This document shows, in pieces, positions 1 to 64,000 of a stretch of 64,000 nucleotides of DNA. How positions within the stretch are numbered: the stretch's first letter is position 1; each line of letters opens with the position of its first letter. A model generated the notes under the pieces. The model saw only the letters and a program-made list of their open reading frames with translations. It was not told where the DNA came from and did not search any database. Made by a program: the position numbers and the translations under genes. Source of the stretch: Myxococcales bacterium (lineage in GTDB: Bacteria; Myxococcota; Myxococcia; Myxococcales; UBA5297); NCBI GenBank assembly GCA_031552145.1, contig JAVBMV010000007.1, positions 226,486 to 290,485 of the forward strand, read 5' to 3'.

Positions 1-3000
1 CGTTCCTGGGGTTCGTCTTCGATCTAACGCTGCGAGATGTGCCGGCCGCACCGGTGAACGACAAGTGCGAGAACGCAATGGATTTGGGGGTCATGAGACC
101 CAATGAGCCCTCGAGCCATATCGAGCTTGATATTGGTACGTTGGAGGGAGCGACGCGCGACCTGAAGGGAACTTCGGAGAAGGCCCTGGCGTCGCCCGGG
201 GTGGACGTCGTCTATAAGTTCAAGGTGGAAAATACCGTCGCCTTTAGAGCAAGAGTGACGAGCAGAGAGGATAGCTTGGCCGGCCCAACCCTGGTGCTGG
301 TCCAGTCCGATGATTGCGCGCCTAACGTGGAGCTCGCCACTGGATACTACGCCGCAACCAGACTGCCGTTCAACGCGCGTGGCGATACGCTCTTCCTGCC
401 GCGCAATCCGCTTTCATCTATGCCAGGGGCTGCGCTCATGCCGGGCACCTACTACCTCTATGTGGTTGCTACGACGCCCGTCGAAGGGGCCTTCTATCTG
501 GATCTCTCCGTTTATGAGACGGAGGACGAGGTTATCAACGGCAAGCCCACCTCTGTGGTCAAGGGGCGCTCCTGCGCCAAGGCGGTTCAGATCCCAATCG
601 ACGCGGCAACGGGTATTGGAACCATGCGCGCCGACACGGCAGGCGCCTTCGGAGTGGATAAAGCCCGCTCGCTCGACTGTATGTATATGTCGGCTGGCAG
701 TACGCCGGATCTCTTCTTCAAGTTCACGGTTCCCGCCGGGGGGCAGCGTGATGCCGAGATCGTCGTCGCCCCAGATCGCTATTCTGGACAGGCTCCTATC
801 ATCTACTTGCGCACCGACTGTGCCAATCCGCTCACCGAATTCTCCTGTGAAACGGTGAGCAGCACCTATGCGCCGGCCAAGATCACGCCCAAGCGGCTCG
901 CGGGTGGGGCGACCTACTTCCTCGTGGTCGACTCGGTCCTTCACGCGTTGACCGATTCCTACGCCATTGAGATTAAACTCACGGCTTCTGCCGCGGCCCC
1001 CGCCAACGACAAGTGTTCGGCTGCGCTCGTGGATATGGAGTTTGTAGAGAACATCGCCACGGCACAGGGAGACACCGCCGAAGCGACCGATGATTACCAG
1101 GGCTCCTGCTATAGCAGGGCCGTGAGCGGCAACGACCTGGTCTATCAATTCCAGTTGACCGAAAAGAAATATGACATCAAGGTAAGCGTGACCTCCACCG
1201 CCGACTTCGCGCCGGCGGCGTGCGTCAGGTCGACCTGTGACGCGACGGCGGCGGGCGAACTCGCCTGTTCCCGAGATATGGCGGAGCCTATCCTCGTCAA
1301 CAATCTGGCGCCGGGTAAATACTACGTCGTGGTCGACAGCGACCTGCGCCAGTCGTCGGGCCCCTTCACGCTTACGGTCGAGCGCATCGACGCCATTCCG
1401 CCTCCCGCCAATGATGTGTGCGGAGCTGGTGTAACGGGGCTCACCTTCGATGGGAGCAATATTGCATTCATTTCTGGCGAGTCGACAATCCGGGCAAATA
1501 ACGACACCGCGCCGCGGTGTACCCCCTATCCGACCGTCGCCGCCAGCCCCGATGTCTTCTACTCCTTCACTACCCCGGCAGCGACAGTCGACGCGCCCTC
1601 TTGGAAGGCGGTTGCCCGCGTTTTCCGGACGGGTTCTTACAGGCCCGCATCGCCCTACATCGCGGAGGTGGCGATCAGGTCGGTCTGTGACAGCAACGCG
1701 GCCGAGCACCAGTTGGGGTGCGGTTACGACCTTGGCTTCAACATTTCGACGAAGCCCGCGGGAGTCGGCGTCGCCATGGCGGTCGCGCCGAAGCTGTTGC
1801 CCTCGACGACCTACTATGTCGTCGTAGATGGCAGCATAAACACCTCGGGCACCTTCGACCTCGAAGTCCGCCTCTTCGATGGCGCCGATACCCCCGACAA
1901 CTGCGCGTCTGCCGAAACCCTCGATTTCTTAACGGGCGTCGAATCGATACGAGCCAGCACCTTCGGCGCGGTCAACGACTCCGCATCGAGTACGCTTGCA
2001 GCGGCCGCGAGTGCAGGTGCTGACGTGGTCTATCATGTCAAGCCATTGGCTCCCTCCGATTTGACGGTGAACCTGACCTTTGCCTCGACTTTCGCTGGCG
2101 CTACGCTCTATATACGCAAGGGCGTTTGCGCCAGTACCAATAAAACAGACGAGATCGCCTCTGCAGTGCGGGGCGGTGGTGGTCCTGTATCGTTGGTGGT
2201 GCCGGATCTGGTCGCAGGTACTGACTATTACATATGGGTGGACGGCGAGGCGGCCATGATGGGTGAGTACTGGCTCGACGCCGAGCTGATCCCAACGACG
2301 ACGGTGCCCACCAATGTCTCCTGCACGACGGCGACGCCCGTACCGATTAACAACGACGTCGGTTCCATCTCGGGTAGCACCTTGCGAGGCGCGAACACCA
2401 ATACGGCCAGTGGGATGTGCGGCGTGATGAACGGCAATGACCAGGTCTTCTCCTTCGAGATCAGTGGCACGGAGAACAGGAGCGTCAAGATCGAACTGGC
2501 TCCGGCGCTCTCCTCTCCGACCTTTGTGCCGAGTCTCTATCTGCGCAGCGGATGTGGTGGCGCGACTGAAAAGGCGCTGGGATGCGTACTCGGCGTAGCG
2601 GACACCACGACAAGGCTTTCGCGCTACGACCTCAGACCCGGCATCTACTATATCTACGTCGATAGCCCAACCGCGGGTATGGGTGGAGGCTTCGAGCTGA
2701 CGGTGACCTTGGGCAAGCCCATTGCCTATCCGGACACCTGTGACGAGGCCGTGAGCATCGCGCTCGATGAGGCTGGGAGGGCAACGGTCGTCGGTGATAC
2801 GACCGCCGCTACCAACGATTCCTATGGGTCGGTCGCTGGATGCGGAATGATGAGTGGCATAGTGCCGTATGGTGGCCCGGGGCGCTCGGGGCGAGATCTG
2901 GTCTACAAACTCGACACAACCACGCTCTCGGGCAACCGCGACCTCACGGCATCGCTCTTTGGTTCGACGGAGCGCGCGATGCAGCTCTACCTGAAGAGAA

Positions 3001-5945
3001 GCTGCGATGGCCACGAGGCGGGCGATGAGCTTGGTTGTGTCACCGAATCGGCCTTCAAGAGCCCAACGCTCAGGGTGGATAACCTCGCGGCAGGTGTCTA
3101 CTACCTGTGGGTCGATGATGCCACTACCAGCGACACGACAATCTTGGGTGCGGGGAGCGTCTTCTCCCTGGCAATTACTTTGGAGCCGACGATCACTCCC
3201 TCCGAATCTCCTTCGCTCTGCCATCCGGCGAAGCCTATTCACATGCCCGCGGGGGGCTTTGTCGAGGAGCTGGGAACGACGGTGGGCGGCTTTGCTGGTG
3301 ATCCGGGAGCCGGCACCTACAACGGCCCGAGCGTCTACTATGCACTCACCTTGGCGGAGAGCGGCAGGGTCACGATCAAGGTGGAGCGAGGAGCCGACGC
3401 GCCCACGACCTACACGCCCTCCATCATGCTCCGCGACGGCGGCTGCTCACTTTCCCTGGGTAGCGCCAGTCCAACTGTAAACGCCAATTCCAACTTCTTT
3501 GGAGCGCAGCTGACCACGGCGACCGCGCTCTCCAAGGACTCGTCTTACATACTCACTGTCGATAGCCAAGCCGGTACGAATGCCGCCGGCAGCTTCAAGC
3601 TGACGATCATACCCTATCTAGATGGAAAGGCCGTGGTCGAAGGCCAGTGCGCCCCGACGGCCCAGCTCACCGTTGGCCTTGCCGCGCCACGCGCGGTCTT
3701 CTCCTCCACCAGCACCACCAGCAGCGCCCTCTTCACCTCGACCTGTCTCATCGAGCATGAGCCTCCAATGCCAGACAGTATCCTCTCTGGCACTGCCAAG
3801 GAGGTGCTCTTTGGCCTGAGGGTGGCGGCGGGGGTCCCGCAAGGAAAGCGCCTTACCATCGACGTCATGCCGCTCGATACCAACTTCAAGCCCCTGCTCG
3901 AGCTGCGCAGCGGACCCTGCGACATCACCCGACAGCAGGGCGCAACGGTGGGATGCGGTTGGCTCTACAGCACGGGCTCCGCGACGGCCACGCCGAGAAG
4001 AATCGTGGTCGATAACGTGACTCCGGGCGACTATAACCTCTGGGTGGACGCGACGGGAGAAGCGACGGGAGGCGCCGCCGTTTATGGCCCCTTCATCCTC
4101 GATATCAAGCTCGAGGAGAAGCCAGCCGCCAATCCTCCGGGCGACACGTGCGCTCAGGCGGCGCCCATTACGCTGCTTGGAGGTGCCTCGGCACATATCG
4201 AAGGGACCTTCGATGGGGCGACGAACAGCACAGAACTGTCGTGCATCAATGATATGGAGCCATTCTTCATCAACGGTCCAGATCGCTATTATCTGCTCGA
4301 CCTCGCTGTGGCCAGGAAGGTGACCGCCAGGCTGAGCACCTCACCTACCCTGTGGGCCGGCATGGAGCTGCGCCCCGACTGTAGCAGCGACCACAAGTCA
4401 ATGGCGTGTGCCGCCACGACCAGCCTCGGGCGAATGGTCACGCTCTCTAGCTTCTCCATCCCCAGGGTCGAAGCAGGTAAGTACCGCCTCGTCGTCTTGG
4501 CCAACGAGGGGAGGCGATATGGGAATTATGAGATCGACCTCGTTCTGGATGAGCCGGGTCCTGGAATCGACAACGACACCTGCGAGACGGCTACGCCCAT
4601 TATACTCGATGCGCACAATCGCCTCTCTTTCAAGACGGCGCCCATCGGCAATGCCACCTCCGGCGAAGAGCTCCCCAGTTTCGATTTGGATGGCTCCGGC
4701 TACCAGATTCCCGCCGCGCTCGTTGGGCCGGACATCTACTATTCGCTACAGGCGCCTGCTGGAAAGAAGCTCTCCGTCAGCGTTAGGACTCACGAGTCTC
4801 TGGCAACTGCCATCTTCCTAAGAGCCGACTGCGAGCATGCCGGCAATGGCCAGGAGATCCACCGGGTCGATAGTGCCAAGATGAACAGGCAGGGGACGGA
4901 CCCGTCGGCAAAGATCTATGACTCGACCGCAATAATGGTTCACAACTCGCTGCCTCCATCGCCGACCGGCACGTACATTCTAGCCATCGATACTCGAAAC
5001 TCGGGCCCGCACGAACTTCAGATTGACGTCAGTCTCGAGGATTCTCGACCGATCACCAACGACTCCTGTCCTGTCGGTACCGAGACGGGAGAGGTCCTGC
5101 AGTTCGTCGACGGCCGGGCGATGATCATGGGTAACATCGAGGATGGCACCCCCGATACCGTCGGCCGCTGCCACGCCGACTCACAAGGGGAGACCTTCGG
5201 AAGGGGCTCTGTCGGCCCGGACAGGGTCTACGTGGTAAAGACTACGGAGGCACACAATCTCGATGCGACCGTTATGTCTTTCGGTGGGTTCGTCCCCTCG
5301 CTCTACCTGCGAAAGGAGTGCGCGAGTGAGGATGTGGCCAATGAGCTTGCCTGCACCTACATGGAGAGCGTCGCGGCGATCAAGCGGACCGCGCTGCCCG
5401 CGGGCACCTACTATCTTTGGGTCGACTCGTCGGTGATCTCGGCGACCGGCGCCTATGTGTTGGATGTCAAGCTCGAACCCACGACCGGCGCCTTGCCGGG
5501 CGAGTCTTGCGACAACCCCATCGAGCTGGAGAATGGCGTTCCTTGGCTTGGCTCCAACGCCGCCTACCAGAACGACTATGGCAATCCGCTCTTCGCGGGG
5601 AGTGTCTGCAATCCACCGGGGTACGACCCTATCAGAGGCAAGCGTCGCTCGCCGGGCGCCGACATCATCTTTAAGTATACCCACCTGAGTGACGCGCCCT
5701 TCGGCGTCACGGTCGATTGTATCGACGGCGTTGATACCACGATCATGGTCTCGGAGGGTGTTTGCGACGGTTCGCCTCAGAGCTGCGGCTGGTTCTCTTC
5801 GGCTCGCCCGGACCAGAAGAACAACTGCATGGAGAATGTACAGCTCTCCTATCCGAAGAAGGACCAAACCTACTACATCATCGTCGACAGCCCCACCCAG
5901 ACTCAGCTGAAAAAGGGCGGGCGGATTAGCGTAGTGGTCTACTAA
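1..5945 (+). CDS. Giant secreted multi-module protein, 5'-truncated by the window edge (13 tandem ~135-aa four-Cys PPC-like modules in the window)
   Basis: The frame is open back to base 3. The residues before the GTG at 39 (FLGFVFDLTLRD) read like the G-x-F-x-L-x-L end of a preceding module, so the gene starts upstream. There are 13 modules with the skeleton NDxC..A / G(S/T)T..A.(N/D)D / C / G.D(L/V)VY.F / P.(L/I)Y(L/I)R..C / ELxC / L.(P/A)G.YY(L/I).VD(S/G) / G.F.L.(V/L). TAA stop at 5943-5945, followed by a strong hairpin. Confidence 0.85.
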   Translation, partial: FLGFVFDLTLRDVPAAPVNDKCENAMDLGVMRPNEPSSHIELDIGTLEGATRDLKGTSEKALASPGVDVVYKFKVENTVAFRARVTSREDSLAGPTLVLVQSDDCAPNVELATGYYAATRLPFNARGDTLFLPRNPLSSMPGAALMPGTYYLYVVATTPVEGAFYLDLSVYETEDEVINGKPTSVVKGRSCAKAVQIPIDAATGIGTMRADTAGAFGVDKARSLDCMYMSAGSTPDLFFKFTVPAGGQRDAEIVVAPDRYSGQAPIIYLRTDCANPLTEFSCETVSSTYAPAKITPKRLAGGATYFLVVDSVLHALTDSYAIEIKLTASAAAPANDKCSAALVDMEFVENIATAQGDTAEATDDYQGSCYSRAVSGNDLVYQFQLTEKKYDIKVSVTSTADFAPAACVRSTCDATAAGELACSRDMAEPILVNNLAPGKYYVVVDSDLRQSSGPFTLTVERIDAIPPPANDVCGAGVTGLTFDGSNIAFISGESTIRANNDTAPRCTPYPTVAASPDVFYSFTTPAATVDAPSWKAVARVFRTGSYRPASPYIAEVAIRSVCDSNAAEHQLGCGYDLGFNISTKPAGVGVAMAVAPKLLPSTTYYVVVDGSINTSGTFDLEVRLFDGADTPDNCASAETLDFLTGVESIRASTFGAVNDSASSTLAAAASAGADVVYHVKPLAPSDLTVNLTFASTFAGATLYIRKGVCASTNKTDEIASAVRGGGGPVSLVVPDLVAGTDYYIWVDGEAAMMGEYWLDAELIPTTTVPTNVSCTTATPVPINNDVGSISGSTLRGANTNTASGMCGVMNGNDQVFSFEISGTENRSVKIELAPALSSPTFVPSLYLRSGCGGATEKALGCVLGVADTTTRLSRYDLRPGIYYIYVDSPTAGMGGGFELTVTLGKPIAYPDTCDEAVSIALDEAGRATVVGDTTAATNDSYGSVAGCGMMSGIVPYGGPGRSGRDLVYKLDTTTLSGNRDLTASLFGSTERAMQLYLKRSCDGHEAGDELGCVTESAFKSPTLRVDNLAAGVYYLWVDDATTSDTTILGAGSVFSLAITLEPTITPSESPSLCHPAKPIHMPAGGFVEELGTTVGGFAGDPGAGTYNGPSVYYALTLAESGRVTIKVERGADAPTTYTPSIMLRDGGCSLSLGSASPTVNANSNFFGAQLTTATALSKDSSYILTVDSQAGTNAAGSFKLTIIPYLDGKAVVEGQCAPTAQLTVGLAAPRAVFSSTSTTSSALFTSTCLIEHEPPMPDSILSGTAKEVLFGLRVAAGVPQGKRLTIDVMPLDTNFKPLLELRSGPCDITRQQGATVGCGWLYSTGSATATPRRIVVDNVTPGDYNLWVDATGEATGGAAVYGPFILDIKLEEKPAANPPGDTCAQAAPITLLGGASAHIEGTFDGATNSTELSCINDMEPFFINGPDRYYLLDLAVARKVTARLSTSPTLWAGMELRPDCSSDHKSMACAATTSLGRMVTLSSFSIPRVEAGKYRLVVLANEGRRYGNYEIDLVLDEPGPGIDNDTCETATPIILDAHNRLSFKTAPIGNATSGEELPSFDLDGSGYQIPAALVGPDIYYSLQAPAGKKLSVSVRTHESLATAIFLRADCEHAGNGQEIHRVDSAKMNRQGTDPSAKIYDSTAIMVHNSLPPSPTGTYILAIDTRNSGPHELQIDVSLEDSRPITNDSCPVGTETGEVLQFVDGRAMIMGNIEDGTPDTVGRCHADSQGETFGRGSVGPDRVYVVKTTEAHNLDATVMSFGGFVPSLYLRKECASEDVANELACTYMESVAAIKRTALPAGTYYLWVDSSVISATGAYVLDVKLEPTTGALPGESCDNPIELENGVPWLGSNAAYQNDYGNPLFAGSVCNPPGYDPIRGKRRSPGADIIFKYTHLSDAPFGVTVDCIDGVDTTIMVSEGVCDGSPQSCGWFSSARPDQKNNCMENVQLSYPKKDQTYYIIVDSPTQTQLKKGGRISVVVY

Positions 5946-5951
5946 TTGCGG

Positions 5952-5988
5952 TGCTTGCGGCGGCGACTCGATGTCGCCGCCGCAAGCA
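5952..5988 (+). terminator. Strong hairpin directly after the giant-gene stop (16-bp perfect stem, 5-nt loop)
   Basis: TGCTTGCGGCGGCGAC (5952-5967) pairs perfectly with GTCGCCGCCGCAAGCA (5973-5988); loop TCGAT. No clear T-tract follows, so it is terminator-like rather than a canonical intrinsic terminator. Confidence 0.55.
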
Positions 5989-6048
5989 TCGAATTGGAGC
6001 CTCGTGGCGCGGTTGCGGCGAAGCCACTCAGGCAGGTAGCGTGGGCGT

Positions 6049-7053
6049 ATGTGTCGTCGGCGACTCTTCGCGCTGCGCTTTATCTTGCCGCTCTTCGCGG
6101 GCGCGCTGATGCAGCCTGCGCCCGCCCACGCCGGGAGGTTGCGCGTGCGCATCGACTTGTTGCCTTGTCCCCAGCGCGAGGCGATCGGGCGCGAGATCGA
6201 GGAGGGCGCGCAGGGGTTGCTTGAAGGCAGGGGAGAGCTGATGCTCGTGATTCTCCAAGAGTCGGAGGAGATGCTCCGAGTGCTGCTCTACGGCGCCCAG
6301 AGCCCCTTCGAGAAGCGGCTGCCCTTTACGGCGAAAGAGTGCGACGAGCTGCCGACGGTCGCGTCGCTTCTGCTGCAGAGCTGGCTGGGGATGAGCATCG
6401 ATGAGAAGGAGCCCGAGGAGGAGGCGCGCATGCCGGTCGAGAGCGAGCTCGCGATGCAGGAGGTGAGCGGAGAGGCCTCGACCTCGACCTGGACGCTCGT
6501 CGCCGCGCCACGCGCCGGAATCGCCGGAGGGTTAGGGGAGCAGTGGCAGTGGACGCCCTCGATGGCGCTGGGGCTGGGGCTGCGCGCTCCGACGCCCTGG
6601 CCCGAGGCGCTCTCGGGGAGCTGGGGGTTGGAGCTGGTCGGCCGATATGACGCGCCCTTCATCGCCAATAGCGCGCAGGGCTCGGTCCGCGCCGAGCTCT
6701 TCGCCCTGGCGCTCGAGGGGCTCTATTCGACCAACCTGGGAGAGTCGGTGCGGCTCTCCATGGCGGTTGGTCCCGCGCTGGAGTGGACCCATGGCTCCAC
6801 CTCCATCGCTGGAAGGAGCGAGGCGACGCTCACCAGCGCCGCGCTGGCCTGCGCGCTGGGGCTCACCGTGCCACTCAACGAGCGCCTCTCGCTCTCCACA
6901 TCGCTCGAGGCGCTGATGCGGCCGAGAGGGATCGCCTTTACTTACGGGCGCCGCGTCGGGCTGGAGCTGGCCCCCGTGCGGCTGGCGCTCCTGACCGGGC
7001 TCTCCTGGGATTTCGCTTCGGGCGGAGAGCGGCGAGGGGAGGACCGGCAATGA
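6049..7053 (+). CDS. Secreted hypothetical protein with a beta-strand-rich, outer-membrane-barrel-like C-terminal half
   Basis: Signal-peptide-like N-terminus MCRRRLFALRFILPLFAGALMQPAPAHA. The C-terminal half shows alternating-hydrophobic strands ending LLTGLSWDF near the terminus. The stop overlaps the next gene's ATG (ATGA, 7050-7053). Confidence 0.6.
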   Translation: MCRRRLFALRFILPLFAGALMQPAPAHAGRLRVRIDLLPCPQREAIGREIEEGAQGLLEGRGELMLVILQESEEMLRVLLYGAQSPFEKRLPFTAKECDELPTVASLLLQSWLGMSIDEKEPEEEARMPVESELAMQEVSGEASTSTWTLVAAPRAGIAGGLGEQWQWTPSMALGLGLRAPTPWPEALSGSWGLELVGRYDAPFIANSAQGSVRAELFALALEGLYSTNLGESVRLSMAVGPALEWTHGSTSIAGRSEATLTSAALACALGLTVPLNERLSLSTSLEALMRPRGIAFTYGRRVGLELAPVRLALLTGLSWDFASGGERRGEDRQ

Positions 7054-7673
7054 GCCAGGGGCCCGCGCGCGTCCGGTTGCTCAAGGTGGTGACGCCGCCC
7101 GCCGCTCTCCCGAAAGAGAGTGTCGAGTGCGTGGAGCGCGCTCCCCAGGGGCGGCCCGACATCTCGCGGCTCTACCAGGAGCAGAGCCCCATCATCCGGA
7201 AGCTTCTGGGGAGGCTTCTCGGCCCACACAGGGAGATCGAGGACCTGATGCAGGAGGTCTTCGTCGTCGCCCTGAAGAGGCTCCCGGCGTTGGAGCAGTC
7301 CGACTGCGCGCCCAGGCTCTGGCTTACGGGCATCGCGGTGCGGCTGGCGGCAAACGCCCGGCGAAAGCTCTGGTTCAAGAAGGTGCTGCTCGGCGATGGC
7401 GCCGAGGCCAATCGAGAGCTGGTCGAATGGCACACTCCCGAGTGGGCGCTCCAAGGGCTCGAGGAGGCGAAGCGCCTCTACGCGCTCTTGGGGACGCTCT
7501 CCGAGAAGCAGCGGGAGGTGGTTATCCTCTTCGAGCTGCATGGCATGAGCTGCGCCGAGATCTCGCAGGCGCTGGCCTGCCCCCTCAAGACGGTCTATTG
7601 GCGCCTCGATCAGGCCCGCGAAAAATTGATTAGGCGCAATGAAGCGACGCTGCGGCGTTGGACGACGACATGA
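7050..7673 (+). CDS. ECF-type RNA polymerase sigma-70 factor
   Basis: Region 2 (DLMQEVFVVALKRL...WLTGIAVRLAANARRK) and region 4 HTH (LSEKQREVVILFELHGMSCAEISQALACPLKTVYWRLDQAREKL). Start placed at ATG 7050 (MSQGPARV), because the track start at 6783 lies inside the preceding gene. Confidence 0.85.
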   Translation: MSQGPARVRLLKVVTPPAALPKESVECVERAPQGRPDISRLYQEQSPIIRKLLGRLLGPHREIEDLMQEVFVVALKRLPALEQSDCAPRLWLTGIAVRLAANARRKLWFKKVLLGDGAEANRELVEWHTPEWALQGLEEAKRLYALLGTLSEKQREVVILFELHGMSCAEISQALACPLKTVYWRLDQAREKLIRRNEATLRRWTTT

Positions 7674-9052
7674 GCGATCCGAGACGATTCATCGAGTACG
7701 AAACACCGGGACCGCAGGAGCGGCTGGGGCGCCTCATGCGCTCCGCCGAGCTGCTCCTGGAGCGAACCGAAGAGCGAGCCGAGGAGCTGCGCCGGGCGGG
7801 TACTCCCGCGCGGCGCCAACGGAGACCTGCGAGGGGGTGCAGGCTCTGGCCGCGTGCCGCCGCTGCCGTGGTCGCCGCGGCGGTGGCGCTCTGGGTTGGT
7901 CTGGTGCTCCGGGGTGCGCCCCCCGAGCCGGGCGGCGCCGAATTGGCGGCGGTTTCACAAGCGCGTATCGAGGCACCCGCGGACGAAGGGGCGCGCTGGA
8001 CCGAGATGGTTATCCAGGGGCTCGGCTCGTTCGAGCGCGAGTCGGCCCGCAATCTCGTGGTGGAGGAGCGCAGCGAGGCGCGCAGGATCGTAGTGGAGGA
8101 GGGATACTTTAGGGCGCAGGTCGACTCCCAGCCCATCGACAGGCCTCTGATCCTCGATACCCCACACCTGCGTGTCGTGGTAGTGGGGACGCGCTTCGAC
8201 CTCTTCGTCACCCCCGCTCGCACCGACGTCCTGCTCATCGAGGGGCGCGTGCGCATCGAGTCCCCCTTTGGACAGCTCTATCTCTCCGCGGGCGAGTCGA
8301 TCTCCTCCGACGATCCCAGGCTCGCGCCCCGCGAGCGCCCGGCCAGCGCCATCGACGAGGCCGCCGGCCCGATCGCTGGAGTCGAGCGGGTGCGCGCCAG
8401 AGCCTCCTCTCGTGCAGCGCATCAGGGCGCGCCGGCGACCCGGGCCCGCGTCAGCGCCAGCGCCAGCGCCGCGAGGGTGGCGAATCCGAGCGAGTTACAT
8501 CGGTCCGCGGCGGGTCACCTCTCGCCCGACGCGCCGCGCGCTGGGGTCGAGCCACTGCGCGAGCCGCTGTTGCCGGCGCGCGCGCGCGATTGCATCCTTC
8601 GCTCCACCGAGGAGGCAGTGCGCGCCTGCCTCGCGCGGCTCGCGAAGGGGGACGGGCTCTCGGCGCAGAGCGCGCTCTATCTTCTAGGCAAGCGCCTGGG
8701 CGTCGACCCAGAGCGCTACGCCGAGGCCATCGAGACCTTCCGCTCACTGCAGGAGCGCTTTCCGCGCGCGGTCTACCTGCCCGAGGCCAGCCTCGAGATC
8801 TTCGAACTCCAGCGCGCCAGGGGGGCGGTGGCCGAGGCGATTGCCACCGCCGCGCAGTTCGAGCTGCGCTTCCTGGATGACCCGCGCGTGCCGGAGGTGA
8901 AGCTCGCCCGCGCGCGCCTCATCTGCAACTCGGAGGAGGAGCGCCTGCGCGATCCCGAGCAGCTCGCAAGGCTCTTCGGTGAGCTGCACGCGCTCTCCAA
9001 CCTCGGGCTGCGCTTCGAGGCGGTGAGGCTGGAAGAGAGCTGCGGCAGGTAG
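7670..9052 (+). CDS. FecR-like anti-sigma factor (single-pass membrane protein)
   Basis: ATG 7670 overlaps the sigma-factor stop (ATGA). One hydrophobic helix (AAAAVVAAAVALWVGLVL). FecR-like segment LDTPHLRVVVVGTRFDLFVTPARTDVLLIEGRVRIESPFGQLYLSAGESI. The track start at 7658 is also possible. Confidence 0.7.
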   Translation: MSDPRRFIEYETPGPQERLGRLMRSAELLLERTEERAEELRRAGTPARRQRRPARGCRLWPRAAAAVVAAAVALWVGLVLRGAPPEPGGAELAAVSQARIEAPADEGARWTEMVIQGLGSFERESARNLVVEERSEARRIVVEEGYFRAQVDSQPIDRPLILDTPHLRVVVVGTRFDLFVTPARTDVLLIEGRVRIESPFGQLYLSAGESISSDDPRLAPRERPASAIDEAAGPIAGVERVRARASSRAAHQGAPATRARVSASASAARVANPSELHRSAAGHLSPDAPRAGVEPLREPLLPARARDCILRSTEEAVRACLARLAKGDGLSAQSALYLLGKRLGVDPERYAEAIETFRSLQERFPRAVYLPEASLEIFELQRARGAVAEAIATAAQFELRFLDDPRVPEVKLARARLICNSEEERLRDPEQLARLFGELHALSNLGLRFEAVRLEESCGR

Positions 9053-9146
9053 GGGCAGGTGGCGGCATTGGGGCGGGCAGGGTATAGGGTCTACCCCCGA
9101 CGCGGGCGACCCGCAGCAAGACCCACCTGCCCGCAGGAGCCACCAC

Positions 9147-10913
9147 ATGCCTATTTGCAATACCAACAAGTTCATCGGCCTCTGCGCCGCCGGCGCGCTC
9201 GCGCTCGCGCTCGCGGCGGGCTGCGCCAGCGCGCCCGTCGTCAAGGAGGCGCCGGTGCCCGAGGAGAAGCCCATGTCGCTGCAGCAGCGCGTCGATTCTT
9301 TCCTGGAGAGCTACTTCGCCGACCTTTCGCAGAAGGAGCTGGCCGCGAGCAGCGCCTGGTGGAACGCCTCCACGAACGGCTCCGAAGAGGCCAGCAAACG
9401 CTACGCGGAGGCGGAGCTTGCCCGGCGTCTGGTGCACGCCGACGAGGCCCGCTTCGCGGCGCTGAAGGCGCTGCGCGCCGAGGCGGCCGAGCTGCGCGCG
9501 CGCGGCGAGGTGGCGCTCGATGCCAAGTCCGAGCGCTCGCTCGAGCTGGCCGAGCTGGCCTTCAAGGGAGAGCAGCTCCCGCCCGCGCTGCTCAAGCAGA
9601 TGGTCGACGCCTCGACCGAGATCGAACTCATCTTCAAGACCTTCCGCCCCACGGTGGGGGGGAAGCGTTTGACCAACAACGATCTGCTCGGGGTGCTCAC
9701 CTCCGAGAAGAGCAGCAAGAAGCGGCAGGAGGCGTGGCTGGCCTCGAAGGAGGTGGGCGCGCAGGTGGCGGGAAAGCTCATCGCGCTGGCGAAGGTGCGC
9801 AACGAGGCGGCGCGCTCGCTCGGCTACGCCAACTTCTGGGATATGCAGATGCGCCTGCAGGAGCATGACCCCGCGCAGGTGATCGCCCTCTTCGCCGAGC
9901 TGGAGCGCGTCACCGACGCCCCCTTCGCCGCCATGAAGGCGCAGCTCGACGCCGAGGTGGGGCGCCACCTCAAGGTCGCGCCAAAGGCGCTCATGCCCTG
10001 GCACTACACCAACCCCTTCTTCCAGGACGCGCCCCCCAATGAGAAGGTCAATCTCGACACCTTCTTCGCCGGGATGCCCCAGGAGCGGATCGCCGAGCTG
10101 GCGGTGCGCTTCTACGCCGACATCGGCATCGACGCCGCGCCCATCATCGAGCGCAGCGATCTCTACGAGCGCGAGGGGAAGGATCAGCACGCCTTCTGCA
10201 TCACCCTCGATCGCAAGAAAGATATTCGGACGCTGCAGAACGTGAAGGCGACCAACCAGTGGATGGAGACGATGCTCCACGAGGTGGGTCACGGCGTCTA
10301 CTACGCCGGTATCGACGAGAGCTTGCCCTTCAACCTGCGCGAGGCGGCGCACACCCTCACCACCGAGGCGACCGCGATGCTCTTCGGCGCGCTGGCGAAG
10401 AACCCCATGTGGCTGACGAGCTACGCGGGCATCGACGCCAAGGCGATGGCCAAAGTGGAGAAGTACATTCTGGAGCAGCGCCGGCGCGAGCAGCTCATCT
10501 TCGTGCGCTGGGGGCTCGTGATGCTCAACTTCGAGCGCGCGCTCTACGAGAACCCTGACCAGGATCTCGACGCGCTCTGGTACCAGTACGTGGCGCGCTT
10601 CCAGGGACTGAAGCCGCTCGAGGGGCGCCATGGCGACTGGGCCGCGAAGCCCCACTTCACGGTGGCGCCGGTCTACTACCACAACTATGTGATGGCCGAG
10701 CTGATGGCGGCGCAGCTGCGCTCGCGCTTCGCGACCATGGCGGGCCACACGGGCCCCGCCTCGGCGCTCTCCTTCAACGGGCGCAAGGAGTTTGGGCAGC
10801 ACATGAACGAGAAGCTCTTCGCCCCCGGCATGTCGCACCACTGGCCCGAGCTGGTCGAAGAGGTGACGGGCGCCAAGCTCTCCACTGCCGCCTTCGAGGC
10901 CGAGGTGAAGTAG
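9147..10913 (+). CDS. M2-family (ACE-like) zinc metallopeptidase lipoprotein
   Basis: Lipobox LALAAGCAS. HEVGHGVYY...LPFNLRE...TTEATAM parallels the ACE HEMGHIQYY...LPVSLRR...HEAIGD zinc site (HExxH plus a downstream Glu). The segment WLASKEVGAQVAGKLIALAKVRNEAARSLGYANFWD is also ACE-like. Confidence 0.75.
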   Translation: MPICNTNKFIGLCAAGALALALAAGCASAPVVKEAPVPEEKPMSLQQRVDSFLESYFADLSQKELAASSAWWNASTNGSEEASKRYAEAELARRLVHADEARFAALKALRAEAAELRARGEVALDAKSERSLELAELAFKGEQLPPALLKQMVDASTEIELIFKTFRPTVGGKRLTNNDLLGVLTSEKSSKKRQEAWLASKEVGAQVAGKLIALAKVRNEAARSLGYANFWDMQMRLQEHDPAQVIALFAELERVTDAPFAAMKAQLDAEVGRHLKVAPKALMPWHYTNPFFQDAPPNEKVNLDTFFAGMPQERIAELAVRFYADIGIDAAPIIERSDLYEREGKDQHAFCITLDRKKDIRTLQNVKATNQWMETMLHEVGHGVYYAGIDESLPFNLREAAHTLTTEATAMLFGALAKNPMWLTSYAGIDAKAMAKVEKYILEQRRREQLIFVRWGLVMLNFERALYENPDQDLDALWYQYVARFQGLKPLEGRHGDWAAKPHFTVAPVYYHNYVMAELMAAQLRSRFATMAGHTGPASALSFNGRKEFGQHMNEKLFAPGMSHHWPELVEEVTGAKLSTAAFEAEVK

Positions 10914-10935
10914 CCGCTCGACGCGCTGCGTAGTA

Positions 10936-10975
10936 CCCGCGGGGGCCGTGCCGATGGGCGCGGCCCCCGCGCGCT
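10936..10975. repeat. GC-rich hairpin, left copy of a direct repeat bracketing the ATPase gene at 11095-12342
   Basis: GCGGGGGCCG...CGGCCCCCGC forms a 10-bp stem. The 31-bp core GCCGTGCCGATGGGCGCGGCCCCCGCGCGCT (10945-10975) is identical to 12441-12471. The similarity extends about 10 bp further 5' with 2 mismatches. Confidence 0.8.
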
Positions 10976-10984
10976 TTGCGCTGT

Positions 10985-11094
10985 GACTCCAGAACCTCCC
11001 CGGCTCGACTCCAAATTTGCGCCATCCGGACTCCAGATCATCCCCGACTTGACTCCAAATCGTCCCCGGCCTAGCCTCCAAATCGTCCCTTTTC
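10985..11094 (+). repeat. Five tandem ~22-bp direct repeats (iteron-like) ending at the ATPase start codon
   Basis: Units start at 10985, 11007, 11029, 11051 and 11073/4: GACTCCAGAACCTCCCCGGCTC / GACTCCAAATTTGCGCCATCCG / GACTCCAGATCATCCCCGACTT / GACTCCAAATCGTCCCCGGCCT / (A)GCCTCCAAATCGTCCCTTTTCG. Consensus GACTCCARATC.TCCCCGG. Confidence 0.8.
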
Positions 11095-12342
11095 GTGGTC
11101 CGGAGCACCGCCATTCCAGCTCTTTTCCCCAGACTCACCGAGAACCGTCTAAGAGAGGCGTTACAGGACACGCCCGTGGTCTTAGTTGCCGGGCCCAGGC
11201 GTGCGGGGAAGACCACGCTCGTCAGAGGCCTCGAGACCGGTGATCGCCCCTACCTCACGCTCGACGATCCAGGACAGCTCGAGGGTGCCAGGCGAGATCC
11301 CGTTGCCTTTGTCCGTCGCTTCGACAGCGCCATCATCGACGAGGTCCAGCGCGCTCCCGCGCTGCTCCTGGCCATCAAGCGCGCGGTCGATGAGGAGAGC
11401 CGGCCCGGGCGCTTCATCCTGACGGGCTCCTCCAACGTCATGTTGTTGCCGACCGTGGCCGATAGTCTGGCTGGGCGCATGGAGACTCTTCAGCTCTTTC
11501 CGCTTTCGCAGGCGGAGATGCGCGGGGGCTCGGGAGCGTTTCTGGAGGTGCTCTTCGCGGGAAAACTTCCCAAGGCAGGAGCGCCGCTCATCGGCAAGCA
11601 ACTGATCGGCGCCGTACTCGCGGGCGGCTACCCCGAACTCCTTGCGCGAAAGAGCGAGGCGCGCAGACATGAGTGGGCATCGAACTATCTAGAGGCGGTG
11701 TTGAGTCGCGATCTGCGGGAGATTGCCACGATAGAGAAGCTGACCGAACTTCCCCTCTTCGTGGAGTTACTCGCCCGCTACTCGGGGCAACTCTTGAACT
11801 ATTCGGCATTGGGCGTGGGATTGAGTATCTCCTCCAAAACGAGCCAGCGATATGTGTCGCTCCTGGAGCGGATCTTTCTCACCACTTCTCTGCGCGCATG
11901 GCACGGCAACGCGCTGAAGCGCCTCGTGAAGACCCCGAAGCTGCACTTTCTAGATACAGGGCTACTCGCTACATTGCAGCAGCTCTCCCCAGAAGCGCTC
12001 CTCGAGAAGAACGAGCTCTTCGGCCCGCTCCTCGAGAGCTTCGTCGTTGGGGAGGTATTCAAGCTGATGACCCGCGGCGGTCCGAGGGTACGCCCCTACC
12101 ACTTCCGTGACGCGAAGGGGCATGAGGTCGACCTCGTGCTGGAGCGCTCTAGCGGGCAGATGATCGGCATCGAAGTGAAGGCCGGTGCCACCATAGGCGC
12201 CTCCGACTTCAAGGGGCTGAGTGCGCTCTCCGCTGCCGCGGGAAAGCGCTTCGTTGCCGGCGTCATCCTGTATGACGGAAAAGAGGTGGCGCCCTTTGGA
12301 CCCAATCTGGCGGCGATACCTCTCTCCTGTTTATGGGCGTGA
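11095..12342 (+). CDS. AAA+ ATPase with C-terminal DUF4143-type PD-(D/E)xK nuclease-like domain
   Basis: Walker A GPRRAGKTTL; Walker B AIIDEVQ; C-terminal GHEVDLVLE...IGIEVKAG motif typical of AAA_14/DUF4143 proteins. GTG start at 11095 is uncertain. Confidence 0.8.
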   Translation: MVRSTAIPALFPRLTENRLREALQDTPVVLVAGPRRAGKTTLVRGLETGDRPYLTLDDPGQLEGARRDPVAFVRRFDSAIIDEVQRAPALLLAIKRAVDEESRPGRFILTGSSNVMLLPTVADSLAGRMETLQLFPLSQAEMRGGSGAFLEVLFAGKLPKAGAPLIGKQLIGAVLAGGYPELLARKSEARRHEWASNYLEAVLSRDLREIATIEKLTELPLFVELLARYSGQLLNYSALGVGLSISSKTSQRYVSLLERIFLTTSLRAWHGNALKRLVKTPKLHFLDTGLLATLQQLSPEALLEKNELFGPLLESFVVGEVFKLMTRGGPRVRPYHFRDAKGHEVDLVLERSSGQMIGIEVKAGATIGASDFKGLSALSAAAGKRFVAGVILYDGKEVAPFGPNLAAIPLSCLWA

Positions 12343-12431
12343 TCTCCGAGCAGGAGTCCCGCAAGAGCGAAGGCCCGGCGAGACACTGGCTCTCCGAAGA
12401 ACCGCATGCTTGCTCGATAGGCTGCGCAATA

Positions 12432-12471
12432 CCGGCGGGAGCCGTGCCGATGGGCGCGGCCCCCGCGCGCT
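12432..12471. repeat. Right copy of the hairpin/direct repeat; abuts the stop codon of the convergent giant gene
   Basis: The 31-bp core 12441-12471 is identical to 10945-10975. One stem mismatch (GCGGGAGCCG). The giant-gene stop (CTA on the plus strand) is at 12472-12474. Confidence 0.8.
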
Positions 12472-15400
12472 CTAGGGCGTCGTTACATAGAGCTCGAATT
12501 GCCCCTTGGAGCTGTCAGCATCCACGATGATGAAGTAGGTGTGGTTTGGGATGGCGGGAGAGATGGTCACGCTTTTGGCCGAGGTGTTCGAGGTGAGCGT
12601 GGCGCCGACGCAGCTGTTTGCATCGTTGCAGCTCGAATTGACCGAGACGAAACCTGCCCAGTAGGTGCTGACGCGCGAGTTGTCGATCACGACGGTAAAG
12701 AGGGCACTTGTCTTGGGGGTGTAGCTGTAGACGAGGTCGGGTCCGTTGCCGTTCGAGGTTGCGGTGTAGCCGGCGTTGTAGGCCGCGCAGCCGTTGATCA
12801 AGGAGTCTGGTGCGGTCTGAAAGCCAGAGCGCGTCTTGCTGAAGGTGCTGTGGGCGTCGCTTGTCGAACCCATGACGGGGCGGTTGAGCTCGAGCGCGAT
12901 GGCGTCGCCGCAGGTCTGGTTTGGCGGAACGGAACCATCGGCCGCGGGGGTCTTCGTCAGTTCGACGCCGTAGGCCATCGCCGCCGTGGCGCTGATGCCG
13001 CCCTCGATAAAGAGGAAGTAGGTCCCCGGGGGCAGAGTGAGTGAGGTGGCCGTCGTCGGCAAGTTGGGGTTGCAATAGACCTCGGCGTCGCGGGACGTGT
13101 CAGTGCAGGCGGTTCGGATGTAGGCGTAGGCGGTGCCCGAGCTCTTCTTGAGTGTGAGGGTCGTCGTTCCAGTCAGCTCCAGCTTGTAGAGATCCTCCGC
13201 CATGGCCATGGAGGCGAGGCAGTGCCCGCCCGCGAAGCTCTCCGAGGTGGCCTGGGTGATATTCCTCGTGAGGGTGACCGTGCTCGTCGTGCTAGGTGGT
13301 GTGGGGGCTATCCAGTCGAGCGCGCCGAGGTTGTCGCAAGTGTAGTTCATGGGCTTGGCCGTCTCGGCCACGGTCGTGAGGGTGACGTTCAACCTGAAGC
13401 TGCCGAAGGCAGCCGTCGAGACGGAGTCGACCCACAGAAAGTAGGTGCCGACTGGGAGATACTGGTGGCTGAGCTTGCCCGTTCCCGTCGCGACGCCCTT
13501 GCGCCCGATGACATCGCCCTCCGTGCAGGCTGCTCTGAGGTAGAGGACCGGACTGACAAAGTTTGCCTCGATCTCCGAGAGGGAGGCCTCGAGCGACTTG
13601 GGCCCATCCTTGATCTCGAGGCTGTAGACCAGGTCGGCCCCCCACACATACTGATGCGTGCTGGTTCCGACGGAGAGTCGTGAGGAGTCGTTCCGCGCAA
13701 AGCGCAGGTCGCCCGTGGTGGTCGCGGTGAAGGGCCCTGTGCCCGAGAACTCCAGCTTCTCGGGCAAGGTGCAGTCGTCATTCGCGGCATAAGCGAAGGC
13801 GTCGGGCGCCGAGAGGGAGAAGTCGAGCCAGTAGGCGCCGGTATCGTTCGCGGCGTGGCTGTCGATCCAGAGGTACCACTTACCCGCGGGTACCAGGTGA
13901 ATATCGAGTGCCGCGGTGTTGGCCGAGGTGGGGGCGACACAGCCGAAAGAGGGGCTTGAGCTCGGTTCGTCGCAGCGCTTCAACAGGTAGAGGACGGGCC
14001 TAAAACCCGAGGCGACTGCGCTGACTCTGAGGTGCTGTGGCGTGGCGAAGTCGAGCTCATAGACGCGATCGGGCCCCTTCGCCACGGCGCAGGGCGCGGC
14101 GGAGCTATTGGAGCCCTCGTCGATCAGCCCGCTCACGACGGCGGAGCCGTTCGAGAAGGTCACCTTTCCCGCGTCGGGAAAGGGAGAGAGGCAAGTATCG
14201 TTCGCCGCGTAGCGGGGTGCGGGAGCGAGCGAGAGCTCGAGTTGGAAGGGGCCGACGGCCCCGACCTCTTCACTGTCGACGATGACATAGAGCAGCCCCG
14301 AGGTGGCGCGCGTTGCCGAAAGCGTGAGGGGTTGGCCTCGGCGTGCCGAGTTGAGACATGCCAGCTCTCCCGAGGGCGAGGCCGTGCAGTCATTCCTGAT
14401 GTAGAGGGTGGGGGCGAAGCTGGAGGAGAAGGGGGGCTCCTCGGGCGTCAGCGTCGCCGTGAGCCGATAGTTGGCCGGAACCATCACGGGGAAGGCGAGA
14501 TCGGGCCCCTTGGTGGCGTAGCAACTTCCCTCTTGCTGATGCGTCCCCAGCTCTATTCCGGGCAGGTGGAGCGTGCGGCGCCCCGAGGAGTCGATGGCGA
14601 TCGGCTCGGCGCCTGGGTCGCAGAGATCGGGGATGCCCACGGTGGGCGCGTCGAAGGTGAGCGTCAGCGCGAAGAGCGCGCTCTTCGCGTCGGGCGGCGT
14701 CGTGGTCGAGCCCGCGATGAGCCAGTAGTTCCCGGGCGCCAAGGAGTGGAGCGACAGCGTCGCCCTTCCGCCCGCCGGGGCGCTGCAGCCGCGCTCGTCG
14801 GCCCACGTGGCGCTGTCGCATGAGCCAGCGCGGAGCGTCAGTGACGGGAGCAGCGCGCTCTCCATCGCCTCCATCGTCGCGGTAAGCGAGCGCGCTCCCG
14901 CGATGGCCGGGATCGTGAAGGCGTAGACAATGTCGCGACCGTTCGTCGCGGCGCAGGAGCCCTGGTAGTTGGCGCTGGCGCCGCGCAGCGTTCCGCGCAG
15001 CACGTTGGTGCCCGACATATCCAGGCCGGAGATCGGGATGCCCGGACAGAGATCGCCGGAAGCCGCGCCGTAACGTACGCTCGCGTGGAGCGTGAAGGCG
15101 CCGCTCTGGGTCGGGGTGTAGCTGTCGACGATGACGCGATACTGGGACTGGCCTCTCATCGGCACCTGATAGACGAGCACCGCGGGGAGGGCGCGCGTGC
15201 CCGGCAGCGCGCAACGCGGATCCCGCGCCTCGCTGAAGCAGTTGGCGGAAATGTCCGTGGAGAGCGACAGGACCGGGAACATGGCGGTGCTGGTGTCGGC
15301 CTGTACGGAGAGCTCGATTGTTGCCGCGGAGAGCGCCAGCCTCTCGGGATCCAGTTCGAGCGCATACACGATGTCGCTACCGGAGGCGGCCTTGCAGCCA

Positions 15401-18400
15401 GTATGGCCATGGTCGACTTCGATCGCGGTGTCGCCCATCAGCGTCGCCTGATCTTCGTGCAGCTCGATCTTGATCGGTGCTTCGCAGCTCCCTCCGACTG
15501 GCAAGAGCTCTACCGCGATGTCGAAGCGCGTCCTGACGGTGGCGCTCATCGAGTCGAGCCAGAGGTAGTAGTCGCCGGGGCTTTGCAGGGTGGTACGGAG
15601 CATCGCCTTCGCGCCGGTCGTCACCCTGGAGCAGAGCTCTCCCGCCGTCGTGGTGCAGGTCGTTCGCCGCAAGATGATTGCCGCGCCCGAGGTCGAGCCG
15701 TCAATCGTCGCGGTGATGAGGAGATCGGCTGGCATGGGGAGCTCGGGGATGGAGAGCTTGTAGATGTTCTCGACACCGGGGAGCGATCGCTGGAGCGCCG
15801 AGGTGTTGCAGGCATCGAGCGACGCGAGGGTGTTCTGCGCGGAGGCGTCGTTGAAGCCAAAGAACGAGAGCTTTCCATCGGTTAGCGTCAGCGGCGTAGC
15901 CTCGGCCTCGGCGCAGGACATGTTGGTACCCGTTGCCAGCGCTACCTCGAGCGCGTAGACGTCCCCCTCCGCGGAGAGGCCATCGACGATGATGAAGTAG
16001 GTCCCCTCGATGAGCGAGCTGATCGAGGCGCGCTTCGTCGCGCCCGCCGCCACCTCGGCGAAGGCGAGCTCATCGGCCGCCGCGCCTGAATCGCAGCTCT
16101 TGCGCAGGTAGAGCGCCAGGGCGAGGCCGGGCTTCATCGATTGATTGGTGAGCTGAGTCGAGAGGGTGTAGCGCTTCCCGGCGGGGACCACCACAGAGTA
16201 GATGGCCTCCCCTCCCGGCGTGGGTTTGGTTGAGGAGCTTTGTGTTCCAACCAGTCCGAAGGTGCTCCCTGTCAGATGCTGGCTGCCGATGATGCTCGGG
16301 GTGCCGGCAGCCCCCTCCCGCAGCACCTGCGTCGCGCTGGCGCAGGTGGCGTTGGTCTGCGGCGGCGGCGCTTCGTCGCTCTCGATGCGCAGCTCAAAGG
16401 CGCCGCGCAGCGGACTCACCGAGTCGACGATCAGGTAGTAGATGGCGGGCGTCAGGTTGCCCTGGAGCGTGACGGGGCCACCCCGCTCCGAGGCCGAGGC
16501 CATCAGCTCCTCCTCGGGCAGCGCGTCTTCACAAGTGCCCTTGCGCAGGTAGAGAAGCGCCTCGCCGTCGAAGGAGGAGAAGGCCGCCGTCGCGGTGAGA
16601 TGCTTGGGCGAACCCTGAACCTCGAATCGGTAGATCAGATTGCCGCCATTGCCCTTTGCCAGCTTCAGGGAGGCGAGGGTGTTCGCGGCGAAGGTGGTGT
16701 CGCCCGGAATCGTCAGGAGGCCCGGCGCGATGGGCAGCGAGATGGGCTCGGCCGCCGCGCAGGAGTCGGGAAGGCGCGAAGCGAGTGGCGTCAGTGAGAG
16801 ATCGAGCGAGAAGGAGCCGGCGGAGTTGGAGCTGCCATCGACGATGAGGAAGTAGTTGCCGCCGGCCATGAAGGCGTCGAGGGTCACCATTCCCGGCGTC
16901 GCACTCTCGGCGGAGCAGGCCAGCTCGGCATGGGTGTCGAGGCTCGCGCACTGCCCGTCGCTGCGTAGGTAGAGCGCCGGGCTATAGGCTACATCGTTGG
17001 TGTGGGCGCGAATGGTGAGCCGACCGGGCTCGCCGACCGCGATCTTGTAGACCAGATCGGGACCATCGAGCGGCGCGTCGACCTTGCCGCAGGTGCCGCG
17101 GTAGTCGGCGCGCGCGTTGGCCGTCGTGGCGTTGAGCACCTGGGCGCGAAAGCTGGGCGCCGCGAGCGAGAGGCTCTGTGGCGTGGAGCAGGTGTCGTTC
17201 GCGGGAGCGATGCCGGCGTCGACGCCCTCAACCTTCAGCTCGAACTTCCCTTCCTTCTCTTCCAGAGAGTCGACGAAGAGGTAGTTCTTCCCCGTGACGT
17301 TGGGGAGCGTGAGTACGAGCGGGCTGGAGACGCCGCCGACGCGGCATGCGCGCTCCTCCGCCAAGGCGCCGCAGCCAGAGCGCACATAGAGGATCGGCAC
17401 ATACTTCGCTTCCTGGGGCGTCAGCGTGATGGTGAGCGTCTTTACCGCGCTGCCCAGGTCGACCAGATAGACCAGCTCGGCGCCCGTGGAGTCGGCGCGA
17501 CAACCCGCCACCGAGTCGTGAGTGGCGTTGGCGGTGCTGGCGATGGCGTTGTCGCCCAGGGCGAGGTCGGCCGCATCTTCACAGAGGTCGTTCCAGTCGA
17601 TGCCGGAGAGTTCGAGCGCGATCTCTAGGTCGAAGAGCCCTTCGCTCCCCGCGGCGCTGTCGACGACCAAGATCCAGCTGCTGCCCGGCGCACGCCGCGC
17701 GGCGCTCGCCTCCGCTTTTCCGCCATCGAGGGATGCACAGGTCAACTCGCTGCCCTGCTCCTCGCAGTTCCTGCGCAGCGAGAGCGTGGGGATGAGCGCG
17801 CTGCCGGGGCGCGGCGTGACGGTGGCCTTCAGGTTGTAGGTGGCGTCATTGGGGAGATTGAGCTTCCAGAGCAGCTCTCGGCCCGAGCTACCAGCGCCAC
17901 AGGAAGCGCTTCCCAGACTCGCGCTGCCGAAGGAGGTGTCGGAGATGGCGGTGTAGATCAGCTCCGTGGGGGAGAAGGTCACCTCACGCACCGTGGAGCA
18001 GGTGCCATTGTCGGCGCGCGGCAGAAGCGCCGCCTGGAGCATGAAGGCGCCCTCCGAGCGGTCGGCTCCATCGACGACGAGGTACCAGCTACTGCCCGCG
18101 GCGAGCTCGGGCGCGTGGAGGATGGTGTAGGCGCGCCGCGCGGTGTTGGGGGCGCATGCGGTTGCCCCGGTCCCAGGCGCGCACTCCGGTACCAAATAGA
18201 GCGCGGGTCTGTAGCCGCTGCTCGGCTCCGCGGCGTCGACGCGGGCGACGAAGGAGGAGGGCTCGTTGACGCTGAAGTGAAAGCTCACCTCTCCGCCCGA
18301 GTTGGGCAGGCAGGAGGGGGAGAGGTCATTGCGCGCGTCGACGTTGGTGCCGCTTTCGCTGGCTAAGCCCTCGGGATCGAAGGTGAGCGCGATGGAGGTT

Positions 18401-20541
18401 GTGGGGCCGCAGCTGTCGCCCGCGGGCGCGGCGCCTCGCTCCGGTAGCTCCACTTCCAGGTTGAAGTACCCCGAGCGTTCGCCGCCCAGCTCGTCGTTGG
18501 CGCTATCGACGACGAGGAAGTAGGTGCCGGGCGCCAGCCCGAAATAGCCACCCGTGATTGGCGCGGCTTCCTCTCCACGCACGCACTTGGTCGTTCGTGC
18601 ACAAAAGAGCGTGGAGTCGATATCGTCGCAGGCAGTGCGCAGTGAGATGATTGGGCAATAGTTTGAAAGAACGCTCGGCGCAAGGCTGTAGCGGACGGTC
18701 CTGTCTCGCCCCTCGGGCACGACGAAGGAGTAGACCAAGTCGCGCCCGTTAGCCGAGGCGCAGGGCGAGGAGAAGGCGTCGGTTGCCCCCGCGGTAGTGC
18801 CGCTCTTGAAGGCCGTGGGGGTGAGGCTGGTAGGAGGCGAGGTGAGGAACTCCAGCGGGGCCATCGAGCTATTGCAGATGTCGTTGTAGATGGGCGCGCC
18901 GAAGGAGACCTCGAGCGCGAAGTCGCCGCCACCGAGGGTGCCGCCCACACGAAGCATGATCGCTTCACCGGCCGAGAGAAGCGGAACGAAGAGTTCCGCC
19001 GCGATGGGCTGGTTGGGAGTTCGTCCCTCGATGTAGCCCGCCTTAGGGCCCACATCGCAGAGCCGCTCCTCGCCTGCCTCGTTCAATAATGCAAGTCCGG
19101 GAAACCATGGGTTGGCCCAGTAGAAGTCGGAATAGTTCCTTGGCGCCTTGGGGATGAGAGAGGCATGTATGCTGACGTCGGCTTCGAGCGAGAAGGGGAA
19201 GAAGACGTCGCTGCTGGTGAGCGCGCAAGCGCCAGGATTGGATCGCGGTTCGACACTGGCAAGCGCCGTGGAGCCTTCGATGTTGAGCAGCGACTCGCCC
19301 GCTACTACCGTGGGCTGCAGCTCATAGGTCTGCTCGAGGGAATCGTTCTCGGGAGAGGGCTGTTCCTCGGCGGTGATTGTAACCCGCATCTTTCCGGTGC
19401 CGAAGCCGCTTGCGGGGTGGCCCTGCCCAATCCAGAGGTAGACGGTGCCGGGGCCGACGCCGGCGGCGCGCAGCTTGATCGGGTTGCTGTTGGTGAAGGC
19501 AGAACAGGCGAGCTCCAGATCGTGCGTCAGCGAGTGGTCGAGACACTCGGAGGTGAGATGCAGGTAGGGGATGACGCCGCTCTCGGGGAAGCCCTCTACT
19601 ACGAGCCGGCTCGGCCGCTCCAGCGCGATGGCGTAGACGACGTCATTGTTGTAGCTCTGCAGGCAGGAACCCTGTCTGTTCTTGGTCGCGCCCCGCGTGT
19701 CGACCTCGAACTCCACATATCCCTCGATCAACGTGAGTGGCTCGGCCTCGCCGCAACCGTCGTTGCCGGGAGCCGCGGTCGTGGGTTGGCAGGCGTGGTT
19801 GACGCACCGGCTCGTGCCCTCACAGGAGGTGCCGAGCAGCGCGGCGCAATCGACCTTTCGCGGCGCTCCGCAGTTGTCGAGCCCCTGGTATGGATAGGTG
19901 CCGCACTCCTTGCCATTGCGTTGGCAGAAGAGCGTGTCCGACTCGGGCGGGCAGACACAGGTGTTGTCGATGCAGTCGTTATTCGGAGCGGTGCAAGTGT
20001 CGGGACAGGCGACGTCGCGTTCGGTGCCGCAGGCGTCGGTCGTCAGAAGCCGGCCACACGCGACACTGAAGGCCGTGCAGAGCGCCGAGTCGGCAGGTGG
20101 CTTGCAGCAGGATCCCTTGCCCGCTCCCGCGGTGCAGAGCTCCGCGCTGTCGCAGGTGTTGGGGCAGTCGTAGGTGCGTTGGTCGCCGCACAGGTTCTGC
20201 CCGCTGTATTTGCCGCAGATTACGCCGTGCCGTTCACAGAACTCCTCGCGCGACTCCTCTTCGCATTTGGAGACGCACTGCTGCTCCGCGTCGCACTCTT
20301 CGTTTGCGCCGCAAGGACCGCATTCCCCGTCGCAGCCATCGTCGCCGCATTCTTTCCCCGCACAGTCGGGGATGCATTCGGGGCCCGTGTCCGCGTCGGC
20401 TCCCACATCAGTGTCGCCCTTGAGGCCCACATCGCCCGTGTCGGAAGGGGGGAAGGGGTCGCTGGGGCTTGCGGGGCCGCAGCTGCTGGCGCCGAGCGCG
20501 CAGGTCAGGAGTGCTGCTATCGAGATAAGGGTCGTACGCAT
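12472..20541 (-). CDS. Giant lipoprotein: ~256-aa Cys-rich head plus 17 tandem four-Cys PPC-like modules (2689 aa)
   Basis: ATG at 20541 is preceded by AAGGAGAAGCG. Lipoprotein signal MRTTLISIAALLTCALGASSCGP. The head contains CGDDGCDGECGPC and 3 x FCxRxGxxCG...CG...DC units. Then 17 modules with the same skeleton as gene 1-5945, e.g. DLVYKI...PALYLRSDGQC...ELACS...GGNYFLIVDGSSNSAGSFSLDLSL. The track start at 20586 adds 15 implausible residues. Confidence 0.9.
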   Translation of the reverse strand: MRTTLISIAALLTCALGASSCGPASPSDPFPPSDTGDVGLKGDTDVGADADTGPECIPDCAGKECGDDGCDGECGPCGANEECDAEQQCVSKCEEESREEFCERHGVICGKYSGQNLCGDQRTYDCPNTCDSAELCTAGAGKGSCCKPPADSALCTAFSVACGRLLTTDACGTERDVACPDTCTAPNNDCIDNTCVCPPESDTLFCQRNGKECGTYPYQGLDNCGAPRKVDCAALLGTSCEGTSRCVNHACQPTTAAPGNDGCGEAEPLTLIEGYVEFEVDTRGATKNRQGSCLQSYNNDVVYAIALERPSRLVVEGFPESGVIPYLHLTSECLDHSLTHDLELACSAFTNSNPIKLRAAGVGPGTVYLWIGQGHPASGFGTGKMRVTITAEEQPSPENDSLEQTYELQPTVVAGESLLNIEGSTALASVEPRSNPGACALTSSDVFFPFSLEADVSIHASLIPKAPRNYSDFYWANPWFPGLALLNEAGEERLCDVGPKAGYIEGRTPNQPIAAELFVPLLSAGEAIMLRVGGTLGGGDFALEVSFGAPIYNDICNSSMAPLEFLTSPPTSLTPTAFKSGTTAGATDAFSSPCASANGRDLVYSFVVPEGRDRTVRYSLAPSVLSNYCPIISLRTACDDIDSTLFCARTTKCVRGEEAAPITGGYFGLAPGTYFLVVDSANDELGGERSGYFNLEVELPERGAAPAGDSCGPTTSIALTFDPEGLASESGTNVDARNDLSPSCLPNSGGEVSFHFSVNEPSSFVARVDAAEPSSGYRPALYLVPECAPGTGATACAPNTARRAYTILHAPELAAGSSWYLVVDGADRSEGAFMLQAALLPRADNGTCSTVREVTFSPTELIYTAISDTSFGSASLGSASCGAGSSGRELLWKLNLPNDATYNLKATVTPRPGSALIPTLSLRRNCEEQGSELTCASLDGGKAEASAARRAPGSSWILVVDSAAGSEGLFDLEIALELSGIDWNDLCEDAADLALGDNAIASTANATHDSVAGCRADSTGAELVYLVDLGSAVKTLTITLTPQEAKYVPILYVRSGCGALAEERACRVGGVSSPLVLTLPNVTGKNYLFVDSLEEKEGKFELKVEGVDAGIAPANDTCSTPQSLSLAAPSFRAQVLNATTANARADYRGTCGKVDAPLDGPDLVYKIAVGEPGRLTIRAHTNDVAYSPALYLRSDGQCASLDTHAELACSAESATPGMVTLDAFMAGGNYFLIVDGSSNSAGSFSLDLSLTPLASRLPDSCAAAEPISLPIAPGLLTIPGDTTFAANTLASLKLAKGNGGNLIYRFEVQGSPKHLTATAAFSSFDGEALLYLRKGTCEDALPEEELMASASERGGPVTLQGNLTPAIYYLIVDSVSPLRGAFELRIESDEAPPPQTNATCASATQVLREGAAGTPSIIGSQHLTGSTFGLVGTQSSSTKPTPGGEAIYSVVVPAGKRYTLSTQLTNQSMKPGLALALYLRKSCDSGAAADELAFAEVAAGATKRASISSLIEGTYFIIVDGLSAEGDVYALEVALATGTNMSCAEAEATPLTLTDGKLSFFGFNDASAQNTLASLDACNTSALQRSLPGVENIYKLSIPELPMPADLLITATIDGSTSGAAIILRRTTCTTTAGELCSRVTTGAKAMLRTTLQSPGDYYLWLDSMSATVRTRFDIAVELLPVGGSCEAPIKIELHEDQATLMGDTAIEVDHGHTGCKAASGSDIVYALELDPERLALSAATIELSVQADTSTAMFPVLSLSTDISANCFSEARDPRCALPGTRALPAVLVYQVPMRGQSQYRVIVDSYTPTQSGAFTLHASVRYGAASGDLCPGIPISGLDMSGTNVLRGTLRGASANYQGSCAATNGRDIVYAFTIPAIAGARSLTATMEAMESALLPSLTLRAGSCDSATWADERGCSAPAGGRATLSLHSLAPGNYWLIAGSTTTPPDAKSALFALTLTFDAPTVGIPDLCDPGAEPIAIDSSGRRTLHLPGIELGTHQQEGSCYATKGPDLAFPVMVPANYRLTATLTPEEPPFSSSFAPTLYIRNDCTASPSGELACLNSARRGQPLTLSATRATSGLLYVIVDSEEVGAVGPFQLELSLAPAPRYAANDTCLSPFPDAGKVTFSNGSAVVSGLIDEGSNSSAAPCAVAKGPDRVYELDFATPQHLRVSAVASGFRPVLYLLKRCDEPSSSPSFGCVAPTSANTAALDIHLVPAGKWYLWIDSHAANDTGAYWLDFSLSAPDAFAYAANDDCTLPEKLEFSGTGPFTATTTGDLRFARNDSSRLSVGTSTHQYVWGADLVYSLEIKDGPKSLEASLSEIEANFVSPVLYLRAACTEGDVIGRKGVATGTGKLSHQYLPVGTYFLWVDSVSTAAFGSFRLNVTLTTVAETAKPMNYTCDNLGALDWIAPTPPSTTSTVTLTRNITQATSESFAGGHCLASMAMAEDLYKLELTGTTTLTLKKSSGTAYAYIRTACTDTSRDAEVYCNPNLPTTATSLTLPPGTYFLFIEGGISATAAMAYGVELTKTPAADGSVPPNQTCGDAIALELNRPVMGSTSDAHSTFSKTRSGFQTAPDSLINGCAAYNAGYTATSNGNGPDLVYSYTPKTSALFTVVIDNSRVSTYWAGFVSVNSSCNDANSCVGATLTSNTSAKSVTISPAIPNHTYFIIVDADSSKGQFELYVTTP

Positions 20542-20801
20542 CGCTTCTCCTTGCGAGAGAACACATTTGCCCACCGTGTCGCACACTTGTGGCTATCACA
20601 GGCGCAGGAAGGAGAGAAGCGTGGGGGAACGGTGCCGAGAAGAGATGCCAAATCATTGCCCGCGGCGGCGCCAAGCTCCAATTCGCGGATTGAGCGTTGA
20701 GGCGGAAGCCATATTCCAATGACGATTGCCCTGTCTGCGAAAATCCCCTAACATCCCTCGTTTCACATGCTGTGAGGATGCTGGATAGAGCGGGAGTGAA
20801 C

Positions 20802-22487
20802 ATGTCAAAGAGCATCTCTCCATTCGCTGCCGGGCTTGGCCTGGCGATATTGGTCGGGCTTTCGGGCTGCTCCGACGGCGGAGATTCCTCATCCAAGAAG
20901 GTCTGTGCGTCGCCCAAGGTGATCGCGGCCGATGGGAAATGCGTGGCCGATGCCTGCGCCAGCAAGGGTGCCAACTGCCAGGAATGCCAGGTGCGGTCCG
21001 AGGGAAGCTACGTCTGCGGCAGTTGCCTGGATGGGTTCTCGGGCGCGCACTGCTTGGAGTGTGCCGCTGGCAAGGTGGTGGCGGCCGATGGCAAGTGCGT
21101 CGCCGACGCCTGCGCCAGCAAGGGCGCCAACTGCCGGGAATGCCAGGTGCAGTCCGAGGGCAGCTACGCCTGCGGCAGTTGCCTGGATGGGTTCTCGGGC
21201 GCGCACTGCCTGGAGTGTGCCACTGGCAAGGTGGTGGCGGTCGATGGCAAGTGCGTCGCCGACGCCTGCGCCAGCGCCCTGCATTGTGAGGGCTGCGAGG
21301 TGCTCTCTGCGGAAGCCTTTGGCTGCACCTCCTGCACGGACGGTTGGGAGGGAAGTGCGTGTATGAGCTGCCCCTCGCCCAAGGCGGAGCAGCCCAATGG
21401 CGACTGCGCACAAACGCACATTGTTTCCCCTCAAATGACGGGAAATGGCGCGCCCGGGTCGAGTATCGCCTGTGTGCCGAGCCCCGCCTATCACGGGGAT
21501 GAGGTCATCTGCACCGTGACCCTGGCCGCCACCGCGCGCGTGGTGGCGGTGGCGTGCGATCCCGTGAACAGCGGCTGCTCGGAGTGGACGGAAGGTAACG
21601 TGGTGGTGACGTTGCAGAACATTATCGAGGACACGACCCTCAGCGTCGAGATCGTCAGGCCGCTCACTCAGGCAGAGAAGGAGGGGGTGCGGTGGTCTTT
21701 TCCCCTTCCCCCGAACTCGGAGCGCTTCGAGCTGCGCGATTCGGACACGACCGTATATGACAAACGGACGGGTCTGAAATGGCAGCGCGAAGCGGCGGCC
21801 AACGCGATGGACCAGGCGAGCGCCGCCGCGCACTGCGAATCAAATGAACAATCGCTGCCTGGCGAGGGGTGGCGGCTGCCAATGTTGGCCGAGCTGGAGT
21901 CGATTATAGATGATTCGGTACACAACCCGGGCATCGACACGACCTTCTTCATCGCGACAGCCAACCCCTATTGGAGTTCTTCTTCCCACGCGAGCGTGAG
22001 CGGTAGGGCATGGATGGTCCATTTCTACAGCGGCAGCACGCACCATGAGCCCGCTACGGAGGAATACCGAGTGCGCTGTGTGCAAGCGACGTCGGCGGAA
22101 GAGGTCGCGATGGCGCCGTTCACCGCCTCTTCAGACGGGACGGTCTCGGACCCCGAGACAGGCTTGATCTGGCAGGGTGGCGAGAATGGTGATCTGATGA
22201 TCTGGGAGGACGCAGTGGCGTTTTGCGCCGGCACGGCGCACGCGCTCCCTGGTGCGGGCTGGCGTCTGCCGACCCGGGCGGAGCTGCTCTCGCTCAGGGA
22301 CATCACCCTATCCAACCCGGCGATGCGCACCGACGTGTTTGGCGGCGCCAAGGGCGAAGATTACTGGAGCTCCTCGCCGGGGGCCGCCAACCCCGCACAG
22401 GCTTGGTATGTCAACTTCAACAGCTCCGACACGAGCGTCAGCCCCAAGACGATGGAGTATCGGGTCCGCTGCGTGCGCCAGGAGTAA
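20802..22487 (+). CDS. Lipoprotein with three EGF/laminin-like Cys repeats and two DUF1566 (Lcl C-terminal-like) domains
   Basis: GGGAG is 6 nt upstream of ATG 20802. Lipobox LVGLSGCSDGG. 3 x KCVADACAS..C.EC.V...G.Y.CGSCLDGFSGAHCLEC. Two DUF1566-like units: LKWQRE...GWRLPMLAELESI...YWSSS...AWMVHFYSGS...YRVRCVQ and LIWQGG...GWRLPTRAELLSL...YWSSS...AWYVNFNSS...YRVRCVRQ. Confidence 0.85.
   Translation: MSKSISPFAAGLGLAILVGLSGCSDGGDSSSKKVCASPKVIAADGKCVADACASKGANCQECQVRSEGSYVCGSCLDGFSGAHCLECAAGKVVAADGKCVADACASKGANCRECQVQSEGSYACGSCLDGFSGAHCLECATGKVVAVDGKCVADACASALHCEGCEVLSAEAFGCTSCTDGWEGSACMSCPSPKAEQPNGDCAQTHIVSPQMTGNGAPGSSIACVPSPAYHGDEVICTVTLAATARVVAVACDPVNSGCSEWTEGNVVVTLQNIIEDTTLSVEIVRPLTQAEKEGVRWSFPLPPNSERFELRDSDTTVYDKRTGLKWQREAAANAMDQASAAAHCESNEQSLPGEGWRLPMLAELESIIDDSVHNPGIDTTFFIATANPYWSSSSHASVSGRAWMVHFYSGSTHHEPATEEYRVRCVQATSAEEVAMAPFTASSDGTVSDPETGLIWQGGENGDLMIWEDAVAFCAGTAHALPGAGWRLPTRAELLSLRDITLSNPAMRTDVFGGAKGEDYWSSSPGAANPAQAWYVNFNSSDTSVSPKTMEYRVRCVRQE
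20925..21236 (+). repeat. Two near-identical 156-bp (52-codon) tandem repeats inside the DUF1566 lipoprotein gene; a third, diverged unit follows from 21237
   Basis: GCGGCCGATGG starts units at 20925 and 21081; GCGGTCGATGG starts the third at 21237 (period exactly 156). Units 1 and 2 differ at only a few mostly synonymous positions by eye. Confidence 0.8.
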
Positions 22488-22506
22488 CCGATCCGCCGAG
22501 GTGCAT

Positions 22507-22654
22507 GTAGGGCGCTGCTTGCTGCGCCCTTGGTCGTTGTGTCGCCATGTTTCGGACATCGACGTGCATGTAGGGGCGACCGGCGGTCGCCCCCAACGGT
22601 GCCCGAGACGCGCCTGATCTTTTGACGTGCGAGGGCGCGGCAAGCAGCGCCCCT
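22507..22654. repeat. Cluster of three GC-rich hairpins in a convergent intergenic region (bidirectional terminator / REP-like)
   Basis: Hairpin 22509-22530 (AGGGCGC...GCGCCCT). Hairpin 22573-22593 (GGGGCGACC-GGC-GGTCGCCCC, 9-bp stem). Hairpin 22632-22654 (AGGGCGCGGCAAGCAGCGCCCCT). GTGCATGTAGGG is repeated at 22501 and 22564. Confidence 0.7.
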
Positions 22655-22712
22655 ACGACCGTCATTGCATCGACCTGCGGGCGGCGGTGCCTCTCTGGAA
22701 CAGAGAGCCCCT

Positions 22713-23918
22713 TTAGCGCTGCACTTGGCCGATCTCCCAGAGCATCTTCTGGAACCACTCCTGCTTCACGTCGAAGTGCTTGCCGCCCTTCACGCGCTCG
22801 AACTCGATCGCTCGCAGGAGGCCTCCACGCTCTTCGTCGTGTCCCACCAGCCCCGCCTCGCCGCGCAGAGCGCAGTCGACGGCGTAGTCGGTGCAGCTCT
22901 TGATGAGGCGCAGGTCGTCGGCGTTGGGGGCGGCGCTACGGCAGAAATAGCCACCCTTCTGCACCAGCGTCTTCTCGGCCTTCACCGCCTTGGCGAAGGA
23001 GTCGCCGAACCACTTGCCGGGGTTGACGAAGTCGAGCTTCACATGGCCAAAGGCGTCGCGCTCTACCTTCTGGCCCACCGCTTCCAGCTTCGCGACGATG
23101 CCGTCGATGCCCGCACCCTCGGCCAGGAAGATGTTGACGCAGTCCTTCTCGTCCAGCCGCTTCGTGAGACGCTTCGCCTCGGCGTCGAAGTCGATCTCCA
23201 GCTCGGGGAGGTAGACGGCGTCGATGTCGAGGTGCTCGCGCCTGAAGTTGAAGCCGGGCACGAACTCCATCCGGTCGACCATCTTGCGCCACTCATAGGC
23301 CGAGGCGGCGGTGAGCCAGCCGCAGTGGCGCCCCATCACCTCGTGGATGATGAGCATGCGCGGGTTACAGCTCTGCTCGTTGACGACGTGGCTGAAGAAG
23401 CGCGCCGTCTCCTCCGCCGCGGTCCAAGCGCCCAGGCTCTGCTTGATGGGGATGATGTCGTTGTCGATCGTCTTGGGCAGACCGACCACGGTGAGGCCAT
23501 AGCCCCCCTTCTTCAAGAAGGCGGCGAGGTCGGCGGCGGTGGTGTTGGTGTCGTCGCCGCCGATGGTGTGGAGCACGGTGATGCCGTCGCGCGTCAGCTG
23601 GCGCGCGGCCACCTCGAGCGGATTCTCCCCCTCCTTCACGAGGCCCCGCTTCAGGCAGTCCTTCACATTGGTCAGCTTCACGCGGCTGTTGCCGATGGGC
23701 GTCCCGCCGTGCTTGTGCAGGCGCGGCGCCTGGGCTCGCACCTCGGCCGTCACCTGCACGCTCTTGCCCTGCAGCAGCCCCATGTAGCCGTTGAGGTAAC
23801 CGATGATCTCGACCTCTGGGGCCAGCTCGGTGTAGCGCTCGATGAGTCCGCCGACAGCCGAGGAGAGGCAGGGCGCGATGCCGCCCGCCGTGAGGAGTGC
23901 CACCTTCTGCTTTGCCAT
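22713..23918 (-). CDS. pfp: Pyrophosphate-dependent 6-phosphofructokinase
   Basis: MAKQKVALLTAGGIAPCLS; TIGGDDTNT (the GGDD Asp is typical of PPi-PFKs rather than the GGDG of ATP-PFKs); PKTIDNDI; MGRHCGW. Confidence 0.9.
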   Translation of the reverse strand: MAKQKVALLTAGGIAPCLSSAVGGLIERYTELAPEVEIIGYLNGYMGLLQGKSVQVTAEVRAQAPRLHKHGGTPIGNSRVKLTNVKDCLKRGLVKEGENPLEVAARQLTRDGITVLHTIGGDDTNTTAADLAAFLKKGGYGLTVVGLPKTIDNDIIPIKQSLGAWTAAEETARFFSHVVNEQSCNPRMLIIHEVMGRHCGWLTAASAYEWRKMVDRMEFVPGFNFRREHLDIDAVYLPELEIDFDAEAKRLTKRLDEKDCVNIFLAEGAGIDGIVAKLEAVGQKVERDAFGHVKLDFVNPGKWFGDSFAKAVKAEKTLVQKGGYFCRSAAPNADDLRLIKSCTDYAVDCALRGEAGLVGHDEERGGLLRAIEFERVKGGKHFDVKQEWFQKMLWEIGQVQR

Positions 23919-23957
23919 AACCCTTCCTCCGGGTGAGTGTGGTGTGAGCGCCGCGGC

Positions 23958-26486
23958 TCAGTCGTGGTGAACGGGCTGAACCTTCCAGATCTCGTCCGCA
24001 TATTGCGAGATGGTGCGATCGGACGAGAAGTGGGAGGAGCGCGCGACGTTGAGAATGGCCATTGTGTCCCAATGCGCCTTGTCCTTCCAGGCCGCGGCCA
24101 CCTCCTCGTGGCACTTGGCGTAGGCGGCGAAGTCGGCCAGGAGCAGGTAGGTGTCGCCGCCATCGAGCAGCGAGTCGACGATGGGCTTGAAGAGCCCCGG
24201 CTCGTCGGGCGCAAAAGTGTTTTTGGAGATGGCGTCGAGCACGCCGCGCAGCTCCTGGTTGTTGCGGTAGTACTCGCGCGGGTCGTAGCCGCGCCGCTTG
24301 AACTCCTGTACCTGCTCGACCGTGAGGCCGAAGAGGAAGAAGTTCTCGGCCCCCACCTCTTCGCGGATCTCCACGTTGGCGCCATCGAGGGTGCCGATGG
24401 TGAGCGCGCCGTTGAGCGCGAACTTCATATTGCCGGTGCCCGAGGCCTCCTTGCCAGCGGTGGAGATCTGCTCGGAGAGGTCGCTCGCGGGGAAGATGCG
24501 CTCGGCCAACGAGACTCGGTAGTTTTTCAGGAAGGTGACCGAGAGGCGCCCTCGGACGTCGGAGTCGTGGTTCACCACATCGCCCACGGCGTTGATCAGC
24601 TTGATGATCAGCTTGGCCATCGTGTAGCCCGGCGCCGCCTTGCCGCCGAAGATGAAGGCGCGCGGCACGATCTCTTGGTTCGGGTCGGCCTTCAGCTTGT
24701 TGTAGAGCGAGATGATGTGCAGCACGTTGAGGAGCTGCCGCTTGTACTCGTGGATGCGCTTCACCTGCACGTCGAAGATGGCGTTCACATCGACCGAGAT
24801 GCCGTTCTCCGCCCGGATGATCTCCGCGAGCAGCTCCTTGTTGGCCTGCTTCACCTGGCGGAAGCGCTTCCTGAAGCCGGCGTCCAGGGCCAGGGGCTCC
24901 AGCCGTTTGATCTCCGAGAGATCGCGCGTCCAGCCGGTGCCGATACACTCGGAGATGAGAGAGGAGAGCGCGGGGTTGGCGCCGAGCAGCCAGCGGCGCG
25001 GGGTGACGCCGTTGGTCTTGCTGTTGAAGCGCTCGGGCCACATCTCGTGGAAATCGGGGAAGAGCTCTTTGATGAGGAGCGAGGTGTGCAGCTGCGCCAC
25101 GCCGTTGATCGAGTGGCTGCCGTAGACGGCCAAGTTGGCCATGCGCACCTGGCGCACCGGCCCCTCCTCGATGATTGACATGCGCCAGAGCTTCCCCGAG
25201 TCGGCGCCGTGGCGCCGCCGCACCTCTTGCAAGAGCTGCTCGTTGATCTCGTAAATGATCTCGATATGGCGCGGGAGGACGCGGGTGAAGAGCTCGACCG
25301 ACCAACGCTCCAAGGCCTCGGGGAGCAGCGTGTGGTTGGTATAGCCGAAGACCTTGCGCGAGATGGCCCAGGCGTCGTCCCAATCGAGCCCCTTCTCGTC
25401 GACCAGCACGCGCATCAGCTCGGCGATGGCGATGGCGGGGTGCGTATCGTTGAGCTGGATCGCCGTCTTCTCCGCGAACTGGTCGAAGGTGTCGTGGGTC
25501 TTGAGATAGCGGGTGATGATGTCCGCGATGGAGCAGGCGACGAAGAAGTACTGCTGCCGCAGGCGCAATTCCTTCCCCATGACCGTGACGTCATTGGGGT
25601 AGAGCACCTTGGAGATCTCCTCCGAGAGATTCTTCTCCTCGACCGCGGCGAGATAGTCGCCGGCGTTGAAGTCGGCCAGATCCAGCTCCTGCGACGCGCG
25701 GGCGCGCCATAGGCGCAGCGTGTTGACCACGCCGTTGCGGAAGCCGGCGATGGGCGTGTCGTAGGGCTTTCCGATCACCTTGCGCGCGTCGACCCAGACG
25801 CTGCGCGTGCGCCCCTTCTCATCGGTGCGCCGCTCGGTGCGTCCATAGAAAGAGACGGGCACCATGTACTCGGGGCGGGCGATCTCCCAAGGGTTGCCAT
25901 AGCGCAGCCAGCCTTCGGGGCGCTCCACCTGATAGCCGTTGCGGATCTCCTGATCGAAGATGCCGAACTCGTACCGGATGCCGTAGCCGTAGGCGGGCAG
26001 CGAGAGGGTGGCCATCGAGTCGAGGAAGCAGGCGGCGAGGCGCCCCAAGCCGCCATTGCCGAGCCCCGCGTCGGGCTCCTCCTCCAAGAGATCGGTGAGC
26101 TCCAGGCCCAGGCCCGCCAGCACCTGGCGCATCGTGTCGTAGAGGTCCAGGTTGAGCAGGTTGTTGCCCATCGCCCGCCCCATCAGGAACTCGAGCGAGA
26201 GGTAATAGACCCGCCGAGCGTCGGCCTTGTAGTAGGCCTGCTGGGTCTGCACCCAGCGGAGCATCATGCGGTCTCGGATCAACCGCGCAACCGAAACATA
26301 CCGGTCGTGCATCGTGGCGGTGTGCTCGTCGCGTCCCTGGGAAAATTGCAGGTGATCGACGTAGGCGCGCCGGAGCGTCTCCTGATCCATCCCGGTCCTG
26401 GCGTTGGGCAGCTCGCGCGCGCGCTCGAAGGCCTCGGCCTCGGCGCGGAGGTTGGTCGGACTCTTGTTCGGGAGGCGCATGTGCAT
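23958..26486 (-). CDS. glgP: Glycogen/alpha-glucan phosphorylase
   Basis: 842 aa. PLP-lysine region EISTAGKEASGTGNMKFALNGALTIGTLDGANVEI. N-terminal YLSLEFLMGR and LGNGGLGRLAACFLDS motifs. Confidence 0.95.
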   Translation of the reverse strand: MHMRLPNKSPTNLRAEAEAFERARELPNARTGMDQETLRRAYVDHLQFSQGRDEHTATMHDRYVSVARLIRDRMMLRWVQTQQAYYKADARRVYYLSLEFLMGRAMGNNLLNLDLYDTMRQVLAGLGLELTDLLEEEPDAGLGNGGLGRLAACFLDSMATLSLPAYGYGIRYEFGIFDQEIRNGYQVERPEGWLRYGNPWEIARPEYMVPVSFYGRTERRTDEKGRTRSVWVDARKVIGKPYDTPIAGFRNGVVNTLRLWRARASQELDLADFNAGDYLAAVEEKNLSEEISKVLYPNDVTVMGKELRLRQQYFFVACSIADIITRYLKTHDTFDQFAEKTAIQLNDTHPAIAIAELMRVLVDEKGLDWDDAWAISRKVFGYTNHTLLPEALERWSVELFTRVLPRHIEIIYEINEQLLQEVRRRHGADSGKLWRMSIIEEGPVRQVRMANLAVYGSHSINGVAQLHTSLLIKELFPDFHEMWPERFNSKTNGVTPRRWLLGANPALSSLISECIGTGWTRDLSEIKRLEPLALDAGFRKRFRQVKQANKELLAEIIRAENGISVDVNAIFDVQVKRIHEYKRQLLNVLHIISLYNKLKADPNQEIVPRAFIFGGKAAPGYTMAKLIIKLINAVGDVVNHDSDVRGRLSVTFLKNYRVSLAERIFPASDLSEQISTAGKEASGTGNMKFALNGALTIGTLDGANVEIREEVGAENFFLFGLTVEQVQEFKRRGYDPREYYRNNQELRGVLDAISKNTFAPDEPGLFKPIVDSLLDGGDTYLLLADFAAYAKCHEEVAAAWKDKAHWDTMAILNVARSSHFSSDRTISQYADEIWKVQPVHHD

Positions 26487-26634
26487 TGACTTAACTCCTT
26501 AGAGAGGCGCGAGTTTTACCGCTCTTGGGGCTCGGATGGGAGCCCTCTTCTTGGCCGGGGGGCCTTCGCCGCTTTCGTGCCCCCGTAGGGCTTCGGTGGT
26601 AGGATGGCTCCTCACTTTGGTGCCCCCCTTGTCC

Positions 26635-27690
26635 ATGCCCATACCTGTGCGAGCGAACGCTCGATTGGCCCACTTGCTGGCCGCCCCATTGGCTGCCTTG
26701 TCGATCGGCTTCTCCGGCTGCGCCCACTCGCCTTTCGATGAGCCGACGGGAACGCGCGCGCCCTATGTGCCCTACCGCATCGTCTCGCAGTTCGACCTGG
26801 AGCGCGAGGCGGCGAGATCCGAGAGCGCCGGGATGCCCGCGGGAGAGCGCCCGAAGCAGGGCGAGCACGAAACGGCCCAGGCGCGGCGGCGCAGGCTGGA
26901 GCAGAGCCTCGACCACTTCGTCAGGGGAGAGCGGGCGGGGCGCGAGCAGGTTGCCCACTCGGACCCCATGCCCGAAGAAGCGCGGCTGCGCTGGGCGCGC
27001 GTTCTGGCGGAGGTGGATGATTTCATGGTGGCCGATCGCACTGGCCGAGCGCTGGAGCTGGTTCGGGCTCGCACCGCGCTCGACGCGGAGCTGGAGCTCG
27101 ATCGGCGTCACTATGGCGCGCTCCCCTCGGGGCTGGAGCCGTCGATCAAGGCGCGCTGGATGGCGCTGAGCGCGCGGCTCTCGCGGCAGGAGGGGCGCCA
27201 GCAGAGTGCTGGCGCCGAACAGGAGGAGGCGCGCGGGTTCCCCTCGGGCGATCCGGACGCGCTCATCTGGCCGCTCACACCCGTGACCATCACCTCGCTC
27301 TATGGCTACCGGTTCGATCCCTTCAGCGGCGCTGGGCGCGAGCACAAAGGCGTCGATCTTCTCGCCGAGCAGGGCCAGAAGGTGAGGGCCGCCTCCGACG
27401 GCAGGGTGCTCTCGGCCGGCTGGGCGGGGGGGCATGGCCACTCGATCGAACTCTCGCATCGAGGCGAGCGGCAGACGCGCTATAGCCATCTCTCGAAGGT
27501 GTTGGTGCGATCGGGCCAGCGCGTGAAGCGGGGACAAGTGATCGGGCTCGCGGGCTCGAGTGGGCGCTCCACCGGCACGCATCTCCACTTCGAGCTGAAG
27601 GAGGGGGGGAAGCAAGTCGATCCCATGGCTTCGCTGATGGATCCCGTCGTGCTCGACCTCTCGCAAGAGGCGATGGGGGATGGGGAGTAG
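26635..27690 (+). CDS. M23-family (LytM-type) metallopeptidase lipoprotein
   Basis: Start taken at ATG 26635, giving the lipoprotein signal MPIPVRANARLAHLLAAPLAALSIGFSGC. M23 motifs HKGVDL, GHGHSIELSH and GTHLHFELK. Confidence 0.85.
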   Translation: MPIPVRANARLAHLLAAPLAALSIGFSGCAHSPFDEPTGTRAPYVPYRIVSQFDLEREAARSESAGMPAGERPKQGEHETAQARRRRLEQSLDHFVRGERAGREQVAHSDPMPEEARLRWARVLAEVDDFMVADRTGRALELVRARTALDAELELDRRHYGALPSGLEPSIKARWMALSARLSRQEGRQQSAGAEQEEARGFPSGDPDALIWPLTPVTITSLYGYRFDPFSGAGREHKGVDLLAEQGQKVRAASDGRVLSAGWAGGHGHSIELSHRGERQTRYSHLSKVLVRSGQRVKRGQVIGLAGSSGRSTGTHLHFELKEGGKQVDPMASLMDPVVLDLSQEAMGDGE

Positions 27691-27709
27691 GGCAAGCGGT
27701 GCGGTTATT

Positions 27710-27739
27710 TTGGCGACAATGCGCCTTTATCGCTAGAAT
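27710..27739 (+). promoter_or_regulatory. Putative sigma70-like promoter of the hipB-hipA-methyltransferase operon
   Basis: TTGGCG (27710-27715), 18-nt spacer, TAGAAT (27734-27739), in an AT-rich patch. ATG at 27749 is only ~10 nt downstream, so the transcript would be short-leader or leaderless. Confidence 0.35.
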
Positions 27740-27748
27740 AATGGCGCC

Positions 27749-28240
27749 ATGGCCCAAAAGATCTCGCCCCTGCTTCCCCCAACCGCGGAGCTGTTGCGAC
27801 AGCTCGGCGCACGGCTCAGGCTCGCCCGGCTGCGGCGCGGATTGACGGCGCGCCAAGTCGCGGAGAGAGCCGGCATGGCCCCGATGACCCTTCGCGGAGT
27901 AGAGAGGGGCGCGGCGGGAGCGACGATTGGCGCCTATGTAGCCGTCCTGCAGGTGCTCGGGCTCGAGAGCGCGCTGGCCCTGCTCGCCAAGAGCGACGAA
28001 GTGGGGCGCGAGCTGCAGGACGCCCAACTTCCGAGCAGGCCACGGCCCAGACGCGTCGCAGGCGGAGGGCGCGCCTCGAGTGCGAAGAAACATGAAGCGC
28101 CTCATGATGCTCCTTCGAAGGCGCAGAGTAAGGCTCCGAGCTGGGCCGCCGCCGCCGGCTTTGTCACCTCCGAGGAGCTGGCACGCGCGCGCTCCGCACC
28201 GCACCCCAGCACCCACACCGACGAAGACGAGCAGGAGTGA
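27749..28240 (+). CDS. hipB: XRE-family HTH protein, HipB-type antitoxin
   Basis: HTH LRLARLRRGLTARQVAERAGMAPMTLRGVERG. The stop overlaps the hipA start (GTGA, 28237-28240). Long, low-complexity C-terminal tail. Confidence 0.8.
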   Translation: MAQKISPLLPPTAELLRQLGARLRLARLRRGLTARQVAERAGMAPMTLRGVERGAAGATIGAYVAVLQVLGLESALALLAKSDEVGRELQDAQLPSRPRPRRVAGGGRASSAKKHEAPHDAPSKAQSKAPSWAAAAGFVTSEELARARSAPHPSTHTDEDEQE

Positions 28241-29511
28241 ACGTGTCCTCGATCGCGGTCTATGCGGGCTGGGGTGGCATCGGCGGGCCCACGCGCCTCG
28301 GCTGGATCCATCTACGCCAAGGTGGCGCGCGTGAACTCTTCGAATTCGAACTCGACGAGGGTGCGCTCGAGGATCCTGCCTTCGCCGGTCTTCACCTCGA
28401 CCCGCGCATAGGCTGGTACCCGGGGCGCCAGCATCCGCCGCATGGGTTCGCCACGTTTGGGCTCTTCAGCGACGCCAGCCCCGATCGATGGGGCCGTCTC
28501 TTGATGCGGCGGCGTCTGGAGCGGGAGCAGCGCGCGGGGCTCGTGGATAAGAGCGCGAGGCTGCGCGAGTCGGACTATCTGTTGGGGGTCCACGATTCTT
28601 TCCGCGTGGGTGGACTGCGCTTCCGCCTGGAAGATGCGGGTGCGTTTCTGGACGACAGGCATGGGATGGCAGCGCCTCCGTTGGTTCGGCTGCGCGAGTT
28701 GGAGGCGGCCAGCTTGGCCTTGGAGCGCGACACGGAGAACAGCGCGCCCGAGGGAGACGATTGGCTGAAGATGCTGCTGGCGCCAGGAGGCTCACTGGGC
28801 GGCGCGCGCCCCAAGGCGAGCGTGACCGATCCCGAGGGTGGGCTCTGGATAGCCAAGTTCCCCAGCGCGGGCGATCTTCACGACGTCGGTGGCTGGGAGA
28901 TGGTCGTGAATACGCTCGCTCACCAATGTGGACTCTCTGTTCCCGAAGTGATGGTGCAGCGCTTCTCGGGGCCGCACCACACCTTTTTGGTGAAGCGCTT
29001 CGATCGCGAGGGAGAGAGGCGCCTTCATTTTGCCTCCGCCATGACGTTGACCGGTCATAAAGATGGCGAAGATGGCTCGGTGGGTGTGAGCTATCTGGAG
29101 CTTGCGCAGGTGCTCGTCAAAGAGGGGGCAGAGGTCGAGCGTGACCTGCGGGAGCTGTGGTCGCGAGTGGTCTTCAATGTCCTCGTCTCCAACGCGGACG
29201 ATCACCTGCGCAACCACGGTTTTCTGCTGCGCCCCGGCAGAGGATGGTCCCTCTCGCCCGCCTATGATCTCAACCCCGTACCCATGGCCCAAGGGCTCAA
29301 GCTGAACATCAGCGAGGCGGACAATGCGCTCGAGCTCGCGCTCGCCCTGGAGGTCGCGCAGTTCTTCCGCGTGGGTGCAAGGGAGGCGAGCGAGATCGTG
29401 GCGCGATTCAAAGGCGTGGTTCGAGGGTGGCGGGCTATCGCCGCGCGCCTCTCGCTCCCGCGGCGTGAACAGGAGCGGCTGAGTGACGCCTTCCGGGCGA
29501 GTGAGAACTGA
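28237..29511 (+). CDS. hipA: HipA-family serine/threonine kinase toxin
   Basis: N-terminal HipA coupling region (IAVYAGW...RLGWIHL...FEFELDEGAL). GGSLGGARPKASV. Catalytic NADDHLRNHGFLL...WSLSPAYDLNP. Confidence 0.9.
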   Translation: MNVSSIAVYAGWGGIGGPTRLGWIHLRQGGARELFEFELDEGALEDPAFAGLHLDPRIGWYPGRQHPPHGFATFGLFSDASPDRWGRLLMRRRLEREQRAGLVDKSARLRESDYLLGVHDSFRVGGLRFRLEDAGAFLDDRHGMAAPPLVRLRELEAASLALERDTENSAPEGDDWLKMLLAPGGSLGGARPKASVTDPEGGLWIAKFPSAGDLHDVGGWEMVVNTLAHQCGLSVPEVMVQRFSGPHHTFLVKRFDREGERRLHFASAMTLTGHKDGEDGSVGVSYLELAQVLVKEGAEVERDLRELWSRVVFNVLVSNADDHLRNHGFLLRPGRGWSLSPAYDLNPVPMAQGLKLNISEADNALELALALEVAQFFRVGAREASEIVARFKGVVRGWRAIAARLSLPRREQERLSDAFRASEN

Positions 29512-30350
29512 TGAAGACGAATATCGAGCTCATCCAGGGCGACAACCTCGAGATAACCCGGCGCTTCGCCGACGCATCGTTCGACCTTATCTACATCGAT
29601 CCTCCCTTCAACACGGGGCGCGCCCAGTCGCGCACGCGCATCCGCGTGGCGCGCGCCGAGGGGGACGCCCCGGGCGACAGGACGGGCTTCCAGGGACGGC
29701 GCTACAGGACGGAGGTGCTGGGGAAGAGCGCCTACGCCGACGCCTTCGACGACTACATGGAGTTCCTGCTGCCGAGGCTTTTAGAGGCGCACCGGCTGCT
29801 CGCGCCGAGCGGCAGCTTCTTCCTGCACCTCGACTACCGCGAGGTCCATTACGCGAAGGTGGCGCTCGACGCGATCTTCGGTCGCGAGAGCTTCATCAAC
29901 GAACTGATCTGGGCCTACGACTACGGCGCGCGCGCGACGAAGCGCTGGTCGCCCAAGCATGACACCATTCTTTGGTATGCCAAGGATCCGGAGAACTACT
30001 GCTTCAACTACGATGAGATCGATCGCATCCCCTACATGGCCCCCGGCCTCGTGGGGCCCGAGAAGGCGGCGCGGGGGAAGACGCCCACCGACACCTGGTG
30101 GCACACCATCGTCAGCCCTAATGGCAAGGAGAAGACGGGCTACCCCACGCAGAAGCCGCTGGGGATCCTCACCCGCATCGTCCGCGTCCACTCGCGCCCC
30201 GGCGACAGGTTGCTCGACTTCTTCGCCGGCAGCGGCTCCTTCGGAGAGGCGGCGGCGCGCCTGGGGCGCCACGTCACCCTGGTGGACGAGAGCCCCGAGG
30301 CGATGGAGGTGATGCGGCGTCGTCTGGGGTGTTACCTGACGGCGCCATGA
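29511..30350 (+). CDS. Beta-class DNA methyltransferase (N6_N4_Mtase family; the DPPF motif suggests N6-adenine)
   Basis: Motif IV FDLIYIDPPFNTG lies N-terminal and motif I LDFFAGSGSFGEAA lies C-terminal (beta-class order). ATG 29511 overlaps the hipA stop (TGATG). No adjacent restriction endonuclease gene was recognised. Confidence 0.85.
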   Translation: MKTNIELIQGDNLEITRRFADASFDLIYIDPPFNTGRAQSRTRIRVARAEGDAPGDRTGFQGRRYRTEVLGKSAYADAFDDYMEFLLPRLLEAHRLLAPSGSFFLHLDYREVHYAKVALDAIFGRESFINELIWAYDYGARATKRWSPKHDTILWYAKDPENYCFNYDEIDRIPYMAPGLVGPEKAARGKTPTDTWWHTIVSPNGKEKTGYPTQKPLGILTRIVRVHSRPGDRLLDFFAGSGSFGEAAARLGRHVTLVDESPEAMEVMRRRLGCYLTAP

Positions 30351-30430
30351 AGGGCGCGGCAAGCGGCGCCCATCTCGACGCTGCATCTGGAGGAGGCGCG
30401 AGGGAAGGGCGCGGCAAGCGGCGCCCCTAC
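30349..30430. repeat. Two tandem copies of the GAAGGGCGCGGCAAGCGGCGCCC hairpin filling a convergent intergenic region
   Basis: Copy 1 (30349-30371) starts inside the methyltransferase stop codon. Copy 2 (30404-30430) ends on the stop codon (CTA, 30427-30429) of the minus-strand gene. The same element occurs at 22631-22656 and inverted at 22507-22530. Confidence 0.75.
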
Positions 30431-30969
30431 TTTGCTTTCGCCGCGCGCGCCTGGACGAGAGCAATGAACTCGTCCGAGATCGTCGTCATCGAGCGCGCGA
30501 AGGCGTTGAACCTGGCTCTGGCGCGGCGCGCATTCTTGTCGCTCTCCTCGGAGTCGAGCGGAGCCAACTCCAGCGACGCCAGCGCATCTTTCTGCCGCTG
30601 AGTCAGGAGCTTTCCAATCTCTTTGCCATCATCACCTCGAGTGGGCCTCTGGCGGAGCGCGGCGCCCTCCTTCAGGGTCGAGGCGCTGATCTCGCCCTGC
30701 TGCTTCATCTCGTCGCGCGCTTTCTTCAGCGCGGCGACGATGGCAGGGCGCTTCTTCTCGAGGTCCGCCTTGAACTGCTCGGCCCTGGCGCGCGCCTCTT
30801 TGAGCAGCGGCAGGATCTGACGTGCCTGCTCGGGAGTCAGGTCGAGCGCCTTGTCGATCTTGAGCGCCGAGATCTCCCGCTTCAGCGCGGCGACCTCGGG
30901 GTCATTCTCCGCGGCAGAGGCGGCGGTGGGTAGGAGCAGCAGGGAGAGCGCGATGGCGAGTCGTTTCAT
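30427..30969 (-). CDS. Periplasmic Spy/CpxP-like (LTxxQ-motif) helical protein
   Basis: Signal peptide MKRLAIALSLLLLPTAASA. LTPEQ motif. K/E/A-rich helical sequence. Last gene of the sigma/anti-sigma operon. Confidence 0.65.
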   Translation of the reverse strand: MKRLAIALSLLLLPTAASAAENDPEVAALKREISALKIDKALDLTPEQARQILPLLKEARARAEQFKADLEKKRPAIVAALKKARDEMKQQGEISASTLKEGAALRQRPTRGDDGKEIGKLLTQRQKDALASLELAPLDSEESDKNARRARARFNAFARSMTTISDEFIALVQARAAKAK

Positions 30970-31041
30970 GTCGTTCGTCCTTGTCGTTGACGGTCGAGGG
31001 CAGGTGTTTCATGGGTGAGAGACCCTCGGCGCGCGATTAGG

Positions 31042-31422
31042 TTAAGGCGCGTCGAGCTGGGCGAATGGAGAGAGGTGGGCGAGCTCTTCGGGGTAGCTCT
31101 CGAGGAGTTCACCGCTGCACCCCAAGTCGTAGGCCCAGGTGGGCCACTCCTCGGGGACTGGCTCCACCCACACAAAATCATCTGGCGCGCGCACCTCGCC
31201 GAAGTCGAAGAGCCAGAGACCGAGCGCCGCCGTGGCGACGGAGATGCCTCCAGCCAGCGCGAGCCTTCTGGGCCACGGCGTGCGCTGGGCATGAGGGAGC
31301 TTCAACCGCGCGGCCGCTGTTGGGGTGGCGCCCGCGGTCGATTCCAGAAGCGCGAGCACTTCGCGTGCCTTTGCGCATTCGGCGCAGCGCGCTGGATCGG
31401 GACAGTCGTGGAGGGCTTTCAT
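31042..31422 (-). CDS. zf-HC2-type anti-sigma factor
   Basis: N-terminal H-x-C-x6-C-x2-C (MKALHDCPDPARCAECAKA). One TM helix (LALAGGISVATAALGLWLF). The start overlaps the sigma-factor stop (ATGA, 31419-31422). Confidence 0.7.
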   Translation of the reverse strand: MKALHDCPDPARCAECAKAREVLALLESTAGATPTAAARLKLPHAQRTPWPRRLALAGGISVATAALGLWLFDFGEVRAPDDFVWVEPVPEEWPTWAYDLGCSGELLESYPEELAHLSPFAQLDAP

Positions 31423-31991
31423 GACTCTTCCTCACTGCGAATGAGCGACCGCAGGCGCGCGGTCGCCTGATGGAAGGTGACTCTCGCGTTGATCTCGGTG
31501 ATCGAGAGCGCGCAGGCGAGCTCCGCGAAAGAGAGTTCTGCGTCGATCCGCAGCGACACCACCTGGCGTTGGCGAAGCGAGAGCCGCCCCAGGCAGTCGC
31601 GCAGGCGCCGCCGCTCCTCCTCCATGACGAGCGGCTCGTGGTTCGTCGTCGCCACCTCGAGTGGCAGGCCCAAGAGGCGCCTCGCGCAGTCGCGAAGATA
31701 GTTGCGGCAGAGGTTCGAGGCTGCCTTGAAGAGATAGGGCTTGAAGGCGCCCGGCGCGCGCAGTCTCCGCAGCTTCGGCAGCGTCGCGACGAAGGTCCGT
31801 TGAACCAGCTCCTCCGCCTCGTCTGTGTCGCGCGCGTAGCGAAAGGCGAGGCGATAGAGCTGTCGGTAGTAGCGCGCGAAGAGCAGATCGAGCGCGCGCT
31901 GGTCGCCCTCGAGGTAGAGGCAAACCAGCTCGTGGTCGGCCGCGGGATCCGTGGCAGTGGCAAGAGGAAGGGCCTGGGCGATAGCGTGCAC
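31419..31991 (-). CDS. ECF-type sigma-70 factor
   Basis: Region 2 (LLFARYYRQLYRLAFRYARDTDEAEELVQRTF) and region 4 (LSLRQRQVVSLRIDAELSFAELACALSITEINARVTFHQATARL). The track start at 32117 would leave no space before the divergent gene at 32120. GTG 31991 is chosen but uncertain. Confidence 0.75.
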   Translation of the reverse strand: MHAIAQALPLATATDPAADHELVCLYLEGDQRALDLLFARYYRQLYRLAFRYARDTDEAEELVQRTFVATLPKLRRLRAPGAFKPYLFKAASNLCRNYLRDCARRLLGLPLEVATTNHEPLVMEEERRRLRDCLGRLSLRQRQVVSLRIDAELSFAELACALSITEINARVTFHQATARLRSLIRSEEES

Positions 31992-32054
31992 GATTGGAGA
32001 ACACGCGGCAGGGCAAAATGTTAGCGCCGGGGTCGCACGTCTTTCTTCGTTCCC

Positions 32055-32083
32055 TTGTGTCAGTACTCTCGGGAGGCTAAGAT
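32055..32083 (+). promoter_or_regulatory. Putative sigma70-like promoter for the ATPase gene at 32120
   Basis: TTGTGT (32055-32060), 17-nt spacer, TAAGAT (32078-32083), in an AT-rich patch. Imperfect inverted repeat CTAAGAT...ATCTTGG overlaps the -10. GAGG lies 7 nt before ATG 32120. Confidence 0.35.
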
Positions 32084-32119
32084 GTTTTACGTTATCTTGG
32101 CTCTCTAAATGAGGCAACC

Positions 32120-33583
32120 ATGGCCAAAGACTGGGGTTTTTATGGCAGAAAGAGCGAGCTCGAGGCCATGGGCAAGATCTTGGAGCGCGGGCGCTGGTTT
32201 TTCCTGAAGATCACGGGGAGGCGGCGTATCGGCAAGAGCAGTCTCGTTCGACAGGTCATCGGATCAGGGAGGGGGCGCAAGGTCCTCTACATCCAGATCC
32301 CGGACTCCGATCCTTCGGGCGTGGTCAGCGCCGCCCGCGACTTCATGAAGACCTTCGGGATCGATTCGGGACTTCCCGGCGACCTCAGAAGCCTCGCGGC
32401 GCGCTTGGCCTCGCTCGTGGAGGAGGGGTGGGTGGTTGCGCTGGACGAGTTCCAGTACTTCCATCGAAAGGCGCTCTTCGAGTTCACGTCGCAGCTGCAG
32501 GTAGAGGTGGATCGGCTCTCCGAGAAGGCCGAGCGCGTGCGCGGCGGGATGATCGTGCTCGGCTCCGTGCACACCGAGATGGTCGCGCTCTTGGAGGAGC
32601 GAACGGCGCCGCTCTTCAACCGAATCACCGACGAGATCGAGCTGGGTCACCTCGATGTCGCGTCGCTGTTGGAGATGTTGCAGGTGCATGCAGATCTCGC
32701 TCCGCGCCGCCTGCTCTTCCTGTGGAATCTCTTCGAGGGCGTACCAAAATTCTACCGCGACTGCTTCGAGCGCGGCGTCCTCGGAGCAGAGAGGGAGGTG
32801 CTGCTGGAGCAGATGTTCTTCGGCAGCAGCAGCCCGCTGCGCGGCGAGGCCGACAACTGGTTCCTACGCGAGCTTCAAGGGCGATATGACTTCGCGCTCA
32901 AGTACATCGCGGCCCATCCAGGCTGCTCCAACGCCGATGTCGTCGCGCACACGGTGGCGGTGGAGCCCGAGAAGAAGCGGCTCATCGTTGGATACCTGAG
33001 GGCACTGGAGGAGCGGTTCGAGATGATCGAGCGCCTGCAGCCCATCTTCGCTCCGCCCAAGAGCAGGAACGGGCGCTTCTACATTCGAGACAACTTCTTG
33101 CGGACCTGGCTGGCTGCGCTCTCGGTCCCGGCGGCTTCGATCAACTTCAGGCCTGTAGCCGAGCTGGTGCGCCAAGCGAACGAACGACTCGCTGAGTCCG
33201 AGGGATATGGACTGGAGCGGCTGGCAGCGGTCCTCTACGAGGAGCGGAGCCGCAAGGGAGTTGGCGACTTTGGCGTCACGAAGATGGTGCGTGGCTGGTG
33301 GGATCGCGCTGGAACAGAGATCGATCTCGTCGCGGTGAACGAGCAGGAGCGGGTGATTCGTCTCGGTTCATGCAAGCGCACGCCGGAGCGGCTCGTCGCG
33401 TCGTTGAAGGCGTTCGACGGACACGTGGCGCGCTTCAGGGAGACGCGGCGCGAGCTCGGAGATTTCAAGTTGGAGAAGGTGGCGATTGCGCCGGAGCTTA
33501 CGCCTGAGCAGCGGCGCAAGATCGAGGAGCAGGGCTACCTGCCGCAGTCCCTCTCCGAACTGACGGCGCCGTTGAAGAACTAG
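32120..33583 (+). CDS. Arch_ATPase-type AAA+ ATPase with C-terminal DUF234-like PD-(D/E)xK domain
   Basis: Walker A GRRRIGKSSL; Walker B VVALDEFQ; C-terminal GTEIDLVAVNEQERVIRLGSCKRT. Confidence 0.8.
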   Translation: MAKDWGFYGRKSELEAMGKILERGRWFFLKITGRRRIGKSSLVRQVIGSGRGRKVLYIQIPDSDPSGVVSAARDFMKTFGIDSGLPGDLRSLAARLASLVEEGWVVALDEFQYFHRKALFEFTSQLQVEVDRLSEKAERVRGGMIVLGSVHTEMVALLEERTAPLFNRITDEIELGHLDVASLLEMLQVHADLAPRRLLFLWNLFEGVPKFYRDCFERGVLGAEREVLLEQMFFGSSSPLRGEADNWFLRELQGRYDFALKYIAAHPGCSNADVVAHTVAVEPEKKRLIVGYLRALEERFEMIERLQPIFAPPKSRNGRFYIRDNFLRTWLAALSVPAASINFRPVAELVRQANERLAESEGYGLERLAAVLYEERSRKGVGDFGVTKMVRGWWDRAGTEIDLVAVNEQERVIRLGSCKRTPERLVASLKAFDGHVARFRETRRELGDFKLEKVAIAPELTPEQRRKIEEQGYLPQSLSELTAPLKN

Positions 33584-33652
33584 GGGCGCAGAGATAAGGC
33601 CCGAGGCACTCTAGGTGATGCGGCGCCGCCAGGCGTGGTACAGGACGACCCC

Positions 33653-34861
33653 ATGAGACGCTCTTCGAAAATTGTCGCTCTGTCGACGCTGCTCTTTGTG
33701 GCGCGGCCGGTGTTTGCCCAGAGTCCCGCTGACCCCATCGATCCCGATCTCGCCGCCGCGGCGAAGGAGGACGAGGCAGCGCGGGGGGCGGCGGGCGCCT
33801 CGGCTACGTCCGGCCCCGTGGCGAAGCTCAACCCCGACCTCAGCCTCATCATGAGCGCCGGCTTCGGCTGGTTTGGCCGCGAGGAGCACCTGCTCCAGGG
33901 TGGCCACGCCATGGACGAGAACGGCTTCGCGCTGCAGGGGCTGGAGCTGGCCGCCTCGGCCTCGGTCGATCCCTACTTCCGCTTCGATCTCAGCTTTGAG
34001 CTGCGCCATCAGGAGCTGGAGGAGGTCTATCTGACCACCCTGGCGCTGCCCGCGAGCCTCCAGGCCCGCGCGGGCTACTTCAACGTCGCCTTCGGAAGGC
34101 AGAACCCACAGCATCTGCATACGTGGAACTTCGCCAACCCGCCGCTCTCCCACACCCGCTTCATGTCGGAGGAGCACTTCAGAGGGACGGGGGCCGAGCT
34201 CTCGAGGCTCTTGCCTCTACCCTGGTATTCGCTGCTCCTCGCCGAGGTCATGACGCCGAGCGAGGCGTCGGAGTTCAACTCCGCGACCTTCGGCACGGTG
34301 GAGCAGGGGCGGGGCGGAACTACGAATGGGCTGGAGGATCTGCTCTATGTGGGCCGGCTTGAGAACTTCTTCGAGCTCTCTACCGATTGGTCGTTGCTCT
34401 TCGGCGCGAGCGCCGCCTTCGGCCAGAGCCCCTATCTCTCCGGCGGTCGCGCCGCGCTCTATGGAAGCGACCTCTACTTCAAGTGGCGCCCGCTCGCGGG
34501 GGGTGGTGACTTTGCGGTGGCGCTCACGCTCGAGGCGCTCCTGCGCGACAGCGAGCTGCCCGAAGATTCCCTGCGCGACTGGGGCGGCTATGCCCAGCTC
34601 GATTTCTTTCTGAGCCGCCGCTTCATGCTCGGCGCGCGGGGCGACTATGCGGCGACGGCCCAGGGGGCATTGCCCGAAGAGTCGGAGCTCCCGCGCAACG
34701 AGGCGCGCGGCTCGCTCGCCTTCACCTTCCTGCCCTCCCACTTCTCCAAGCTGCGGCTGCAGGCGGATCTGTCGCGGGCCGCTCCAGGGGCCGATTGGGC
34801 GCCGGCGCTCTTCCTGCAGGCCGAGGTGAGCGCCGGAGAGCATGGCGCCCACAAATTCTAA
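33653..34861 (+). CDS. Putative outer-membrane beta-barrel (porin-like) protein upstream of the metal ABC importer
   Basis: Signal peptide MRRSSKIVALSTLLFVARPVFAQ. Beta-strand-rich sequence ending in C-terminal Phe (...GAHKF). Start taken at ATG 33653. Confidence 0.6.
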   Translation: MRRSSKIVALSTLLFVARPVFAQSPADPIDPDLAAAAKEDEAARGAAGASATSGPVAKLNPDLSLIMSAGFGWFGREEHLLQGGHAMDENGFALQGLELAASASVDPYFRFDLSFELRHQELEEVYLTTLALPASLQARAGYFNVAFGRQNPQHLHTWNFANPPLSHTRFMSEEHFRGTGAELSRLLPLPWYSLLLAEVMTPSEASEFNSATFGTVEQGRGGTTNGLEDLLYVGRLENFFELSTDWSLLFGASAAFGQSPYLSGGRAALYGSDLYFKWRPLAGGGDFAVALTLEALLRDSELPEDSLRDWGGYAQLDFFLSRRFMLGARGDYAATAQGALPEESELPRNEARGSLAFTFLPSHFSKLRLQADLSRAAPGADWAPALFLQAEVSAGEHGAHKF

Positions 34862-34900
34862 TATTTAGGAAGGCCCCACGCGCGGGCCGCTGGAGTCCGC

Positions 34901-35842
34901 ATGAGAGTCGGTATGAGTACGAAATGGTGGTGCCCACCGCGCATGGTTGGGCTGGCGATGGTTGTTGCCCTCTGGGCGCTCGCGGCTTCACCGGGCAGCG
35001 CCCACGCGAAGCTGCGCGTGGTGGGAACGCTCCCCGACTTCGCCTCGCTCGCGGCGGAGCTGGGCGGGGAGAGGGTCTCGACCGAAGCGCTGATCCAGGG
35101 GACCGAGGATCCGCACTTCGTCGATCCCAAGCCCTCTCACATCTTGCGCGTGAACAAGGCCGATCTGCTCATCTGCATCGGCCTGGGGCTCGAAGCGGGC
35201 TGGTTACCCAGCCTCCTGACTCAGGCACGTAATGGGGCGGTGCAGGTAGGGGCGCCGGGCTACCTCGACGCCTCGCAGTTCGTCCAGGCCAAGGAGGTCC
35301 CGGCCAAGGTCGATCGCGCCATGGGCGATGTCCACGGCGGTGGCAACCCACACTACTATGTGTCGCCGCCCGAGATGCGCGACGTGGCCGAGGCGATCTA
35401 CCGCAAGCTGGTCGCGCTCGATCCGGCGGGGCGCGCTGAGTATGAGGCGCGCTGGAAGCGATTCTCGGAGAAGTTTGCGCAAAAGAGCGCCGAGTGGAGG
35501 GCGGCGCTCGCGCCGCTGAACGGCGCCAAGGTGGTGGAGTACCACAAGAGCTGGGTCTATCTGCTCGACTGGCTCGGCTTTACCTCCGTCGGAACGTTGG
35601 AGCCGAAGCCGGGGATCCCTCCCTCGCCGGGGCACGTCACGCAGCTGCTCATGCAGGTGAAGGACCAGGGCGTTCGCTTCGTCTTCCGCGAGAGTTATCA
35701 CGCCGACAGCCTCTCGGAGGTCTTCGCCAAGAAGGCCGGCGCGCGCCTGATGGAGCTGCCGACCATGGTGGGAGCGAAGCCGGAGCTGAGGAGCGTCTGG
35801 GAGAAGTGGGACCGCATGATCCAGATGCTCACCGCCAAGTGA
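34901..35842 (+). CDS. Metal ABC transporter substrate-binding protein (ZnuA/TroA family)
   Basis: KLRVVGTLPDFASLAAELGG, GTEDPHFVDPKPS and HGGGNPHYY metal-ligand His motifs. The exact start (34901, 34913 or 34943) is uncertain. Confidence 0.85.
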   Translation: MRVGMSTKWWCPPRMVGLAMVVALWALAASPGSAHAKLRVVGTLPDFASLAAELGGERVSTEALIQGTEDPHFVDPKPSHILRVNKADLLICIGLGLEAGWLPSLLTQARNGAVQVGAPGYLDASQFVQAKEVPAKVDRAMGDVHGGGNPHYYVSPPEMRDVAEAIYRKLVALDPAGRAEYEARWKRFSEKFAQKSAEWRAALAPLNGAKVVEYHKSWVYLLDWLGFTSVGTLEPKPGIPPSPGHVTQLLMQVKDQGVRFVFRESYHADSLSEVFAKKAGARLMELPTMVGAKPELRSVWEKWDRMIQMLTAK

Positions 35843-35899
35843 GCCCACGAAGAAATGTGAAGAAACGTGGAGAGGTGCGGGAGCCCAGTGGAATCTGCA

Positions 35900-36655
35900 A
35901 TGAGTGAGTCCCTGATCCGCCTGTGCGGCGTCGCCATCGGATATGGCCGCCCCTTGATGCGCCCCATCGATTTCGAGCTGAGGCGGGGCGAGTTCTGGGG
36001 GATGGTGGGCCCCAATGGCGCCGGCAAGACGACGCTGGCCAAGACCCTCCTAGGCCTCGTCCCGCCTCTCGCCGGCCGTGTGGAGCGGCGCGAGGGAGGC
36101 GTGAGGGCAAGCTATGCGCCGCAGCGCCATCGCCTGAACCCCAGCTATCCGCTTTCGGTCTTCGAGGTGGTGCTGATGGGGCGCACTGGAGCGCTGCCCC
36201 TGGGGCGGCGCCCCGGCGCCGCGGATCGGCGCCGCGCCGAGGAGGAGCTCGCGCGGCTCGGCATGGCGCCCCTCGGCGCCAAGCTCTATCGCGCGCTCTC
36301 CGGCGGCCAGCAGCAGCGCGTGCTGCTGGCGCGCGCCCTCGCCGCCGATCCCGACCTCTTGGTCCTGGACGAGCCGGCGGAGGGAATGGATCTCCTCGGC
36401 GCCAGCGACACCCTGCGCTACCTGAGGAGCGCGAATGGAAGCGGGCGCATGGCGGTGCTCATGATCAGCCATCACCTGGATGACGTCATCAGCGCCGTGG
36501 AGCGGCTCTGCTTCATCAACCAATATACGGACCTCTTCGAGGCGGGCCCGGCCGAGCAGATGGTGTCGCCGGAGAAGCTCTCCGCGCTCTATGGCAGGCC
36601 GGTCGAGACCCACACGTGCGCGGGCAGGCGCCATGTGCATGTGCGGGAGGAGTGA
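35900..36655 (+). CDS. Metal ABC transporter ATP-binding protein (ZnuC-like)
   Basis: Walker A GPNGAGKTTL; signature LSGGQQQRVLLARAL; Walker B LLVLDEP. Start taken at ATG 35900 (MSESLIRL). Confidence 0.9.
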   Translation: MSESLIRLCGVAIGYGRPLMRPIDFELRRGEFWGMVGPNGAGKTTLAKTLLGLVPPLAGRVERREGGVRASYAPQRHRLNPSYPLSVFEVVLMGRTGALPLGRRPGAADRRRAEEELARLGMAPLGAKLYRALSGGQQQRVLLARALAADPDLLVLDEPAEGMDLLGASDTLRYLRSANGSGRMAVLMISHHLDDVISAVERLCFINQYTDLFEAGPAEQMVSPEKLSALYGRPVETHTCAGRRHVHVREE

Positions 36656-36657
36656 CG

Positions 36658-37500
36658 ATGGAGAGCTTCGGCTTCTGGGAGAGCTGGTTCGCGTGGCGCG
36701 ACGCCATGCTCGTCTCGCTGCTCTGCGCCGCCGCGCTGGCCTATCTGGGCGTCTGGGTGGTGCTCAAGCGGGTGGTCTATGTGCCGCTGGCGCTGGCGCA
36801 GGTCTCGTCGGTGGGCGTCGTCCTGGCCTACCTGCTGGGATCGTGGCTTGGGATCCACCCACACGATGACACGGGGTGCGCCATCCTGATCGATCCGGCC
36901 TGGCTCTCGCTCCTGGTCGCGCTGGCCACGGCCTTCTGGTTCGCCCGCTCGCGCGAGGAGAGCGCGCTCGCCATCGTCGCCGCCTATCTGCTCTCGGGCG
37001 CGGCGGTGCTGATCCTGGGCAACTATGTGAAGCAGGAGCTACACGACGTCCAGTCGATCCTCTTCGGAAACGCGGTGCTCGTGGAGTCGATCCAGCTCCT
37101 CTACGTGGGCGCCGCGGCGGCGGTGGTGGCGCTGCTCCATGCGCTCTTTCTGCGCCGCTTCCTCTTCGTCTCCTTCGATCCCGACGCGGCGGGGGCGGCG
37201 GGTGTCGGCGCCTTCAGGATGGAGGTGCTGCTCTATGCCTCTTTCGCGCTGATGATCTCCATCGCCACCCGCGCCATCGGCGCCCTGCCCGCTTTTGGGC
37301 TCATGGTGCTGCCGGCCATGACGGCGCTGCGCTTCGCGCGCACGATGCGCGGCGCCTTTTCGCTCTCCGTGGGGCTGGGGCTCTTCGCGGCGGGCGTCGG
37401 CTACTACCTCTCGTTTCGCTTCGGCTTCCCCACGGGCGCCGCGATGGTGGCGCTCTCGGGGCTGCTCTACCTCTGTTCGCTCGCCGTCAGGGCGCGGTAG
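36658..37500 (+). CDS. Metal ABC transporter permease (ABC-3/ZnuB-like)
   Basis: Multi-pass hydrophobic protein. ATG 36658 lies 2 nt after the ATPase stop. Typical ABC-3 family length and topology. Confidence 0.85.
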   Translation: MESFGFWESWFAWRDAMLVSLLCAAALAYLGVWVVLKRVVYVPLALAQVSSVGVVLAYLLGSWLGIHPHDDTGCAILIDPAWLSLLVALATAFWFARSREESALAIVAAYLLSGAAVLILGNYVKQELHDVQSILFGNAVLVESIQLLYVGAAAAVVALLHALFLRRFLFVSFDPDAAGAAGVGAFRMEVLLYASFALMISIATRAIGALPAFGLMVLPAMTALRFARTMRGAFSLSVGLGLFAAGVGYYLSFRFGFPTGAAMVALSGLLYLCSLAVRAR

Positions 37501-37520
37501 GGAGGCTTGCATCGGGTGAA

Positions 37521-37568
37521 GTGGCAACTTTGCCACGTGGCAGAGTTGCCACGTGGCAAAGTTGCCAC
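37521..37568. promoter_or_regulatory. Three abutting 16-bp palindromes GTGGCA-N4-TGCCAC (operator-like array)
   Basis: GTGGCAACTTTGCCAC (37521-37536), GTGGCAGAGTTGCCAC (37537-37552), GTGGCAAAGTTGCCAC (37553-37568). They are perfectly contiguous and end 12 nt before ATG 37581. Possible overlapping promoter: TTGCCA (37546-37551), 17 nt, TAGTCT (37569-37574), which implies a leaderless mRNA. Confidence 0.75.
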
Positions 37569-37580
37569 TAGTCTTTCTCC

Positions 37581-39134
37581 ATGTTTCGCACGAGCACGCC
37601 CGTCACCGATCATTCCTTCTTCGACCGCGAGCAGGAGCTGGGCCAGCTGAGCCAGGCCGTGCAGCAGCTGCGCGAGGGCGCGCCGCAGTGGGTCGCCCTC
37701 TTGGGGAGCCGCAAGGTCGGAAAGACCAGCCTGTTGATGGAGTTGTCACGCAGGTGCCGCGATGAGGAGACGCGGTTCGTGATCCTCGACTCGTTCGAGG
37801 ACGGGGCGCTCTCACTAGGGCTCTTCAGACGGCTGGCGCTCAGGGTCGTCGACGCCTTCTTCGCCAGCGAGCTCGGTGTCTCCGTCGAGGCGCTCGCCGC
37901 GCGCCCTGCCGACTATCAGGCGGCGCTGATGGAGTCGAAGCAGCTGCCGCGCCTCTCCCGCGCGCTGAGGACGGATCTGTTGGGACTGGCCCAGATGAAG
38001 GCCGACGCGCGCCTGGTGGAGCTCTCGCTGGGACTCGCGGAGCGGCTGGCAAGCGAGCTGGAGAAGTGGTGCGTCATCGCCTGGGACGAGTTCCAAGAGC
38101 TGGCGCGGCTAAAGTCGGGCACCGAGCGGGAACTCCTGGCGGTGGCGCGCGCCATCTGGCAACGCCATCAGCGCACGGCCTATCTGATCAGCGGCTCGGA
38201 GCGCTCCATGATGCAGGAGCTGATCTCCTCGAAGGCCTCACCGTTCTTTCAGCATTTCTCGCCGATGGAGCTGGGGCCAATGCCCGAGGTCGAGGCGGTC
38301 CGGATGCTGGTGAAGAGCGCGCCCGTGGGGCGGGCCATCTCCGAGACGATCGCGCGGCGCGCCATCGCGCTCCTGGGGGGCCATCCGTTCTACCTCCAGC
38401 TCTTCGGCGAGACGCTCACCGCGCTGGAGCCACCCTACGACGAATCGTCGGTACAGCAAGCGATCGCGGAGCTGCTCTTCCAGCGCACCGGCCGGCTGGC
38501 GCTCTATTTTGCGAGGCAGCACGAGAGCGCTGTGGGGCGCGCGGCGACGCTCGCCGCGGTGCTCGACGCGCTGGCGGCGGGCCCCGCGCGCCTCTCCGAG
38601 ATCGCCTCCCGAATCGGAGCCTCCAGCGGCTCGACAGTTCGGTATCTCGACCGCCTGGGCGAGCTGGTTCTGCACCGCAGAGAGGAGGCCCTCTACGAGC
38701 TTGCCGATCCCGTCTTCGCGCTCTGGTTGCGCTGGCGTAGGCCCGGTGGCTCGGTCGTCCCGCTCACGCTGATGGGGAACGAGGCGGAACTCGAGGTGGC
38801 GCGCCAGCTCGCCCTGATGGGCTTCGAGCTGGTCTATCAATCTCGTGCCTCGCGAGGGGCCTTCGATCTCTTGGGGGTGCGCAACGGAGAGCAGCTCGCC
38901 ATTCAGGTCAAAAGAAGTGGGTTGCCGCTGCGTTTTTCGAAGCCCGAATGGCAGCGGCTCAAGGCCGACAGCGAGAGGCTGGGCTGGCCCTTCGTCGTGG
39001 CCGCCGTAAGCCCGGAAGGGGAGGGAGGAGTCTCTTTCCTCGCACCCAGCGGCGCACAGGTGCGGCGCGCAGTCACGCTCGGCGCCGCGGCGCGTATCGA
39101 GAATCTACTCGCATGGATGGAGGTGGGACCCTGA
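37581..39134 (+). CDS. Arch_ATPase-type AAA+ ATPase fused to a C-terminal Hjc/PD-(D/E)xK-like nuclease domain
   Basis: FFDREQELGQL...LLGSRKVGKTSLL (Walker A); VIAWDEFQ (Walker B). C-terminal EAELEVARQLALMGFELVYQSRASRGAFDLLGVRNGEQLAIQVKRS resembles the archaeal Holliday-junction-resolvase D...(E/Q)xK core. Confidence 0.75.
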   Translation: MFRTSTPVTDHSFFDREQELGQLSQAVQQLREGAPQWVALLGSRKVGKTSLLMELSRRCRDEETRFVILDSFEDGALSLGLFRRLALRVVDAFFASELGVSVEALAARPADYQAALMESKQLPRLSRALRTDLLGLAQMKADARLVELSLGLAERLASELEKWCVIAWDEFQELARLKSGTERELLAVARAIWQRHQRTAYLISGSERSMMQELISSKASPFFQHFSPMELGPMPEVEAVRMLVKSAPVGRAISETIARRAIALLGGHPFYLQLFGETLTALEPPYDESSVQQAIAELLFQRTGRLALYFARQHESAVGRAATLAAVLDALAAGPARLSEIASRIGASSGSTVRYLDRLGELVLHRREEALYELADPVFALWLRWRRPGGSVVPLTLMGNEAELEVARQLALMGFELVYQSRASRGAFDLLGVRNGEQLAIQVKRSGLPLRFSKPEWQRLKADSERLGWPFVVAAVSPEGEGGVSFLAPSGAQVRRAVTLGAAARIENLLAWMEVGP

Positions 39135-39141
39135 AACCCGC

Positions 39142-39978
39142 TCAGGGCAGTCCATGCGCCGTCACGGTGCGCCGCGTCGCGCGCGTCTCGGCGCGAATGG
39201 CTCTGTTGGCTTCGAGATCGGGCAGATTCCGATAGGGCCTGGAGTGTTCGAGGTGGAGGCAGAGCAGGGAGTAGCGCAGCTGGAGGCCCGTGATGCCGGC
39301 GTTCTCGAGGCGCTCGCCCAGCTCGCGGTCTTCGCCGCCATACTTCATCCGCTCGTCGAACCCCTTGGCAGCGAGCAGATCGCTCCGCCAACCCGAGGCG
39401 TTGCAGCCGTTCCAAGAGGCGCGAGTGGGCGTCAGGGTGTTCATGACGTGAGCGACGCGCTCGGACCGGAGCAGCTTCAGGTTCTTGAGCGAGAGGGGGA
39501 GGCCGTTCGCCCGAAGCCAGCCGTGCGCGAAGGCCTGCTCCGTGCCTATCTCCTCCTCGCCGAGCCGCTGGCTCAGCGCGAGCGGCAACCTCAGGTAGCC
39601 TCCCGAGAGGAAATGCCCGCGTCGAGCGCCGCGCTGGTGGCGCTCGACGAAGTCGGCGCGCGGCACGCAGTCCTGATCGGTGAAGATCAGATAGTCGGCC
39701 TTGGCCGCGAGGAGCGCCTTGTTCAGGATCTTGGTCTTCTGGAAGCCGTCGTCGGGGTGCCAAACGTGCTTCAGTCCCGGGAAGCAAGAGGCCGCAAAGC
39801 GCTCGAGCAGCGCCCTGGTCTCATCGCCCGAGCCGTCATCGGCGACGATGAGCTCGAAGGCGCGCTGGCTCTGCCGCGCATACCCCCAGAGCGTCTTCTC
39901 CAGCCACGCCGGGTTGTTGTAGGTGGAGATGACGACGCCAATGCTGGGCGCTGGCCCCTCGTCACGCTCTTCTCTCAT
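39142..39978 (-). CDS. Family 2 glycosyltransferase
   Basis: IGVVISTYNNPAWLEKTLWGYARQSQRAFELIVADDGS...FTDQDCVP (GT-A fold DxD-type motifs). Confidence 0.85.
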   Translation of the reverse strand: MREERDEGPAPSIGVVISTYNNPAWLEKTLWGYARQSQRAFELIVADDGSGDETRALLERFAASCFPGLKHVWHPDDGFQKTKILNKALLAAKADYLIFTDQDCVPRADFVERHQRGARRGHFLSGGYLRLPLALSQRLGEEEIGTEQAFAHGWLRANGLPLSLKNLKLLRSERVAHVMNTLTPTRASWNGCNASGWRSDLLAAKGFDERMKYGGEDRELGERLENAGITGLQLRYSLLCLHLEHSRPYRNLPDLEANRAIRAETRATRRTVTAHGLP

Positions 39979-40041
39979 GGGTCCCCGCTAAGAAAGAGGC
40001 GCCCAGCTTCGCAACGATCTTTGCCGCTAGCAAGAGGGGGA

Positions 40042-40089
40042 GGTGTGGCCCTAGGATGGCCGATCGTTTCCTCAACAGAGGTTGAACGC
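40042..40089 (+). repeat. Left copy of a 48-bp perfect direct repeat (duplicate of the glnS leader including its RBS)
   Basis: GGTGTGGCCCTAGGATGGCCGATCGTTTCCTCAACAGAGGTTGAACGC is identical to 41482-41529. Degenerate similarity extends ~30 bp further 5' (about 40010 vs 41455). It is followed directly by an ATG (40090). Confidence 0.85.
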
Positions 40090-40104
40090 ATGACGGAAAA
40101 GAGG

Positions 40105-41277
40105 TCAGCACAACTCGCGAATCGAGCGCGCGCGGATCCTCGGGGCAAGCTCGAAGCTCTCGGCGCCAGCGTGGAGGACCTCAATGCGCTCTAGCTTCAG
40201 ATCGGCCTGGGCGTTGCGCATCGAGGGCGTGACCTTGGGGCTGTCCGTATATTTCACCTCGAACCCTAGTCGCTCTCCGCCGCGCACGATGAGCAGATCC
40301 AGCTCCGCGCCCGAGTGGGTTCGCCAAAAGAAGCACTCGTTGTCGCGCGCGCCCAAGTGCTGGGTAATCTGCTCGATGGCGAAGCCCTCGAAGGAGGCAC
40401 CCAGCTTGGGGTGACGCTCCAGCTCGCGCCTGTTGCCTATATCGAGCAGGGAGTGCAGGAGCCCGCTGTCGCGCAGGTAGAGCTTGGGCGACTTGACCAC
40501 CCGCTTTCTTAGATTTTCATGCCAAGGGCGCAGTTGGCGGACCATGAAGGTCTGCTCGAGCGCGTCGCAGTAGCCTCGTACGGTGTTGTCGTTGACGCTC
40601 ATGGAGCGCCCCAACTCGGACCAGTTGAGGAGCTGGCCATGCAGGTGCGCCAGCATGGTCCAGAAGCGCTCCAGTGACTTGGAGGCTATCCTCAGCCCAA
40701 GCTGCGCGAGGTCGCGCTCGAGGAAGGTGCGGATGAACTCGCGGCGCCACGATGCGCTCGTCGAGAGAGTGCGGGCGGTAAAGGAACGAGGAAAGCCTCC
40801 GCGAAGCCAGAGGTCGGCGAGGCGGTTGGGCCCTACCTCTCCGAGGTTGAAGCCCGACAGCTCGTGGTAGGCGATGCGGCCGGCGAGCGACTCGCTGCTC
40901 TGGTGCAGCAGATCGCCGCTGGCGCTGCCCAGGAGCAGGAAGCGTGCGCGCAGCGGACGGCGATCCACGAGCACGCGGAGGCTGGGGAAGAGCTCCGGGC
41001 GCCGCTGGATCTCGTCTATGACCACGAGCCCGCGCAGCCCCTCCAGGGCGAGCATGGGGTTCTCTAGCCGCGCCAAATCTCTCGGATCCTCGCAATCGAA
41101 CCAGGTGCCCTGCTTGCTGGCGGCGAAGAGCTCGCGCGCGAGGGTGGTCTTGCCCACTTGACGTGCCCCTAGGAGCGCGACGGCTGGGTGCTGTTTCAAG
41201 AGGCGCGCCACGAATAGGCGGTGTTTGTCTCTGTCGAGCATACCCTGAATATTCGCAGTCAGGCTCTGAATATTCAA
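40105..41277 (-). CDS. AAA+ ATPase with C-terminal DUF4143-type PD-(D/E)xK nuclease-like domain
   Basis: Walker A GARQVGKTTL; Walker B VVIDEIQ; C-terminal GAELDLLIVRGGERLGFEVKY. The track start at 41277 is TTG; ATG 41241 (MLDRDKHRLF) is an equally plausible start. Confidence 0.8.
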   Translation of the reverse strand: MNIQSLTANIQGMLDRDKHRLFVARLLKQHPAVALLGARQVGKTTLARELFAASKQGTWFDCEDPRDLARLENPMLALEGLRGLVVIDEIQRRPELFPSLRVLVDRRPLRARFLLLGSASGDLLHQSSESLAGRIAYHELSGFNLGEVGPNRLADLWLRGGFPRSFTARTLSTSASWRREFIRTFLERDLAQLGLRIASKSLERFWTMLAHLHGQLLNWSELGRSMSVNDNTVRGYCDALEQTFMVRQLRPWHENLRKRVVKSPKLYLRDSGLLHSLLDIGNRRELERHPKLGASFEGFAIEQITQHLGARDNECFFWRTHSGAELDLLIVRGGERLGFEVKYTDSPKVTPSMRNAQADLKLERIEVLHAGAESFELAPRIRARSIRELC

Positions 41278-41481
41278 GGTCAGAGATCGCGATTTTCACT
41301 CTGAAGTCTGCAGGTATGCACCGGAGATGGATGCAGGTCACTCCCTGCTGGTCAGGCCCTGCCTGCAGGGGCCGATGGAGCGGCGCCGGGCGCGGATCCT
41401 CGGGGCTAGCTCGAAGCTCGGCGCTTGCGTGGCTCTCTCTCCGCCCTGCCGGCTCGAAAGATGCCACTAGGAAAGAACTCG

Positions 41482-41529
41482 GGTGTGGCCCTAGGATGGC
41501 CGATCGTTTCCTCAACAGAGGTTGAACGC
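41482..41529 (+). repeat. Right copy of the 48-bp direct repeat; functions as the glnS 5' leader/RBS
   Basis: Identical to 40042-40089. GAGG lies 9 nt upstream of the glnS ATG at 41531. Confidence 0.85.
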
Positions 41530-41530
41530 C

Positions 41531-43306
41531 ATGTCCGAGACGCCCCGCCCCGAGAGTCCCAACACCTCATCAACCCCCAACCCCGCGCCGCCCGAGCGCG
41601 AGGAGGGGCTCGACTTCGTGCGCGCCCTGGTGGCGGAGGCCGTCGCCCAGGGGAAGAACGGAGGGCAGGTGGTGACGCGCTTCCCGCCCGAGCCCAACGG
41701 CTACCTCCACATTGGCCACGCGAAGGCGATCTGCCTCAACTTCGGCATCGCCAAGGAGTTCGCGGGGCGCTGTCACCTGCGCTTCGACGACACCAATCCG
41801 ACGAAGGAGGACGTGGAGTTCACCGACTCGATCATCGAGGACGTGCGCTGGCTCGGCTTCGACTGGGGAGAGCACCTCTACTACGCGAGCGACTACTTCG
41901 AGCAGCTCTACCAGTGGGCGCTCGCGCTCATCGACAAGGGGCTCGCCTATGTCTGCGACCTGGACGCGGAGCAGGTGCGCGCCTACCGCGGCACGCTGAC
42001 CGAGCCGGGCAAGGAGAGCCCCTTCCGAAGCCGCTCCATCGCGGAGAACCGCGACCTCTTCCAGCGGATGCGCGCCGGCGAGTTCCCCGACGGTACGCGC
42101 ACGCTGCGCGCCAAGATCGACATGGCCTCGTCGAACCTTAATATGCGCGACCCGGCGCTCTACCGGATTCGGCGCGCGCACCACCACCGCACGGGCGACG
42201 CCTGGTGCATCTACCCGATGTACGACTGGGCCCACGGCCAGTCGGACGCCATCGAGGGGATCACCCACTCGATCTGTACGCTCGAGTTCGAGAACCACAG
42301 GCCGCTCTACGACTGGTTCATCGAGAAGCTCGAGCTGAAGAATCACCCGAGGCAGGTGGAGTTCGCGCGCCTCAACCTGGGCTATACGGTGATGAGCAAG
42401 CGCAAGCTGTTGCAGCTGGTGCAGGAGAAGCGCGTCAGCGGCTGGGACGATCCGCGCATGCCGACCATCGCCGGGCTGCGCCGCAGGGGCTATACGCCCA
42501 GCTCGCTGCGCGCCTTCGCCGAGCGCATCGGCGTAGCGAAGCGCGAGAGCATGGTCGATGTGGGCCTGCTCGAGAACGCCATCGCCGACGAGCTCAATGC
42601 CAGCGCGCCGCGCGTCATGGGGGTGTTGAAGCCGCTCAAGGTGGTGATCGAGAACTGGCCCGAAGGGCAGGTCGAGTGGATCGACGCCCCCTATTTGCCG
42701 CCCGCGCCGGGGCAGGCGCCCGCCGAAGGGCCGGGCCCGACGCGCAAGGTTCCCTTCGGGCGCGAGCTCTACATCGAGCGCGACGATTTCATGGAAGACC
42801 CCCCGAAGAAGTTCTTCCGCCTGGGGCCCGGGCGCGAGGTGCGGCTGCGCTGGGGCTGGTTCCTCAAATGCGAGCGCTTCATCAAGAATGAGGCGGGGGA
42901 GGTGATGGAGCTGCGCTGCACCTACGATCCCGCGACGAAGGGGGGCAACTCGCCCGACGGACGCAAGGTGAAGGGCACCATCCACTGGGTGAGCGCCGCC
43001 CACGCGCTCGACGCGGAAGTTCGCCTCTACGATCGGCTCTTCAATGTCGAGGACCCGGCGGCGGTCGAGGATTGGCTCGCTGCCATAAACCCCGAGTCGC
43101 TCGTGCGCCTTTCGGGCTGCAAGCTCGAACCCAGCGTCGCCACGCTGAAGCAGGGCGAGCGGGTCCAGTTCGAGCGCCAGGGCTACTTCTGTCTCGACGC
43201 GAAGGAGAGCCGCCCGGAGGCGCTCGTCTTCAATCGGATCGTCACGCTCAAGAGCAGTTGGGCCAAGGCTCAGGCGAAGGACGCCGGCGGCGCGGAGGCT
43301 GGCTGA
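41531..43306 (+). CDS. glnS: Glutamine--tRNA ligase
   Basis: [23 protein letters not shown] (HIGH); TVMSKRKL (KMSKS-like). Class I GlnRS/GluRS core plus C-terminal anticodon-binding barrels. ~30-aa Pro/Ser-rich N-terminal extension. Confidence 0.95.
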
Positions 43307-43956
43307 TGGAGCTCCCCGCGCTCTCGATAGAGCCCCATCCGCTGCTTCACCTGCGCGCCCTGGTGGCCGAGCTGCCCGAGGGGGCCATGGCTGCCCCCAC
43401 TCCGGAGGCCATCGCGCGGCTGCTCGCCTTGGCGCCGGCGCCGGGGCTGACACCGCTCGCGCCGCCCGACGACGCGGTGCGCTCCGAGATCCGGGGGCTC
43501 CTGCGCCACGGCGGCTTCAAGCCGACCGGACGTTCGAAGCCCTGCCCCGAATATCTGCTGCGCGAGGTGGGAGAGGGGCCCATTCGCTCCATCAACCCCG
43601 CCGTCGATCTGGGCAACGTGGTGGCGCTCCACTCTGGCCTCCCGGTCTGCATCTTCGATCTGGACCGGCTCGCTCCGCCGTTGCGCGTAGCGATTGCCGG
43701 GGAGGGGGAGGGCTATCCCTTCAACGCCTCGGGGCAGGTGATCGACCTGGCCGGCCTGCTCTGCCTCTATGACGGCGAGGGGCCCTGCGGCAACGCCGTG
43801 AAGGACGCCCAGCGGACCAAGACCGATGTTTCGACCCGCCGGCTCCTCTGCCTCCTCTGGGGCTGCGTCTCCCAGAGGGCGCGGACCGACGCCGCCGCCC
43901 AGTGGGCGCTAGAGTTGCTGCGCTCGTTAGAAGGTGAGAGCGCCTTTCTCGCATAG
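43306..43956 (+). CDS. Stand-alone B3/B4 (PheT-like tRNA-binding) domain protein
   Basis: ATG 43306 overlaps the glnS stop (TGATG). [21 protein letters not shown]...[26 protein letters not shown]...[12 protein letters not shown] resembles the PheRS-beta B3/B4 fold family. The track start at 43072 lies inside glnS. Confidence 0.7.
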
Positions 43957-43975
43957 CGGGTATACTCCCGCGATC

Positions 43976-46744
43976 ATGTCAGACCAGGACGATCTCCAGA
44001 AGAACTCCTCGCCGCCCGGCTCCCCAGGTCCGGGCGAGCAGGAGGCTGCCATCCCCGCCGCGCCGCCCCCGTCGGATGACGGCGCGGGCTTGAACGTGTT
44101 GCCAGTCGCCATCGAAGACGAGATGCGCAAGAGCTATCTCGACTACTCGATGAGCGTCATCATTGGGCGCGCGCTCCCCGATGTGCGCGACGGCTCCAAG
44201 CCGGCCCACCGGCGCGTGCTCTACGCGATGCACGGCCTGGGCAACACGCACAACAAGGCCTACAAGAAATCGGCGCGCATCGTCGGCGACGTGATCGGCC
44301 AGTACCACCCCCACGGCGATCAGGCGGTCTACGACACGCTGGTGCGCATGGCGCAGGACTTCTCGCTGCGCTACCCGCTGGTTGACGGCCAGGGCAACTT
44401 CGGTTCCATCGACGGCGATCCGGCCGCGGCGATGCGCTACACCGAGTCGCGCATGACGCGCCTCGCCGAGGAGATGCTCGCCGACATCGACAAGGAGACG
44501 GTCGACTTCGGCCCCACCTACGACGACGCCTCGACCGAGCCGCTGGTGCTCCCCGCGCGCTTCCCGAACCTGCTCGTCAATGGCTCGGCCGGCATCGCGG
44601 TGGGCATGGCGACCAACATCCCGCCCCACAACATGGGTGAGGTGGTCGATGCGACGATCCATTTGATCGACAACCCGAACGCCACCGTGCCCGACCTGAT
44701 GCGCTTCGTGCCGGGGCCCGACTTCCCGACGGCGGGCTTCATCCAGGGGCGCAAGGGCATCTTCGACGCCTATACCACCGGGCGCGGCCACCTGAAGCTG
44801 CGCGCGCACGCCGAGATCGAGGTCGATCCCAGGACCGAGCGCGAGACGATCGTCGTCACCGAGCTGCCCTATCAGGTGAACAAGGCGCGCCTCATCGAGC
44901 GCATCGCCGAGCTGCACCGCGAGAAGGTAGTGGAGGGGATCAGCAACCTGCGCGACGAGTCCGATCGCCACGGCATGCGGATCGTCGTCGAGGTCTCGCG
45001 CAACGCGATGGGCCAGGTGGTGCTCAACAACCTCTTCACCCACACCGATCTACAGACCACCTTCGGCGTCATCATGCTGGCCATCGACAACGGTCAGCCG
45101 CGCATCCTCAACCTGAAAGAGCTGCTGGAGCGCTTCGTCAGCCACCGGCGCGACGTGGTGACGCGGCGCAGCCGCTTCGAGCTGAGGAAGGCGCTGGCGC
45201 GGCGCCACATCGTCGAAGGGCTCATCGTCGCCCAGGACTTCATCGATCACGTGATCCGTGTCATCCGCAAGTCGAAGGACGGCGAGGAGGCCTCCTGGGC
45301 GCTGCAGCGGATCCTCTCCGAGTCGCTCTACGAGCGCGAGACCTTCCAGGCGCTCCCGAGGGTGGAGTTCGGTCAGGTGCGGGCGCAGATGGAGGCGCTC
45401 GTCGCGCGCGCCAGCGCCGAGGAGCCGCTCTACACCGGCCTCTCCAAGGAATATGTGGGCACCGGCTTCTCGCCCGAGCAGGCGAAGGCGATCCTCGAGA
45501 TGCGCCTGCAGAAGCTGACGGGCCTGGAGCGCGACGAGCTTCTGAAGGAGATGCTGGAGCTGACGCGCGAGATCGCGCGCCTCGAGCAGATCCTCGCCGA
45601 CGAGCAGACGCTGCTCGGCGTCATCAAGGCGGAGCTGGCCGATATCAGGCAGAACTATGCCGACGAGCGGCGCACGCAGATCGTCGAGGAGGCGGGCGAC
45701 CTCTCGATCGAGGATCTCATCGCCGAGGAGGACGTGGTCGTCACGCTCTCGCACACGGGTTACGTCAAGCGCAACCCGGCCGCCGACTACCGCGCGCAGC
45801 GGCGCGGCGGGCGCGGCAAGACGGGCGCGGGGATGAAGGAAGACGATTTCGTCGAGCAGCTCTTCGTCGCCTCCACCCACGACTACGTGCTGGTCTTCTC
45901 GACCGAGGGGCGGCTCTTCTGGCTGAAGGTGCACGAGATCCCGCCGGGGGGGCGCGCCGCCCGCGGCAAGGCGATCGTCAATCTGGTGCAGTTCAAGGCG
46001 GAGGAGAAGCTGGCCGCCCTCTTGCCGGTGAAGGGGTTCGAGGCGGGCCGCTTTGTCGCCTTCGTCACCGCGAAGGGTGTGGTGAAGCGCACCTCGCTCG
46101 ACCACTTCTCCAATCCCCGCGCCGCCGGCATCATCGCGTTGGGAATCGAGGAGGATGACTCGCTCGTCTCGGTGAAGCTGACCGATGGCACCAAGGATCT
46201 GCTGCTTGCCACGAAGAATGGCATGTCGATCCGCTTCAACGAAGAGGAGGTGCGCGCCATGGGGCGCGCCGCCTACGGCGTGAAGGGGATTACGCTCGAG
46301 AAGGGCGACAAGGTGGTGGGCGCCGAGGTGGTGGAGGCGGGGCGCTCCATCCTCACCGTCACCGAGAACGGCTACGGCAAGCGCACCGACGAAGCCGAGT
46401 ACCGGGTGCAGGGGCGCGGCGGCAAGGGGATCATCGACATCAAGACCACCGAGCGCAACGGCGCGGTCGTGGGGCTCTCGCAGGTGAGCGACACCGACGA
46501 GATCATGCTCATCACCAACCAGGGCATGCTCATCCGCACGCGCGTCAACGAGATCTCGGTCATCGGCCGCAACACCCAGGGCGTGCGTCTCATCTCGCTC
46601 GACGGCGAAGAGGAGCGCGTCTCGGGGCTCGCGCGTCTGCCCGAGGATGACGACGAGGAGCGCGCGGGCGAGCAGGGCGAGGCGAGCGGGTCGGGCGATC
46701 TGGGTGGTTTAGGCGACGACGAGGAGCCGCCGGCGCCCTCCTGA
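43976..46744 (+). CDS. gyrA: DNA gyrase subunit A
   Basis: [32 protein letters not shown]; [40 protein letters not shown]...AAMRYTE (active-site Tyr). C-terminal beta-pinwheel repeats and an acidic tail. Start at ATG 43976. Confidence 0.95.
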
Positions 46745-46847
46745 GCCCGGCTTTTTTGGCGATTGCAGCTCGCGTGGTCTTTTCGGTGTGGGGCGTGCTA
46801 GCCTGCGCGCTCCGCACCGGAAGTAACTTTGCAAGGAGTAATGAATC

Positions 46848-47681
46848 ATGATGCGAAATAATGTTCTCGTTCTCTCGCTGGTGCTCGCGTTCGCGGCGAC
46901 CGGCTGCGTCGGTAAGGGCACTCACCAGGCGCTGCAGAAGCAGTTCGACCAGTCGCAGGCCAATCTGACAGAGCGCGACGACCAGCTCGCCAAGGAGCAG
47001 GCGAAGAGCGCTCAGCTGCAGGAGAAGATCGAGGCGCTCGAGGCGGAGCTGAACGCCCGCCGCGCCGAGCTGGCCGCCGCCAACAACGCCAAGGCCGCCA
47101 TGCTGAAGGACAAGAAGGGGCTCGAGGCCTCGATCGACGAGATGAGGCTGGCGCTCGCCGATCTCTCGCGCCGCAAGGCGGCGGCCGACGCGCGTATCGC
47201 CGAGTTCCGCTCGCTCATCGATCGCTTCAAGAGCCTCATCGACGCCGGCAAGCTGCAGGTGAAGATGGTCGACGGGCGCATGGTGGTGGCGCTCGCCTCC
47301 GACGTGCTCTTCGCCTCGGGCCAGGCGAAGCTGAGCAAGGACGGGCAGGCGGCCATCATCGAGGTGGCGGCGCTCCTCGCCGGCATCCCCGACCGCAAGT
47401 TCCAGGTCGAGGGGCACACCGACAATGTGCCCATCGCCACGGCCGCCTATCCCTCGAACTGGGAGCTGGCCGCCGGGCGCGCCATCACCGTCGTCAAGAC
47501 GATGATCGACGCAGGCATGGCCCCCTCGCGCATCAGCGCCGCCTCGCTCGGCGACAGCCGGCCCGCCGTGGCGAACGACTCGCCCGAGCACAAGGCGATT
47601 AACCGGCGCATCGAGATCGTGGTGGTGCCCGACCTCTCGGCGCTCCCCGGCTTCGAGGAGCTGCAGCAGGCCTCCAACTAG
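46848..47681 (+). CDS. OmpA/MotB-domain lipoprotein with N-terminal coiled coil
   Basis: AAGGAG RBS. Lipobox LAFAATGCVG. Coiled-coil segment (QLQEKIEALEAELNARRAELAAA). OmpA-like C-terminus GHTDNVPI...SNWELAAGRA...NRRIEIVV. Confidence 0.85.
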   Translation: MMRNNVLVLSLVLAFAATGCVGKGTHQALQKQFDQSQANLTERDDQLAKEQAKSAQLQEKIEALEAELNARRAELAAANNAKAAMLKDKKGLEASIDEMRLALADLSRRKAAADARIAEFRSLIDRFKSLIDAGKLQVKMVDGRMVVALASDVLFASGQAKLSKDGQAAIIEVAALLAGIPDRKFQVEGHTDNVPIATAAYPSNWELAAGRAITVVKTMIDAGMAPSRISAASLGDSRPAVANDSPEHKAINRRIEIVVVPDLSALPGFEELQQASN

Positions 47682-47710
47682 GCCTGCTCCACCCCACTCG
47701 GCCAGCCCTA

Positions 47711-47736
47711 CCCGGCGCTGTTTGAGCGGCGCCGGG
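47711..47736 (+). terminator. Hairpin downstream of the OmpA-domain gene
   Basis: CCCGGCGC (47711-47718) pairs with GCGCCGGG (47729-47736); 10-nt loop; no strong T-tract. Confidence 0.45.
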
Positions 47737-47866
47737 AAGTGTCGTAGGATGGGGCAATCGTATCCAACGAGAGTCCTCTGGGAGGCGCCGCGCCTCGGCC
47801 GGAGGGCTCCGTCTTAGTCGAGACATCCTTTCAACAGCGAATCCCATCTCTTGAGGAGTTCCCCCC

Positions 47867-49981
47867 ATGTCCAAGCCGCAGGATCTACAAGCTATCTTCA
47901 GTCCCAAGTCGATCGCCGTCATCGGCGTCTCCCAGACCAAGGCCGACAGCATCGGCAACACCGTGCTGAAGAACCTGATCGAGAGCGGCTTCCAGGGCGA
48001 GCTCTACCCCATCAACCCCCGCGCCTCGGAGATCATGGCGCGCAAGTGCTATCCCAACGTGAGCGCGGTGCCGGGTCCGGTCGACATGGCCGTCTACTGC
48101 GTGCCCGAGGATAAGGCGGTCGAGGCGGCCAAGGATTGCGCCAAGAAGGGCGTCAAGGCGAACGTCATCATCACCAGCGGTTTCTCCGAGGTGGGCAATA
48201 CGGCGGCCGAGAATCAGATCCTCGAGATCGCCCGCTCCGCCAACGCGCGCGTCGTCGGCCCCAACATTGTCGGCGTGTTGCTCAACGCCTCGAAGGCCAA
48301 CGCCAGCTTCGCTCCCTGCCTGCCCTTCCAGGGCAAGACGGCGCTCATCTCGCAGTCGGGCGCGCTCCTCATCGCCCTCGACATGGCGACCTTCGTCCGC
48401 CGCTTCGGCATCAGCTCGATGATCTGTCTGGGCAACATGTCGGACATCGACTTCTCCGACTGCGTCGACTACTTCGCCGGTGATGAGAACACGAGCTGCA
48501 TCTCGCTCTACATCGAGGGGCTCAAGAATGGCCGCCGCTTCATCGAGGCGGGGCGCAAGGCGTGCAAGCCGATCATCGCGCTCAAGGCGGGTGTCTCGGC
48601 CCACGGCGCCGCCGCGGCCGCCTCGCACACCGGCTCGCTCGCGGGCTCGGTGAAGGTCTACGACGCCGCCTTCAAGCAGGCGCACGTCATCCGCGCCAAC
48701 AACCTCGACGAGCTGCTCGACTGCTCGCAGGCGCTCTCGATGCAGCCGCCCATGAAGGGCGAGAACATCATCGTCATCACCAACGGCGGCGGCATCGGCG
48801 TGCTCTCCAGCGACGCGGCCGAGGCCTACGGCGTGCCGCTCAAGACCACGCCCGAGGATCTGCAGGTCGAGTTCCGCAAGTGCATGCCCGACTTCGGCAG
48901 CCCGAAGAACCCGGTCGACATCACCGGCGGCCAGGGCGTCGCGGGCTACCAGAAGGCGCTCGCCGCCGCGCTCAAGAGCGACTGGGTCCACGGCATCGCG
49001 ATCCTCTACTGCGAGACCGCGGTGACCAAGCCCGTCGACATCGCCGAGGGGCTGCTCAAGACGGTCGCGGAGCATGGCAAGACCGACAAGCCCATCGTCT
49101 GCTGCTTCGTCGGCGGCGACGAGTGTGTGAAGGGCGGCGCCATCCTCGGCCAGAACTCGATCCCCACCTTCGATAGCCCCTCCAAGACGATGTCGGCCCT
49201 CTCGGCGCTGCGCCAGATTGCCAAGTTCCAGGCCGAGGGCAGCTCGACCGCCTTCAGGCCTTTCCCCGATGTCGACCAGGCGCGCGCCCGCAAGATCATC
49301 GAGGAGGCGAAGAAGAATGGCCGCGCCGCGCTGACCGAGCCCGAGGCGAAGGAGGTCTTCTCCGCCTACGGTCTGCCCGTCGCGCCCGGCATCCTCGCCA
49401 AGACCGAGGACGAGGCGGTCGCCGCCGCCGAGAAGATCAAGTACCCCGTGGTGATGAAGATCGTCTCGCCGCAGATCATCCACAAGAGCGACGCGGGCGG
49501 CGTGAAGGTCCACATCAAGGATGCCGACGAGGTCCGCAAGGTCTTCAAGCTCATCCTCGAGAACGCCCGCAACTACAAGGCCGACGCCGAGATCCACGGC
49601 GTGCTGGTGCAGGAGATGGCCATGCTGGGCACCGAGGTGATCGTCGGCTCGGTGAATGACGCCACCTTCGGACCCACCGTCATGTTCGGTCTGGGCGGCA
49701 TCTTCGTCGAGGCGCTCAAGGACGTGACCTTCCGCGTCGCGCCCTTCTCGCCCGAGGCGGCGATGGGGATGTTCCCCGAGATCCGCGCCTACCCCATCCT
49801 CCAGGGGACCCGCGGCGCCAAGCCCCGCGATCAGAAGGCGCTCTCGGGCGTCGTCGCGCGCCTGAGCCAGATGGTGACCGACCTGGGCGACCTGGTCGCC
49901 GAGACCGACGCCAACCCCATCATGCTCTACGAAGAGGGGCGTGGCCTGAAGGTGGTCGACGCGCGCATCATCCTGAAGTAA
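47867..49981 (+). CDS. ADP-forming acetyl/acyl-CoA synthetase (fused alpha-beta: CoA-binding + ligase-CoA + ATP-grasp)
   Basis: N-terminal CoA-binding PKSIAVIGVS...; SQSGAL; GSLAGS phospho-His loop region; C-terminal ATP-grasp (YPVVMKIVSPQIIHKSDAGGVKV). Confidence 0.85.
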   Translation: MSKPQDLQAIFSPKSIAVIGVSQTKADSIGNTVLKNLIESGFQGELYPINPRASEIMARKCYPNVSAVPGPVDMAVYCVPEDKAVEAAKDCAKKGVKANVIITSGFSEVGNTAAENQILEIARSANARVVGPNIVGVLLNASKANASFAPCLPFQGKTALISQSGALLIALDMATFVRRFGISSMICLGNMSDIDFSDCVDYFAGDENTSCISLYIEGLKNGRRFIEAGRKACKPIIALKAGVSAHGAAAAASHTGSLAGSVKVYDAAFKQAHVIRANNLDELLDCSQALSMQPPMKGENIIVITNGGGIGVLSSDAAEAYGVPLKTTPEDLQVEFRKCMPDFGSPKNPVDITGGQGVAGYQKALAAALKSDWVHGIAILYCETAVTKPVDIAEGLLKTVAEHGKTDKPIVCCFVGGDECVKGGAILGQNSIPTFDSPSKTMSALSALRQIAKFQAEGSSTAFRPFPDVDQARARKIIEEAKKNGRAALTEPEAKEVFSAYGLPVAPGILAKTEDEAVAAAEKIKYPVVMKIVSPQIIHKSDAGGVKVHIKDADEVRKVFKLILENARNYKADAEIHGVLVQEMAMLGTEVIVGSVNDATFGPTVMFGLGGIFVEALKDVTFRVAPFSPEAAMGMFPEIRAYPILQGTRGAKPRDQKALSGVVARLSQMVTDLGDLVAETDANPIMLYEEGRGLKVVDARIILK

Positions 49982-50012
49982 TCGCTGCATCCAGCAGAGC
50001 AAGGAACGCAGC

Positions 50013-50891
50013 ATGAGTCAGCAGAGGCCGCATCGTTTCATTACAAACGATGCGGCCTTTTGCGATCTATTGGGGCTGCTCGCGAAGGAGCGCGCCTTCG
50101 CGCTCGACACCGAGGCGAACAGCTTCTTCGTCTATTACGAGCGCGTCTGCCTGGTGCAGCTCTCCACGCGGGCGGAGGACTTCATCGTCGACCCCTTCGC
50201 CGTCGACCTGAAGCCCCTCGGGCCGCTCCTGGCTGACCCCGCCATCGAGAAGGTGCTCCACGCCGCGGACTATGATCTGCGCTGCCTGGACCGCGACTAT
50301 GGCTTCCGGGTGGCCAATCTCTTCGACACCATGCTCGCCGCGCGCCTCGCGGGGGCCAAGGAGTTGGGGCTCGCGGCGCTGGTGAAGGCGCGCTTCGGGG
50401 CCACCCTGTCGAAGAAGTATCAGCGCAGCGACTGGGGGCAGCGGCCGCTCACGGAGGAGCAGCTCGCTTACGCGACGCTCGACACCCAATACCTGCTCGC
50501 GCTGCGCGACCAGCTCGGCGCCGAGCTCGCCGCCGCCGGGAAGATGGATGAGGCCGGGCGCCAGTTCGAGCGGCAGTGCGCCTGTCGCTATCGGAAGAAG
50601 CCGTTCGATGTGAACGGCTTTCGGCGCCTGCAGGGCTTCAGGCAGCTCTCGCCCCAAGGGCGCGAAGTGGCCAAGGCGCTCTATCTGCTGCGCGAGGAGA
50701 AGGCGCGCGAATATGACCGACCTCCCTTCAAGATCTATGGCGACACCGTGATCGTCGAGTTGGCCCAGCGGATGCCCGCGAGCCTCGCCGAAGTGGAGAA
50801 GGTTCCGGGACTGGGGAAGTCTACGCTCGGGCGGATGGGGGAGGCGATAGTGGTGGCTTGCGCTGGCGGAGCGGGGCAGGCGGGGCAATAA
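50013..50891 (+). CDS. rnd: Ribonuclease D-like 3'-5' exonuclease with HRDC domain
   Basis: DEDDy motifs FALDTEAN, LHAADYDL and YATLDTQYL. C-terminal HRDC-like segment. Confidence 0.8.
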   Translation: MSQQRPHRFITNDAAFCDLLGLLAKERAFALDTEANSFFVYYERVCLVQLSTRAEDFIVDPFAVDLKPLGPLLADPAIEKVLHAADYDLRCLDRDYGFRVANLFDTMLAARLAGAKELGLAALVKARFGATLSKKYQRSDWGQRPLTEEQLAYATLDTQYLLALRDQLGAELAAAGKMDEAGRQFERQCACRYRKKPFDVNGFRRLQGFRQLSPQGREVAKALYLLREEKAREYDRPPFKIYGDTVIVELAQRMPASLAEVEKVPGLGKSTLGRMGEAIVVACAGGAGQAGQ

Positions 50892-50919
50892 AAAACGCCC
50901 GCCGATTGCTCGGCGGGCG
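50887..50919 (-). terminator. Rho-independent terminator of the minus-strand Cys-repeat/RCC1 gene
   Basis: 9-bp stem CGCCCGCCG (50896-50904) / CGGCGGGCG (50911-50919), loop ATTGCT. On the minus strand it is followed by TTTTTTATT (plus-strand A-run 50887-50895). It overlaps the rnd stop codon. Confidence 0.7.
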
Positions 50920-50945
50920 CTCTGCGGAGCTTCTTTATTCCGTGA

Positions 50946-53900
50946 CTATGGCACGGCTATTGGCGTCGGGTTTGCTATCTTGAATCCGCGCACGTCTGAA
51001 GCCGTATTGGAGTTGTTTATTCCCAGGATGCCGTAGTTGTTCTGCCCCCAGCAATAGACTGAGCCATCCGATTTTAGGGCGCAGGTTGAGCGCAGAGAGG
51101 CTACCACCTCCACGACGCCACTGGCGAGATCGGGCAGGGCAATCGCTGCCGCCGATGAAGTTCCAGTGGTCGTGCCAAGTTGGTAATAGGAGTTGCTGCC
51201 CCAACAATGGACGGCACCCGCCACGACGGCGCAGCTGTGGGACTCGGAGGTGGCTAGGCTGCTGATAGTGCCCGTCACCACGTTTATTTGCGCGCCAGCT
51301 TCCGCGGTTCCCCCATTGCCGTTCTGTCCATAAAAGTTGTAGCCGGTGCAGAAGATTGCTCCGTCAGAGGCCCTGGCTGCGCAAGTCCTGGCATAGGAGG
51401 AGTCGCCGATGAAGATCTTCGAGTACGGGACGTTGGGTAGATCGATAGGTGCCGGGGTCTTATTCTTTTCCCAACAGTGGACGCCGCCCGCTGCTGGCGC
51501 GACACACAGATGCATGCGGCCGCCAGCGATGGCCGTTACGCCCGTATCGTAGCCGACAAGATCGATGGGGGTGCTCGTGCTCGTGCAGGGGAGGCCCTCC
51601 TCGGGCTCCGCATTTCCCCCGGTCCAAGCGCAGTATCCCCAACACTTCACGCCTCCGGTATTAGTTAACGCACAAGTGACGTCGTTGCCGACAGCTACAT
51701 CCGTCGCCGTCCAAGAGGTCTGCCCCACGATATCGGTGGGGGCGCCCTGGTCTGACGGGTTGGGAACTGCAAGTCCATCGCCGAGTGCACCGTTCGCGGC
51801 TTTGCCCCAGCACTTAACGATGCCGGTTGTGGTCACCAGACAGCCGTGGGTATTGGTGGACGGGGCAATCTTGGCGATTTGATAGCCAGTGTTTTGGACA
51901 GCGACTGGATAGTACTTGTTGGTGGTGCCGCCGTCGCCTAATTGTTTGCCGGTTCCGATACCCCAACAGTATGCCGTCCCAGAGTCTTTAAGCACGGCGC
52001 AAATGTTGTAGTACCCGCTGCTGTAGATGTGCGCGATCTGCTCGCACTTGCCGCTGGCCCCTGGGCCCTTGAGGAAGCCCGGCAGACATGTGCAAGCGCC
52101 GCTAAGGCACTGGGACGTTGTCGCTCCCAGAGTCGCCGCGCAGTCGATGGCGGGCGATCCGCAAACATTGAGCGTGTCGAGCACGCAGGTGTTGCCTTCC
52201 TTGTGGTGGGTCGAGAGGCAGGTGGCCACTTCGCAGGTTCCTCCCGCGAGGCAGTTGGCCGTGGCGACGCCCTCGGCCGCGGTGCAGTCAGTCCCGCCCG
52301 CGCCGCAATACGTCCCGTCGTCCGCCATGCAGAGGTTGTTACCAAAGATGGTCACTATGTGGAAATCGGGCTTGCAAGTAAGTGCCTTACACTGCCCGCC
52401 TGCGGCGCACTCCAAGGAGGCTGCGTTGGGGAACTGGTCGACGCAGTTGACATTCTCCACCCCGCAGTGCTCGGCGTCGTCGGGAAGGCAGGTGAAGGTA
52501 GCGCCGACGTAATAGTAGTCGTCGTCGCAGGTGAGCGGCTTGCACGTGCCGCCAGCGAGACAGTCGGCGGTGGCGACACCGGCGGCGGTGGTGCAGTCAA
52601 TCTGGGCGGGGCCGCAGTGCTCGCTATCATCCGCGGCACAGCCGTTGCCGCTGATGTGGAAGTCGAGGTTGCAGGTGAGCGCCTTGCAGATGCCCGCGTC
52701 GCAGTCGACGGTGGCGGCGTTGGTGAGGGCAGTGCAGTCGGCCTCGGCCTCGCCGCAGGCGGTGTTGGTGTCCGGCGCGCAGCCGAGGTTCTTGAGGTGG
52801 TAGTCCGCGTCGCAGCCGGTCGCCTCGCAGTTTTCGTTGTTGCAGATGGCGGTGGCGACGCCGATGATCTCGGTGCAGTTGACCTGGCTGGGCCCACAAT
52901 GCTGGGCGTCGTTGGCGATGCAGGTATTGCCGTCGATGTGGAAACCGGGGTCGCAGGTGAGCGCCTTGCATCGCCCGCCCGCGAGGCACTGGGCCGTCAC
53001 GACGCCTTCGAGCGCGGTGCAGTCGATCTGGCTTCCGCCACAATGCTGAGCGTCGTCGGCGGCGCAGTCGGCCCCGGCGATGTGGAAGTCGACAAGGCAG
53101 CTCAGCGCCTTGCAGAGGCCGAGGTCGCACCGGGCGCTCTCGACGCCAGCGGCGGTCATGCAGTTGGCCTCGCCGGTGCCACAGAGCGTGGGGCTATCCT
53201 GGATGCAGGCGTCGCTCTTGAAGTGATAGCCCGGGTCGCAGGTGAGCGCCTTGCAGGTTCCACCTGTGACGCAGGAGGCGGTGGCGACACCGGCAATCGC
53301 CTCGCAGTTGGTTTCGCTGGTGCCGCAGGCCGAGGGGGAATCCGGGATACAGGCGTTGTTCTTCAGGTGATAGTTGGCCTTGCAGGTATCGACCTTGCAA
53401 AGTGCGTTGACGCAGCTGGTCGAGGCCGCGTTGGGATTGGCGGTCTCGCAGTTGAGTTCGGTCGCGCCGCAGGCGGTGGCGCTATCGGGCAGGCAGGCGA
53501 AGTTCTTCAGGTGGAAGTTGGCCTTGCAGGAGGTGGCCTGGCAGTTGCCGAAGGTGCAGACGGTAGCGGCGGCCCCCGCGGCCGTCGTGCAGTTGGTTTC
53601 GCTGACGCCGCAGAGGGTGGCGCTGTCGGCCACACAGGTGTTGTCCTTCAGGTGGAAATTAGCCTTGCAGGCCGTGACCCGGCAGGCGCCCGCGTCGCAG
53701 ATGGTCGCGGCGGCGTTGGGGTTGGTGGCGCCACAGTTGGTCTCGCTGACACCGCAGACGGTGGTGGAGTCGGGGATGCAGGCGTTGCCGCGAAGGTGGT
53801 AGCCGGAATTGCACGTGTCGACCTTGCAGAGGCCGCTGACGCAGGAGGTGGTGGCCGCGTAGGGGATGGCGGCGCAGTTCACCTCGGCGGCACCGCATGC

Positions 53901-55100
53901 AGTGTTGCTGTCGACCACGCAGCTATTTCCGTTTTTAGGATGGCGATTGGCGGCGCAGGTATCCACCTTGCAGAGGCCGCCGACGCAGCTCGTCGCCGTG
54001 GCGCCCGTAATCCCGGTGCAGTCGGCCTCGGCCTCGCCGCAGAGCACGTTGCTGTCGGCGATGCAGAGACCGCCTTTGAGGTGATAGTTCGCGGCGCAAG
54101 CGTCGATCTTACAGGCGCCGCTGATACAGGAGGTGGCCGCGGCGTGGGGCAGAACCTCACAGCTGACCGGCGGGATGCCGCAGGCGGAGGCGCTGTCGGC
54201 CACACAGGTGTTCTGCGCGACATGAAAGTTGGGCCTGCAGTTCTCTACCTTGCACGCGCCCGCCACACAGGAGGTGGCGGTGGTATTGGCGATGAGAGTG
54301 CAGTTCTCCACCATGGCGCCGCAAGCGGTGACGCTATCCGCGGCGCAGGCGTTGTTCTTCAAGTGGTAGTTGGCGTCGCAGCGCTCGATGCGGCAGAGAC
54401 CCTCTTCGCAGGTGACATCATCGACGCCGTCGAGCGCGGTGCAGTCGACGCCGGAAGGGCCGCACCCTTCGGCGCTGTCGGGAAGGCACTCGCTGCCTTC
54501 GAGGTGGTGAGCCGACTCGCACAAGGCGATCTTGCAGGCGCCGCTCTCGCAGGTAGCGCTGGCGACGCCGGGCAGGTCCGTGCAGTCGACCGCGCCCGCG
54601 CCACAAGCCCTCTCCGTATCGGGTTCGCAGACCGCGCCCTCGACGTGGTAGTTGGCCTTGCATGTGTCGGCCATGCAGGCTCCTTGAACACAGGAGGCAG
54701 TGGCGATCCCGACGCCTCTCTTGCAGTTGGTGCAGCGGTCGCCGCAGCAGGAGGCGGTGTCGTTTGCCACGCAGGCCTCGCCCTCTGCGTGGAAGCCGCT
54801 CTTGCACTCATGAGTACAGGCGCCGCCGAGACAGAGAGCATCGGCGTTGGCTGGAGGCGTGCACTTGGCGCAGTCGTTGCCGCAGCAAGAGACGTCGCCG
54901 TTGGGCACACAGAGGTTTCCTTGGCGATGGAAACCCGGGTCGCAGGTAAAGCCACAGATGCCGTCCTCGCAGAGCACGGCGCCATGTTCAGGCGCGGTAC
55001 ATCGAGCGCAGGGGTCGTCGTTGACACTGGTCTCCTCTCCGCAGCCGGTCAGAGAGAAGAGTCCAAGAAGGGGAAGCAGTGCAGCCAGGGTGTTGCGCAT
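50946..55100 (-). CDS. Lipoprotein: ~21 tandem six-Cys (~45-aa) repeats fused to a C-terminal 7-bladed RCC1-like beta-propeller (1384 aa)
   Basis: GGAGG RBS before ATG 55100. Lipoprotein signal MRNTLAALLPLLGLFSLTGCGEE. Repeat unit: CG....(D/N)C(T)...G(V)A(T)A(S)C..G.CK...C.(A)N(Y/F)H(L)....C..D. RCC1 blades include HSCAVVAGAVHCWGSNSYYQLG and STCALKSDGSVYCWGQNNYGILG. The track start at 55295 adds 65 non-signal residues. Confidence 0.9.
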   Translation of the reverse strand: MRNTLAALLPLLGLFSLTGCGEETSVNDDPCARCTAPEHGAVLCEDGICGFTCDPGFHRQGNLCVPNGDVSCCGNDCAKCTPPANADALCLGGACTHECKSGFHAEGEACVANDTASCCGDRCTNCKRGVGIATASCVQGACMADTCKANYHVEGAVCEPDTERACGAGAVDCTDLPGVASATCESGACKIALCESAHHLEGSECLPDSAEGCGPSGVDCTALDGVDDVTCEEGLCRIERCDANYHLKNNACAADSVTACGAMVENCTLIANTTATSCVAGACKVENCRPNFHVAQNTCVADSASACGIPPVSCEVLPHAAATSCISGACKIDACAANYHLKGGLCIADSNVLCGEAEADCTGITGATATSCVGGLCKVDTCAANRHPKNGNSCVVDSNTACGAAEVNCAAIPYAATTSCVSGLCKVDTCNSGYHLRGNACIPDSTTVCGVSETNCGATNPNAAATICDAGACRVTACKANFHLKDNTCVADSATLCGVSETNCTTAAGAAATVCTFGNCQATSCKANFHLKNFACLPDSATACGATELNCETANPNAASTSCVNALCKVDTCKANYHLKNNACIPDSPSACGTSETNCEAIAGVATASCVTGGTCKALTCDPGYHFKSDACIQDSPTLCGTGEANCMTAAGVESARCDLGLCKALSCLVDFHIAGADCAADDAQHCGGSQIDCTALEGVVTAQCLAGGRCKALTCDPGFHIDGNTCIANDAQHCGPSQVNCTEIIGVATAICNNENCEATGCDADYHLKNLGCAPDTNTACGEAEADCTALTNAATVDCDAGICKALTCNLDFHISGNGCAADDSEHCGPAQIDCTTAAGVATADCLAGGTCKPLTCDDDYYYVGATFTCLPDDAEHCGVENVNCVDQFPNAASLECAAGGQCKALTCKPDFHIVTIFGNNLCMADDGTYCGAGGTDCTAAEGVATANCLAGGTCEVATCLSTHHKEGNTCVLDTLNVCGSPAIDCAATLGATTSQCLSGACTCLPGFLKGPGASGKCEQIAHIYSSGYYNICAVLKDSGTAYCWGIGTGKQLGDGGTTNKYYPVAVQNTGYQIAKIAPSTNTHGCLVTTTGIVKCWGKAANGALGDGLAVPNPSDQGAPTDIVGQTSWTATDVAVGNDVTCALTNTGGVKCWGYCAWTGGNAEPEEGLPCTSTSTPIDLVGYDTGVTAIAGGRMHLCVAPAAGGVHCWEKNKTPAPIDLPNVPYSKIFIGDSSYARTCAARASDGAIFCTGYNFYGQNGNGGTAEAGAQINVVTGTISSLATSESHSCAVVAGAVHCWGSNSYYQLGTTTGTSSAAAIALPDLASGVVEVVASLRSTCALKSDGSVYCWGQNNYGILGINNSNTASDVRGFKIANPTPIAVP

Positions 55101-55275
55101 TGTCGCCTCCGAAACGTGTGCAGCCGATGAAGTCGCCGGTACGCCGACGATGATGTAACCGCGGAAGTAGAGCACAAGCGGAGGGTCGATGTGAAGAGAT
55201 GTAGGAGAGGGAGGCCACCGCCTCCGGGCGCATAGATGTAGGGCTGGCGGGAAGATGAGCGCGGAGACAGGAGGC

Positions 55276-55950
55276 TCAGAAAAAGACCAGCCCAAGGGCG
55301 GCGTTGGGGAAGAGCCCTCCCTCCAGATCGATACGACGACCGTCTTCGCGCCAATGCCTAATGGAGTAACCCAGGTATATCTCCGGAAAGAGAGCGAAGC
55401 TCCGAGAGAGGTATATCAGGTAGCCCACCGACGCGCCGACGACCAGAAAACTCACGTCTGGTACGCGCTCGAAAATACCCAGATAGCCATCCAAGTGCTC
55501 ATAGCGAAGGCTGGGGCCGAAGACGAGTTGGTCGCGCTCCCAAAGGTCGATCCCAATAAGCATGGGCAACGCCACCATCCAGGACTCCATCGCGTTGCTG
55601 CGCAACTGCGGGTTGAGCGCGACGCCGACACGAAGCGCGTCCTCGTCATCGGGCAAGCGCAGGGCCACCTTTATATCGACGCCGACATCATCGAGGCTAA
55701 AACGTACCGCGCCGTCGACCCTGGAAGAAATACCAAACCGCGCGGCCATCTCCAGGTTGGGCAGTAGCGCGACATCAGTTCTGCCGTCGTCGATCGCGGG
55801 GCTTGGAGCGGCAGAGAGCGCCGGAGCAATTGTCGCTTGCCACACCCCTTTCTCGATAGGGCGCGCCGTGGTCAAGGTAGAGTGGGAGAGGCAAGCGCTC
55901 GCGGAGAGTGTCCAGAGTGCTATGGGGAGCAGCAACGGTCTGCCAACCAT
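55276..55950 (-). CDS. Small outer-membrane beta-barrel-like lipoprotein (hypothetical)
   Basis: GGAGGG RBS. N-terminus MVGRPLLLPIALWTLSASAC. Alternating-hydrophobic strands. C-terminal ...NAALGLVFF (aromatic terminus typical of OMPs). Confidence 0.6.
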   Translation of the reverse strand: MVGRPLLLPIALWTLSASACLSHSTLTTARPIEKGVWQATIAPALSAAPSPAIDDGRTDVALLPNLEMAARFGISSRVDGAVRFSLDDVGVDIKVALRLPDDEDALRVGVALNPQLRSNAMESWMVALPMLIGIDLWERDQLVFGPSLRYEHLDGYLGIFERVPDVSFLVVGASVGYLIYLSRSFALFPEIYLGYSIRHWREDGRRIDLEGGLFPNAALGLVFF

Positions 55951-55964
55951 TTATTCCCTCCGAG

Positions 55965-56672
55965 CTAGAAGCTGAGCGCTGTATATGCGGCCGACAACGA
56001 GAGACCAAGCGTGAAGGGAAGATCCGCGGACTCTGTAGCGGAGATGGAGTTCTCATGGACCCTGTCATAAAACCTACCGACGCGCCAGATATATAAAAAC
56101 ATTGCGTGTGCCGACGCCCCGATAGACCAGTTTTGCGACAATGCCCAGTCCTTTCCAAAACCCACCTTGGCGCCGACGCCTCCCTCACTCCAATGGCCAA
56201 TTTCTCTGACTGTGTAGGTCCCTGCATAGTTGTCGGTTTTGTTTTGCCAGTTGGCGACAAGAAGAGCGAGGTCAATGTGGTAGCCGTCGGAAAAGTGCAG
56301 CCCGATGAAAGGCCCGGCGCCATAGGTGGCGGTCCACGCGTTCCGGGAGCCTTCCTCGGGGGGAAGATCATCGAAAGAGAAGCGCCCGAAGGCATATGCG
56401 CCAAGTGTGAGTCGTTCCGAAAGCTTGATTCCGACGGCGAGGTTGGAATGTATTGGCAGCCCCGCTTCGAGCTCGTGCCCTGGATATCGTTCGGGGTCCA
56501 GATGGTAGCCCTGAGACCAGAGGCCCAGCCCCACCTCGCCACGCAGAACTAAGCTGCAGCAGCGGGGCGGGGGTTGGTGGAGTTCTCGGTAGTCTGAGTC
56601 GGGCGATTGCCCTAGGGCAACGCCATTCCAAAACAGAAAGAACGATGTAAGCAGAGTAGCCGCGTAGCGCAT
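55965..56672 (-). CDS. Small outer-membrane beta-barrel-like protein (hypothetical)
   Basis: Signal peptide MRYAATLLTSFFLFWNGVALGQ. Strand-like alternation, Gly/aromatic girdle residues. C-terminal ...SAAYTALSF. Confidence 0.6.
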   Translation of the reverse strand: MRYAATLLTSFFLFWNGVALGQSPDSDYRELHQPPPRCCSLVLRGEVGLGLWSQGYHLDPERYPGHELEAGLPIHSNLAVGIKLSERLTLGAYAFGRFSFDDLPPEEGSRNAWTATYGAGPFIGLHFSDGYHIDLALLVANWQNKTDNYAGTYTVREIGHWSEGGVGAKVGFGKDWALSQNWSIGASAHAMFLYIWRVGRFYDRVHENSISATESADLPFTLGLSLSAAYTALSF

Positions 56673-56681
56673 GGCCGCACC

Positions 56682-56957
56682 TTATGGGCAATTGGAAAGC
56701 CCGGGTGGTGGCATGGCCTGGCCGTAGCTGTTTCCGCCCCAGCATTTGACCATGTGATAGGTGTCAATCGCACACGAGTGGCTTTGTCCCGCGCCGATGC
56801 GCATTGTATCGGATGTGCCATAGTCCTGTTGGATGCCTTTGTGCACAACCTTTTCTGTTGTGAGCCTTTGGCATCCTGCAGTGAGGAGGAATGTACCCAC
56901 CCAGGCCGCGATGATACTGGCCGCTGCCCAACTGCCCCGTCGACGAGGTGAGTCCAT
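56682..56957 (-). CDS. Mini-lipoprotein carrying a single RCC1-like blade (91 aa)
   Basis: AAGGAG lies 6 nt before ATG 56957. Lipobox FLLTAGC. The mature part contains GAGQSHSCAIDTYHMVKCWGGNSYGQ. 9 nt separate it from the next gene. It could also be a remnant fragment. Confidence 0.5.
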   Translation of the reverse strand: MDSPRRRGSWAAASIIAAWVGTFLLTAGCQRLTTEKVVHKGIQQDYGTSDTMRIGAGQSHSCAIDTYHMVKCWGGNSYGQAMPPPGLSNCP

Positions 56958-57030
56958 AACGACTCCTTGCTGGCAAGGAGCGCGGGCCATGTAGCCACGC
57001 GCTCGGGTGGTACATCGCTCTACAGAGCAC

Positions 57031-57060
57031 CAAATATCCAAAAGCATGGGCGCTTGTCAA
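57031..57060 (-). promoter_or_regulatory. Putative sigma70-like promoter for the mini-lipoprotein/barrel/RCC1 gene cluster
   Basis: On the minus strand: TTGACA (57060-57055), 18-nt spacer, TATTTG (57036-57031). It lies just downstream of the terminator of the preceding gene. Confidence 0.35.
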
Positions 57061-57123
57061 GCTGTCGACGGTCCGGCAGGCGAGGCTGCCGTCGGCAGAG
57101 GGCGCCATGGATGGGCTAAAGAC

Positions 57124-57155
57124 AAAAAAGTGCCCCGGGGATAACTCCGGGGCAC
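57124..57155 (-). terminator. Rho-independent terminator of the 57188-59659 gene
   Basis: 9-bp stem GTGCCCCGG (57130-57138) / CCGGGGCAC (57147-57155), 8-nt loop. On the minus strand it is followed by TTTTTT (plus-strand A-run 57124-57129). Confidence 0.75.
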
Positions 57156-57187
57156 GTATCGATCGGTTCAACCGGTTTCGTGCTTGA

Positions 57188-59659
57188 TCACGGAGTGGTT
57201 GGTGGCGCGTCGATCAGCGGGGTCGGCGTTTCGACAATCTTTGCCGTGGTATCGGTGCCGTTTGCATCGCCCGCTCCATTGAGGCATCCGAGCACGCCGA
57301 AGGCGTTTCGGCCCCAGCAATAGGCGGCTCCTTCGGCGGTGAGCACGCAGCTTCCGTTGTAGGCTGTGACTGTCGCTGCGACGCCAGCCTCGAACCCAAT
57401 GACGTCTAGCGGCGTCGTGGAGTTGGCGGTGCCATTACCCAGTTGTCGATTCGTGTTAGTGCCCCAACACTTAGCTCCGCCGTTGACTACGGCGCAGGAG
57501 TGCGAAAAGGCGATGGACATGGAGCTGATTGGGGCTGGATCGAAGACGGTGACCAATTTGGCGGTGTTGGGGTGGCTCGTCTCCGTGCCATTGCCGTTTT
57601 GGCCCGTAGTGTTGAACCCCCAGCAATAAATGGAATTGTCGCTCGCCATGGTTGCACAGGCGCGGGTCTGCCCGCTCCCCCCTGCGGACCCAGCGACAAG
57701 CTTCGAGATGGCGGCCGTTTTGTCGGGAGCGCTCTCGGGCAGCTGAATGATGGGTATAAGTGTTCCCACATTGTAGCAGATGACCCCGTCGTCTCCGACG
57801 CCGATACAGAAAACACGTCGGCTGACCGCCAGCTTGGAAACCCCGCTAGAATAGTCAAAGCCGCCAATAGCGGATTTGAAGTCGACCGGTGCGTGCACGT
57901 CGTCGTCGAAGCCGTAAAGGAAGAGGCTGTCTCCCCAGACCTTGACGCCTCCCGTTGTCGTTAGCGCTACGGTATAGCCCTGTCCGACGCCGACGTATTC
58001 CGCCTTCCAGGTGGCGTCATTCACTTTGACGGGAGTCTTTCTGTCGTCAGTAGTATTGTCGCCCACGCCCCCATATTGATTCTGTCCCCAACAGTAGACG
58101 TCATCATTCGCATCGATCATGCAGCTGTGGTGCCACGTCGAGGGTGCCACCATCTTGACGCCGGCGGTCGCACCCACTACCTGCACGGGTACGGAACTGT
58201 TCGTGGTCGTGTCATTCCCGAGAGCCCCGAATTCGTTGCGTCCCCAGCATTTAAGCGCGCGCGTGGTCTTTAGGATGGCACACATTACGAAATCGCCCGT
58301 GCCGACGAGCTCGGCGATGGCGTCGCAATTGCCATCCGGACCGGTCAGCATTCCAGGCTTGCAGACCGGTGCGCTGCAGAGGCCGCTCTCGCAGGGTGCT
58401 GTCTGGTAGGGAGTCAATCCCACAGTGCAGTCCACCGCGGTGGGGCCGCAGGCCGTGGAGGTGTCGGCCACGCAGTTGGCGCCTACTGGATGGAAGTCGA
58501 GCTCGCACTCGGTCGCCCTGCAGGCGCCATTCTCGCAGATTGCCTCGAAGACATTCGCCGCGGCGTAGCAATCCTCCTGGTGGGCCCCGCAGGAGTCGAC
58601 GGTATCGGGGGCGCAGGCGTTGTTGGCGACGTGGTAATTGGCGATGCACGTATTGATGACGCAGGCGGCGCCCACGCAGCTCGCGGTGGCCACGCCCGCG
58701 CCGCTCGTGCAGTCGAGGGCGGCGGCGCCGCAGGAGGTGGCGCTGTCGGCAACGCAGGTGGCGCCGCTCAGATGGTGGGCGGGCTTGCAGCTCTGTGCCA
58801 CGCAGGCGCCCGCGCTGCAACGCACGGCGCCGACGCCGGGAAGCGCGGTGCAGTCATTGTCGTGCGCGCCGCACGCGAGCTTGCTGTCGAGGACGCAGGC
58901 GTTGCCGTCGAGATGGTAGTTGGCGCCGCAGGTGAGCGCCTTGCAGACGCCCGCTTCGCATGTGGCGCTGGCGACCCCCGTGGTCGCTCCGCAGTCGACG
59001 AGGTTGGCGCCACAGGCGGCGCCGGTGTCGGCCGCGCAGGTGATGCCCTTGAGGTGGAAATCGGCGTCGCAGGTGAGCGCCTTGCAGCGACCCTGCACGC
59101 AGGAGGCCGTGGCCACGCCGTTGGCGGCGGTGCAGTCGGTGGCGGAGAGGCCACAGGCGGTGGCGCTGTCGGCCTCGCAGGCGCCCCCTTTAGGGTGGAA
59201 GTTGTCGAGGCAGGAGAAGGCCTTGCACGCTCCATCGATGCAATCGACGCCGGCTACGCCGGTGCCCTTGGTGCAATCGGTGGCGGCGGCGCCGCAGGCG
59301 GTGCGGCTGTCGAGCGCGCACTCGCCCTGGGCGAGGTGATAGCCCGCGGCGCAGCTCTCGGCCACGCAGCGCCCCTCCGCGCAGGTCGCGGCGCTCACGC
59401 CCTTCTTCGCGGCGCAGTTGCGGCACTCGGCGCCACAACACTCGGCGGTGTTGTTCGCGACGCATTGGTCGCCAGAGCGAATGTATCCTTCGTCACAGGT
59501 GAAGCCGCAGATCTTCTTCTCGCAGAGAACCTTGCCGTGCTCGGGCGCGACACAGCTCTTGCAGGGATCCGCCGAGGTCTCCGTTTCGCCACAGGCCGAA
59601 AGACCGAGCGAGGAGAAGAGCAAGAACGACGATATCAGGGGGGTCGATGTGAGGCGCAT
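57188..59659 (-). CDS. Lipoprotein: ~9 six-Cys repeats fused to a C-terminal RCC1-like propeller (823 aa); paralogue of 50946-55100
   Basis: ATG at 59659 gives the lipoprotein signal MRLTSTPLISSFLLFSSLGLSACGETE. The N-terminus is colinear with the paralogue (DPCKSCVAPEHGKVLCEKKICGFTCDEGY vs DPCARCTAPEHGAVLCEDGICGFTCDPGF). RCC1 blades include HSCAVVNGGAKCWGTNTNRQLG. The track ORF 57188-63358 runs upstream through antisense sequence and is not all coding. Confidence 0.9.
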   Translation of the reverse strand: MRLTSTPLISSFLLFSSLGLSACGETETSADPCKSCVAPEHGKVLCEKKICGFTCDEGYIRSGDQCVANNTAECCGAECRNCAAKKGVSAATCAEGRCVAESCAAGYHLAQGECALDSRTACGAAATDCTKGTGVAGVDCIDGACKAFSCLDNFHPKGGACEADSATACGLSATDCTAANGVATASCVQGRCKALTCDADFHLKGITCAADTGAACGANLVDCGATTGVASATCEAGVCKALTCGANYHLDGNACVLDSKLACGAHDNDCTALPGVGAVRCSAGACVAQSCKPAHHLSGATCVADSATSCGAAALDCTSGAGVATASCVGAACVINTCIANYHVANNACAPDTVDSCGAHQEDCYAAANVFEAICENGACRATECELDFHPVGANCVADTSTACGPTAVDCTVGLTPYQTAPCESGLCSAPVCKPGMLTGPDGNCDAIAELVGTGDFVMCAILKTTRALKCWGRNEFGALGNDTTTNSSVPVQVVGATAGVKMVAPSTWHHSCMIDANDDVYCWGQNQYGGVGDNTTDDRKTPVKVNDATWKAEYVGVGQGYTVALTTTGGVKVWGDSLFLYGFDDDVHAPVDFKSAIGGFDYSSGVSKLAVSRRVFCIGVGDDGVICYNVGTLIPIIQLPESAPDKTAAISKLVAGSAGGSGQTRACATMASDNSIYCWGFNTTGQNGNGTETSHPNTAKLVTVFDPAPISSMSIAFSHSCAVVNGGAKCWGTNTNRQLGNGTANSTTPLDVIGFEAGVAATVTAYNGSCVLTAEGAAYCWGRNAFGVLGCLNGAGDANGTDTTAKIVETPTPLIDAPPTTP

Positions 59660-59851
59660 TGGAGACTCCGAATCACGGGTTGTATCCAGCGTCGGCTCGC
59701 CTTTCTTGGTTTGCCGAACCCTCGAAGCGTAGCCTAGGCAGGGCAGGTGTGGCAACGGAGCACATGTCGATTGCCATATCGCTCTGCTCGTCAGAAAAAG
59801 GCCGAGTCCGCGACATAACAGAGGCGCAGCGCCCATCCCATGGAGGTTCCG

Positions 59852-62800
59852 ATGCGCTCTTTCCCAAAGTTCCTCTCGCTCACCCTGTTGGTGGCATCGC
59901 TCACGGCCTGCGAGAAGGACCAGATCAATCTGACGCCAGACGTGGGGACGGACGCGGACGCGGGCGACGCTTCCCACGACGCCGATGTGGGGCAGTGCCT
60001 TCCCCCGGACGAAATATGCGGCGAGGAGTGCTGCGAGGCGCCCGGGCGCTGTGTGGCGGGCGAGTGCGTGACCTGCGAGCGCCAATGCGAGGGCAAGCGA
60101 TGCGGCCCCGACGGCTGCGGCGGCACCTGCGGTGAATGCGCGGAAGAGGAGCGCTGTGTCGATGGGCTCTGCGAGAAAGATTGCGCGGACCCCGAGACGG
60201 ACGCGGCCTTTTGCATGCGCCTGATGCGCTGCGGCCAGACGACGGCCCAGGATCGGTGTGGCGAAACGCGGACGGTCGATTGCACGGAAATGCTGGGGTG
60301 TACCTCGACGCAGCGATGCGCGGCCGCGGGGGATTGCGTCTGCGCCGACACCCCCGAAGACGGCGACTACTGTCCGCTGGCCAAGTCGAAGCTCCACGTC
60401 GAGTGCGGCGCCGGCGAGGTCGAAGATCAATGTGGGGCGCTGCATACCTTCGATTGTGGCGATCCCTGCATCGGCGCGGCCTATTGCGGGCCGAGCAACG
60501 TCTGCGACTGTCCCGAGGAAACCGAGGCGGAGCTCTGCGCGCGCCACGGCAAAGACTGCGGCAGGCTGCAGGCGCCCGATCTGTGCGGCAGAGTGGTGGT
60601 AATACCCGATTGCGCCGAGGCGCTCGAGCGGGAAGCTTGCGCCTCGCCGAACCATTGCCTCTATAATGTTTGTGTCCCGACGACGGCCCCGCCCGCCAAT
60701 AACGAATGTGCCGAGGCGGAGCCGCTCTGGCTCTATAATGGCAAAGTGGAGTTCGACGCGGACACCAGCAAAGCGACCGACTCGGGCGACGGCAGGTGCA
60801 ATCGCTATTCGGCCTTCGACTTGGTCTACGAACTGCACCTCGATCGGGCCATGGCGCTCACCATCGAGAGCACCCCCACGTCGGCGGTCACACTTCCCAA
60901 CCTCTATGTCCAGAGCAGCTGCGGCAGCGCGCTGCACGAGCTGGGCTGCATCGCCACGGGCGAGCTCTCGACCAGAGCGGTGTTGCAGGTGCCGCGCGCG
61001 GGGCCGGGCAGCGTCTATCTCTGGGTAGATGGCTATGGAATCAAAGGACATGGCGCCGGGCCCCAGCATGTGGAGATCACGGGCCTCCCCGTCGATGCCC
61101 CCACCAACGACACCTGCGCCGAGGTCGAGCGCCACGTCCTGACCCCGGCGCGGAGCGCCCTCTCCCTGAATGGTTCCACCGCGCTGGCGCTCAATGAGCT
61201 GACGCCCTCCTGCGCTCCGGCGCCGTGGGATGGAAAGGAGCTTATCTATGCCATCACGACCCCGACCGACGGTCCCCGTACCTTTAGCGCCAAGCTCACC
61301 CCGGCGCCCAACTCCTTCTATTGGCCGACGCTCTCCATCCGGCGGGGCTGTGAGGACACAGAGGAGGAGCTCCTCTGCCATGTGAGCGCCGACTCCGGGC
61401 TCATGGAGGCGCTGCTGCCCGAAGTCGAGCCGGGGAGCACGCTCTTTTTGGTCGTCGACAGCCACGGCGATCTCACCGGAGATTTCGTGCTGGAGGTGAG
61501 CTCCGGGCCGCGGGGTGCGCCGCCGCTCAACGCCACCTGCGCTTCGCTCGAGGCCAACGCGGCGCAGTTTGTGCCCGTACAGGATCCCGCCGCGCCGCAG
61601 CGTTACTCCTTCATGGGCCATGGAACGGTGAAGGATGCCGCCGACAGCGCCAAGGGGAGCTGCATGGGGGCGACGGGCGGCCGCGACGTTCGTTACCCCA
61701 TCCACATTGGCGCGCAATCCTCCGTCCAGGTGATGGTGGCGCGCGCCTCCTACAGCCTGGGCTATTTGCCGGCGATCTATCTGAGGTCTCAGTGCGAGGG
61801 CGAGGCGGAGGTCGCGGGCAGCTGCGCCGTGGCGACCGAGGCAAACCCGACGGCCACCTTCTTCACCTCGTCGCTCGCCCCGGGCGATTATTACTTGGTG
61901 GTCGATTCCGCCACGGCGGGCGAGGGCGATTTTACGGTCGACCTCTACATCTGGTCGCCGCCCATCGCCAACTCGGCCTGTAACGCCGCGCCCGAATATG
62001 TCCTGACCACCGGCGTCGAGACGCGGATCGTGGGCAATACGCGCGGTGGCGCCAACACTACCGCGAGCAGCTGCAAGCGAGACGCGAGCGCTCGGGAGTT
62101 GGTCTACAAGGTTCAGATGCCCCCCGAGGGCCACTACGACCTGCTCCTGAGCTATCCACGCGTGCGCGGCGCCACCAATCGCCCCTTCATCTCGATCAGG
62201 AGGGATTGTGCCTCCACCGCGGCGGGCAGCGAGATCTATTGCCAGGGACAAGAGACCCTTATCGACGCCGACCATATCGGGTCGGTCGGCACGCTGAAGG
62301 GGGGCGCCACCTACTCCTTCTGGCTGGAGGAGCCGGCGGGAACCGTCAATGGTCTCTTCGAGCTGGAGCTGGTGGCGCTGCGCGCCGGTATTCCGACCCA
62401 TGCGGTCTGTGAGACGGCCGATCCCGTGACGCCCGATCTCGACGCCGGCGGCAGGGTTACGCTCTCGGGCAAGCTGCGGGACACCGCCGACGATTATGTC
62501 GCCAGCTGCGCCGCCTCCTACGGCGCCGACCTGGTCTATCGATTCGACCCGGGCGCGGAGGTGGTCAACTACCGCTTCTCGCTGACGGCGAAGGGGTCGG
62601 ATGACCGCCTCGCCATTTATATCCGCGACACCTGCGCCGAGGGCGCGGCCGACGTGCTCTGCCATGGGCAAGTCACGAGCGCTCTCACGAAGGTCTTCGA
62701 ATACCGAGGGGTGGATAGGCCCTTCTATCTCTTCATCGACACCGTGGAGCCCGCCAACGCCAGCCCCAAGATGGTTGGCGATTTCACGCTCGAGGTGTGG

Positions 62801-64000
62801 GCCAGGCGCAAGGGCGAGCCGCCGCAGAATGATCTGTGCGGCGGGGCGCGCGAGCTCGTGCCCGACGCCGCGACCGGCAAGGTGAGCGTGCGCGACTTCA
62901 CCACCTCGGATGCGAATGGAGATTATATGGGCAGCTGTACGCCGAAGACCGAGGGAGAGAATGCGCCCGACATGGTCTACAAGGTGCACGTGACGAGCCC
63001 GAGCAAGCTCTCGGCCATCCTCGCTACGTCGCGTCTCTTCCCCGACTTCCGCCCCTCCGTCTATATCCGCCGTGAGAATTGCATGGACGAGACGGGCGCG
63101 TCGGAGGTGGCCTGCGCCAACGCGGGCAGCAGCGACGACGTGACCTATGGCATCGCGACGGCCGCGGCGACGGTGAGCCCTGGCTGGTATTATATCTTTG
63201 TGGATGGGGTCGACAGCGCCTCGCACGGCGATGCTTCGCTGGAGGTGCTGGTGAGACCCGTCGCGCCGCTCTCTGACTCCTGCGCGGGCGCGGAGATGGT
63301 CGAGCTGATGGTGCCCGGCAGCGAGCGCATCGAGGGCGACACCTCCGCCGCCACTCACTCGACGCGCTCGGCCTCGCTCTCCTATGGCAACGGCCCCGAC
63401 GTCGTCTACGAGCTGCGCCTGAACGCGGCCGCCCGGCTCGACGCCACGCTCGCCTTCGTGCCCGCCTATGGCATTCCGGTGCTCTACCTGCGCGACGACT
63501 GCACCGGCGCCACGGCGGACGATGAGCTAGGCGCGGTGCGCGGCGCCGACGGCAGCGCCATTTCGCTGAGCCGAACGCTCCCCGCCGGTACCTACTGGAT
63601 CTGGATCGACTCGCACTTGCCGCTCTCTGGCCCCTTCTCGCTGCTGCTCGAGACGACGGCGCTTCCCTCCGCCCCCGCCCATTCGCTCTGCGCCACGCCC
63701 GAGCCGCTGGCCCTGGTGCAGGAGCGGCTCTCCTTCCGCACCTCGACCGTCGCCGGGTCCGACAACGCTTACGGCACGTGCGGCGGCGCCGGAGGCATCG
63801 AGCGCTATTACCTCTTTACGCCGCCGGTGCAGGCGCGGGGCGCCCTGCGGGTGCAGGTGCGGCGCGAGGCGGGGCCCGCCAACTATTCGCCCGTGGTCTA
63901 TCTGAGGAAGGTCTCGTGCGGCGCGGCCATGCCCGAAGAGGAGCTGGCCTGCGCCACTGCCTCGGGCGGGGTGGCGGAGTTCTCCGTGGAGGCGCCCTAC
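59852..64000 (+). CDS. Giant lipoprotein, 3'-truncated by the window edge: ~278-aa Cys-rich head plus 7 complete and 1 partial four-Cys PPC-like modules (not in the supplied ORF track)
   Basis: By my manual translation, frame 2 is open from ATG 59852 to base 64000 (1383 codons, no stop). GGAGG lies 6 nt upstream. Lipoprotein signal MRSFPKFLSLTLLVASLTACEK. The head contains CGPDGCGGTCGEC and 3 x (F/L)CxRxGxxCG...DC units, homologous to the head of 12472-20541. Module examples: FDLVYELHL...PNLYVQSSC...ELGC...GPGSVYLWVDG and GPDVVYELRL...PVLYLRDDC...AGTYWIWIDS. Confidence 0.9.
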   Translation, partial: MRSFPKFLSLTLLVASLTACEKDQINLTPDVGTDADAGDASHDADVGQCLPPDEICGEECCEAPGRCVAGECVTCERQCEGKRCGPDGCGGTCGECAEEERCVDGLCEKDCADPETDAAFCMRLMRCGQTTAQDRCGETRTVDCTEMLGCTSTQRCAAAGDCVCADTPEDGDYCPLAKSKLHVECGAGEVEDQCGALHTFDCGDPCIGAAYCGPSNVCDCPEETEAELCARHGKDCGRLQAPDLCGRVVVIPDCAEALEREACASPNHCLYNVCVPTTAPPANNECAEAEPLWLYNGKVEFDADTSKATDSGDGRCNRYSAFDLVYELHLDRAMALTIESTPTSAVTLPNLYVQSSCGSALHELGCIATGELSTRAVLQVPRAGPGSVYLWVDGYGIKGHGAGPQHVEITGLPVDAPTNDTCAEVERHVLTPARSALSLNGSTALALNELTPSCAPAPWDGKELIYAITTPTDGPRTFSAKLTPAPNSFYWPTLSIRRGCEDTEEELLCHVSADSGLMEALLPEVEPGSTLFLVVDSHGDLTGDFVLEVSSGPRGAPPLNATCASLEANAAQFVPVQDPAAPQRYSFMGHGTVKDAADSAKGSCMGATGGRDVRYPIHIGAQSSVQVMVARASYSLGYLPAIYLRSQCEGEAEVAGSCAVATEANPTATFFTSSLAPGDYYLVVDSATAGEGDFTVDLYIWSPPIANSACNAAPEYVLTTGVETRIVGNTRGGANTTASSCKRDASARELVYKVQMPPEGHYDLLLSYPRVRGATNRPFISIRRDCASTAAGSEIYCQGQETLIDADHIGSVGTLKGGATYSFWLEEPAGTVNGLFELELVALRAGIPTHAVCETADPVTPDLDAGGRVTLSGKLRDTADDYVASCAASYGADLVYRFDPGAEVVNYRFSLTAKGSDDRLAIYIRDTCAEGAADVLCHGQVTSALTKVFEYRGVDRPFYLFIDTVEPANASPKMVGDFTLEVWARRKGEPPQNDLCGGARELVPDAATGKVSVRDFTTSDANGDYMGSCTPKTEGENAPDMVYKVHVTSPSKLSAILATSRLFPDFRPSVYIRRENCMDETGASEVACANAGSSDDVTYGIATAAATVSPGWYYIFVDGVDSASHGDASLEVLVRPVAPLSDSCAGAEMVELMVPGSERIEGDTSAATHSTRSASLSYGNGPDVVYELRLNAAARLDATLAFVPAYGIPVLYLRDDCTGATADDELGAVRGADGSAISLSRTLPAGTYWIWIDSHLPLSGPFSLLLETTALPSAPAHSLCATPEPLALVQERLSFRTSTVAGSDNAYGTCGGAGGIERYYLFTPPVQARGALRVQVRREAGPANYSPVVYLRKVSCGAAMPEEELACATASGGVAEFSVEAPY

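Follow-up and report, generated by a model that had tools for sequence, protein, structure and literature searches.

The Locus and Its Neighborhood

The window analyzed here (the whole stretch of DNA under study, 64 kb in length) carries three 16-bp palindromes of the form GTGGCA-N4-TGCCAC that abut without any spacer, as a preliminary description of this DNA had reported and as both sequence and coordinates confirm. The resulting 48-bp array follows the permease gene of a ZnuA/ABC_tran/ABC-3 operon (stop at 37500), in agreement with the earlier assignment of a metal ABC permease as the upstream neighbor, and lies 12 nt before the ATG at 37581, which matches the distance given previously. The intervening stretch, TAGTCTTTCTCC, is without a Shine-Dalgarno sequence, again as had been described. 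The features of the locus are as follows:

36616–37500, + strand: upstream ABC-3 permease gene, given for context, with its stop codon 20 nt before the array
37521–37536, no strand assigned: candidate operator unit 1, GTGGCAACTTTGCCAC, made of two inverted 8-bp half-sites and starting at −60 from the start codon
37537–37552, no strand assigned: candidate operator unit 2, GTGGCAGAGTTGCCAC, starting at −44, its right half carrying the −35 hexamer
37553–37568, no strand assigned: candidate operator unit 3, GTGGCAAAGTTGCCAC, starting at −28 and occupying the spacer of the promoter as far as the −10 hexamer
37546–37551, + strand: putative −35 hexamer TTGCCA, lying within the right half-site of unit 2
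37569–37574, + strand: putative −10 hexamer TAGTCT (TAnnnT), 17 nt past the −35 hexamer and 6 nt before the ATG
37581–37583, + strand: ATG start codon and predicted transcription start, the first possible start after an in-frame TAG
37581–39134, + strand: gene for a 517-aa AAA+ (ATPase_2/MNS-type)/winged-helix/Hjc-fold protein, the presumed array-binding autoregulator
38544–38702, + strand: winged-helix DNA-binding domain (aa 322–374), from the AF2 secondary structure (HTH_IclR at E 1.2e-5 for the isolated segment)
38622–38666, + strand: recognition helix region SSGSTVRYLDRLGEL (aa 348–362), with the R354 codon at 38640–38642
38775–39131, + strand: C-terminal Hjc-fold (PD-(D/E)xK) domain (aa 399–517), with E403, D429, and Q442-V-K444

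A search for GTGGCA-N4-TGCCAC with at most one mismatch returned just three sites in the 64 kb, all of them in the array, compared to a shuffle expectation of 0.14 sites, and three sites were reached in none of 100 shuffles; the motif is thus confined to one locus in the window. When three mismatches were allowed, 25 sites were observed against 37 expected, which is not above chance. Tandem Repeats Finder (TRF) describes the array as 3.0 copies of period 16. Units 1 and 3 are reverse complements of each other, which makes the whole 48-bp array a perfect inverted repeat with arms of 22–23 bp around a 4-nt center. A CRISPR array (repeats of 23–50 bp with unique spacers) was ruled out, as the units are 16 bp long, abutting, and spacer-free. 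With respect to a replication origin or iteron array, the repeats lie beside an Orc1-like AAA+ gene, at a chromosomal location and with several paralogues. The interval 37300–37800 contains no AT-rich stretch, and the GC content is steady at 0.66–0.69.

The window also holds a true member of PDC-S27 5 kb upstream and a true member of PDC-S01 1 kb downstream; the neighboring gene at 32120 matches PDC-S27 over its full length, at E 1.7e-207. PDC-S27 (ATPase_2 plus DUF234) and PDC-S01 (AAA_14 plus DUF4143) are PADLOC single-gene defense candidates that are not yet validated (PMC12988326).

Arrays Upstream of Orthologous Genes

Just upstream of the gene, two to six array units are found in 73 of the 81 orthologue loci, so that neither absence from orthologues nor dispersal as a repeat applies here: the motif is localized, both in the window and at the orthologue loci. 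The unit starts are phase-locked to the start codon, at −76/−60/−44 and sometimes −28, with a unit starting at −60 (±1) in 42 loci, at −44 (±1) in 44, and, as an extra unit in a minority of 13, at −28/−29. Eight loci show a differing register, with the array 5–9 nt from the start codon (L010, L012, L015, L061, L067, L068, L074, and L078). One of the loci, L057, belongs to a cultured carrier of the gene, Paraliomyxa miuraensis. Across the 81 loci, the 100 bp before the start codon contain 96 perfect 6-N4-6 palindromes, in comparison to about 4–5 per 100-bp bin elsewhere, corresponding to a roughly 20-fold enrichment. A dispersed repeat of the REP, BIME, or MITE kind was rejected on the basis of this enrichment before orthologous starts, together with the single locus in 64 kb. 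We note that our first parser, which accepted any palindrome matching at four of six positions, caught GC-rich noise, and a core-anchored parser was used instead.

The unit core nnnnCA(R)nnTTGnnnn is constant, and positions 3–4 and 13–14 are variable. These variable, specificity-bearing bases are separated by 10 bp (one helical turn), as is classic for helix-turn-helix dimers, and the unit period of 16 bp corresponds to 1.5 helical turns. Palindromy reaches 84–99% at positions 2–6, with pair 7/10 complementary in 53% of the units and pair 8/9 in 20%. Adjacent units are direct copies in 63 cases and inverted copies in 28, and inverted repeats of at least 16 bp occur at 6 of the 81 loci, the window included, the typical longest inverted repeat being 7–8 bp (median).

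These data bear on the possibility that, in the window, the main role of the array is that of a hairpin serving the upstream znuABC-like operon as intrinsic terminator or insulator, the palindrome being there for RNA folding and not for protein binding. The array begins 20 nt past the permease stop codon, scores as terminator-like together with TAGTCTTTCT (three found vs 0.5 expected), and can form a 23-bp hairpin of −32.1 kcal mol–1, calculated as DNA (z = −11). However, long inverted repeats are restricted to the 6 loci just mentioned, the upstream genes vary between loci, and palindromy that is strong at positions 2–6 and weak at 7/10 and 8/9 is the pattern of a protein site in duplex DNA. 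In addition, a pure RNA-structure model cannot accommodate the covariation with a protein residue described below. We therefore consider this explanation improbable as the main role of the array, although termination or insulation could be a secondary, local function in the window.

Three GGCA-N4-TGCC units were sought in metagenomes, where 37 stretches matched. Arrays of the window type adjoin an orthologue in 18 of these and are solo in 3, about 12 are unrelated 16-bp tandem repeats, and 4 are operators of TetR genes, with a different motif. L083 is a palindromic contig, and as such uninformative. A search of viral contigs yielded no relatives, and literature searches on DUF234, PF01637, PABY2304, the MNS clade, and leaderless Myxococcus genes turned up no account of the arrays.

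Promoter Geometry and Start Codon

The start codon is fixed by two observations, namely an in-frame TAG four codons 5′ of the ATG, which excludes an earlier start, and an N-terminus that is conserved from residue 1 across orthologues. Upstream of it, the promoter candidate of the preliminary description, TTGCCA (37546–37551) and TAGTCT (37569–37574) with a 17-nt spacer, is present as stated. A generic scan for E. coli-type promoters gave no match, because TAGTCT fits the consensus at only three of six positions; the promoter call thus rests on conservation across loci. A T is found at −35 from the start codon in 52 of 80 loci, and TAnnnT starts at −12 in 33 of 80 and at −13 in a further 10, compared to 0–5 loci at other offsets. 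TTG at −35 with TAnnnT at −12/−13 is the geometry of a putative leaderless sigma-70-type promoter, and since only 6 nt separate the −10 hexamer from the ATG, a leaderless mRNA is predicted. The earlier suggestion of a leaderless promoter agrees with this conserved sigma-70-type geometry and with the missing Shine-Dalgarno sequence. We note that 27 of the 80 loci start with GTG and 3 with TTG, and that such starts may be less favorable for leaderless translation.

A different reading of the same letters would be that the TGGCA...TTGC strings are sigma-54 promoters (−24 GG/−12 GC). Myxococcota are rich in sigma-54 activators, such a gene lies beside one of the solo arrays (L085), and there is a superficial likeness to the sigma-54 consensus TGGCAC-N5-TTGC(A/T). 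The spacing is wrong, however: the starts of TGGCA and TTGC are separated by 8 nt inside a unit, and by 24 nt when measured to the TTGC of the next unit, vs 11 nt in the consensus. Furthermore, in many orthologues, the GG is replaced by AG, TA, TT, CG, GT, or GA with the palindrome kept. A sigma-54 promoter was rejected on this spacing and on the missing GG, and we attach a negligible probability to it.

The Encoded Protein

The profile matches of the downstream gene are to ATPase_2/AAA_16, with Pfam ATPase_2 (PF01637) at 40.6 bits against a cutoff of 33.2, and a search of NCBIfam with the protein gave no match. The Walker A motif GSRKVGKTS is encoded at 37704–37730 and the Walker B DE at 38085–38090, with GxxxxGKT and DE invariant. 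The AF2 model of the protein has a pLDDT of 93.6, and its closest structures are 2qen and 2fna, followed by Orc1/Cdc6 and STAND proteins; its nearest DNA-bound relatives are Orc1/Cdc6 on origin repeats. The winged helix comprises, in this model, helices at 322–332, 338–345, and 349–362 and a wing formed by strands 363–366 and 371–374. The protein matches PDC-S27 only weakly and in part (E 1e-11 over aa 152–361) and has no DUF234, and membership in that family was thus rejected.

The C-terminal domain (pLDDT 88.6) has the fold of archaeal Holliday junction resolvases, in that the top 27 Foldseek matches are all archaeal Hjc/Hje, with TM scores of 0.64–0.71 and an rmsd of about 2.7 Å to Hjc. This supports the earlier description of an ATPase with an Hjc-like domain encoded right behind the array. 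The likeness came from the fold search: PDB sequence searches with the domain reached Hjc at E about 1 only, and Pfam Hjc (PF01870) scored 13.5 bits, under the threshold of 21.1. Alignment to 1gef places E9, D33, E46, and K48 opposite E403, D429, Q442, and K444, such that the catalytic tetrad reads E-D-Q-K instead of E...D...E-x-K. Q442, at the position of the catalytic Glu46 of Hjc, is invariant in 117 sequences, and nuclease activity of the domain is uncertain for this reason.

The preliminary description had offered, as an alternative, that the array forms a cruciform on which the Hjc-like domain could act or load. The array of the window, as a perfect inverted repeat of 22–23 bp with a 4-nt center, and the Hjc fold itself both fit such a role. 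The potential for cruciform formation is not conserved, however, with a median longest inverted repeat of 7–8 bp and direct unit copies outnumbering inverted ones by 63 to 28, the specificity follows the winged helix and not the Hjc domain, and the catalytic Glu is replaced by Gln. As a general property of these arrays, the proposal is not supported, since inverted repeats of at least 16 bp occur at 6 of 81 loci and the units are more often direct, and we consider it very improbable overall.

Covariation of the Recognition Helix with the Half-Site

Among the roughly 80 relatives compared, half-site positions 3–4/13–14 co-vary with the recognition helix of the gene's own winged helix. GGCA half-sites go with Arg or Lys at residue 354 in 35 of 35 loci and T(A/T)CA half-sites with Asn354 in 6 of 6 loci plus L043, although the loci are phylogenetically nested and such raw counts overstate the number of independent observations. 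GTCA goes with His354 and GACA with Gln354, and the recognition code is incomplete in that AGCA sites are found with either Gly or Arg at 354. In an independent set picked by GGCA arrays alone, all 14 of the 14 orthologues have R354. The columns with the highest entropy-normalized mutual information (MI) with half-site class are 354, 351, and 348, and the observed value was reached in 0 of 20,000 label permutations. Column 354 is the sole one of the 517 that changes in all six independent lineages, the independence of which was judged on a tree built without the winged helix. The specificity switch can also occur in place, as it did between L007 (His/GTCA) and L011 (Arg/GGCA), which share synteny on both sides and 86% identity. 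Of 10 pairs of paralogues that share a genome, 9 have unlike half-site classes, which is marginal compared to chance (P about 0.07), with these pairs likewise nested. In the window product, the recognition-helix residues that co-evolve with the half-site are S348, S351, and R354.

Taken together, these observations indicate that R354 is most likely the specificity residue, pairing with half-site position 4. They also revise the earlier statement that no regulator gene is adjacent, since the downstream gene encodes a winged helix (aa 322–374) whose residue 354 co-varies with the half-site. Were the array instead a regulon operator to which an unlinked trans-acting regulator binds in place of the neighboring gene's product, the arrays that stand without a gene (L085, L099, and L100) might be further regulon targets, and TetR-family genes with three superficially similar GGCA-N4-TGCC units do exist (L082, L088, L109, and L116). 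Against this, the motif occurs at one locus in 64 kb, the array travels with the gene through unrelated contexts, and the covariation with a recognition-helix residue of the adjacent gene recurs in six independent lineages. We accordingly give a trans-acting regulator hardly any weight.

A Probable Autoregulatory Operator

In our assessment, the 48-bp array is probably the autoregulatory operator of the gene that follows it, read by the gene's own product. The sites overlap the core promoter, with unit 2 holding the −35 hexamer and unit 3 filling the spacer, and the recurrence of the same 16-bp arrays upstream of 73 of 81 orthologues, phase-locked to the promoter, favors the earlier idea of an operator placed over a promoter. 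A cognate DNA-binding domain is predicted computationally, from the winged helix and the covariation of residue 354 with its 14/14 validation. As the repeat and the recognition-helix residue change together, the protein that binds the array is most likely the gene's own product.

Mechanistically, the product would bind the array units as dimers, and since Hjc enzymes are dimers, dimerization could perhaps proceed through the Hjc-fold domain, with the Orc1/MNS-type AAA+ module possibly driving higher-order assembly. Because the units abut every 16 bp (1.5 turns), neighboring dimers would lie on opposite faces of the DNA. Bound protein would then occlude the −35 hexamer and the spacer and repress its own synthesis, and this self-repression would limit the cell to small amounts of a potentially dangerous ATPase-nuclease. 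We infer repression rather than activation from the overlap with the −35 hexamer and spacer alone. The cellular role may be defense-like, the protein being a distant relative of the candidate PDC-S27.

3′ Arrays, Homology Borders, and Possible Mobility

An operator role alone leaves unexplained the 3′ arrays at 16 loci, the solo arrays, and the fact that homology stops at the array edges. These observations would be accounted for if the arrays served primarily as the termini or attachment sites of a self-contained cassette that moves or recombines, of the form array-promoter-gene-(array). The winged helix would recognize the arrays, the AAA+ module would pair them, and the Hjc-fold domain would cut or resolve the junctions; a circle with the gene and one array could integrate at a solo array, leaving the gene between direct-repeat arrays. 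Autoregulation would then be a by-product, as in those insertion sequences (IS elements) that have the transposase promoter inside the terminal repeat.

At 16 of the 81 loci, a second array of the same class lies 3′ of the gene, in most cases beginning no more than about 20 nt past the stop codon (93 nt in L012). The units on the 3′ side repeat those on the 5′ side almost exactly and in direct orientation, and the genes beyond the 3′ arrays are unrelated to one another; as gene calling by GC3 is ambiguous 3′ of these arrays at this GC content, open reading frames were inspected one by one. At 93 of 112 ends, the point where homology stops lies no more than 10 nt to either side of the 5′ array's outer edge; on the 3′ side, homology reaches to the far end of the 3′ array or, at loci lacking one, to the stop codon. 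Even where the proteins are about 90% identical, synteny has disappeared (L021/L022, L056/L065, and L032/L034), and the neighbors in the window do not recur at other loci save for one DUF4143 match. The solo arrays in intergenic DNA (L085, L099, and L100) and the several paralogues per genome with distinct specificities point in the same direction.

Nevertheless, 65 of the 81 loci, the window included, are without a 3′ array, the protein contains no integrase, transposase, or DDE/recombinase domain, and no target-site duplication was seen. The invariant replacement of the Hjc catalytic Glu by Gln makes nuclease activity uncertain, no pair of empty and occupied sites was found, and there are no relatives on viral contigs. 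A search for empty sites with the flanks of the solo arrays gave only paralogous matches to sigma-54 activators, and no credible gene remnants were found beside the solo arrays. Furthermore, many of the loci are from metagenome-assembled genomes (MAGs), where binning and assembly errors inflate the variety of contexts, and unconstrained DNA past the arrays would diverge anyway, which trivially explains the border in the more distant pairs. The strict phase-lock to the −35 and −10 hexamers, finally, is predicted by an operator and not by an element end. Taking these limitations into account, the view that the arrays are primarily cassette ends is unlikely.

The two roles could also be combined, with the arrays being both the operator and the recombination sites of a new self-mobilizing single-gene cassette, which we likewise regard as rather unlikely. 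One polypeptide would in this case unite site recognition, ATP-driven pairing, and junction processing, with a simple, evolvable Arg/Asn/His/Gln-to-base code in its winged helix. Re-excision would leave solo arrays behind, and co-resident paralogues would hold distinct specificities and thus be free of cross-talk, as is analogously avoided between incompatible plasmids.

Implications

ATPase/PD-(D/E)xK single-gene defense candidates such as PDC-S27, PDC-S01, and their relatives are among the most abundant uncharacterized genes of bacteria and archaea, with no mechanism shown (PMC12988326). With the autoregulatory operator as our preferred reading, a sister family of these candidates, with hundreds of members, mostly in Myxococcota, would gain testable properties, namely that of a sequence-specific DNA binder with a tandem dyad target on its own predicted leaderless promoter. 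The code relating residue 354 to half-site base 4 is readable and makes predictions for specificity swaps at a single residue. If confirmed, the system would provide natural orthogonal repressor/operator pairs from a new scaffold, and would show how potentially toxic ATPase-nucleases are held in check. The two-ended arrays, the cassette-sharp homology borders, and the solo arrays could point to a possible new mobility mechanism.

Comparison with Known Systems

The dnaA promoter carries DnaA boxes, and archaeal orc1/cdc6 genes lie beside ORB repeats. These are likewise AAA+ proteins with a C-terminal (winged) helix domain and with repeated sites on or beside their own promoter, and the Orc1/Cdc6 structures 2v1u and 2qby are among the fold matches of our model, with the ATPase and winged-helix part superposing. 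However, their sites are spaced 9-mers or ORBs, whereas the window has abutting 16-bp dyads with no AT-rich unwinding element evident, and the 517-aa protein has an extra Hjc-fold domain and several differing paralogues per genome. Nothing in the case of this gene points to replication. Orc1-2 of Saccharolobus/Sulfolobus islandicus is a noninitiator Orc1/Cdc6 protein and a sequence-specific transcription regulator (PMC6061795, PMC9738581). It thus sets a precedent for an Orc1-type AAA+/winged-helix transcription factor that reads a short promoter motif, although it is a global regulator of many promoters with no nuclease domain, while the 517-aa protein seems dedicated to its own cassette. We know of no tandem palindromic array on the promoter of Orc1-2 itself.

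With archaeal Hjc (PF01870; 1gef, 2wcw, and 1hh1), the C-terminal 120 residues share their fold, and E, D, and K align; where Pfu Hjc has Glu46, the 517-aa protein has Gln, and here the domain is joined to an ATPase and a winged helix. In terms of how an array may be occupied, MalT (a STAND protein) binds arrays of MalT boxes, and Fur and DtxR/IdeR polymerize on tandem or overlapping dyads. The likeness lies in NTP-dependent oligomers, or dimers on opposite faces, on adjacent sites that overlap a promoter. MalT has a LuxR-type HTH and activates other operons, however, Fur and DtxR are without an ATPase, and none of these is fused to a nuclease fold.

The ends of Tn7 have multiple TnsB sites, and the element further encodes TnsA (PD-(D/E)xK) and TnsC (AAA+); 7rzy (Tn7 TnsC) is a distant fold match of the protein model. 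In insertion sequences and Tn7, the protein encoded by the element binds repeated boundary sites overlapping its own promoter. In the present case, conservation stops at the arrays, which occupy both ends at some loci (16 of 81). The differences are that there is no DDE/recombinase domain, that the arrays are direct and not inverted, that most loci have one array, and that no target duplications are seen.

The overall design is shared with PDC-S27 and PDC-S01, in which, as in the 517-aa protein, an ATPase is followed by a PD-(D/E)xK-fold domain. In PDC-S27 orthologues, the start codon is likewise preceded by a conserved palindrome, but this is a single palindrome in front of a gene with DUF234, whereas the 517-aa protein combines a tandem array with an Hjc-like C-terminal domain.

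Array Anatomy and Genomic Context

The array reads aGTGGCAACTTTGCCAC GTGGCAGAGTTGCCAC GTGGCAAAGTTGCCACtagtctttctccATG and ends 12 nt before ATG 37581, with no Shine-Dalgarno (SD) sequence between the two; this start codon is fixed by an in-frame TAG four codons earlier. The relevant features are as follows.

Features of the window (window coordinates, strand in brackets)
10985-11089: 22-23-bp tandem repeat, GACTCCAAATCGTCCCCGACTA-like, about 4 copies
20915-21275: 156-bp tandem repeat, 2.3 copies, 93% identity; looks Cys-rich coding
32077-32100: single palindrome CTAAGATGTTTTACGTTATCTTGG, ~20 nt 5′ of the following start codon
32120-33583 (+): PDC-S27-type ATPase_2 + DUF234 paralogue (PADLOC, E 1.7e-207)
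up to 37500: ZnuA / ABC_tran / ABC-3 operon upstream of the array (37500, permease gene end)
37521-37568: three 16-bp units, no spacer (sequence reading, coordinates re-checked)
37581-39134 (+): 517-aa ORF downstream of the array; matches ATPase_2 and AAA_16, weak HTH_IclR match at aa 325-359
40105-41277 (-): PDC-S01 / DUF4143 match (PADLOC, E 3.6e-89)
41278-41520: repeated TGCAGGT / CCTGCAGG strings, intergenic between the PDC-S01-type (DUF4143, -) gene and a glutaminyl-tRNA synthetase gene
41332-41362: 14-bp tandem repeat in the same intergenic region

Sequence, coordinates and pattern search all confirm the preliminary description of three abutting GTGGCA-N4-TGCCAC palindromes upstream of the ATPase gene. 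Allowing at most one mismatch, the motif occurs at three sites in 64 kb, all of them in the array, compared to a mean of 0.14 sites in shuffled sequence (three sites were reached in 0/100 shuffles), and it is thus no dispersed repeat within the window. As the count with three mismatches across the window is not above chance, degenerate copies are also absent from the rest of it. Tandem Repeats Finder returns a period-16 array of 3.0 copies. The unit junctions (TTGCCAC/GTGGCAA) are dyads too, as in any tandem palindrome array; we take the 6-N4-6 register as the natural unit because all arrays, in the window and in relatives, open with nnnGCA and close with TGCnnn.

Full-length homologues of the 517-aa protein are plentiful (50-66% identity), with its named relatives belonging to Myxococcota. 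Its match to PDC-S27 is distant and partial (E 1e-11), and membership was rejected on these grounds. We note that three ATPase / PD-(D/E)xK-type genes lie within 9 kb (32120-33583, 37581-39134 and 40105-41277), interleaved with the znuABC-like operon and a family-2 glycosyltransferase gene, and that this group may be a defence-island-like cluster. PDC-S27 and PDC-S01 are themselves ATPase / PD-(D/E)xK fusion candidates without experimental validation (PMC12988326).

Conservation of the Arrays and Promoter Geometry

We assembled 80 orthologue loci (L001-L080) from species-representative genomes, at 45-64% identity. The tandem design is conserved upstream of these orthologues: 16-bp palindromes in tandem lie within 120 nt 5′ of the start codon in nearly all 80 loci, and the 100 bp 5′ of the start codon contain 96 perfect 6-N4-6 palindromes, compared to ~4-5 per 100-bp bin elsewhere, over 3 kb on either side. 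A core-anchored parser recovered 215 units in 74 loci, with two (28 loci), three (28 loci), four (13 loci) or five to six (4 loci) units per locus.

The units are phase-locked to the start codon, with unit starts grouping at -76, -60 and -44, and at -28 in a minority of loci that includes the window. TAnnnT starts at -12 in 33/80 loci and at -13 in 10/80 (any other offset, 0-5), the commonest base at -35 is T (52/80), and no purine-rich SD is visible in the 80 upstream regions. The -35 element would thus be the TTG of the unit starting at -44, with the -10 element ending 6-7 nt 5′ of the start codon, such that transcription is expected to begin at the start codon itself. In the window, the putative -35 (TTGCCA) lies in unit 2, the 17-nt spacer is unit 3 plus one base, and the putative -10 (TAGTCT) follows. 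Scanning with an E. coli-type consensus found no promoter in the window, as TAGTCT matches TATAAT at only 3/6 positions, and the evidence for the promoter is therefore its conservation across loci. This geometry fits the leaderless promoter candidate proposed earlier and supports the idea of an operator lying over it. The register differs in a subset of loci, where a mere 5-9 nt separate array and start codon. A sigma-54 promoter was ruled out because the spacing is wrong and the GG is lost.

Unit 3, reverse-complemented, is identical to unit 1, and the 48 bp are therefore a perfect inverted repeat of 22-23 bp. Together with TAGTCTTTCT, the window array, which folds at -32 kcal/mol, resembles an intrinsic terminator 20 nt 3′ of the ABC operon; however, long inverted repeats occur in only 6/81 loci (window included), and upstream genes vary among loci, leaving termination at most a local secondary role. 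The cruciform substrate suggested in the preliminary description fails the same conservation test, and adjacent units are more often direct (63) than inverted (28) copies.

Palindromes of other types were also observed. The one 5′ of the PDC-S27-type paralogue (CTAAGATGTTTTACGTTATCTTGG) has a similar counterpart, AAG(A/G)TA...TA(C/T)CTT, at the equivalent position (about 560-600) in L118-L122, five loci that represent four distinct orthologues (L120 = L121; Synechococcus, Planctomycetota and Engelhardtia among those named), and own-promoter palindromes may be general in this superfamily. Furthermore, three abutting 16-bp GGCA-N4-TGCC units of another type (TTGGCAG...CTGCCAA) end 1-19 nt 5′ of the start of TetR-family genes, a convergent tandem-dyad design in an unrelated regulator family, whose transcripts would apparently be leaderless too.

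TetR-type arrays (locus: coordinates)
L082: 6950-6993
L088: 2804-2847
L109: 681-724
L116: 2401-2444

Covariation between Half-Site and Winged Helix

The unit consensus is S-T-N-G-C-A-R-N-N-T-T-G-C-N-A-S. Mirror-pair complementarity holds in 84-99% of units from pair 2/15 to pair 6/11, falling to 53% at 7/10 and 20% at the centre (8/9). Positions 3-4 and their mirrors 13-14 vary among loci yet remain palindromic, giving the half-site classes (bases 3-6) GGCA, AGCA, TACA, TTCA, TGCA, CGCA, GTCA and GACA. When columns of the 81 proteins were ranked by mutual information with half-site class over column entropy, R354, S351 and S348 came first. As the recognition helix spans residues 349-362 of a winged helix at 322-374 (AlphaFold model, pLDDT 93.6), these residues are predicted to lie at its N-terminal end.

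Residue 354 by half-site class
GGCA: Arg or Lys, 35/35 loci
TACA / TTCA: Asn, 6/6; also L043, with GTTTCA/GTTCCA units
GTCA: His
GACA: Gln
AGCA: Gly 13, Arg 9, others 4

In a tree built without the winged helix, Asn354 with T-type sites appears in four separate lineages, His/GTCA lies inside an Arg/GGCA clade, and Gln/GACA has Arg/GGCA loci as its sister group. Column 354 is the sole one of 517 to have changed in all six independent lineages, to residues absent where position 4 is G; the next best, A330, likewise a winged-helix residue, changed in four, and 413 columns in none. The observed information was reached in 0/20,000 label permutations, and Arg354 is present in 14/14 metagenome orthologues aligned over the winged helix, which were picked solely for adjoining GGCA arrays. 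The independent lineages, the uniqueness of column 354 and this independent sample argue, at the sequence level, for covariation beyond shared ancestry. L007 (His, GTCA) and L011 (Arg, GGCA) share 86% identity as well as synteny on either side, and therefore protein and sites switched together in place, with the promoter-proximal half-site of L007 still TTGCCA. In 9/10 pairs of paralogues from the same genome, the two members have different half-site classes (P about 0.07), which is suggestive only.

We thus consider it reasonably probable that the array is the operator of the following gene, read by the winged helix of that gene's own product. Where the preliminary description saw no adjacent regulator gene, the covariation points to the gene itself; a regulator encoded elsewhere could also bind such an array, but is unlikely given that the half-site covaries with the adjacent gene. 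With specificity positions 3-4 and 13-14 being 10 bp apart inside a unit, one dimer would occupy each 16-bp unit with its recognition helices one turn apart, and adjacent dimers, 1.5 turns apart, would sit on opposite DNA faces. Bound protein would cover the -35, and in the window also the spacer, resulting in what is presumably negative autoregulation of a leaderless transcript. Dimerization may proceed through the Hjc-fold domain, and cooperativity may be AAA+-driven.

Protein Architecture

Among solved structures, the archaeal ATPases PABY2304 (2qen) and SSO1545 (2fna) come closest; Orc1/Cdc6 initiators, DNA complexes among them, rank next, ahead of STAND proteins (CED-4, plant NLRs, Avs3/4). 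The Walker A and B motifs are invariant. Residues 392-517, modelled separately (pLDDT 88.6), gave archaeal Hjc/Hje resolvases as all of the top 27 fold matches (TM about 0.7, rmsd about 2.7 Å). The protein belongs to Pfam ATPase_2 and carries an additional domain of Hjc fold. When this domain was profile-aligned to P. furiosus Hjc, E403, D429, Q442 and K444 fell on E9, D33, E46 and K48; Gln442 is invariant in 117 sequences. Despite its fold, the domain departs from a true Hjc in its catalytic residues and scores below the Hjc threshold; as Mrr-type enzymes use D-(Q/E)-x-K, the E-D-Q-K motif could nonetheless be catalytically competent.

Many orthologues carry a perfect coding palindrome, CGGCACNGTGGTGCCG, at +1110 to +1170, which accounts for a local excess of palindromes counted at +1100. 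Coding for the invariant PGGTVVP linker from winged helix to Hjc-fold domain, it is absent from the window counterpart (38742-38762 region, aa 388-394), where codons differ, and is probably mere codon usage on a conserved peptide.

Second Arrays and Cassette-like Features

The operator model leaves unexplained the 3′ arrays, array-edge homology boundaries and solo arrays. Another array, matching the 5′ one in half-site class, lies 3′ of the stop codon in 16/81 loci (L004, L005, L006, L008, L010, L012, L013, L014, L015, L020, L021, L022, L044, L067, L071 and L072), the window having none. It usually comprises two units, near-identical direct copies of the 5′ units, starting in most loci within about 20-50 nt of the stop codon (93 nt in L012). 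The genes beyond are unrelated between loci, and no conserved promoter geometry was found for them in these 16 loci.

Synteny around the gene decays quickly: homology of the upstream flank is retained in 5/10 pairs at ≥90% protein identity, 5/20 at 80-90% and 1/58 at 70-80%, flanking genes differ even at ~90% (L021/L022, L056/L065, L032/L034), and, one DUF4143 match excepted, the window's neighbours do not recur beside orthologues. In non-syntenic pairs (L001-L080, protein identity ≥70%), DNA homology breaks off no more than 10 nt to either side of the outer 5′-array edge at 93/112 ends (median -2 nt), although the pairs are nested in phylogeny, MAGs are the source of most loci, and in distant pairs unconstrained DNA beyond the arrays would diverge regardless of any cassette. 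On the 3′ side, the boundary of homology is the outer 3′-array edge or, in loci lacking such an array, the stop codon.

Seemingly genuine solo intergenic arrays with no adjoining orthologue (metagenome)
L085: 2260-2323, between convergent genes
L099: 1421-1500
L100: 1418-1465, between convergent genes; GTGGCA type of the window

No gene remnants were found beside these three. Taken together, the 3′ arrays, rapid synteny loss, array-edge boundaries and solo arrays suggest that [array-promoter-gene-(array)] acts as a relocating unit, which recombination between flanking arrays could delete or insert. No empty-site/occupied-site pair was found, and the family is absent among viral contigs. Contig L083, whose two ends (1-240 and 4000-4245) are reverse complements of one another and have arrays at their edges, is probably a palindromic artefact of assembly.

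Comparison with Known Systems

We found no literature description of these arrays, or of DNA binding by this family. The autoregulatory operator is an already known kind of element: dnaA is autoregulated through DnaA boxes and orc1/cdc6 genes adjoin ORB repeats, both resembling the mode of action proposed for the array and its gene, and the proposed occupancy of the array recalls promoter-tiling repressors. The cassette-like features are reminiscent of IS elements whose promoter sits in a terminal repeat. A similar mode of action to that proposed for the 517-aa protein and its array is found in Orc1-2, a transcription factor of Sulfolobales (PMC6061795, PMC9738581). What would be new here is the use of such an operator by an uncharacterised ATPase / winged-helix / resolvase-fold family, together with a co-evolving recognition code of unusual clarity and with cassettes bounded by arrays.

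Follow-up and report, generated by a model that had tools for sequence, protein, structure and literature searches.

A predicted ATPase-nuclease gene of the candidate defence family PDC-S01 stands alone between two divergent genes, encoding a family-2 glycosyltransferase (GT2) and glutaminyl-tRNA synthetase (glnS), and is bracketed by two identical 48-nt copies of the glnS leader. The best match for this arrangement is insertion with long target duplication, as described for restriction-modification gene complexes (Nobusato et al. 2000, Gene 259:99; Furuta, Abe & Kobayashi 2010, NAR 38:2428, PMC2853133), and we think it likely that a cassette entered the locus in this manner, not site-specifically and without a transposase or integrase, its joints being formed by illegitimate recombination. 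Relatives of the gene in many phyla are likewise flanked by repeats, suggesting that the gene spreads by a route so far described only for restriction-modification genes.

The glnS leader on both sides of a one-gene insert

The window (the whole 64-kb stretch of DNA that was analysed) is part of a metagenome-assembled contig. Its features around glnS are listed here from left to right.

39142-39978, minus strand: GT2 gene, the left-hand neighbour, divergent from glnS
40042-40089, plus strand: left copy of the 48-nt repeat (A-left), a duplicated glnS leader and ribosome-binding site (RBS), with a 34-codon ORF next to it
40090-40194, plus strand: 34-codon ORF opened by the duplicated RBS and an ATG, antisense to the ATPase 3′ end
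40090-41481, minus strand: inserted segment, 1392 nt between the repeat copies, one gene, GC 0.642
40105-41241, minus strand: AAA_14 + DUF4143 ATPase gene, 378 aa, true start ATG at 41241
40127-40176, minus strand: repeat B (AESFELAPRIRA), native 3′ coding sequence of the ATPase, conserved in homologues
41243-41279, minus strand: 37-nt inverted repeat (CCTTGAATATTCA-N11-CGAATATTCAGGG), family-wide, containing both copies of CTGAATATTC
41387-41434, minus strand: repeat B′, a decayed copy of B of about 48 nt, inside the insert and upstream of the putative promoter
41482-41529, plus strand: right copy of the 48-nt repeat (A-right), the functional 5′ leader and RBS of glnS
41531-43306, plus strand: glnS, the right-hand neighbour (Pfam tRNA-synt_1c, 1.9e-105)

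The direct repeat GGTGTGGCCCTAGGATGGCCGATCGTTTCCTCAACAGAGGTTGAACGC is identical at 48 of 48 positions between its copies, which lie 1440 nt apart, and it has only these two copies in the 64-kb window with up to three mismatches allowed; shuffled sequences give none. A preliminary description of this DNA had reported the perfect duplication at these positions, and both its coordinates and its identity are confirmed. The same holds for its reading of the right copy as the glnS leader and RBS, which ends one base short of the glnS ATG at 41531, and of the left copy as followed by an ATG (40090) that opens the 34-codon ORF running to 40194, antisense to the end of the ATPase gene. An ATG continues both copies after a 1-nt indel; the flanks of the copies differ on either side, and the ends are sharp. 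Some 30 bp of degenerate similarity had also been claimed upstream of each copy, and this did not hold up (local alignment p about 0.14-0.28; in-register identity 13/30), so that a larger, older duplication or a homeologous anchor to the left of the repeats was discarded as not significant.

The duplication keeps glnS intact, and the 34-codon ORF is probably a by-product, unsupported as a gene. The preliminary description had suggested that the duplicated glnS promoter/leader would drive antisense transcription against the ATPase gene; no sigma-70-like promoter was detected in the 48-nt repeat. The interpretation of this repeat as a structured RNA or a known leader was rejected (it has no Rfam match and is not conserved upstream of glnS in relatives). 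Both the duplication and the single-gene insert are observed directly: the 1392 nt between the copies hold a single ORF, combining AAA_14 and DUF4143, and no integrase, transposase or phage gene.

Two further inserts within the window are flanked by direct repeats.

10916-12471, plus strand: sister case 1, a DUF4143 ATPase (gene 11095-12342; PDC-S01, 3e-160)
30291-33656, plus strand: sister case 2, a 3.25-kb insert with a PDC-S27 ATPase (32120-33583; 1.7e-207)

The 60-nt repeat of the first (88% identity, 10916-10975 and 12412-12471) comprises practically all of the terminator hairpin that separates two convergent genes, and four 22-nt repeats (10985-11082) lie upstream of its DUF4143 gene; the preliminary description, which had placed this unit at 10936-12471, was right to treat it as a companion case. 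The second had not been noted in the preliminary description; its repeat (60 nt, 46/60 or 77% identity, 30291-30350 and 33597-33656) finishes at the ATGA that a Type II methyltransferase gene and the following ORF share as a stop/start overlap. Defence and mobile genes abound in this region, among them HipA, a methyltransferase and PDC-S27.

The ATPase-nuclease gene, its inverted repeat and a nested duplication

Judged by its sequence, the product of the inserted gene is a predicted AAA+/winged-helix/PD-(D/E)XK ATPase-nuclease of PDC-S01, which PADLOC lists as a candidate single-gene defence system and which is thus a candidate for anti-phage activity. It matches Pfam PF13173 (AAA_14; 1.4e-23, 83.7 bits, cutoff 27), PF13635 (DUF4143; 1.1e-46, 159 bits, cutoff 28.1) and the PADLOC PDC-S01 model PDLC04790 (3.6e-89); with 3e-160 for sister case 1, both DUF4143 ATPases of the window match PDC-S01 (AAA_14 + DUF4143, COG1373) strongly. 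The domain order reported for PDC-S01/DUF4143 proteins is an ATPase plus a PD-(D/E)XK nuclease (PMC3424549, PMC12988326). Indeed, the Walker A motif (GARQVGKTT, G25-T33), the DE of Walker B (D76-E77) and the PD-(D/E)XK motif (D315...E328-x-K330) are intact and fall on invariant columns of the homologue alignment; the C-terminus is 5-13 aa shorter than those of homologues. The AlphaFold2 model (pLDDT 91.6) is nearest in fold to the PF01637-type ATPase 2qen and to STAND/AAA+ NTPases.

Composition and distribution speak for a foreign gene. GC3 is 0.84 in this gene and 0.75 in the sister gene, versus 0.92-0.93 for glnS, a peptidase gene and a core gene nearby. Identity to the closest homologues is only 69%, relatives at 54-63% identity belong to Planctomycetota, Acidobacteriota, Elusimicrobia, Chlamydiae, Bacteroidota and other phyla, and relatives are also present in 379 plasmid records. 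PDC-S01 is reported to rank fourth in abundance among the defence-type genes of prokaryotes and to have been transferred between domains repeatedly (PMC12988326); in the literature consulted on the family, we found no published account of gene movement, flanking repeats or an upstream inverted repeat.

Immediately upstream of the gene, the two copies of CTGAATATTC (41245-41254 and 41266-41275) lie where the preliminary description had put them and turn out to belong to the 37-nt inverted repeat, which is conserved in sequence and travels with the gene across phyla. We interpret this inverted repeat as a putative operator overlapping a promoter, with a candidate -35 box (TTGAAT, 41277-41272), a 17-nt spacer and a candidate -10 box (GAATAT, 41254-41249); the ATG follows after a further 7 nt, so that the mRNA would be leaderless. 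The short spacing between inverted repeat and ATG was considered as a promoter-killing deletion; we rejected this, as the same short form occurs in the closest relatives and in the plasmid subfamily, with -35 and -10 lying inside the arms. The inverted repeat lies 202 nt from the insert end at the glnS locus. Among relatives' loci there is no conserved 3′ element downstream of the gene, and, apart from the inverted repeat and the ORF, ~160 loci have no k-mers in common.

The insert contains a second, imperfect direct repeat, which the preliminary description had recognized as real and had placed slightly off: its core matches at 31 of 33 positions (40127-40159 and 41387-41419), and with a 2-nt indel the similarity extends to about 48-50 nt. 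B′ is a nested duplication of element sequence. One reading of it, as the undamaged native tail of a gene copy that once lay upstream, was rejected, the homology stopping sharply at the B core and no more ATPase-like sequence being found upstream of B′. Stretches of 37 and 47 nt separate the A from the B repeats.

Flanking repeats around relatives

We scored direct repeats flanking the gene (score of at least 40) in two independent samples of loci, a genome set of 74 and a metagenome set of 64. Repeats flanked 7/74 loci of the genome set (versus 9/341 shifted windows and 1/74 inverted controls) and 12/64 loci of the metagenome set (versus 1/123 shifted windows and 2/64 inverted controls), giving 19/138 loci against 10/464 shifted control windows when pooled (p = 6e-7). 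A conservative count, which leaves out a three-copy repeat (L065), a hairpin (L042) and two loci with a second inverted-repeat copy (L153 and L158), stands at 15/138 versus 10/464 (odds ratio 5.5, Fisher p = 5e-5). Since the control windows are mostly resident genes, this excess shows that repeats are more frequent around cassettes than at ordinary positions; it may reflect inserted DNA in general, and a family-specific mechanism does not follow from it. The other ~85% of family loci have no flanking repeat.

The relatives' repeats are 34-193 nt long (34-60 nt at 11/19 loci), 70-100% identical and 1258-1598 nt apart, and the 48 nt at glnS, like these lengths, are far above those of classical transposon target-site duplications, as had been remarked. 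We observe directly that the arrangement recurs with a repeat of different sequence at every locus and that the insert ends vary, the distance from repeat to inverted repeat being 3-217 nt and that from stop codon to repeat -2 to 88 nt. Often the repeats cover the ends of neighbouring genes, namely the 3′ ends of two convergent genes (L013), a stop/start junction (L051), the 5′ end of the downstream gene (L074, L134 and L152) or the 3′ half of a tRNA gene (tRNA-Asn, 46 nt, in L036; tRNA-Glu, 58 nt, in L108). The inverted repeat itself (38-42 nt) is duplicated at both ends in L173, L153 and L158, and L091 holds a tandem remnant with a degraded copy.

Comparisons of occupied with empty sites were attempted at several loci. 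At glnS, the nearest glnS homologues are 72-74% identical, have other neighbours and are not syntenic. For L152, an empty site was sought via the downstream GH127-like gene, and the attempt failed because the contigs break at the repeat (the only close contigs begin 33 and 124 nt upstream of that gene). In sphingomonad plasmids, a tra operon that is otherwise conserved occurs with and without the cassette (L164 vs L170/L171), and a duplication was not demonstrable in this comparison, an apparent 55-nt overlap of the flanks being lost in the multiple alignment. None of the six plasmid loci tested (0/6) had flanking repeats, and a presence/absence test in an E. coli pangenome gave no match to the enterobacterial homologue. 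Identical proteins found on several contigs (P0127 and P0204) always lie in unchanged context, one each, and hence give no evidence of very recent multi-site mobility.

Origin of the duplicated leader

As no empty site was found at the glnS locus, the target duplication is deduced from the repeat itself, and insertion is argued from analogy, the lower GC3 and the patchy cross-phylum distribution of the gene. The preliminary description had proposed that a unit of ~1.4 kb was inserted with a long target duplication; its anatomy, the two cases in the window and the excess around relatives agree with this proposal, the empty site being the part that was not found. The analogy is with restriction-modification genes of Types I-IV, including the single-gene Type IV mcrA, whose flanking repeats exceed 30 bp, are locally unique, measure 45-47 bp and up to ~420 bp and often overlap the ends of neighbouring genes or tRNAs; double-strand breaks are thought to be involved, and tandem amplification through the repeats is known (PMC2853133). 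The glnS locus shares with them a defence-type nuclease gene, the absence of a transposase or integrase and flanking repeats of more than 30 bp and varying length, the 48-mer having two copies within the 64-kb window. In the terms used by Furuta (2010), a direct repeat longer than 30 bp directly flanks the insert (48 nt; 60 nt in each sister case), which stays below 20 kb (1392 nt) and has no mobility genes. The cargo differs, being a one-gene PDC-S01 ATPase-nuclease (with PDC-S27 nearby) and no methyltransferase, although restriction-modification cargo is a trait of the documented set and not a mechanistic requirement. Additionally, the glnS-locus cassette has a conserved inverted-repeat promoter (putative) and a nested duplication of element sequence, unlike the restriction-modification cases, and it is known from its repeat, whereas those were proven by empty sites.

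Under insertion with long target duplication, a foreign, self-contained cassette (inverted-repeat operator/promoter plus leaderless ATPase-nuclease gene) would have entered the short gap from which GT2 and glnS diverge. Its two junctions would have overlapped on the target by 48 bp, leaving the glnS leader and RBS on both sides of the insert. The joints may have arisen from illegitimate, break- or replication-associated recombination, possibly by template switching or by attachment to two sister copies with breaks at different positions. Selection would then retain only outcomes in which both neighbours are intact, which would account for the frequency with which the repeats span gene ends, RBSs, terminators and tRNA 3′ halves. 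The breaks could come from the gene's own nuclease, although the account does not require this. Neither the B/B′ repeat nor the stretches of 37 and 47 nt that separate A from B are accounted for by a simple two-joint model; together with the relatives that are tandem or carry the inverted repeat on both sides of the gene, B/B′ suggests that the incoming DNA can exceed one unit, as a tandem or circular intermediate.

An unlikely alternative makes the cassette an autonomous one-gene mobile element, whose own protein would bind the inverted repeat, excise or copy the unit (as a circle or tandem) and, as an oligomer, nick the two strands at a distance of 35-60 nt, sometimes more, both in the target and, now and then, in a circular or tandem copy of the element, gap fill-in then yielding long duplications of both target (A/A) and element sequence (B/B′). 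Consistent with this are the strong excess of flanking repeats in PDC-S01 relatives, the inverted repeat that accompanies the gene across phyla, the tandem remnant in L091, the intact nuclease and ATPase motifs and, at four loci (B/B′, L173, L153 and L158), element sequence duplicated at both ends at a similar size; moreover, the 11 of 19 repeats within 34-60 nt can be set beside the published restriction-modification cases, which cluster at 45-47 bp (PMC2853133). However, an element of this kind is difficult to reconcile with insert ends that vary on both sides, repeat lengths that reach 193 nt, the lack of a conserved 3′ element and identical proteins confined to one genomic context each. 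The A and B repeats are not adjacent, contrary to a pure double-stagger model, and the family is generally taken for a candidate defence system, with no known transposition activity. In CRISPR spacer integration and in casposons, staggered attacks and gap fill-in duplicate the target (a repeat of 28-37 bp and 14-15 bp, respectively); the cassette, unlike these, has no Cas1-like gene, no fixed duplication length and no terminal inverted repeats, and Cas1-type integration would serve only as a mechanistic analogy. Nor does it resemble a classical insertion sequence or DNA transposon, its only inverted repeat being internal (on the 5′ side), its duplications 34-193 nt long and a transposase domain absent.

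We regard it as rather improbable that the 48-mer is the att core of an integrase-less, CIME-like element, integrated site-specifically by a tyrosine or serine recombinase supplied in trans, so that nothing was duplicated. Tens-of-bp repeats, a housekeeping or tRNA neighbour and a restored gene end recall tRNA-targeting integrative elements and CIMEs, above all in L036 and L108, which adjoin tRNA genes and show the classic duplication from anticodon loop to 3′ end, and the perfect identity and sharp ends of the 48-nt copies, like the local wealth of defence and mobile genes, would suit an att core; yet the unit contains no recombinase, and repeats that are unrelated between loci, with nothing conserved beyond the inverted repeat and ORF, indicate that the element carries no attP. 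Repeats of 34-193 nt with variable insert ends misfit a single recombinase, as do three different repeats around three different inserts within 64 kb. An integron gene cassette would carry an attC site at its 3′ end and stand in an array beside an integrase and attI; no conserved downstream element occurs here, and the neighbours are housekeeping genes. Campbell-type recombination of a circular copy that already had the glnS leader (excised, for instance, from this site in a sister strain), or local tandem duplication with later gene conversion, independent of the gene's first arrival, is highly improbable as an origin: repeat-flanked restriction-modification units can amplify (PMC2853133), flanking repeats permit excision and re-integration, L091 retains a tandem array with a degraded copy and conversion could account for perfect identity, but these processes explain the upkeep of a repeat and not its first origin, the copies have sharp ends and different flanks on both sides, and the different local repeats at independent loci in many phyla are left unaccounted for. 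An assembly artefact or a chance match is hardly credible as the source of the repeat. The contig is metagenome-assembled, the repeat is perfect and a relative's contigs break exactly at their repeat; against this, shuffling yields no such repeat, the usual metagenome assemblers finish with k-mers longer than 48 nt, so that reads should support each copy together with its flanks, and the sister cases and most of the others are imperfect (70-98%), which an assembly artefact could not produce.

Insertion with long target duplication would link PDC-S01 to a route that was described 25 years ago for restriction-modification genes. If, instead, the cassette does mobilize itself, it would represent a new class of nuclease-driven transposition and would also explain the long-target-duplication puzzle of restriction-modification genes. 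What emerges for the family is a portable 1.2-kb unit, consisting of a putative leaderless-mRNA operator/promoter and one ORF, that lands in narrow gaps between the genes of housekeeping operons, would serve as a ready-made expression module independent of the host and, at 11-14% of relatives' loci (15-19/138), retains the scar of a long target duplication. With hundreds of thousands of homologues and a conserved 5′ landmark, PDC-S01 provides a large and easily scored set of natural events, from which the mechanism might be deduced, and with it whether the breaks are made by the nuclease itself.

The glnS-leader repeat and the gene that it encloses

Two copies of the 48-mer GGTGTGGCCCTAGGATGGCCGATCGTTTCCTCAACAGAGGTTGAACGC, at 40042-40089 and 41482-41529, are identical at 48/48 positions and lie 1440 nt apart, as had been described; the window holds no others even when up to three mismatches are allowed, and shuffled sequence holds none. 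The right copy stops one base 5' of the glnS start (41531; tRNA-synt_1c match, 1.9e-105) and is, as originally proposed, the glnS leader up to the ATG. An ATG resumes 3' of each copy, beyond a 1-nt indel, and the left edge of the similarity is sharp. The degenerate similarity of "about 30 bp" that the preliminary description placed upstream of each copy is at chance level (local-alignment p 0.14-0.28; 13/30 in register). The ATG after the left copy does open the reported 34-codon frame, antisense into the ATPase gene; that the duplicated leader might drive antisense transcription against this gene is speculation.

Features at and between the 48-mer copies
39142-39978, minus strand: family-2 glycosyltransferase gene (GT2), divergent, its start 63 nt from the left 48-mer copy
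40105-41241, minus strand: AAA_14 + DUF4143 ATPase gene, 378 aa, the sole gene in the 1392 nt between the copies
40127-40176: repeat B, native ATPase coding sequence (AESFELAPRIRA), conserved in homologues
41387-41434: repeat B', a decayed copy of B, upstream of the predicted promoter and within the insert

The ATPase starts at ATG 41241, matching the start of its homologues in the alignment, and a motif check finds Walker A, Walker B and the D...ExK nuclease motif all kept; DUF4143 is included in a listing of the PD-(D/E)XK superfamily (PMC3424549). It matches the PADLOC candidate single-gene defence system PDC-S01 (3.6e-89), as does the DUF4143 protein encoded at 11095-12342 (3e-160), and the two share only 30% identity. 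The candidate PDC-S01 has been ranked as the fourth commonest defence-type gene of prokaryotes, with multiple cross-domain transfers (PMC12988326). An AlphaFold2 model of the window ATPase is confident (pLDDT 91.6), and its nearest solved fold is 2qen (a PF01637-type ATPase), followed by STAND/NLR, RuvB, ORC and MuB AAA+ proteins; no solved structure was found among its sequence relatives. GC3 is 0.84 in this gene and 0.75 in the sister gene at 11095-12342; glnS and other core genes have 0.92-0.93. The best homologues are 69% identical, and relatives at 54-63% identity come from very many phyla, 379 plasmid records and only 7 phage records. Compared with its homologues the protein lacks 5-13 C-terminal residues, and only 15 nt separate the stop codon from the left repeat, so the 3' junction of the insert probably clipped the gene.

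Flanking repeats around related ATPase genes

We gathered loci of relatives, 80 from species-representative genomes and 80 from metagenomes, and scored each by how well the 5' flank of the gene aligns with its 3' flank as a direct repeat, taking the best alignment (threshold at least 40); as controls we moved this pair of windows along the same loci and, separately, inverted the orientation.

Loci with repeats scoring at least 40
Genome set: flanking 7/74; shifted windows 9/341; inverted 1/74
Metagenome set: flanking 12/64; shifted windows 1/123; inverted 2/64
Pooled: flanking 19/138; shifted windows 10/464; inverted 3/138

The pooled excess of flanking direct repeats is significant (p = 6e-7), and several of the control matches are tandem paralogues or the L065 repeat again. 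A conservative count that leaves out loci L065 (three-copy repeat), L042 (hairpin) and L153 and L158 (second operator copy) gives 15/138 versus 10/464 shifted (odds ratio 5.5, p = 5e-5), the control being positions rather than other inserted genes. At L065, a repeat of ~190 nt (2118-2310, 3760-3952 and 5214-5406; spacing 1.45-1.65 kb) surrounds successive small units, of which the ATPase is one; this locus is cassette-array-like and no simple target duplication.

The repeats have 70-100% identity and a spacing of 1258-1598 nt, and are either shorter (34, 37, 46, 47, 47, 48, 50, 55, 58, 60 and 60 nt) or longer (86, 88, 111, 112, 129, 152, 193 and 193 nt). Their sequence differs at every repeat-positive locus, and family loci have no k-mer in common except within the operator and ORF, which marks the repeats as local sequence rather than part of the element. 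The insert has no fixed ends: a distance of 3-217 nt separates the upstream repeat from the operator that follows it, and on the other side the repeat begins anywhere from 2 nt before the stop codon to 88 nt after it. Parts required by neighbor genes often fall inside the repeats: at L013 the repeat covers the 3' ends of two convergent genes, which overlap, at L051 it spans a junction where one gene stops and the next starts, at L074, L134 and L152 it takes in the RBS and opening codons of the gene that follows, and at L036 and L108 it covers the 3' half of tRNA-Asn and tRNA-Glu, respectively.

Within the 64 kb of the window, three defence candidates of the ATPase type each have a separate long local repeat. 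Around the DUF4143 gene at 11095-12342, a 60-nt repeat is essentially the entire terminator-containing spacer of two convergent genes. The third case is a PDC-S27 candidate.

Features of the PDC-S27 insert
30291-30350 and 33597-33656: 60-nt repeat (46/60), bracketing a 3.25-kb insert at 30351-33596
32120-33583: PDC-S27 ATPase gene (ATPase_2 + DUF234; 1.7e-207), in that insert

This repeat ends on the ATGA overlap between the stop of a Type II methyltransferase and the start of the next ORF. A HipA-like toxin gene (28237-29511) lies just 5' of the insert. Because a further ATPase_2/AAA_16 gene with an IclR-type HTH and a weak PDC-S27 match (37581-39134), around which no flanking repeat was seen, adjoins GT2, 28-41 kb reads like a small defence island with glnS at its end. 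Elsewhere in the window, very large ORFs contain long arrays of 141-144-nt coding repeats (52200-54700 and 58400-59350; Cys-rich, to judge from the TGC/GCA periodicity) and three 156-nt repeats (20904-21275), which bear no relation to the 48-mer.

A search via GlnS returned no empty site for the window insert, the nearest GlnS proteins being 72-74% identical with different neighbors. None was found for L152 either, only contigs starting at its flanking repeat, which suggests assembly breaks or population polymorphism there; those of L163 and of the protein P0242, from independent assemblies, start 33 and 124 nt 5' of the gene that follows the L152 cassette. On sphingomonad plasmids, the cassette sits between traH and the gene upstream in L164 and L172, and L170 and L171 have this spacer, of 45-47 nt, without it; this contrast shows insertion into a conserved conjugation operon, and no duplication is demonstrable between filled and empty plasmids at such divergence. 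A relative inside a futalosine/menaquinone-type operon in four samples (L176-L179), flanked by a TPR protein gene and Amidohydro_1/UbiA genes, is one more housekeeping-operon insertion.

The upstream inverted repeat and duplicated element sequence

The two copies of CTGAATATTC pointed out in the preliminary description are part of a conserved 37-nt inverted repeat (window 41243-41279, minus strand) with the consensus ACCTTGAAAATTCGG-N-CCGAATTTTCAAGGTA, found just 5' of the start codon in 117/161 family loci from many phyla (in L003-L181, ~45 nt 5' of the start). A 12-position score of at least 10 is reached by 50/78 upstream regions versus 0/234 intragenic controls. The arms co-vary (pair 13/27: CG 96, GC 17; pair 15/25: GC 70, AT 24, TA 5; pair 16/24: TA 49, CG 16, AT 14), as would be expected of a hairpin or of a site that a symmetric dimer recognizes. 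The common form has a TTGACA-like hexamer in the loop (at least 4/6 in 62/117 loci) and TAnnnT after the arm (74/117 loci), with 12-13 nt from arm to ATG, which would place the transcript start at or beside the ATG. In the short form, seen in the window, its three closest relatives and a plasmid subfamily, the arm directly abuts the ATG and the -35/-10 elements lie inside the arms (window: TTGAAT, 17 nt, GAATAT, 7 nt, ATG). We infer an operator overlapping a promoter whose mRNA would be leaderless. Its reader is probably the winged-helix domain encoded by the cassette itself, and the operator is probably autoregulatory and carried along with the ATPase gene. The minimal conserved unit is the inverted repeat plus the ORF (~1.2 kb), which in L181 lies only 4 nt and 18 nt from its neighbors. 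Directly 5' of the DUF4143 gene at 11095-12342, a 22-nt repeat occurs four times (10985-11082; GACTCCAAAT core) and may be that subfamily's equivalent of the operator.

The second direct repeat previously described is real (31/33) but lies at 40127-40159 and 41387-41419 rather than where it had been placed, and reaches ~48-50 nt with a 2-nt indel. With A denoting the 48-mer, the plus-strand order is A, 37 nt, B ... B', 47 nt, A; the B/B' homology ends sharply, and no further ATPase-like sequence was found upstream of the window gene. No other family locus has a 3'-end fragment upstream of the gene (window score 64, maximum elsewhere 28). Terminal redundancy of short element sequence does occur, because three loci carry a 38-42-nt operator at both gene ends and a fourth, L091, holds a degraded tandem copy.

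Operator, cassette-end and flanking-repeat copies at four family loci
L173: operator at 2961-2999 and 4176-4214
L153: operator at 2950-2987 and 4160-4197
L158: operator at 2922-2963 and 4155-4196
L091: cassette-end and flanking-repeat copies at 610-695, 1521-1693, 2628-2800, 2918-3003 and 4203-4375

The operator copies are spaced 1210-1233 nt apart, with no outer repeat, and the stop codon of the L173 gene overlaps with the second of its copies. L091, with a degraded second copy of the cassette 5' end and three copies of a 173-193-nt flanking repeat, resembles a tandem amplification via flanking repeats that has since decayed. This fits incoming DNA longer than a single unit, derived from a tandem or a circle, with the A-B stretches (37 and 47 nt) outside this account.

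Origin of the flanking repeats

The best-supported reading is insertion with long target duplication, as published for the nuclease genes of restriction-modification Types I-IV, including lone mcrA, which occur without mobility genes between unique flanking repeats of 45 to ~420 bp, some of them overlapping gene or tRNA ends, and for which amplification via the repeats is known and a role of double-strand breaks was suggested by the authors (PMC2853133). Both sets would share a defence-type nuclease cargo and locally unique long repeats. Such duplications could arise from two independent illegitimate joints with overlapping target positions, made on two sister copies or via template switching, after which selection would remove outcomes harming neighbor genes. 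Two overlapping joints would fit because insert ends and repeat lengths vary, the repeats are locus-specific and the neighbors are preserved.

It is unlikely that the cassette mobilizes itself via widely staggered nicks. In favor of this reading, many duplications cluster at 34-60 nt, those of element sequence are similar in size, and the inverted repeat is conserved; the unfixed insert ends speak against it. An integrase acting in trans would suit the two tRNA cases (L036, L108), yet the element carries no att sequence, which makes this quite improbable. Campbell-type re-integration or conversion, which we consider very unlikely, accounts for the maintenance of the repeats but leaves their origin unaccounted for. 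The window comes from a metagenome-assembled genome, but that the repeat is an artefact is hardly credible, given that sister cases carry imperfect repeats.

The finding in the window is thus real, and the kind of event is known, obscure and mechanistically unsolved. Our analysis widens insertion with long target duplication to take in single-gene defence candidates of a very abundant family, an extension that statistics across phyla support, and brings to light a portable candidate operator/promoter.

Follow-up and report, generated by a model that had tools for sequence, protein, structure and literature searches.

Predicted stalk-and-head lipoproteins in tandem, with three co-located small envelope genes, in a Myxococcales genome

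Do small putative outer-membrane barrels encoded beside a very large cysteine-rich lipoprotein serve to bring that lipoprotein to the cell surface? The question is raised by a locus of a Myxococcales bacterium (assembly GCA_031552145.1, contig JAVBMV010000007.1) lying in a stretch of 64,000 nucleotides, referred to here as the window. A preliminary description had proposed that two dedicated barrels of ~225-235 aa provide a private export, anchoring or surface-display route for the lipoprotein. The features of the locus, from its upstream end, are these:

57188-59659, minus strand: paralogous lipoprotein, 823 aa (lipobox L-S-A-C, cap and eight Cys units, seven-bladed RCC1-like propeller)
57130-57155, minus strand: intrinsic terminator of the paralogue gene (9-bp stem with eight GC pairs, T-run)
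57033-57060, minus strand: sigma-70-like promoter candidate, TTGACA-16-GATATT (motif scan)
56682-56957, minus strand: mini-lipoprotein with a single RCC1-like blade, 91 aa (signal peptide, lipobox L-T-A-G-C)
55965-56672, minus strand: b1, 235 aa, predicted outer-membrane beta-barrel of a tiny divergent family (Pfam)
55276-55950, minus strand: b2, 224 aa, orphan secreted protein, probable outer-membrane beta-barrel (ORF, independent gene call)
55101-55275, minus strand: gap of 175 nt 5' of the large gene; a GGAGG lies five nt ahead of its ATG
50946-55100, minus strand: large lipoprotein gene, 1384 aa (ORF, independent gene call, Pfam; stop codon 50946-50948)
55041-55100, minus strand: its signal peptide and lipobox L-T-G-C with Cys20 (protein sequence; Gly at +2, Val at +7)
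52044-55040, minus strand: its Cys-rich stalk, aa 21-1019 (six-Cys cap and ~21 units, 130 Cys)
50949-52043, minus strand: its seven-bladed RCC1-like beta-propeller, aa 1020-1384 (Pfam, PDB matches, blade motifs)
50887-50919, no strand assigned: intrinsic terminator (GC hairpin and T-run, read directly in the sequence)

The four genes from the mini-lipoprotein to the large lipoprotein are co-oriented, and the three small ones sit between the two paralogues. Open reading frames and independent gene calls, the latter returning the same five models (823, 91, 235, 224 and 1384 aa) from two Logan contigs, agree with the arrangement first described, including its gaps of 9 nt (mini-lipoprotein/b1), 14 nt (b1/b2) and 175 nt (b2/large gene); the other copies of the locus found are identical in sequence. 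The mini-lipoprotein starts at the ATG at 56957, with AAGGAG five nt upstream, and not at the ORF start at 57047, while the Shine-Dalgarno-like sequences AAGGTG and GGAGGG precede b1 and b2, respectively. Given the 9- and 14-nt spacing, the three small genes are likely co-translated from one transcript. Tight spacing of small genes between paralogous lipoprotein genes would also be expected of a functional module. The clean terminator reported at the end of the cluster is present; it is common to a convergent RNase D-like gene (50013-50891, plus strand) and was missed by a simple terminator scanner. The upstream paralogue likewise has the terminator attributed to it. The TTGACA promoter candidate exists and is well placed, but one promoter-like site in 9.5 kb, against 1.1 expected by chance, is a chance count, and it is position alone that suggests a promoter. 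Scans of the 175-nt gap gave no sigma-70-like site, no sigma-54-like site and no convincing terminator; the gap has no Rfam match, and its RNA structure is not unusual (z = -0.21). In the operon structure that we infer, the transcript of the small genes may or may not extend into the large gene.

The two large proteins appear to follow one plan, in which an N-terminal lipid anchor would be followed by a rigid disulfide-bonded rod and a distal propeller. Both have a basic n-region, a hydrophobic h-region and a lipobox of the form [LVI][ASTVI][GAS]C, and are predicted to be lipidated. The count of ~130 Cys in ~21 tandem six-Cys units made in the preliminary description holds: after the N-terminal cap come two units with eight Cys, 18 with six and one that is degenerate. 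At 47-48 aa, the units are slightly longer than the 45 aa first estimated; they keep six Cys in a fixed register together with a [YF]H signature, and their DNA repeats with a period of 141/144 nt at 60-75% identity. The large protein has 147 Cys in total; its non-lipid Cys, 130 in the stalk and 16 more, are even in number, which is consistent with full intramolecular pairing, with three predicted disulfides per unit. A search of Pfam, one of the checks proposed at the outset, assigned the repeat to the CPL1-like family PF21671 (IPR048661), with 176.7 bits and E = 8.6e-53 over 10 stretches in the large protein, which is far beyond chance, and 78.6 bits in the paralogue, both above the gathering threshold of 27.4 bits. 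The preliminary description had weighed its reading against the possibility of a well-described repeat family with an established role; the family is indeed described, but it has no established role in bacteria. It is named on fungal secreted adhesin-like proteins, and no solved relative of the unit was found by sequence. The fungal CPL1/Cfl1/Dha1 proteins share the six-Cys unit, and are likewise secreted and adhesin-like, but they are small, with a single C-terminal domain, whereas 8 to ~21 copies are found here in bacterial lipoproteins with a fused propeller.

The distal head of the large protein is, as first described, a seven-bladed RCC1-like propeller; its repeats are of about 50 aa, with scores above threshold for RCC1 (PF00415, 75.3 bits) and RCC1_2 (PF13540, 85.1 bits), and with UVR8, HERC1/2 and RCC1 as closest solved relatives (E down to 2e-22, PDB). 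Seven C-x(8-11)-C-W-G blade motifs are present both here and in the paralogue, which has a cap and eight units in place of the nine repeats initially counted, and is, as stated, shorter. The two proteins are most alike in the cap (54% identity), less so in the units (about 41%) and least in the propeller (33%), so that divergence is greatest in the heads; the pair would have arisen by an ancient tandem duplication. The initial impression of a disulfide-rich stalk presenting a propeller, with a eukaryote-like extracellular flavour, is in keeping with both the PF21671 match and the UVR8, HERC1/2 and RCC1 matches. Bacterial COG5184 'alpha-tubulin suppressor-like' proteins have a similar seven-bladed propeller and are also long, secreted and multi-domain, but the RCC1-like secreted proteins compared (P0009-P0012, P0014 and P0022) combine it with PF11617, Big_9 or cadherin-like repeats and not with PF21671. 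Among 35 hits, PF21671 and RCC1 were combined only in P0004 and in the two proteins of this locus. The same stalk module bears other heads in other Myxococcota (FG-GAP/VCBS, LVIVD-like, beta-helix), and with such varied heads it acts like a general-purpose presentation stalk.

Where such proteins reside is the next point. The default destination of lipoproteins carried by the Lol pathway is the inner leaflet of the outer membrane. The large proteins could accordingly face the periplasm from that leaflet, or else be released to the matrix, the small genes being unrelated neighbours, and Pfam and NCBIfam revealed no known surface-export determinant. In Myxococcus xanthus, Lys at +2 marks inner-membrane retention, and some lipoproteins are secreted to the matrix, with which Ala at +7 is associated (PMC3222651). 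Neither large protein has Lys at +2, and the matrix-type Ala at +7 is absent from both, the large protein having Val at this position and the paralogue Ser. In addition, a rod of ~21 units with its propeller would probably exceed the width of the periplasm, and the repeat has its relatives among extracellular adhesin-like proteins, so a periplasmic or matrix location is considered unlikely. An outer-membrane and surface location of the large proteins is presumed instead.

The three small genes are of a different kind. The mini-lipoprotein was correctly described as carrying one RCC1 blade (RCC1_2, E 6.4e-7, Pfam); this blade shares 37% identity with blade 6 of the large protein and has no DNA-level copy elsewhere. 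Its lipobox (T-A-G-C) fits only the permissive PROSITE-type pattern, and it has an odd number (three) of non-lipid Cys, one of them penultimate. Protein b1 has an SPase I-type signal peptide, vicinal Cys38-Cys39 in a Pro-rich N-terminal segment and the C-terminus ...AAYTALSF. It scores 29.2 bits against the autotransporter beta-domain (PF03797; cut-off 26) over 112 of 255 profile positions, and two of the three members of its family match OMP_b-brl (PF13505; best 7.4e-5). These profile matches place b1 in the outer-membrane beta-barrel superfamily (MBB clan), whose small 8- to 12-stranded members share with it the HMM matches, signal peptide and C-terminal aromatic residue, although its match is partial and includes no passenger domain. 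Among 1.84 billion representatives it has a single, weak relative (P0003). Protein b2 has no homologue in that set and is not similar to the b1 family; searches of Pfam and PDB with a limit as loose as E 10 gave no match. The end of its signal peptide, ASA|C, can be read as an SPase I site or as a permissive lipobox (A-S-A-C), and its amphipathic beta periodicity and C-terminus (...ALGLVFF, ending in Phe like b1) make it a probable barrel. AlphaFold2 models of b1 (pLDDT 37) and b2 (pLDDT 31) were unusable. Of the two barrels originally proposed, b1 thus stands by its PF03797 match, while b2 is a barrel by inference only.

Could b1, b2 or both form an outer-membrane conduit dedicated to flipping or threading the lipoproteins onto the surface, in the manner of a split type V system or of Slam/type XI secretion? 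The shared orientation and close spacing of the genes, with a cargo-like lipoprotein on either side, would suit such a role, and b1 lies just above the Pfam threshold for an autotransporter beta-domain. A Slam translocator is a roughly 14-stranded DUF560 (PF04575) barrel with an N-terminal TPR domain. Type V secretion uses either a 12-strand barrel with a fused passenger or a 16-strand TpsB that bears POTRA domains. At 224-235 aa, b1 and b2 are half the size of Slam and too small to hold a SlipAM barrel and a TPR domain together; their mature forms have about 205-215 aa, with ~20-40 residues before the first predicted strand in b1. Neither has a TPR domain or a significant PF04575 match (one b1 relative reached a non-significant E of 0.1), and Slam/type XI identity was rejected. 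Autotransporter or two-partner identity was likewise rejected, with no passenger, POTRA or ShlB family match in either protein. The paralogue's own terminator also places it outside the putative unit. The precedent of a Slam translocator gene adjoining its lipoprotein cargo gene (PMC5449769) has its parallel here in a barrel gene adjoining lipoprotein genes.

Conservation of the barrel genes beside such lipoproteins had been named as a check. As far as this could be tested, it was not found: across about 27 loci that encode a stalk of the same repeat, no gene related to b1, b2 or the mini-lipoprotein was seen. With these three as queries, tblastn gave nothing in 19 GTDB loci sharing the N-terminal module or in the three homologue contexts L003-L005, and four further stalk-protein contexts had no relative among their called genes. 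The comparison covers only relatives more distant than P0004, the nearest in architecture. After one distant stalk lipoprotein (P0037, locus L028) comes a 210-aa gene that overlaps it and resembles an outer-membrane protein. A recurring module of lipoprotein and barrel genes did not emerge from these loci. With near-orphan small proteins, no synteny and no translocator features, the proposed private export, anchoring or surface-display route is unsupported, and a dedicated export conduit is judged very improbable.

A further comparison is with TraA/TraB, the outer-membrane-exchange receptor of Myxococcus xanthus: in myxobacterial TraA, too, a stalk of Cys repeats is proposed to present a distal, lectin-like binding domain, and its envelope partner traB lies in the same operon (PMC3325183). 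By analogy, the large proteins might be cell-cell or cell-prey receptors, and the small proteins non-exporting outer-membrane partners that hold or cluster them and are perhaps disulfide-linked to them. Both cases are myxobacterial and have a lipid-type anchor, a paralogue (nearby or elsewhere) and a gene string that includes an envelope partner. The odd free Cys of the mini-lipoprotein, including the penultimate one, the vicinal Cys pair of b1 and heads that diverge more than stalks between the paralogues would suit such a complex, as would a locus (L006) in which two b1-like barrels follow a protein with Gly-Cys, a TM segment and an Arg-rich C-terminal tail, although NCBIfam does not recognise that tail as MYXO-CTERM. 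TraA is defined by the TIGR04201 Cys repeat, a PA14 head and MYXO-CTERM (TIGR03901), and TraB by an OmpA domain (PMC3325183). Here, the repeat is PF21671, the head an RCC1 propeller, the anchor an N-terminal lipobox, which reverses the polarity of the C-terminal MYXO-CTERM, and the partners barrels of about 215 aa with no OmpA domain. None of the five proteins matched NCBIfam at E <= 0.1, and Pfam gave no PA14 or OmpA domain in any of them. Membership of the TraA/TraB family was therefore rejected, leaving a resemblance of design. Because the other copies are identical, no polymorphism could be seen between them, and synteny lends no support; a receptor complex of this type is regarded as unlikely.

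The locus is probably best read as two tandem stalk-and-head outer-membrane lipoproteins with three co-located small envelope genes that do not form a dedicated translocator. The small genes would be fast-evolving and lineage-specific, encoding ordinary outer-membrane proteins that are at most local partners or anchors of the lipoproteins. In each lipoprotein, the CPL1-like rod would hold the propeller, a putative ligand-binding head, tens of nanometres from the membrane, an extrapolated length. The large proteins are probably adhesins or receptors on the surface of a Myxococcota-type bacterium.

The preliminary description of the sequence proves right in each of its structural points, small corrections aside. 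Five genes lie co-oriented on the minus strand, and each is recovered from a six-frame list of open reading frames (ORFs):

57188-59659, minus strand: 823-aa lipoprotein, the shorter paralogue of the large protein
56682-57047, minus strand: mini-lipoprotein ORF; the gene itself is 56682-56957, from the ATG at 56957, which is preceded by AAGGAG
55965-56672, minus strand: b1, a 235-aa barrel-family protein
55276-55950, minus strand: b2, a 224-aa protein, barrel-like from sequence
50946-55100, minus strand: the large protein, a 1384-aa lipoprotein

Gene calling done independently on two Logan contigs (assembled SRA contigs), one matching the window at 100% identity and the other at 99.99%, returns the same five products of 823, 91, 235, 224 and 1384 aa; in a check for strain polymorphism, the copies are identical or one base apart. 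The gaps of 9, 14 and 175 nt reported between the genes are exact, Shine-Dalgarno-like sequences for b1 and b2 sit within the two short ones, and both reported terminators are real, each consisting of a hairpin and a T-run. Since the mini-lipoprotein starts at 56957, the promoter-like hexamers fall upstream of the gene and not within it. The promoter candidate is present and well placed (TTGACA-16-GATATT), but such a site occurs at chance level, with one found against 1.1 expected. The 175 nt ahead of the large gene contain no terminator and no sigma-70-like or sigma-54-like site, an Rfam search gives no match, and RNA structure is not unusual; read-through from the small genes and separate transcription of the large gene are both possible.

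The large protein carries a canonical lipobox (FSLTGC), followed by a stalk of a 44-aa six-Cys cap and about 21 units of 47-48 aa (consensus xxDSxTACGAxxxDCTAxxGVAxxxCxxGACKAxxCxxxxHLxGxxC), with 130 Cys in all, and by a head of seven C-x(8-11)-C-W-G blades. The paralogue follows the same plan with eight units. At the DNA level the stalk repeats have a 141/144-nt period and are only 60-75% identical, so the repeat array is old. The Pfam library identifies the stalk unit as PF21671 CPL1-like (E 8.6e-53) and places the head in RCC1 families, whose solved relatives in a PDB sequence search are UVR8, HERC1/2 and RCC1; for the repeat unit, sequence comparison finds no solved relative. None of the five proteins has a match in NCBIfam, so they belong neither to the myxococcal Cys-repeat TIGRFAMs nor to MYXO-CTERM. 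The repeat therefore does belong to a described family, as had been envisaged, but to one that has no established role in bacteria: in a literature search, PF21671/IPR048661 is named only for Cpl1, Cfl1, Dha1 and Dha2, which are Cys-rich, adhesin-like proteins secreted by fungi. The ‘eukaryote-like extracellular flavour’ ascribed to the architecture is for this reason a fair description.

Among 5.8 billion protein clusters, only 35 proteins reach E <= 1e-10. Besides the window’s own paralogue, only one of them, P0004, combines CPL1-like repeats with RCC1; it is a 1829-aa lipoprotein from outside the window (on a 422,613-bp NCBI contig), with the same N-terminal cap (DPCEKCLAPEHG…) and two propellers that are separated and flanked by three stalk segments. 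Some of the 35 match by the propeller only and are large ‘alpha-tubulin suppressor-like RCC1’ proteins with other repeats. Others match by the stalk only and bear FG-GAP/VCBS heads, LVIVD-like heads or none recognisable. The conserved cap is found by genome scan at 19 loci. Every one of these is in a Myxococcota MAG, most often of Polyangiales, and none has an RCC1 propeller; the scan returned neither P0004 nor the window’s own genome. The organism of the window is accordingly a probable member of the Myxococcota too. In these domain combinations the stalk behaves as a modular presentation device joined to many heads, and its pairing with RCC1 is rare.

Probably, the two large proteins are stalk-and-head lipoproteins sorted to the outer membrane by Lol, and the small genes beside them encode co-translated, lineage-specific envelope proteins. 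In Myxococcus xanthus, Lys at position +2 marks inner-membrane lipoproteins and Ala at +7 marks matrix lipoproteins (PMC3222651). Neither large protein has either residue, with the proviso that these rules are those of M. xanthus, extrapolated here to another organism. A periplasmic or matrix location for the two proteins is unlikely. On the outer-membrane reading, the disulfide-bonded rods would keep the RCC1-like propellers off the membrane and the propellers would act as binding heads, held at two display distances by 8 and about 21 units. Between the two proteins the heads share only 33% identity, suggesting that each has a specificity of its own. The three small products would at most be putative partners of the large ones.

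Among known designs, TraA/TraB of M. xanthus comes nearest: a Cys-repeat stalk of TraA is proposed to hold out a PA14 domain at its far end, and the gene of the envelope partner, traB, overlaps traA in one operon (PMC3325183). Every feature that marks membership of TraA/TraB is absent from the proteins described here, so they resemble that pair in design without belonging to its family. A comparable complex of the large lipoproteins with a partner encoded beside them is quite unlikely.

GC3 is 0.61-0.71 in the mini-lipoprotein, b1 and b2, against 0.86-0.95 in flanking housekeeping genes; within the large genes the stalk halves are at 0.84-0.87 and the propeller halves at 0.69-0.71. Across the window, G+C is lowest (0.59) at 56-58 kb. 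The one RCC1-like blade of the mini-lipoprotein (E 6.4e-7) shares 37% identity with blade 6 of the large protein. At the nucleotide level the gene has no similarity to either propeller, and the idea of a recent pseudogene fragment was rejected on this ground; an ancient fragment is a possible origin. The mature mini-lipoprotein has three non-lipid Cys, an odd number, one of them penultimate (…SNCP).

For b1, the Pfam autotransporter beta-domain gives 29.2 bits against a cut-off of 26, with 112 of 255 profile positions covered. Word-indexed homologue searches with b1 and b2 return only the queries themselves, and when 1.84 billion representatives are searched exhaustively with phmmer, b1 has a single relative, P0003 (E 6e-4; pairwise 27% identity over residues 41-230, E 7e-12). 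This 227-aa protein stands in tandem with a 40%-identical copy of 234 aa on a 3.7-kb contig, L006 (Logan SRR21023576, 2-2477), and both match OMP_b-brl. Directly upstream of the pair on L006 is a partial protein whose C-terminus (…FGCSAAGGTAAGWGLVAMTVAWLLRSGRAAPRR) resembles a sorting tag of Gly-Cys, transmembrane segment and Arg-rich tail; in NCBIfam it has no MYXO-CTERM match. A metagenome scan with the b1-family profile finds one short contig of uninformative context, and the profile finds nothing in the PDB at E 10. Single-sequence AlphaFold2, run with no alignment for want of admissible homologues, gives an unusable model (pLDDT 37). On these matches b1 is a genuine member of a very small and strongly divergent family of outer-membrane barrels of small size. 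A vicinal pair, Cys38-Cys39, lies in a Pro-rich stretch of b1 just past the signal peptide; an intermolecular disulfide between this pair and a Cys of the mini-lipoprotein is conceivable. No homologue was found for b2; nothing in Pfam or the PDB matches it, even at E 10, and its single-sequence AlphaFold2 model is likewise unusable (pLDDT 31). Its assignment as a putative outer-membrane barrel rests on a signal peptide, stretches with the periodicity of amphipathic beta strands, the C-terminus ...GLVFF and coding-type GC1/GC2/GC3 values. The two proteins were also considered as paralogues, an idea rejected for lack of similarity by BLASTP or hhalign.

It had been proposed that b1 and b2 form a private export, anchoring or surface-display route for the large lipoprotein, and synteny of the barrel genes with such lipoproteins in other genomes had been named as a check. 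By tblastn, b1, b2 and the mini-lipoprotein find nothing in the 19 GTDB loci or in the contexts of the stalk-family relatives P0007 and P0018, and the gene tables around P0017, P0037, P0036 and P0008 contain no pair of small barrels. The synteny is accordingly missing across about 27 stalk loci, a sample of distant relatives that does not take in the surroundings of P0004, the one near match in architecture. Neither b1 nor b2 has a DUF560/TPR, POTRA or passenger domain, the features of known translocators. A dedicated export route thus gains no support and is highly improbable. A scan of the 19 loci for small ORFs with a signal peptide and a C-terminal aromatic residue proved too noisy in high-GC DNA, and the one candidate looked at, in L021, has transmembrane helices and is not a barrel.

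At one locus (L028:6001-11288, on the 261-kb Logan contig ERR12726220), P0037, a low-GC, 1334-aa distant stalk lipoprotein with an LVIVD-like N-terminal part and six-Cys repeats of about 47 aa, is followed with a 10-nt overlap by a 210-aa gene whose product has a signal peptide and a beta-signal-like end (...YQVYVSVGF). In sequence this product resembles neither b1 nor b2, it has no Pfam match, and the case is a single anecdote among the roughly 27 loci. The FG-GAP/VCBS proteins P0018 and P0036, which carry the same Cys-repeat stalk (L005:4125-14041 and L029:83-15166, in Myxococcales/Archangiaceae MAGs), share a different conserved neighbour. Both lie immediately downstream of an operon for OEP, membrane-fusion, ABC and two MacB/FtsX proteins, and behind them comes an NlpC/P60-like gene; this synteny might mark their export or processing route.

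Elsewhere in the window are three giant ORFs: 3-5945 (plus strand, at least 1980 aa), 12472-20592 (minus, 2706 aa) and 59852-64000 (plus, 2668 aa in the Logan gene call). Two of the three have a GBD_T9SS_assoc galactose-binding-like domain; the 2706-aa product has no Pfam or NCBIfam match. Two AAA_14 + DUF4143 ATPase genes and two of ATPase_2/AAA_16 type lie at 11053-12342 (plus), 40105-41295 (minus), 32081-33583 (plus) and 37572-39134 (plus), and a 597-aa protein with two Lcl C-terminal domains (PF07603, E 1.7e-55), predicted to be surface-associated, is encoded at 20694-22487 (plus). The window contains no tRNA gene.

Outside Slam systems of the Neisseria type, the route of lipoproteins to the cell surface is poorly understood, and the locus would matter more only if the small barrels proved to be needed for display. 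It is very unlikely that the mini-lipoprotein, b1 and b2 form a fast-evolving, lineage-specific outer-membrane module that captures, displays or anchors the stalk-and-head lipoproteins. In such a module, a disulfide from the unpaired C-terminal Cys of the mini-lipoprotein to the vicinal pair of b1 might take part. The module would have gone undetected because its parts change too quickly for homology searches to follow, and it would stand beside Slam and MYXO-CTERM/TraAB as a third way of displaying surface lipoproteins that evolved independently. On the preferred reading, the locus belongs with stalk-and-head myxobacterial surface proteins and RCC1-like secreted proteins with Cys-rich repeats, both known kinds; long CPL1-like stalks in bacterial lipoproteins, and the rarity of their pairing with RCC1, are mildly noteworthy. 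The locus would then be another case of a recurrent myxobacterial design (lipid anchor, disulfide-rich stalk, interchangeable head), in which a repeat curated on fungal adhesin-like proteins builds long bacterial lipoprotein stalks, and the CPL1-like assignment helps to annotate many unnamed giant proteins of the Myxococcota.
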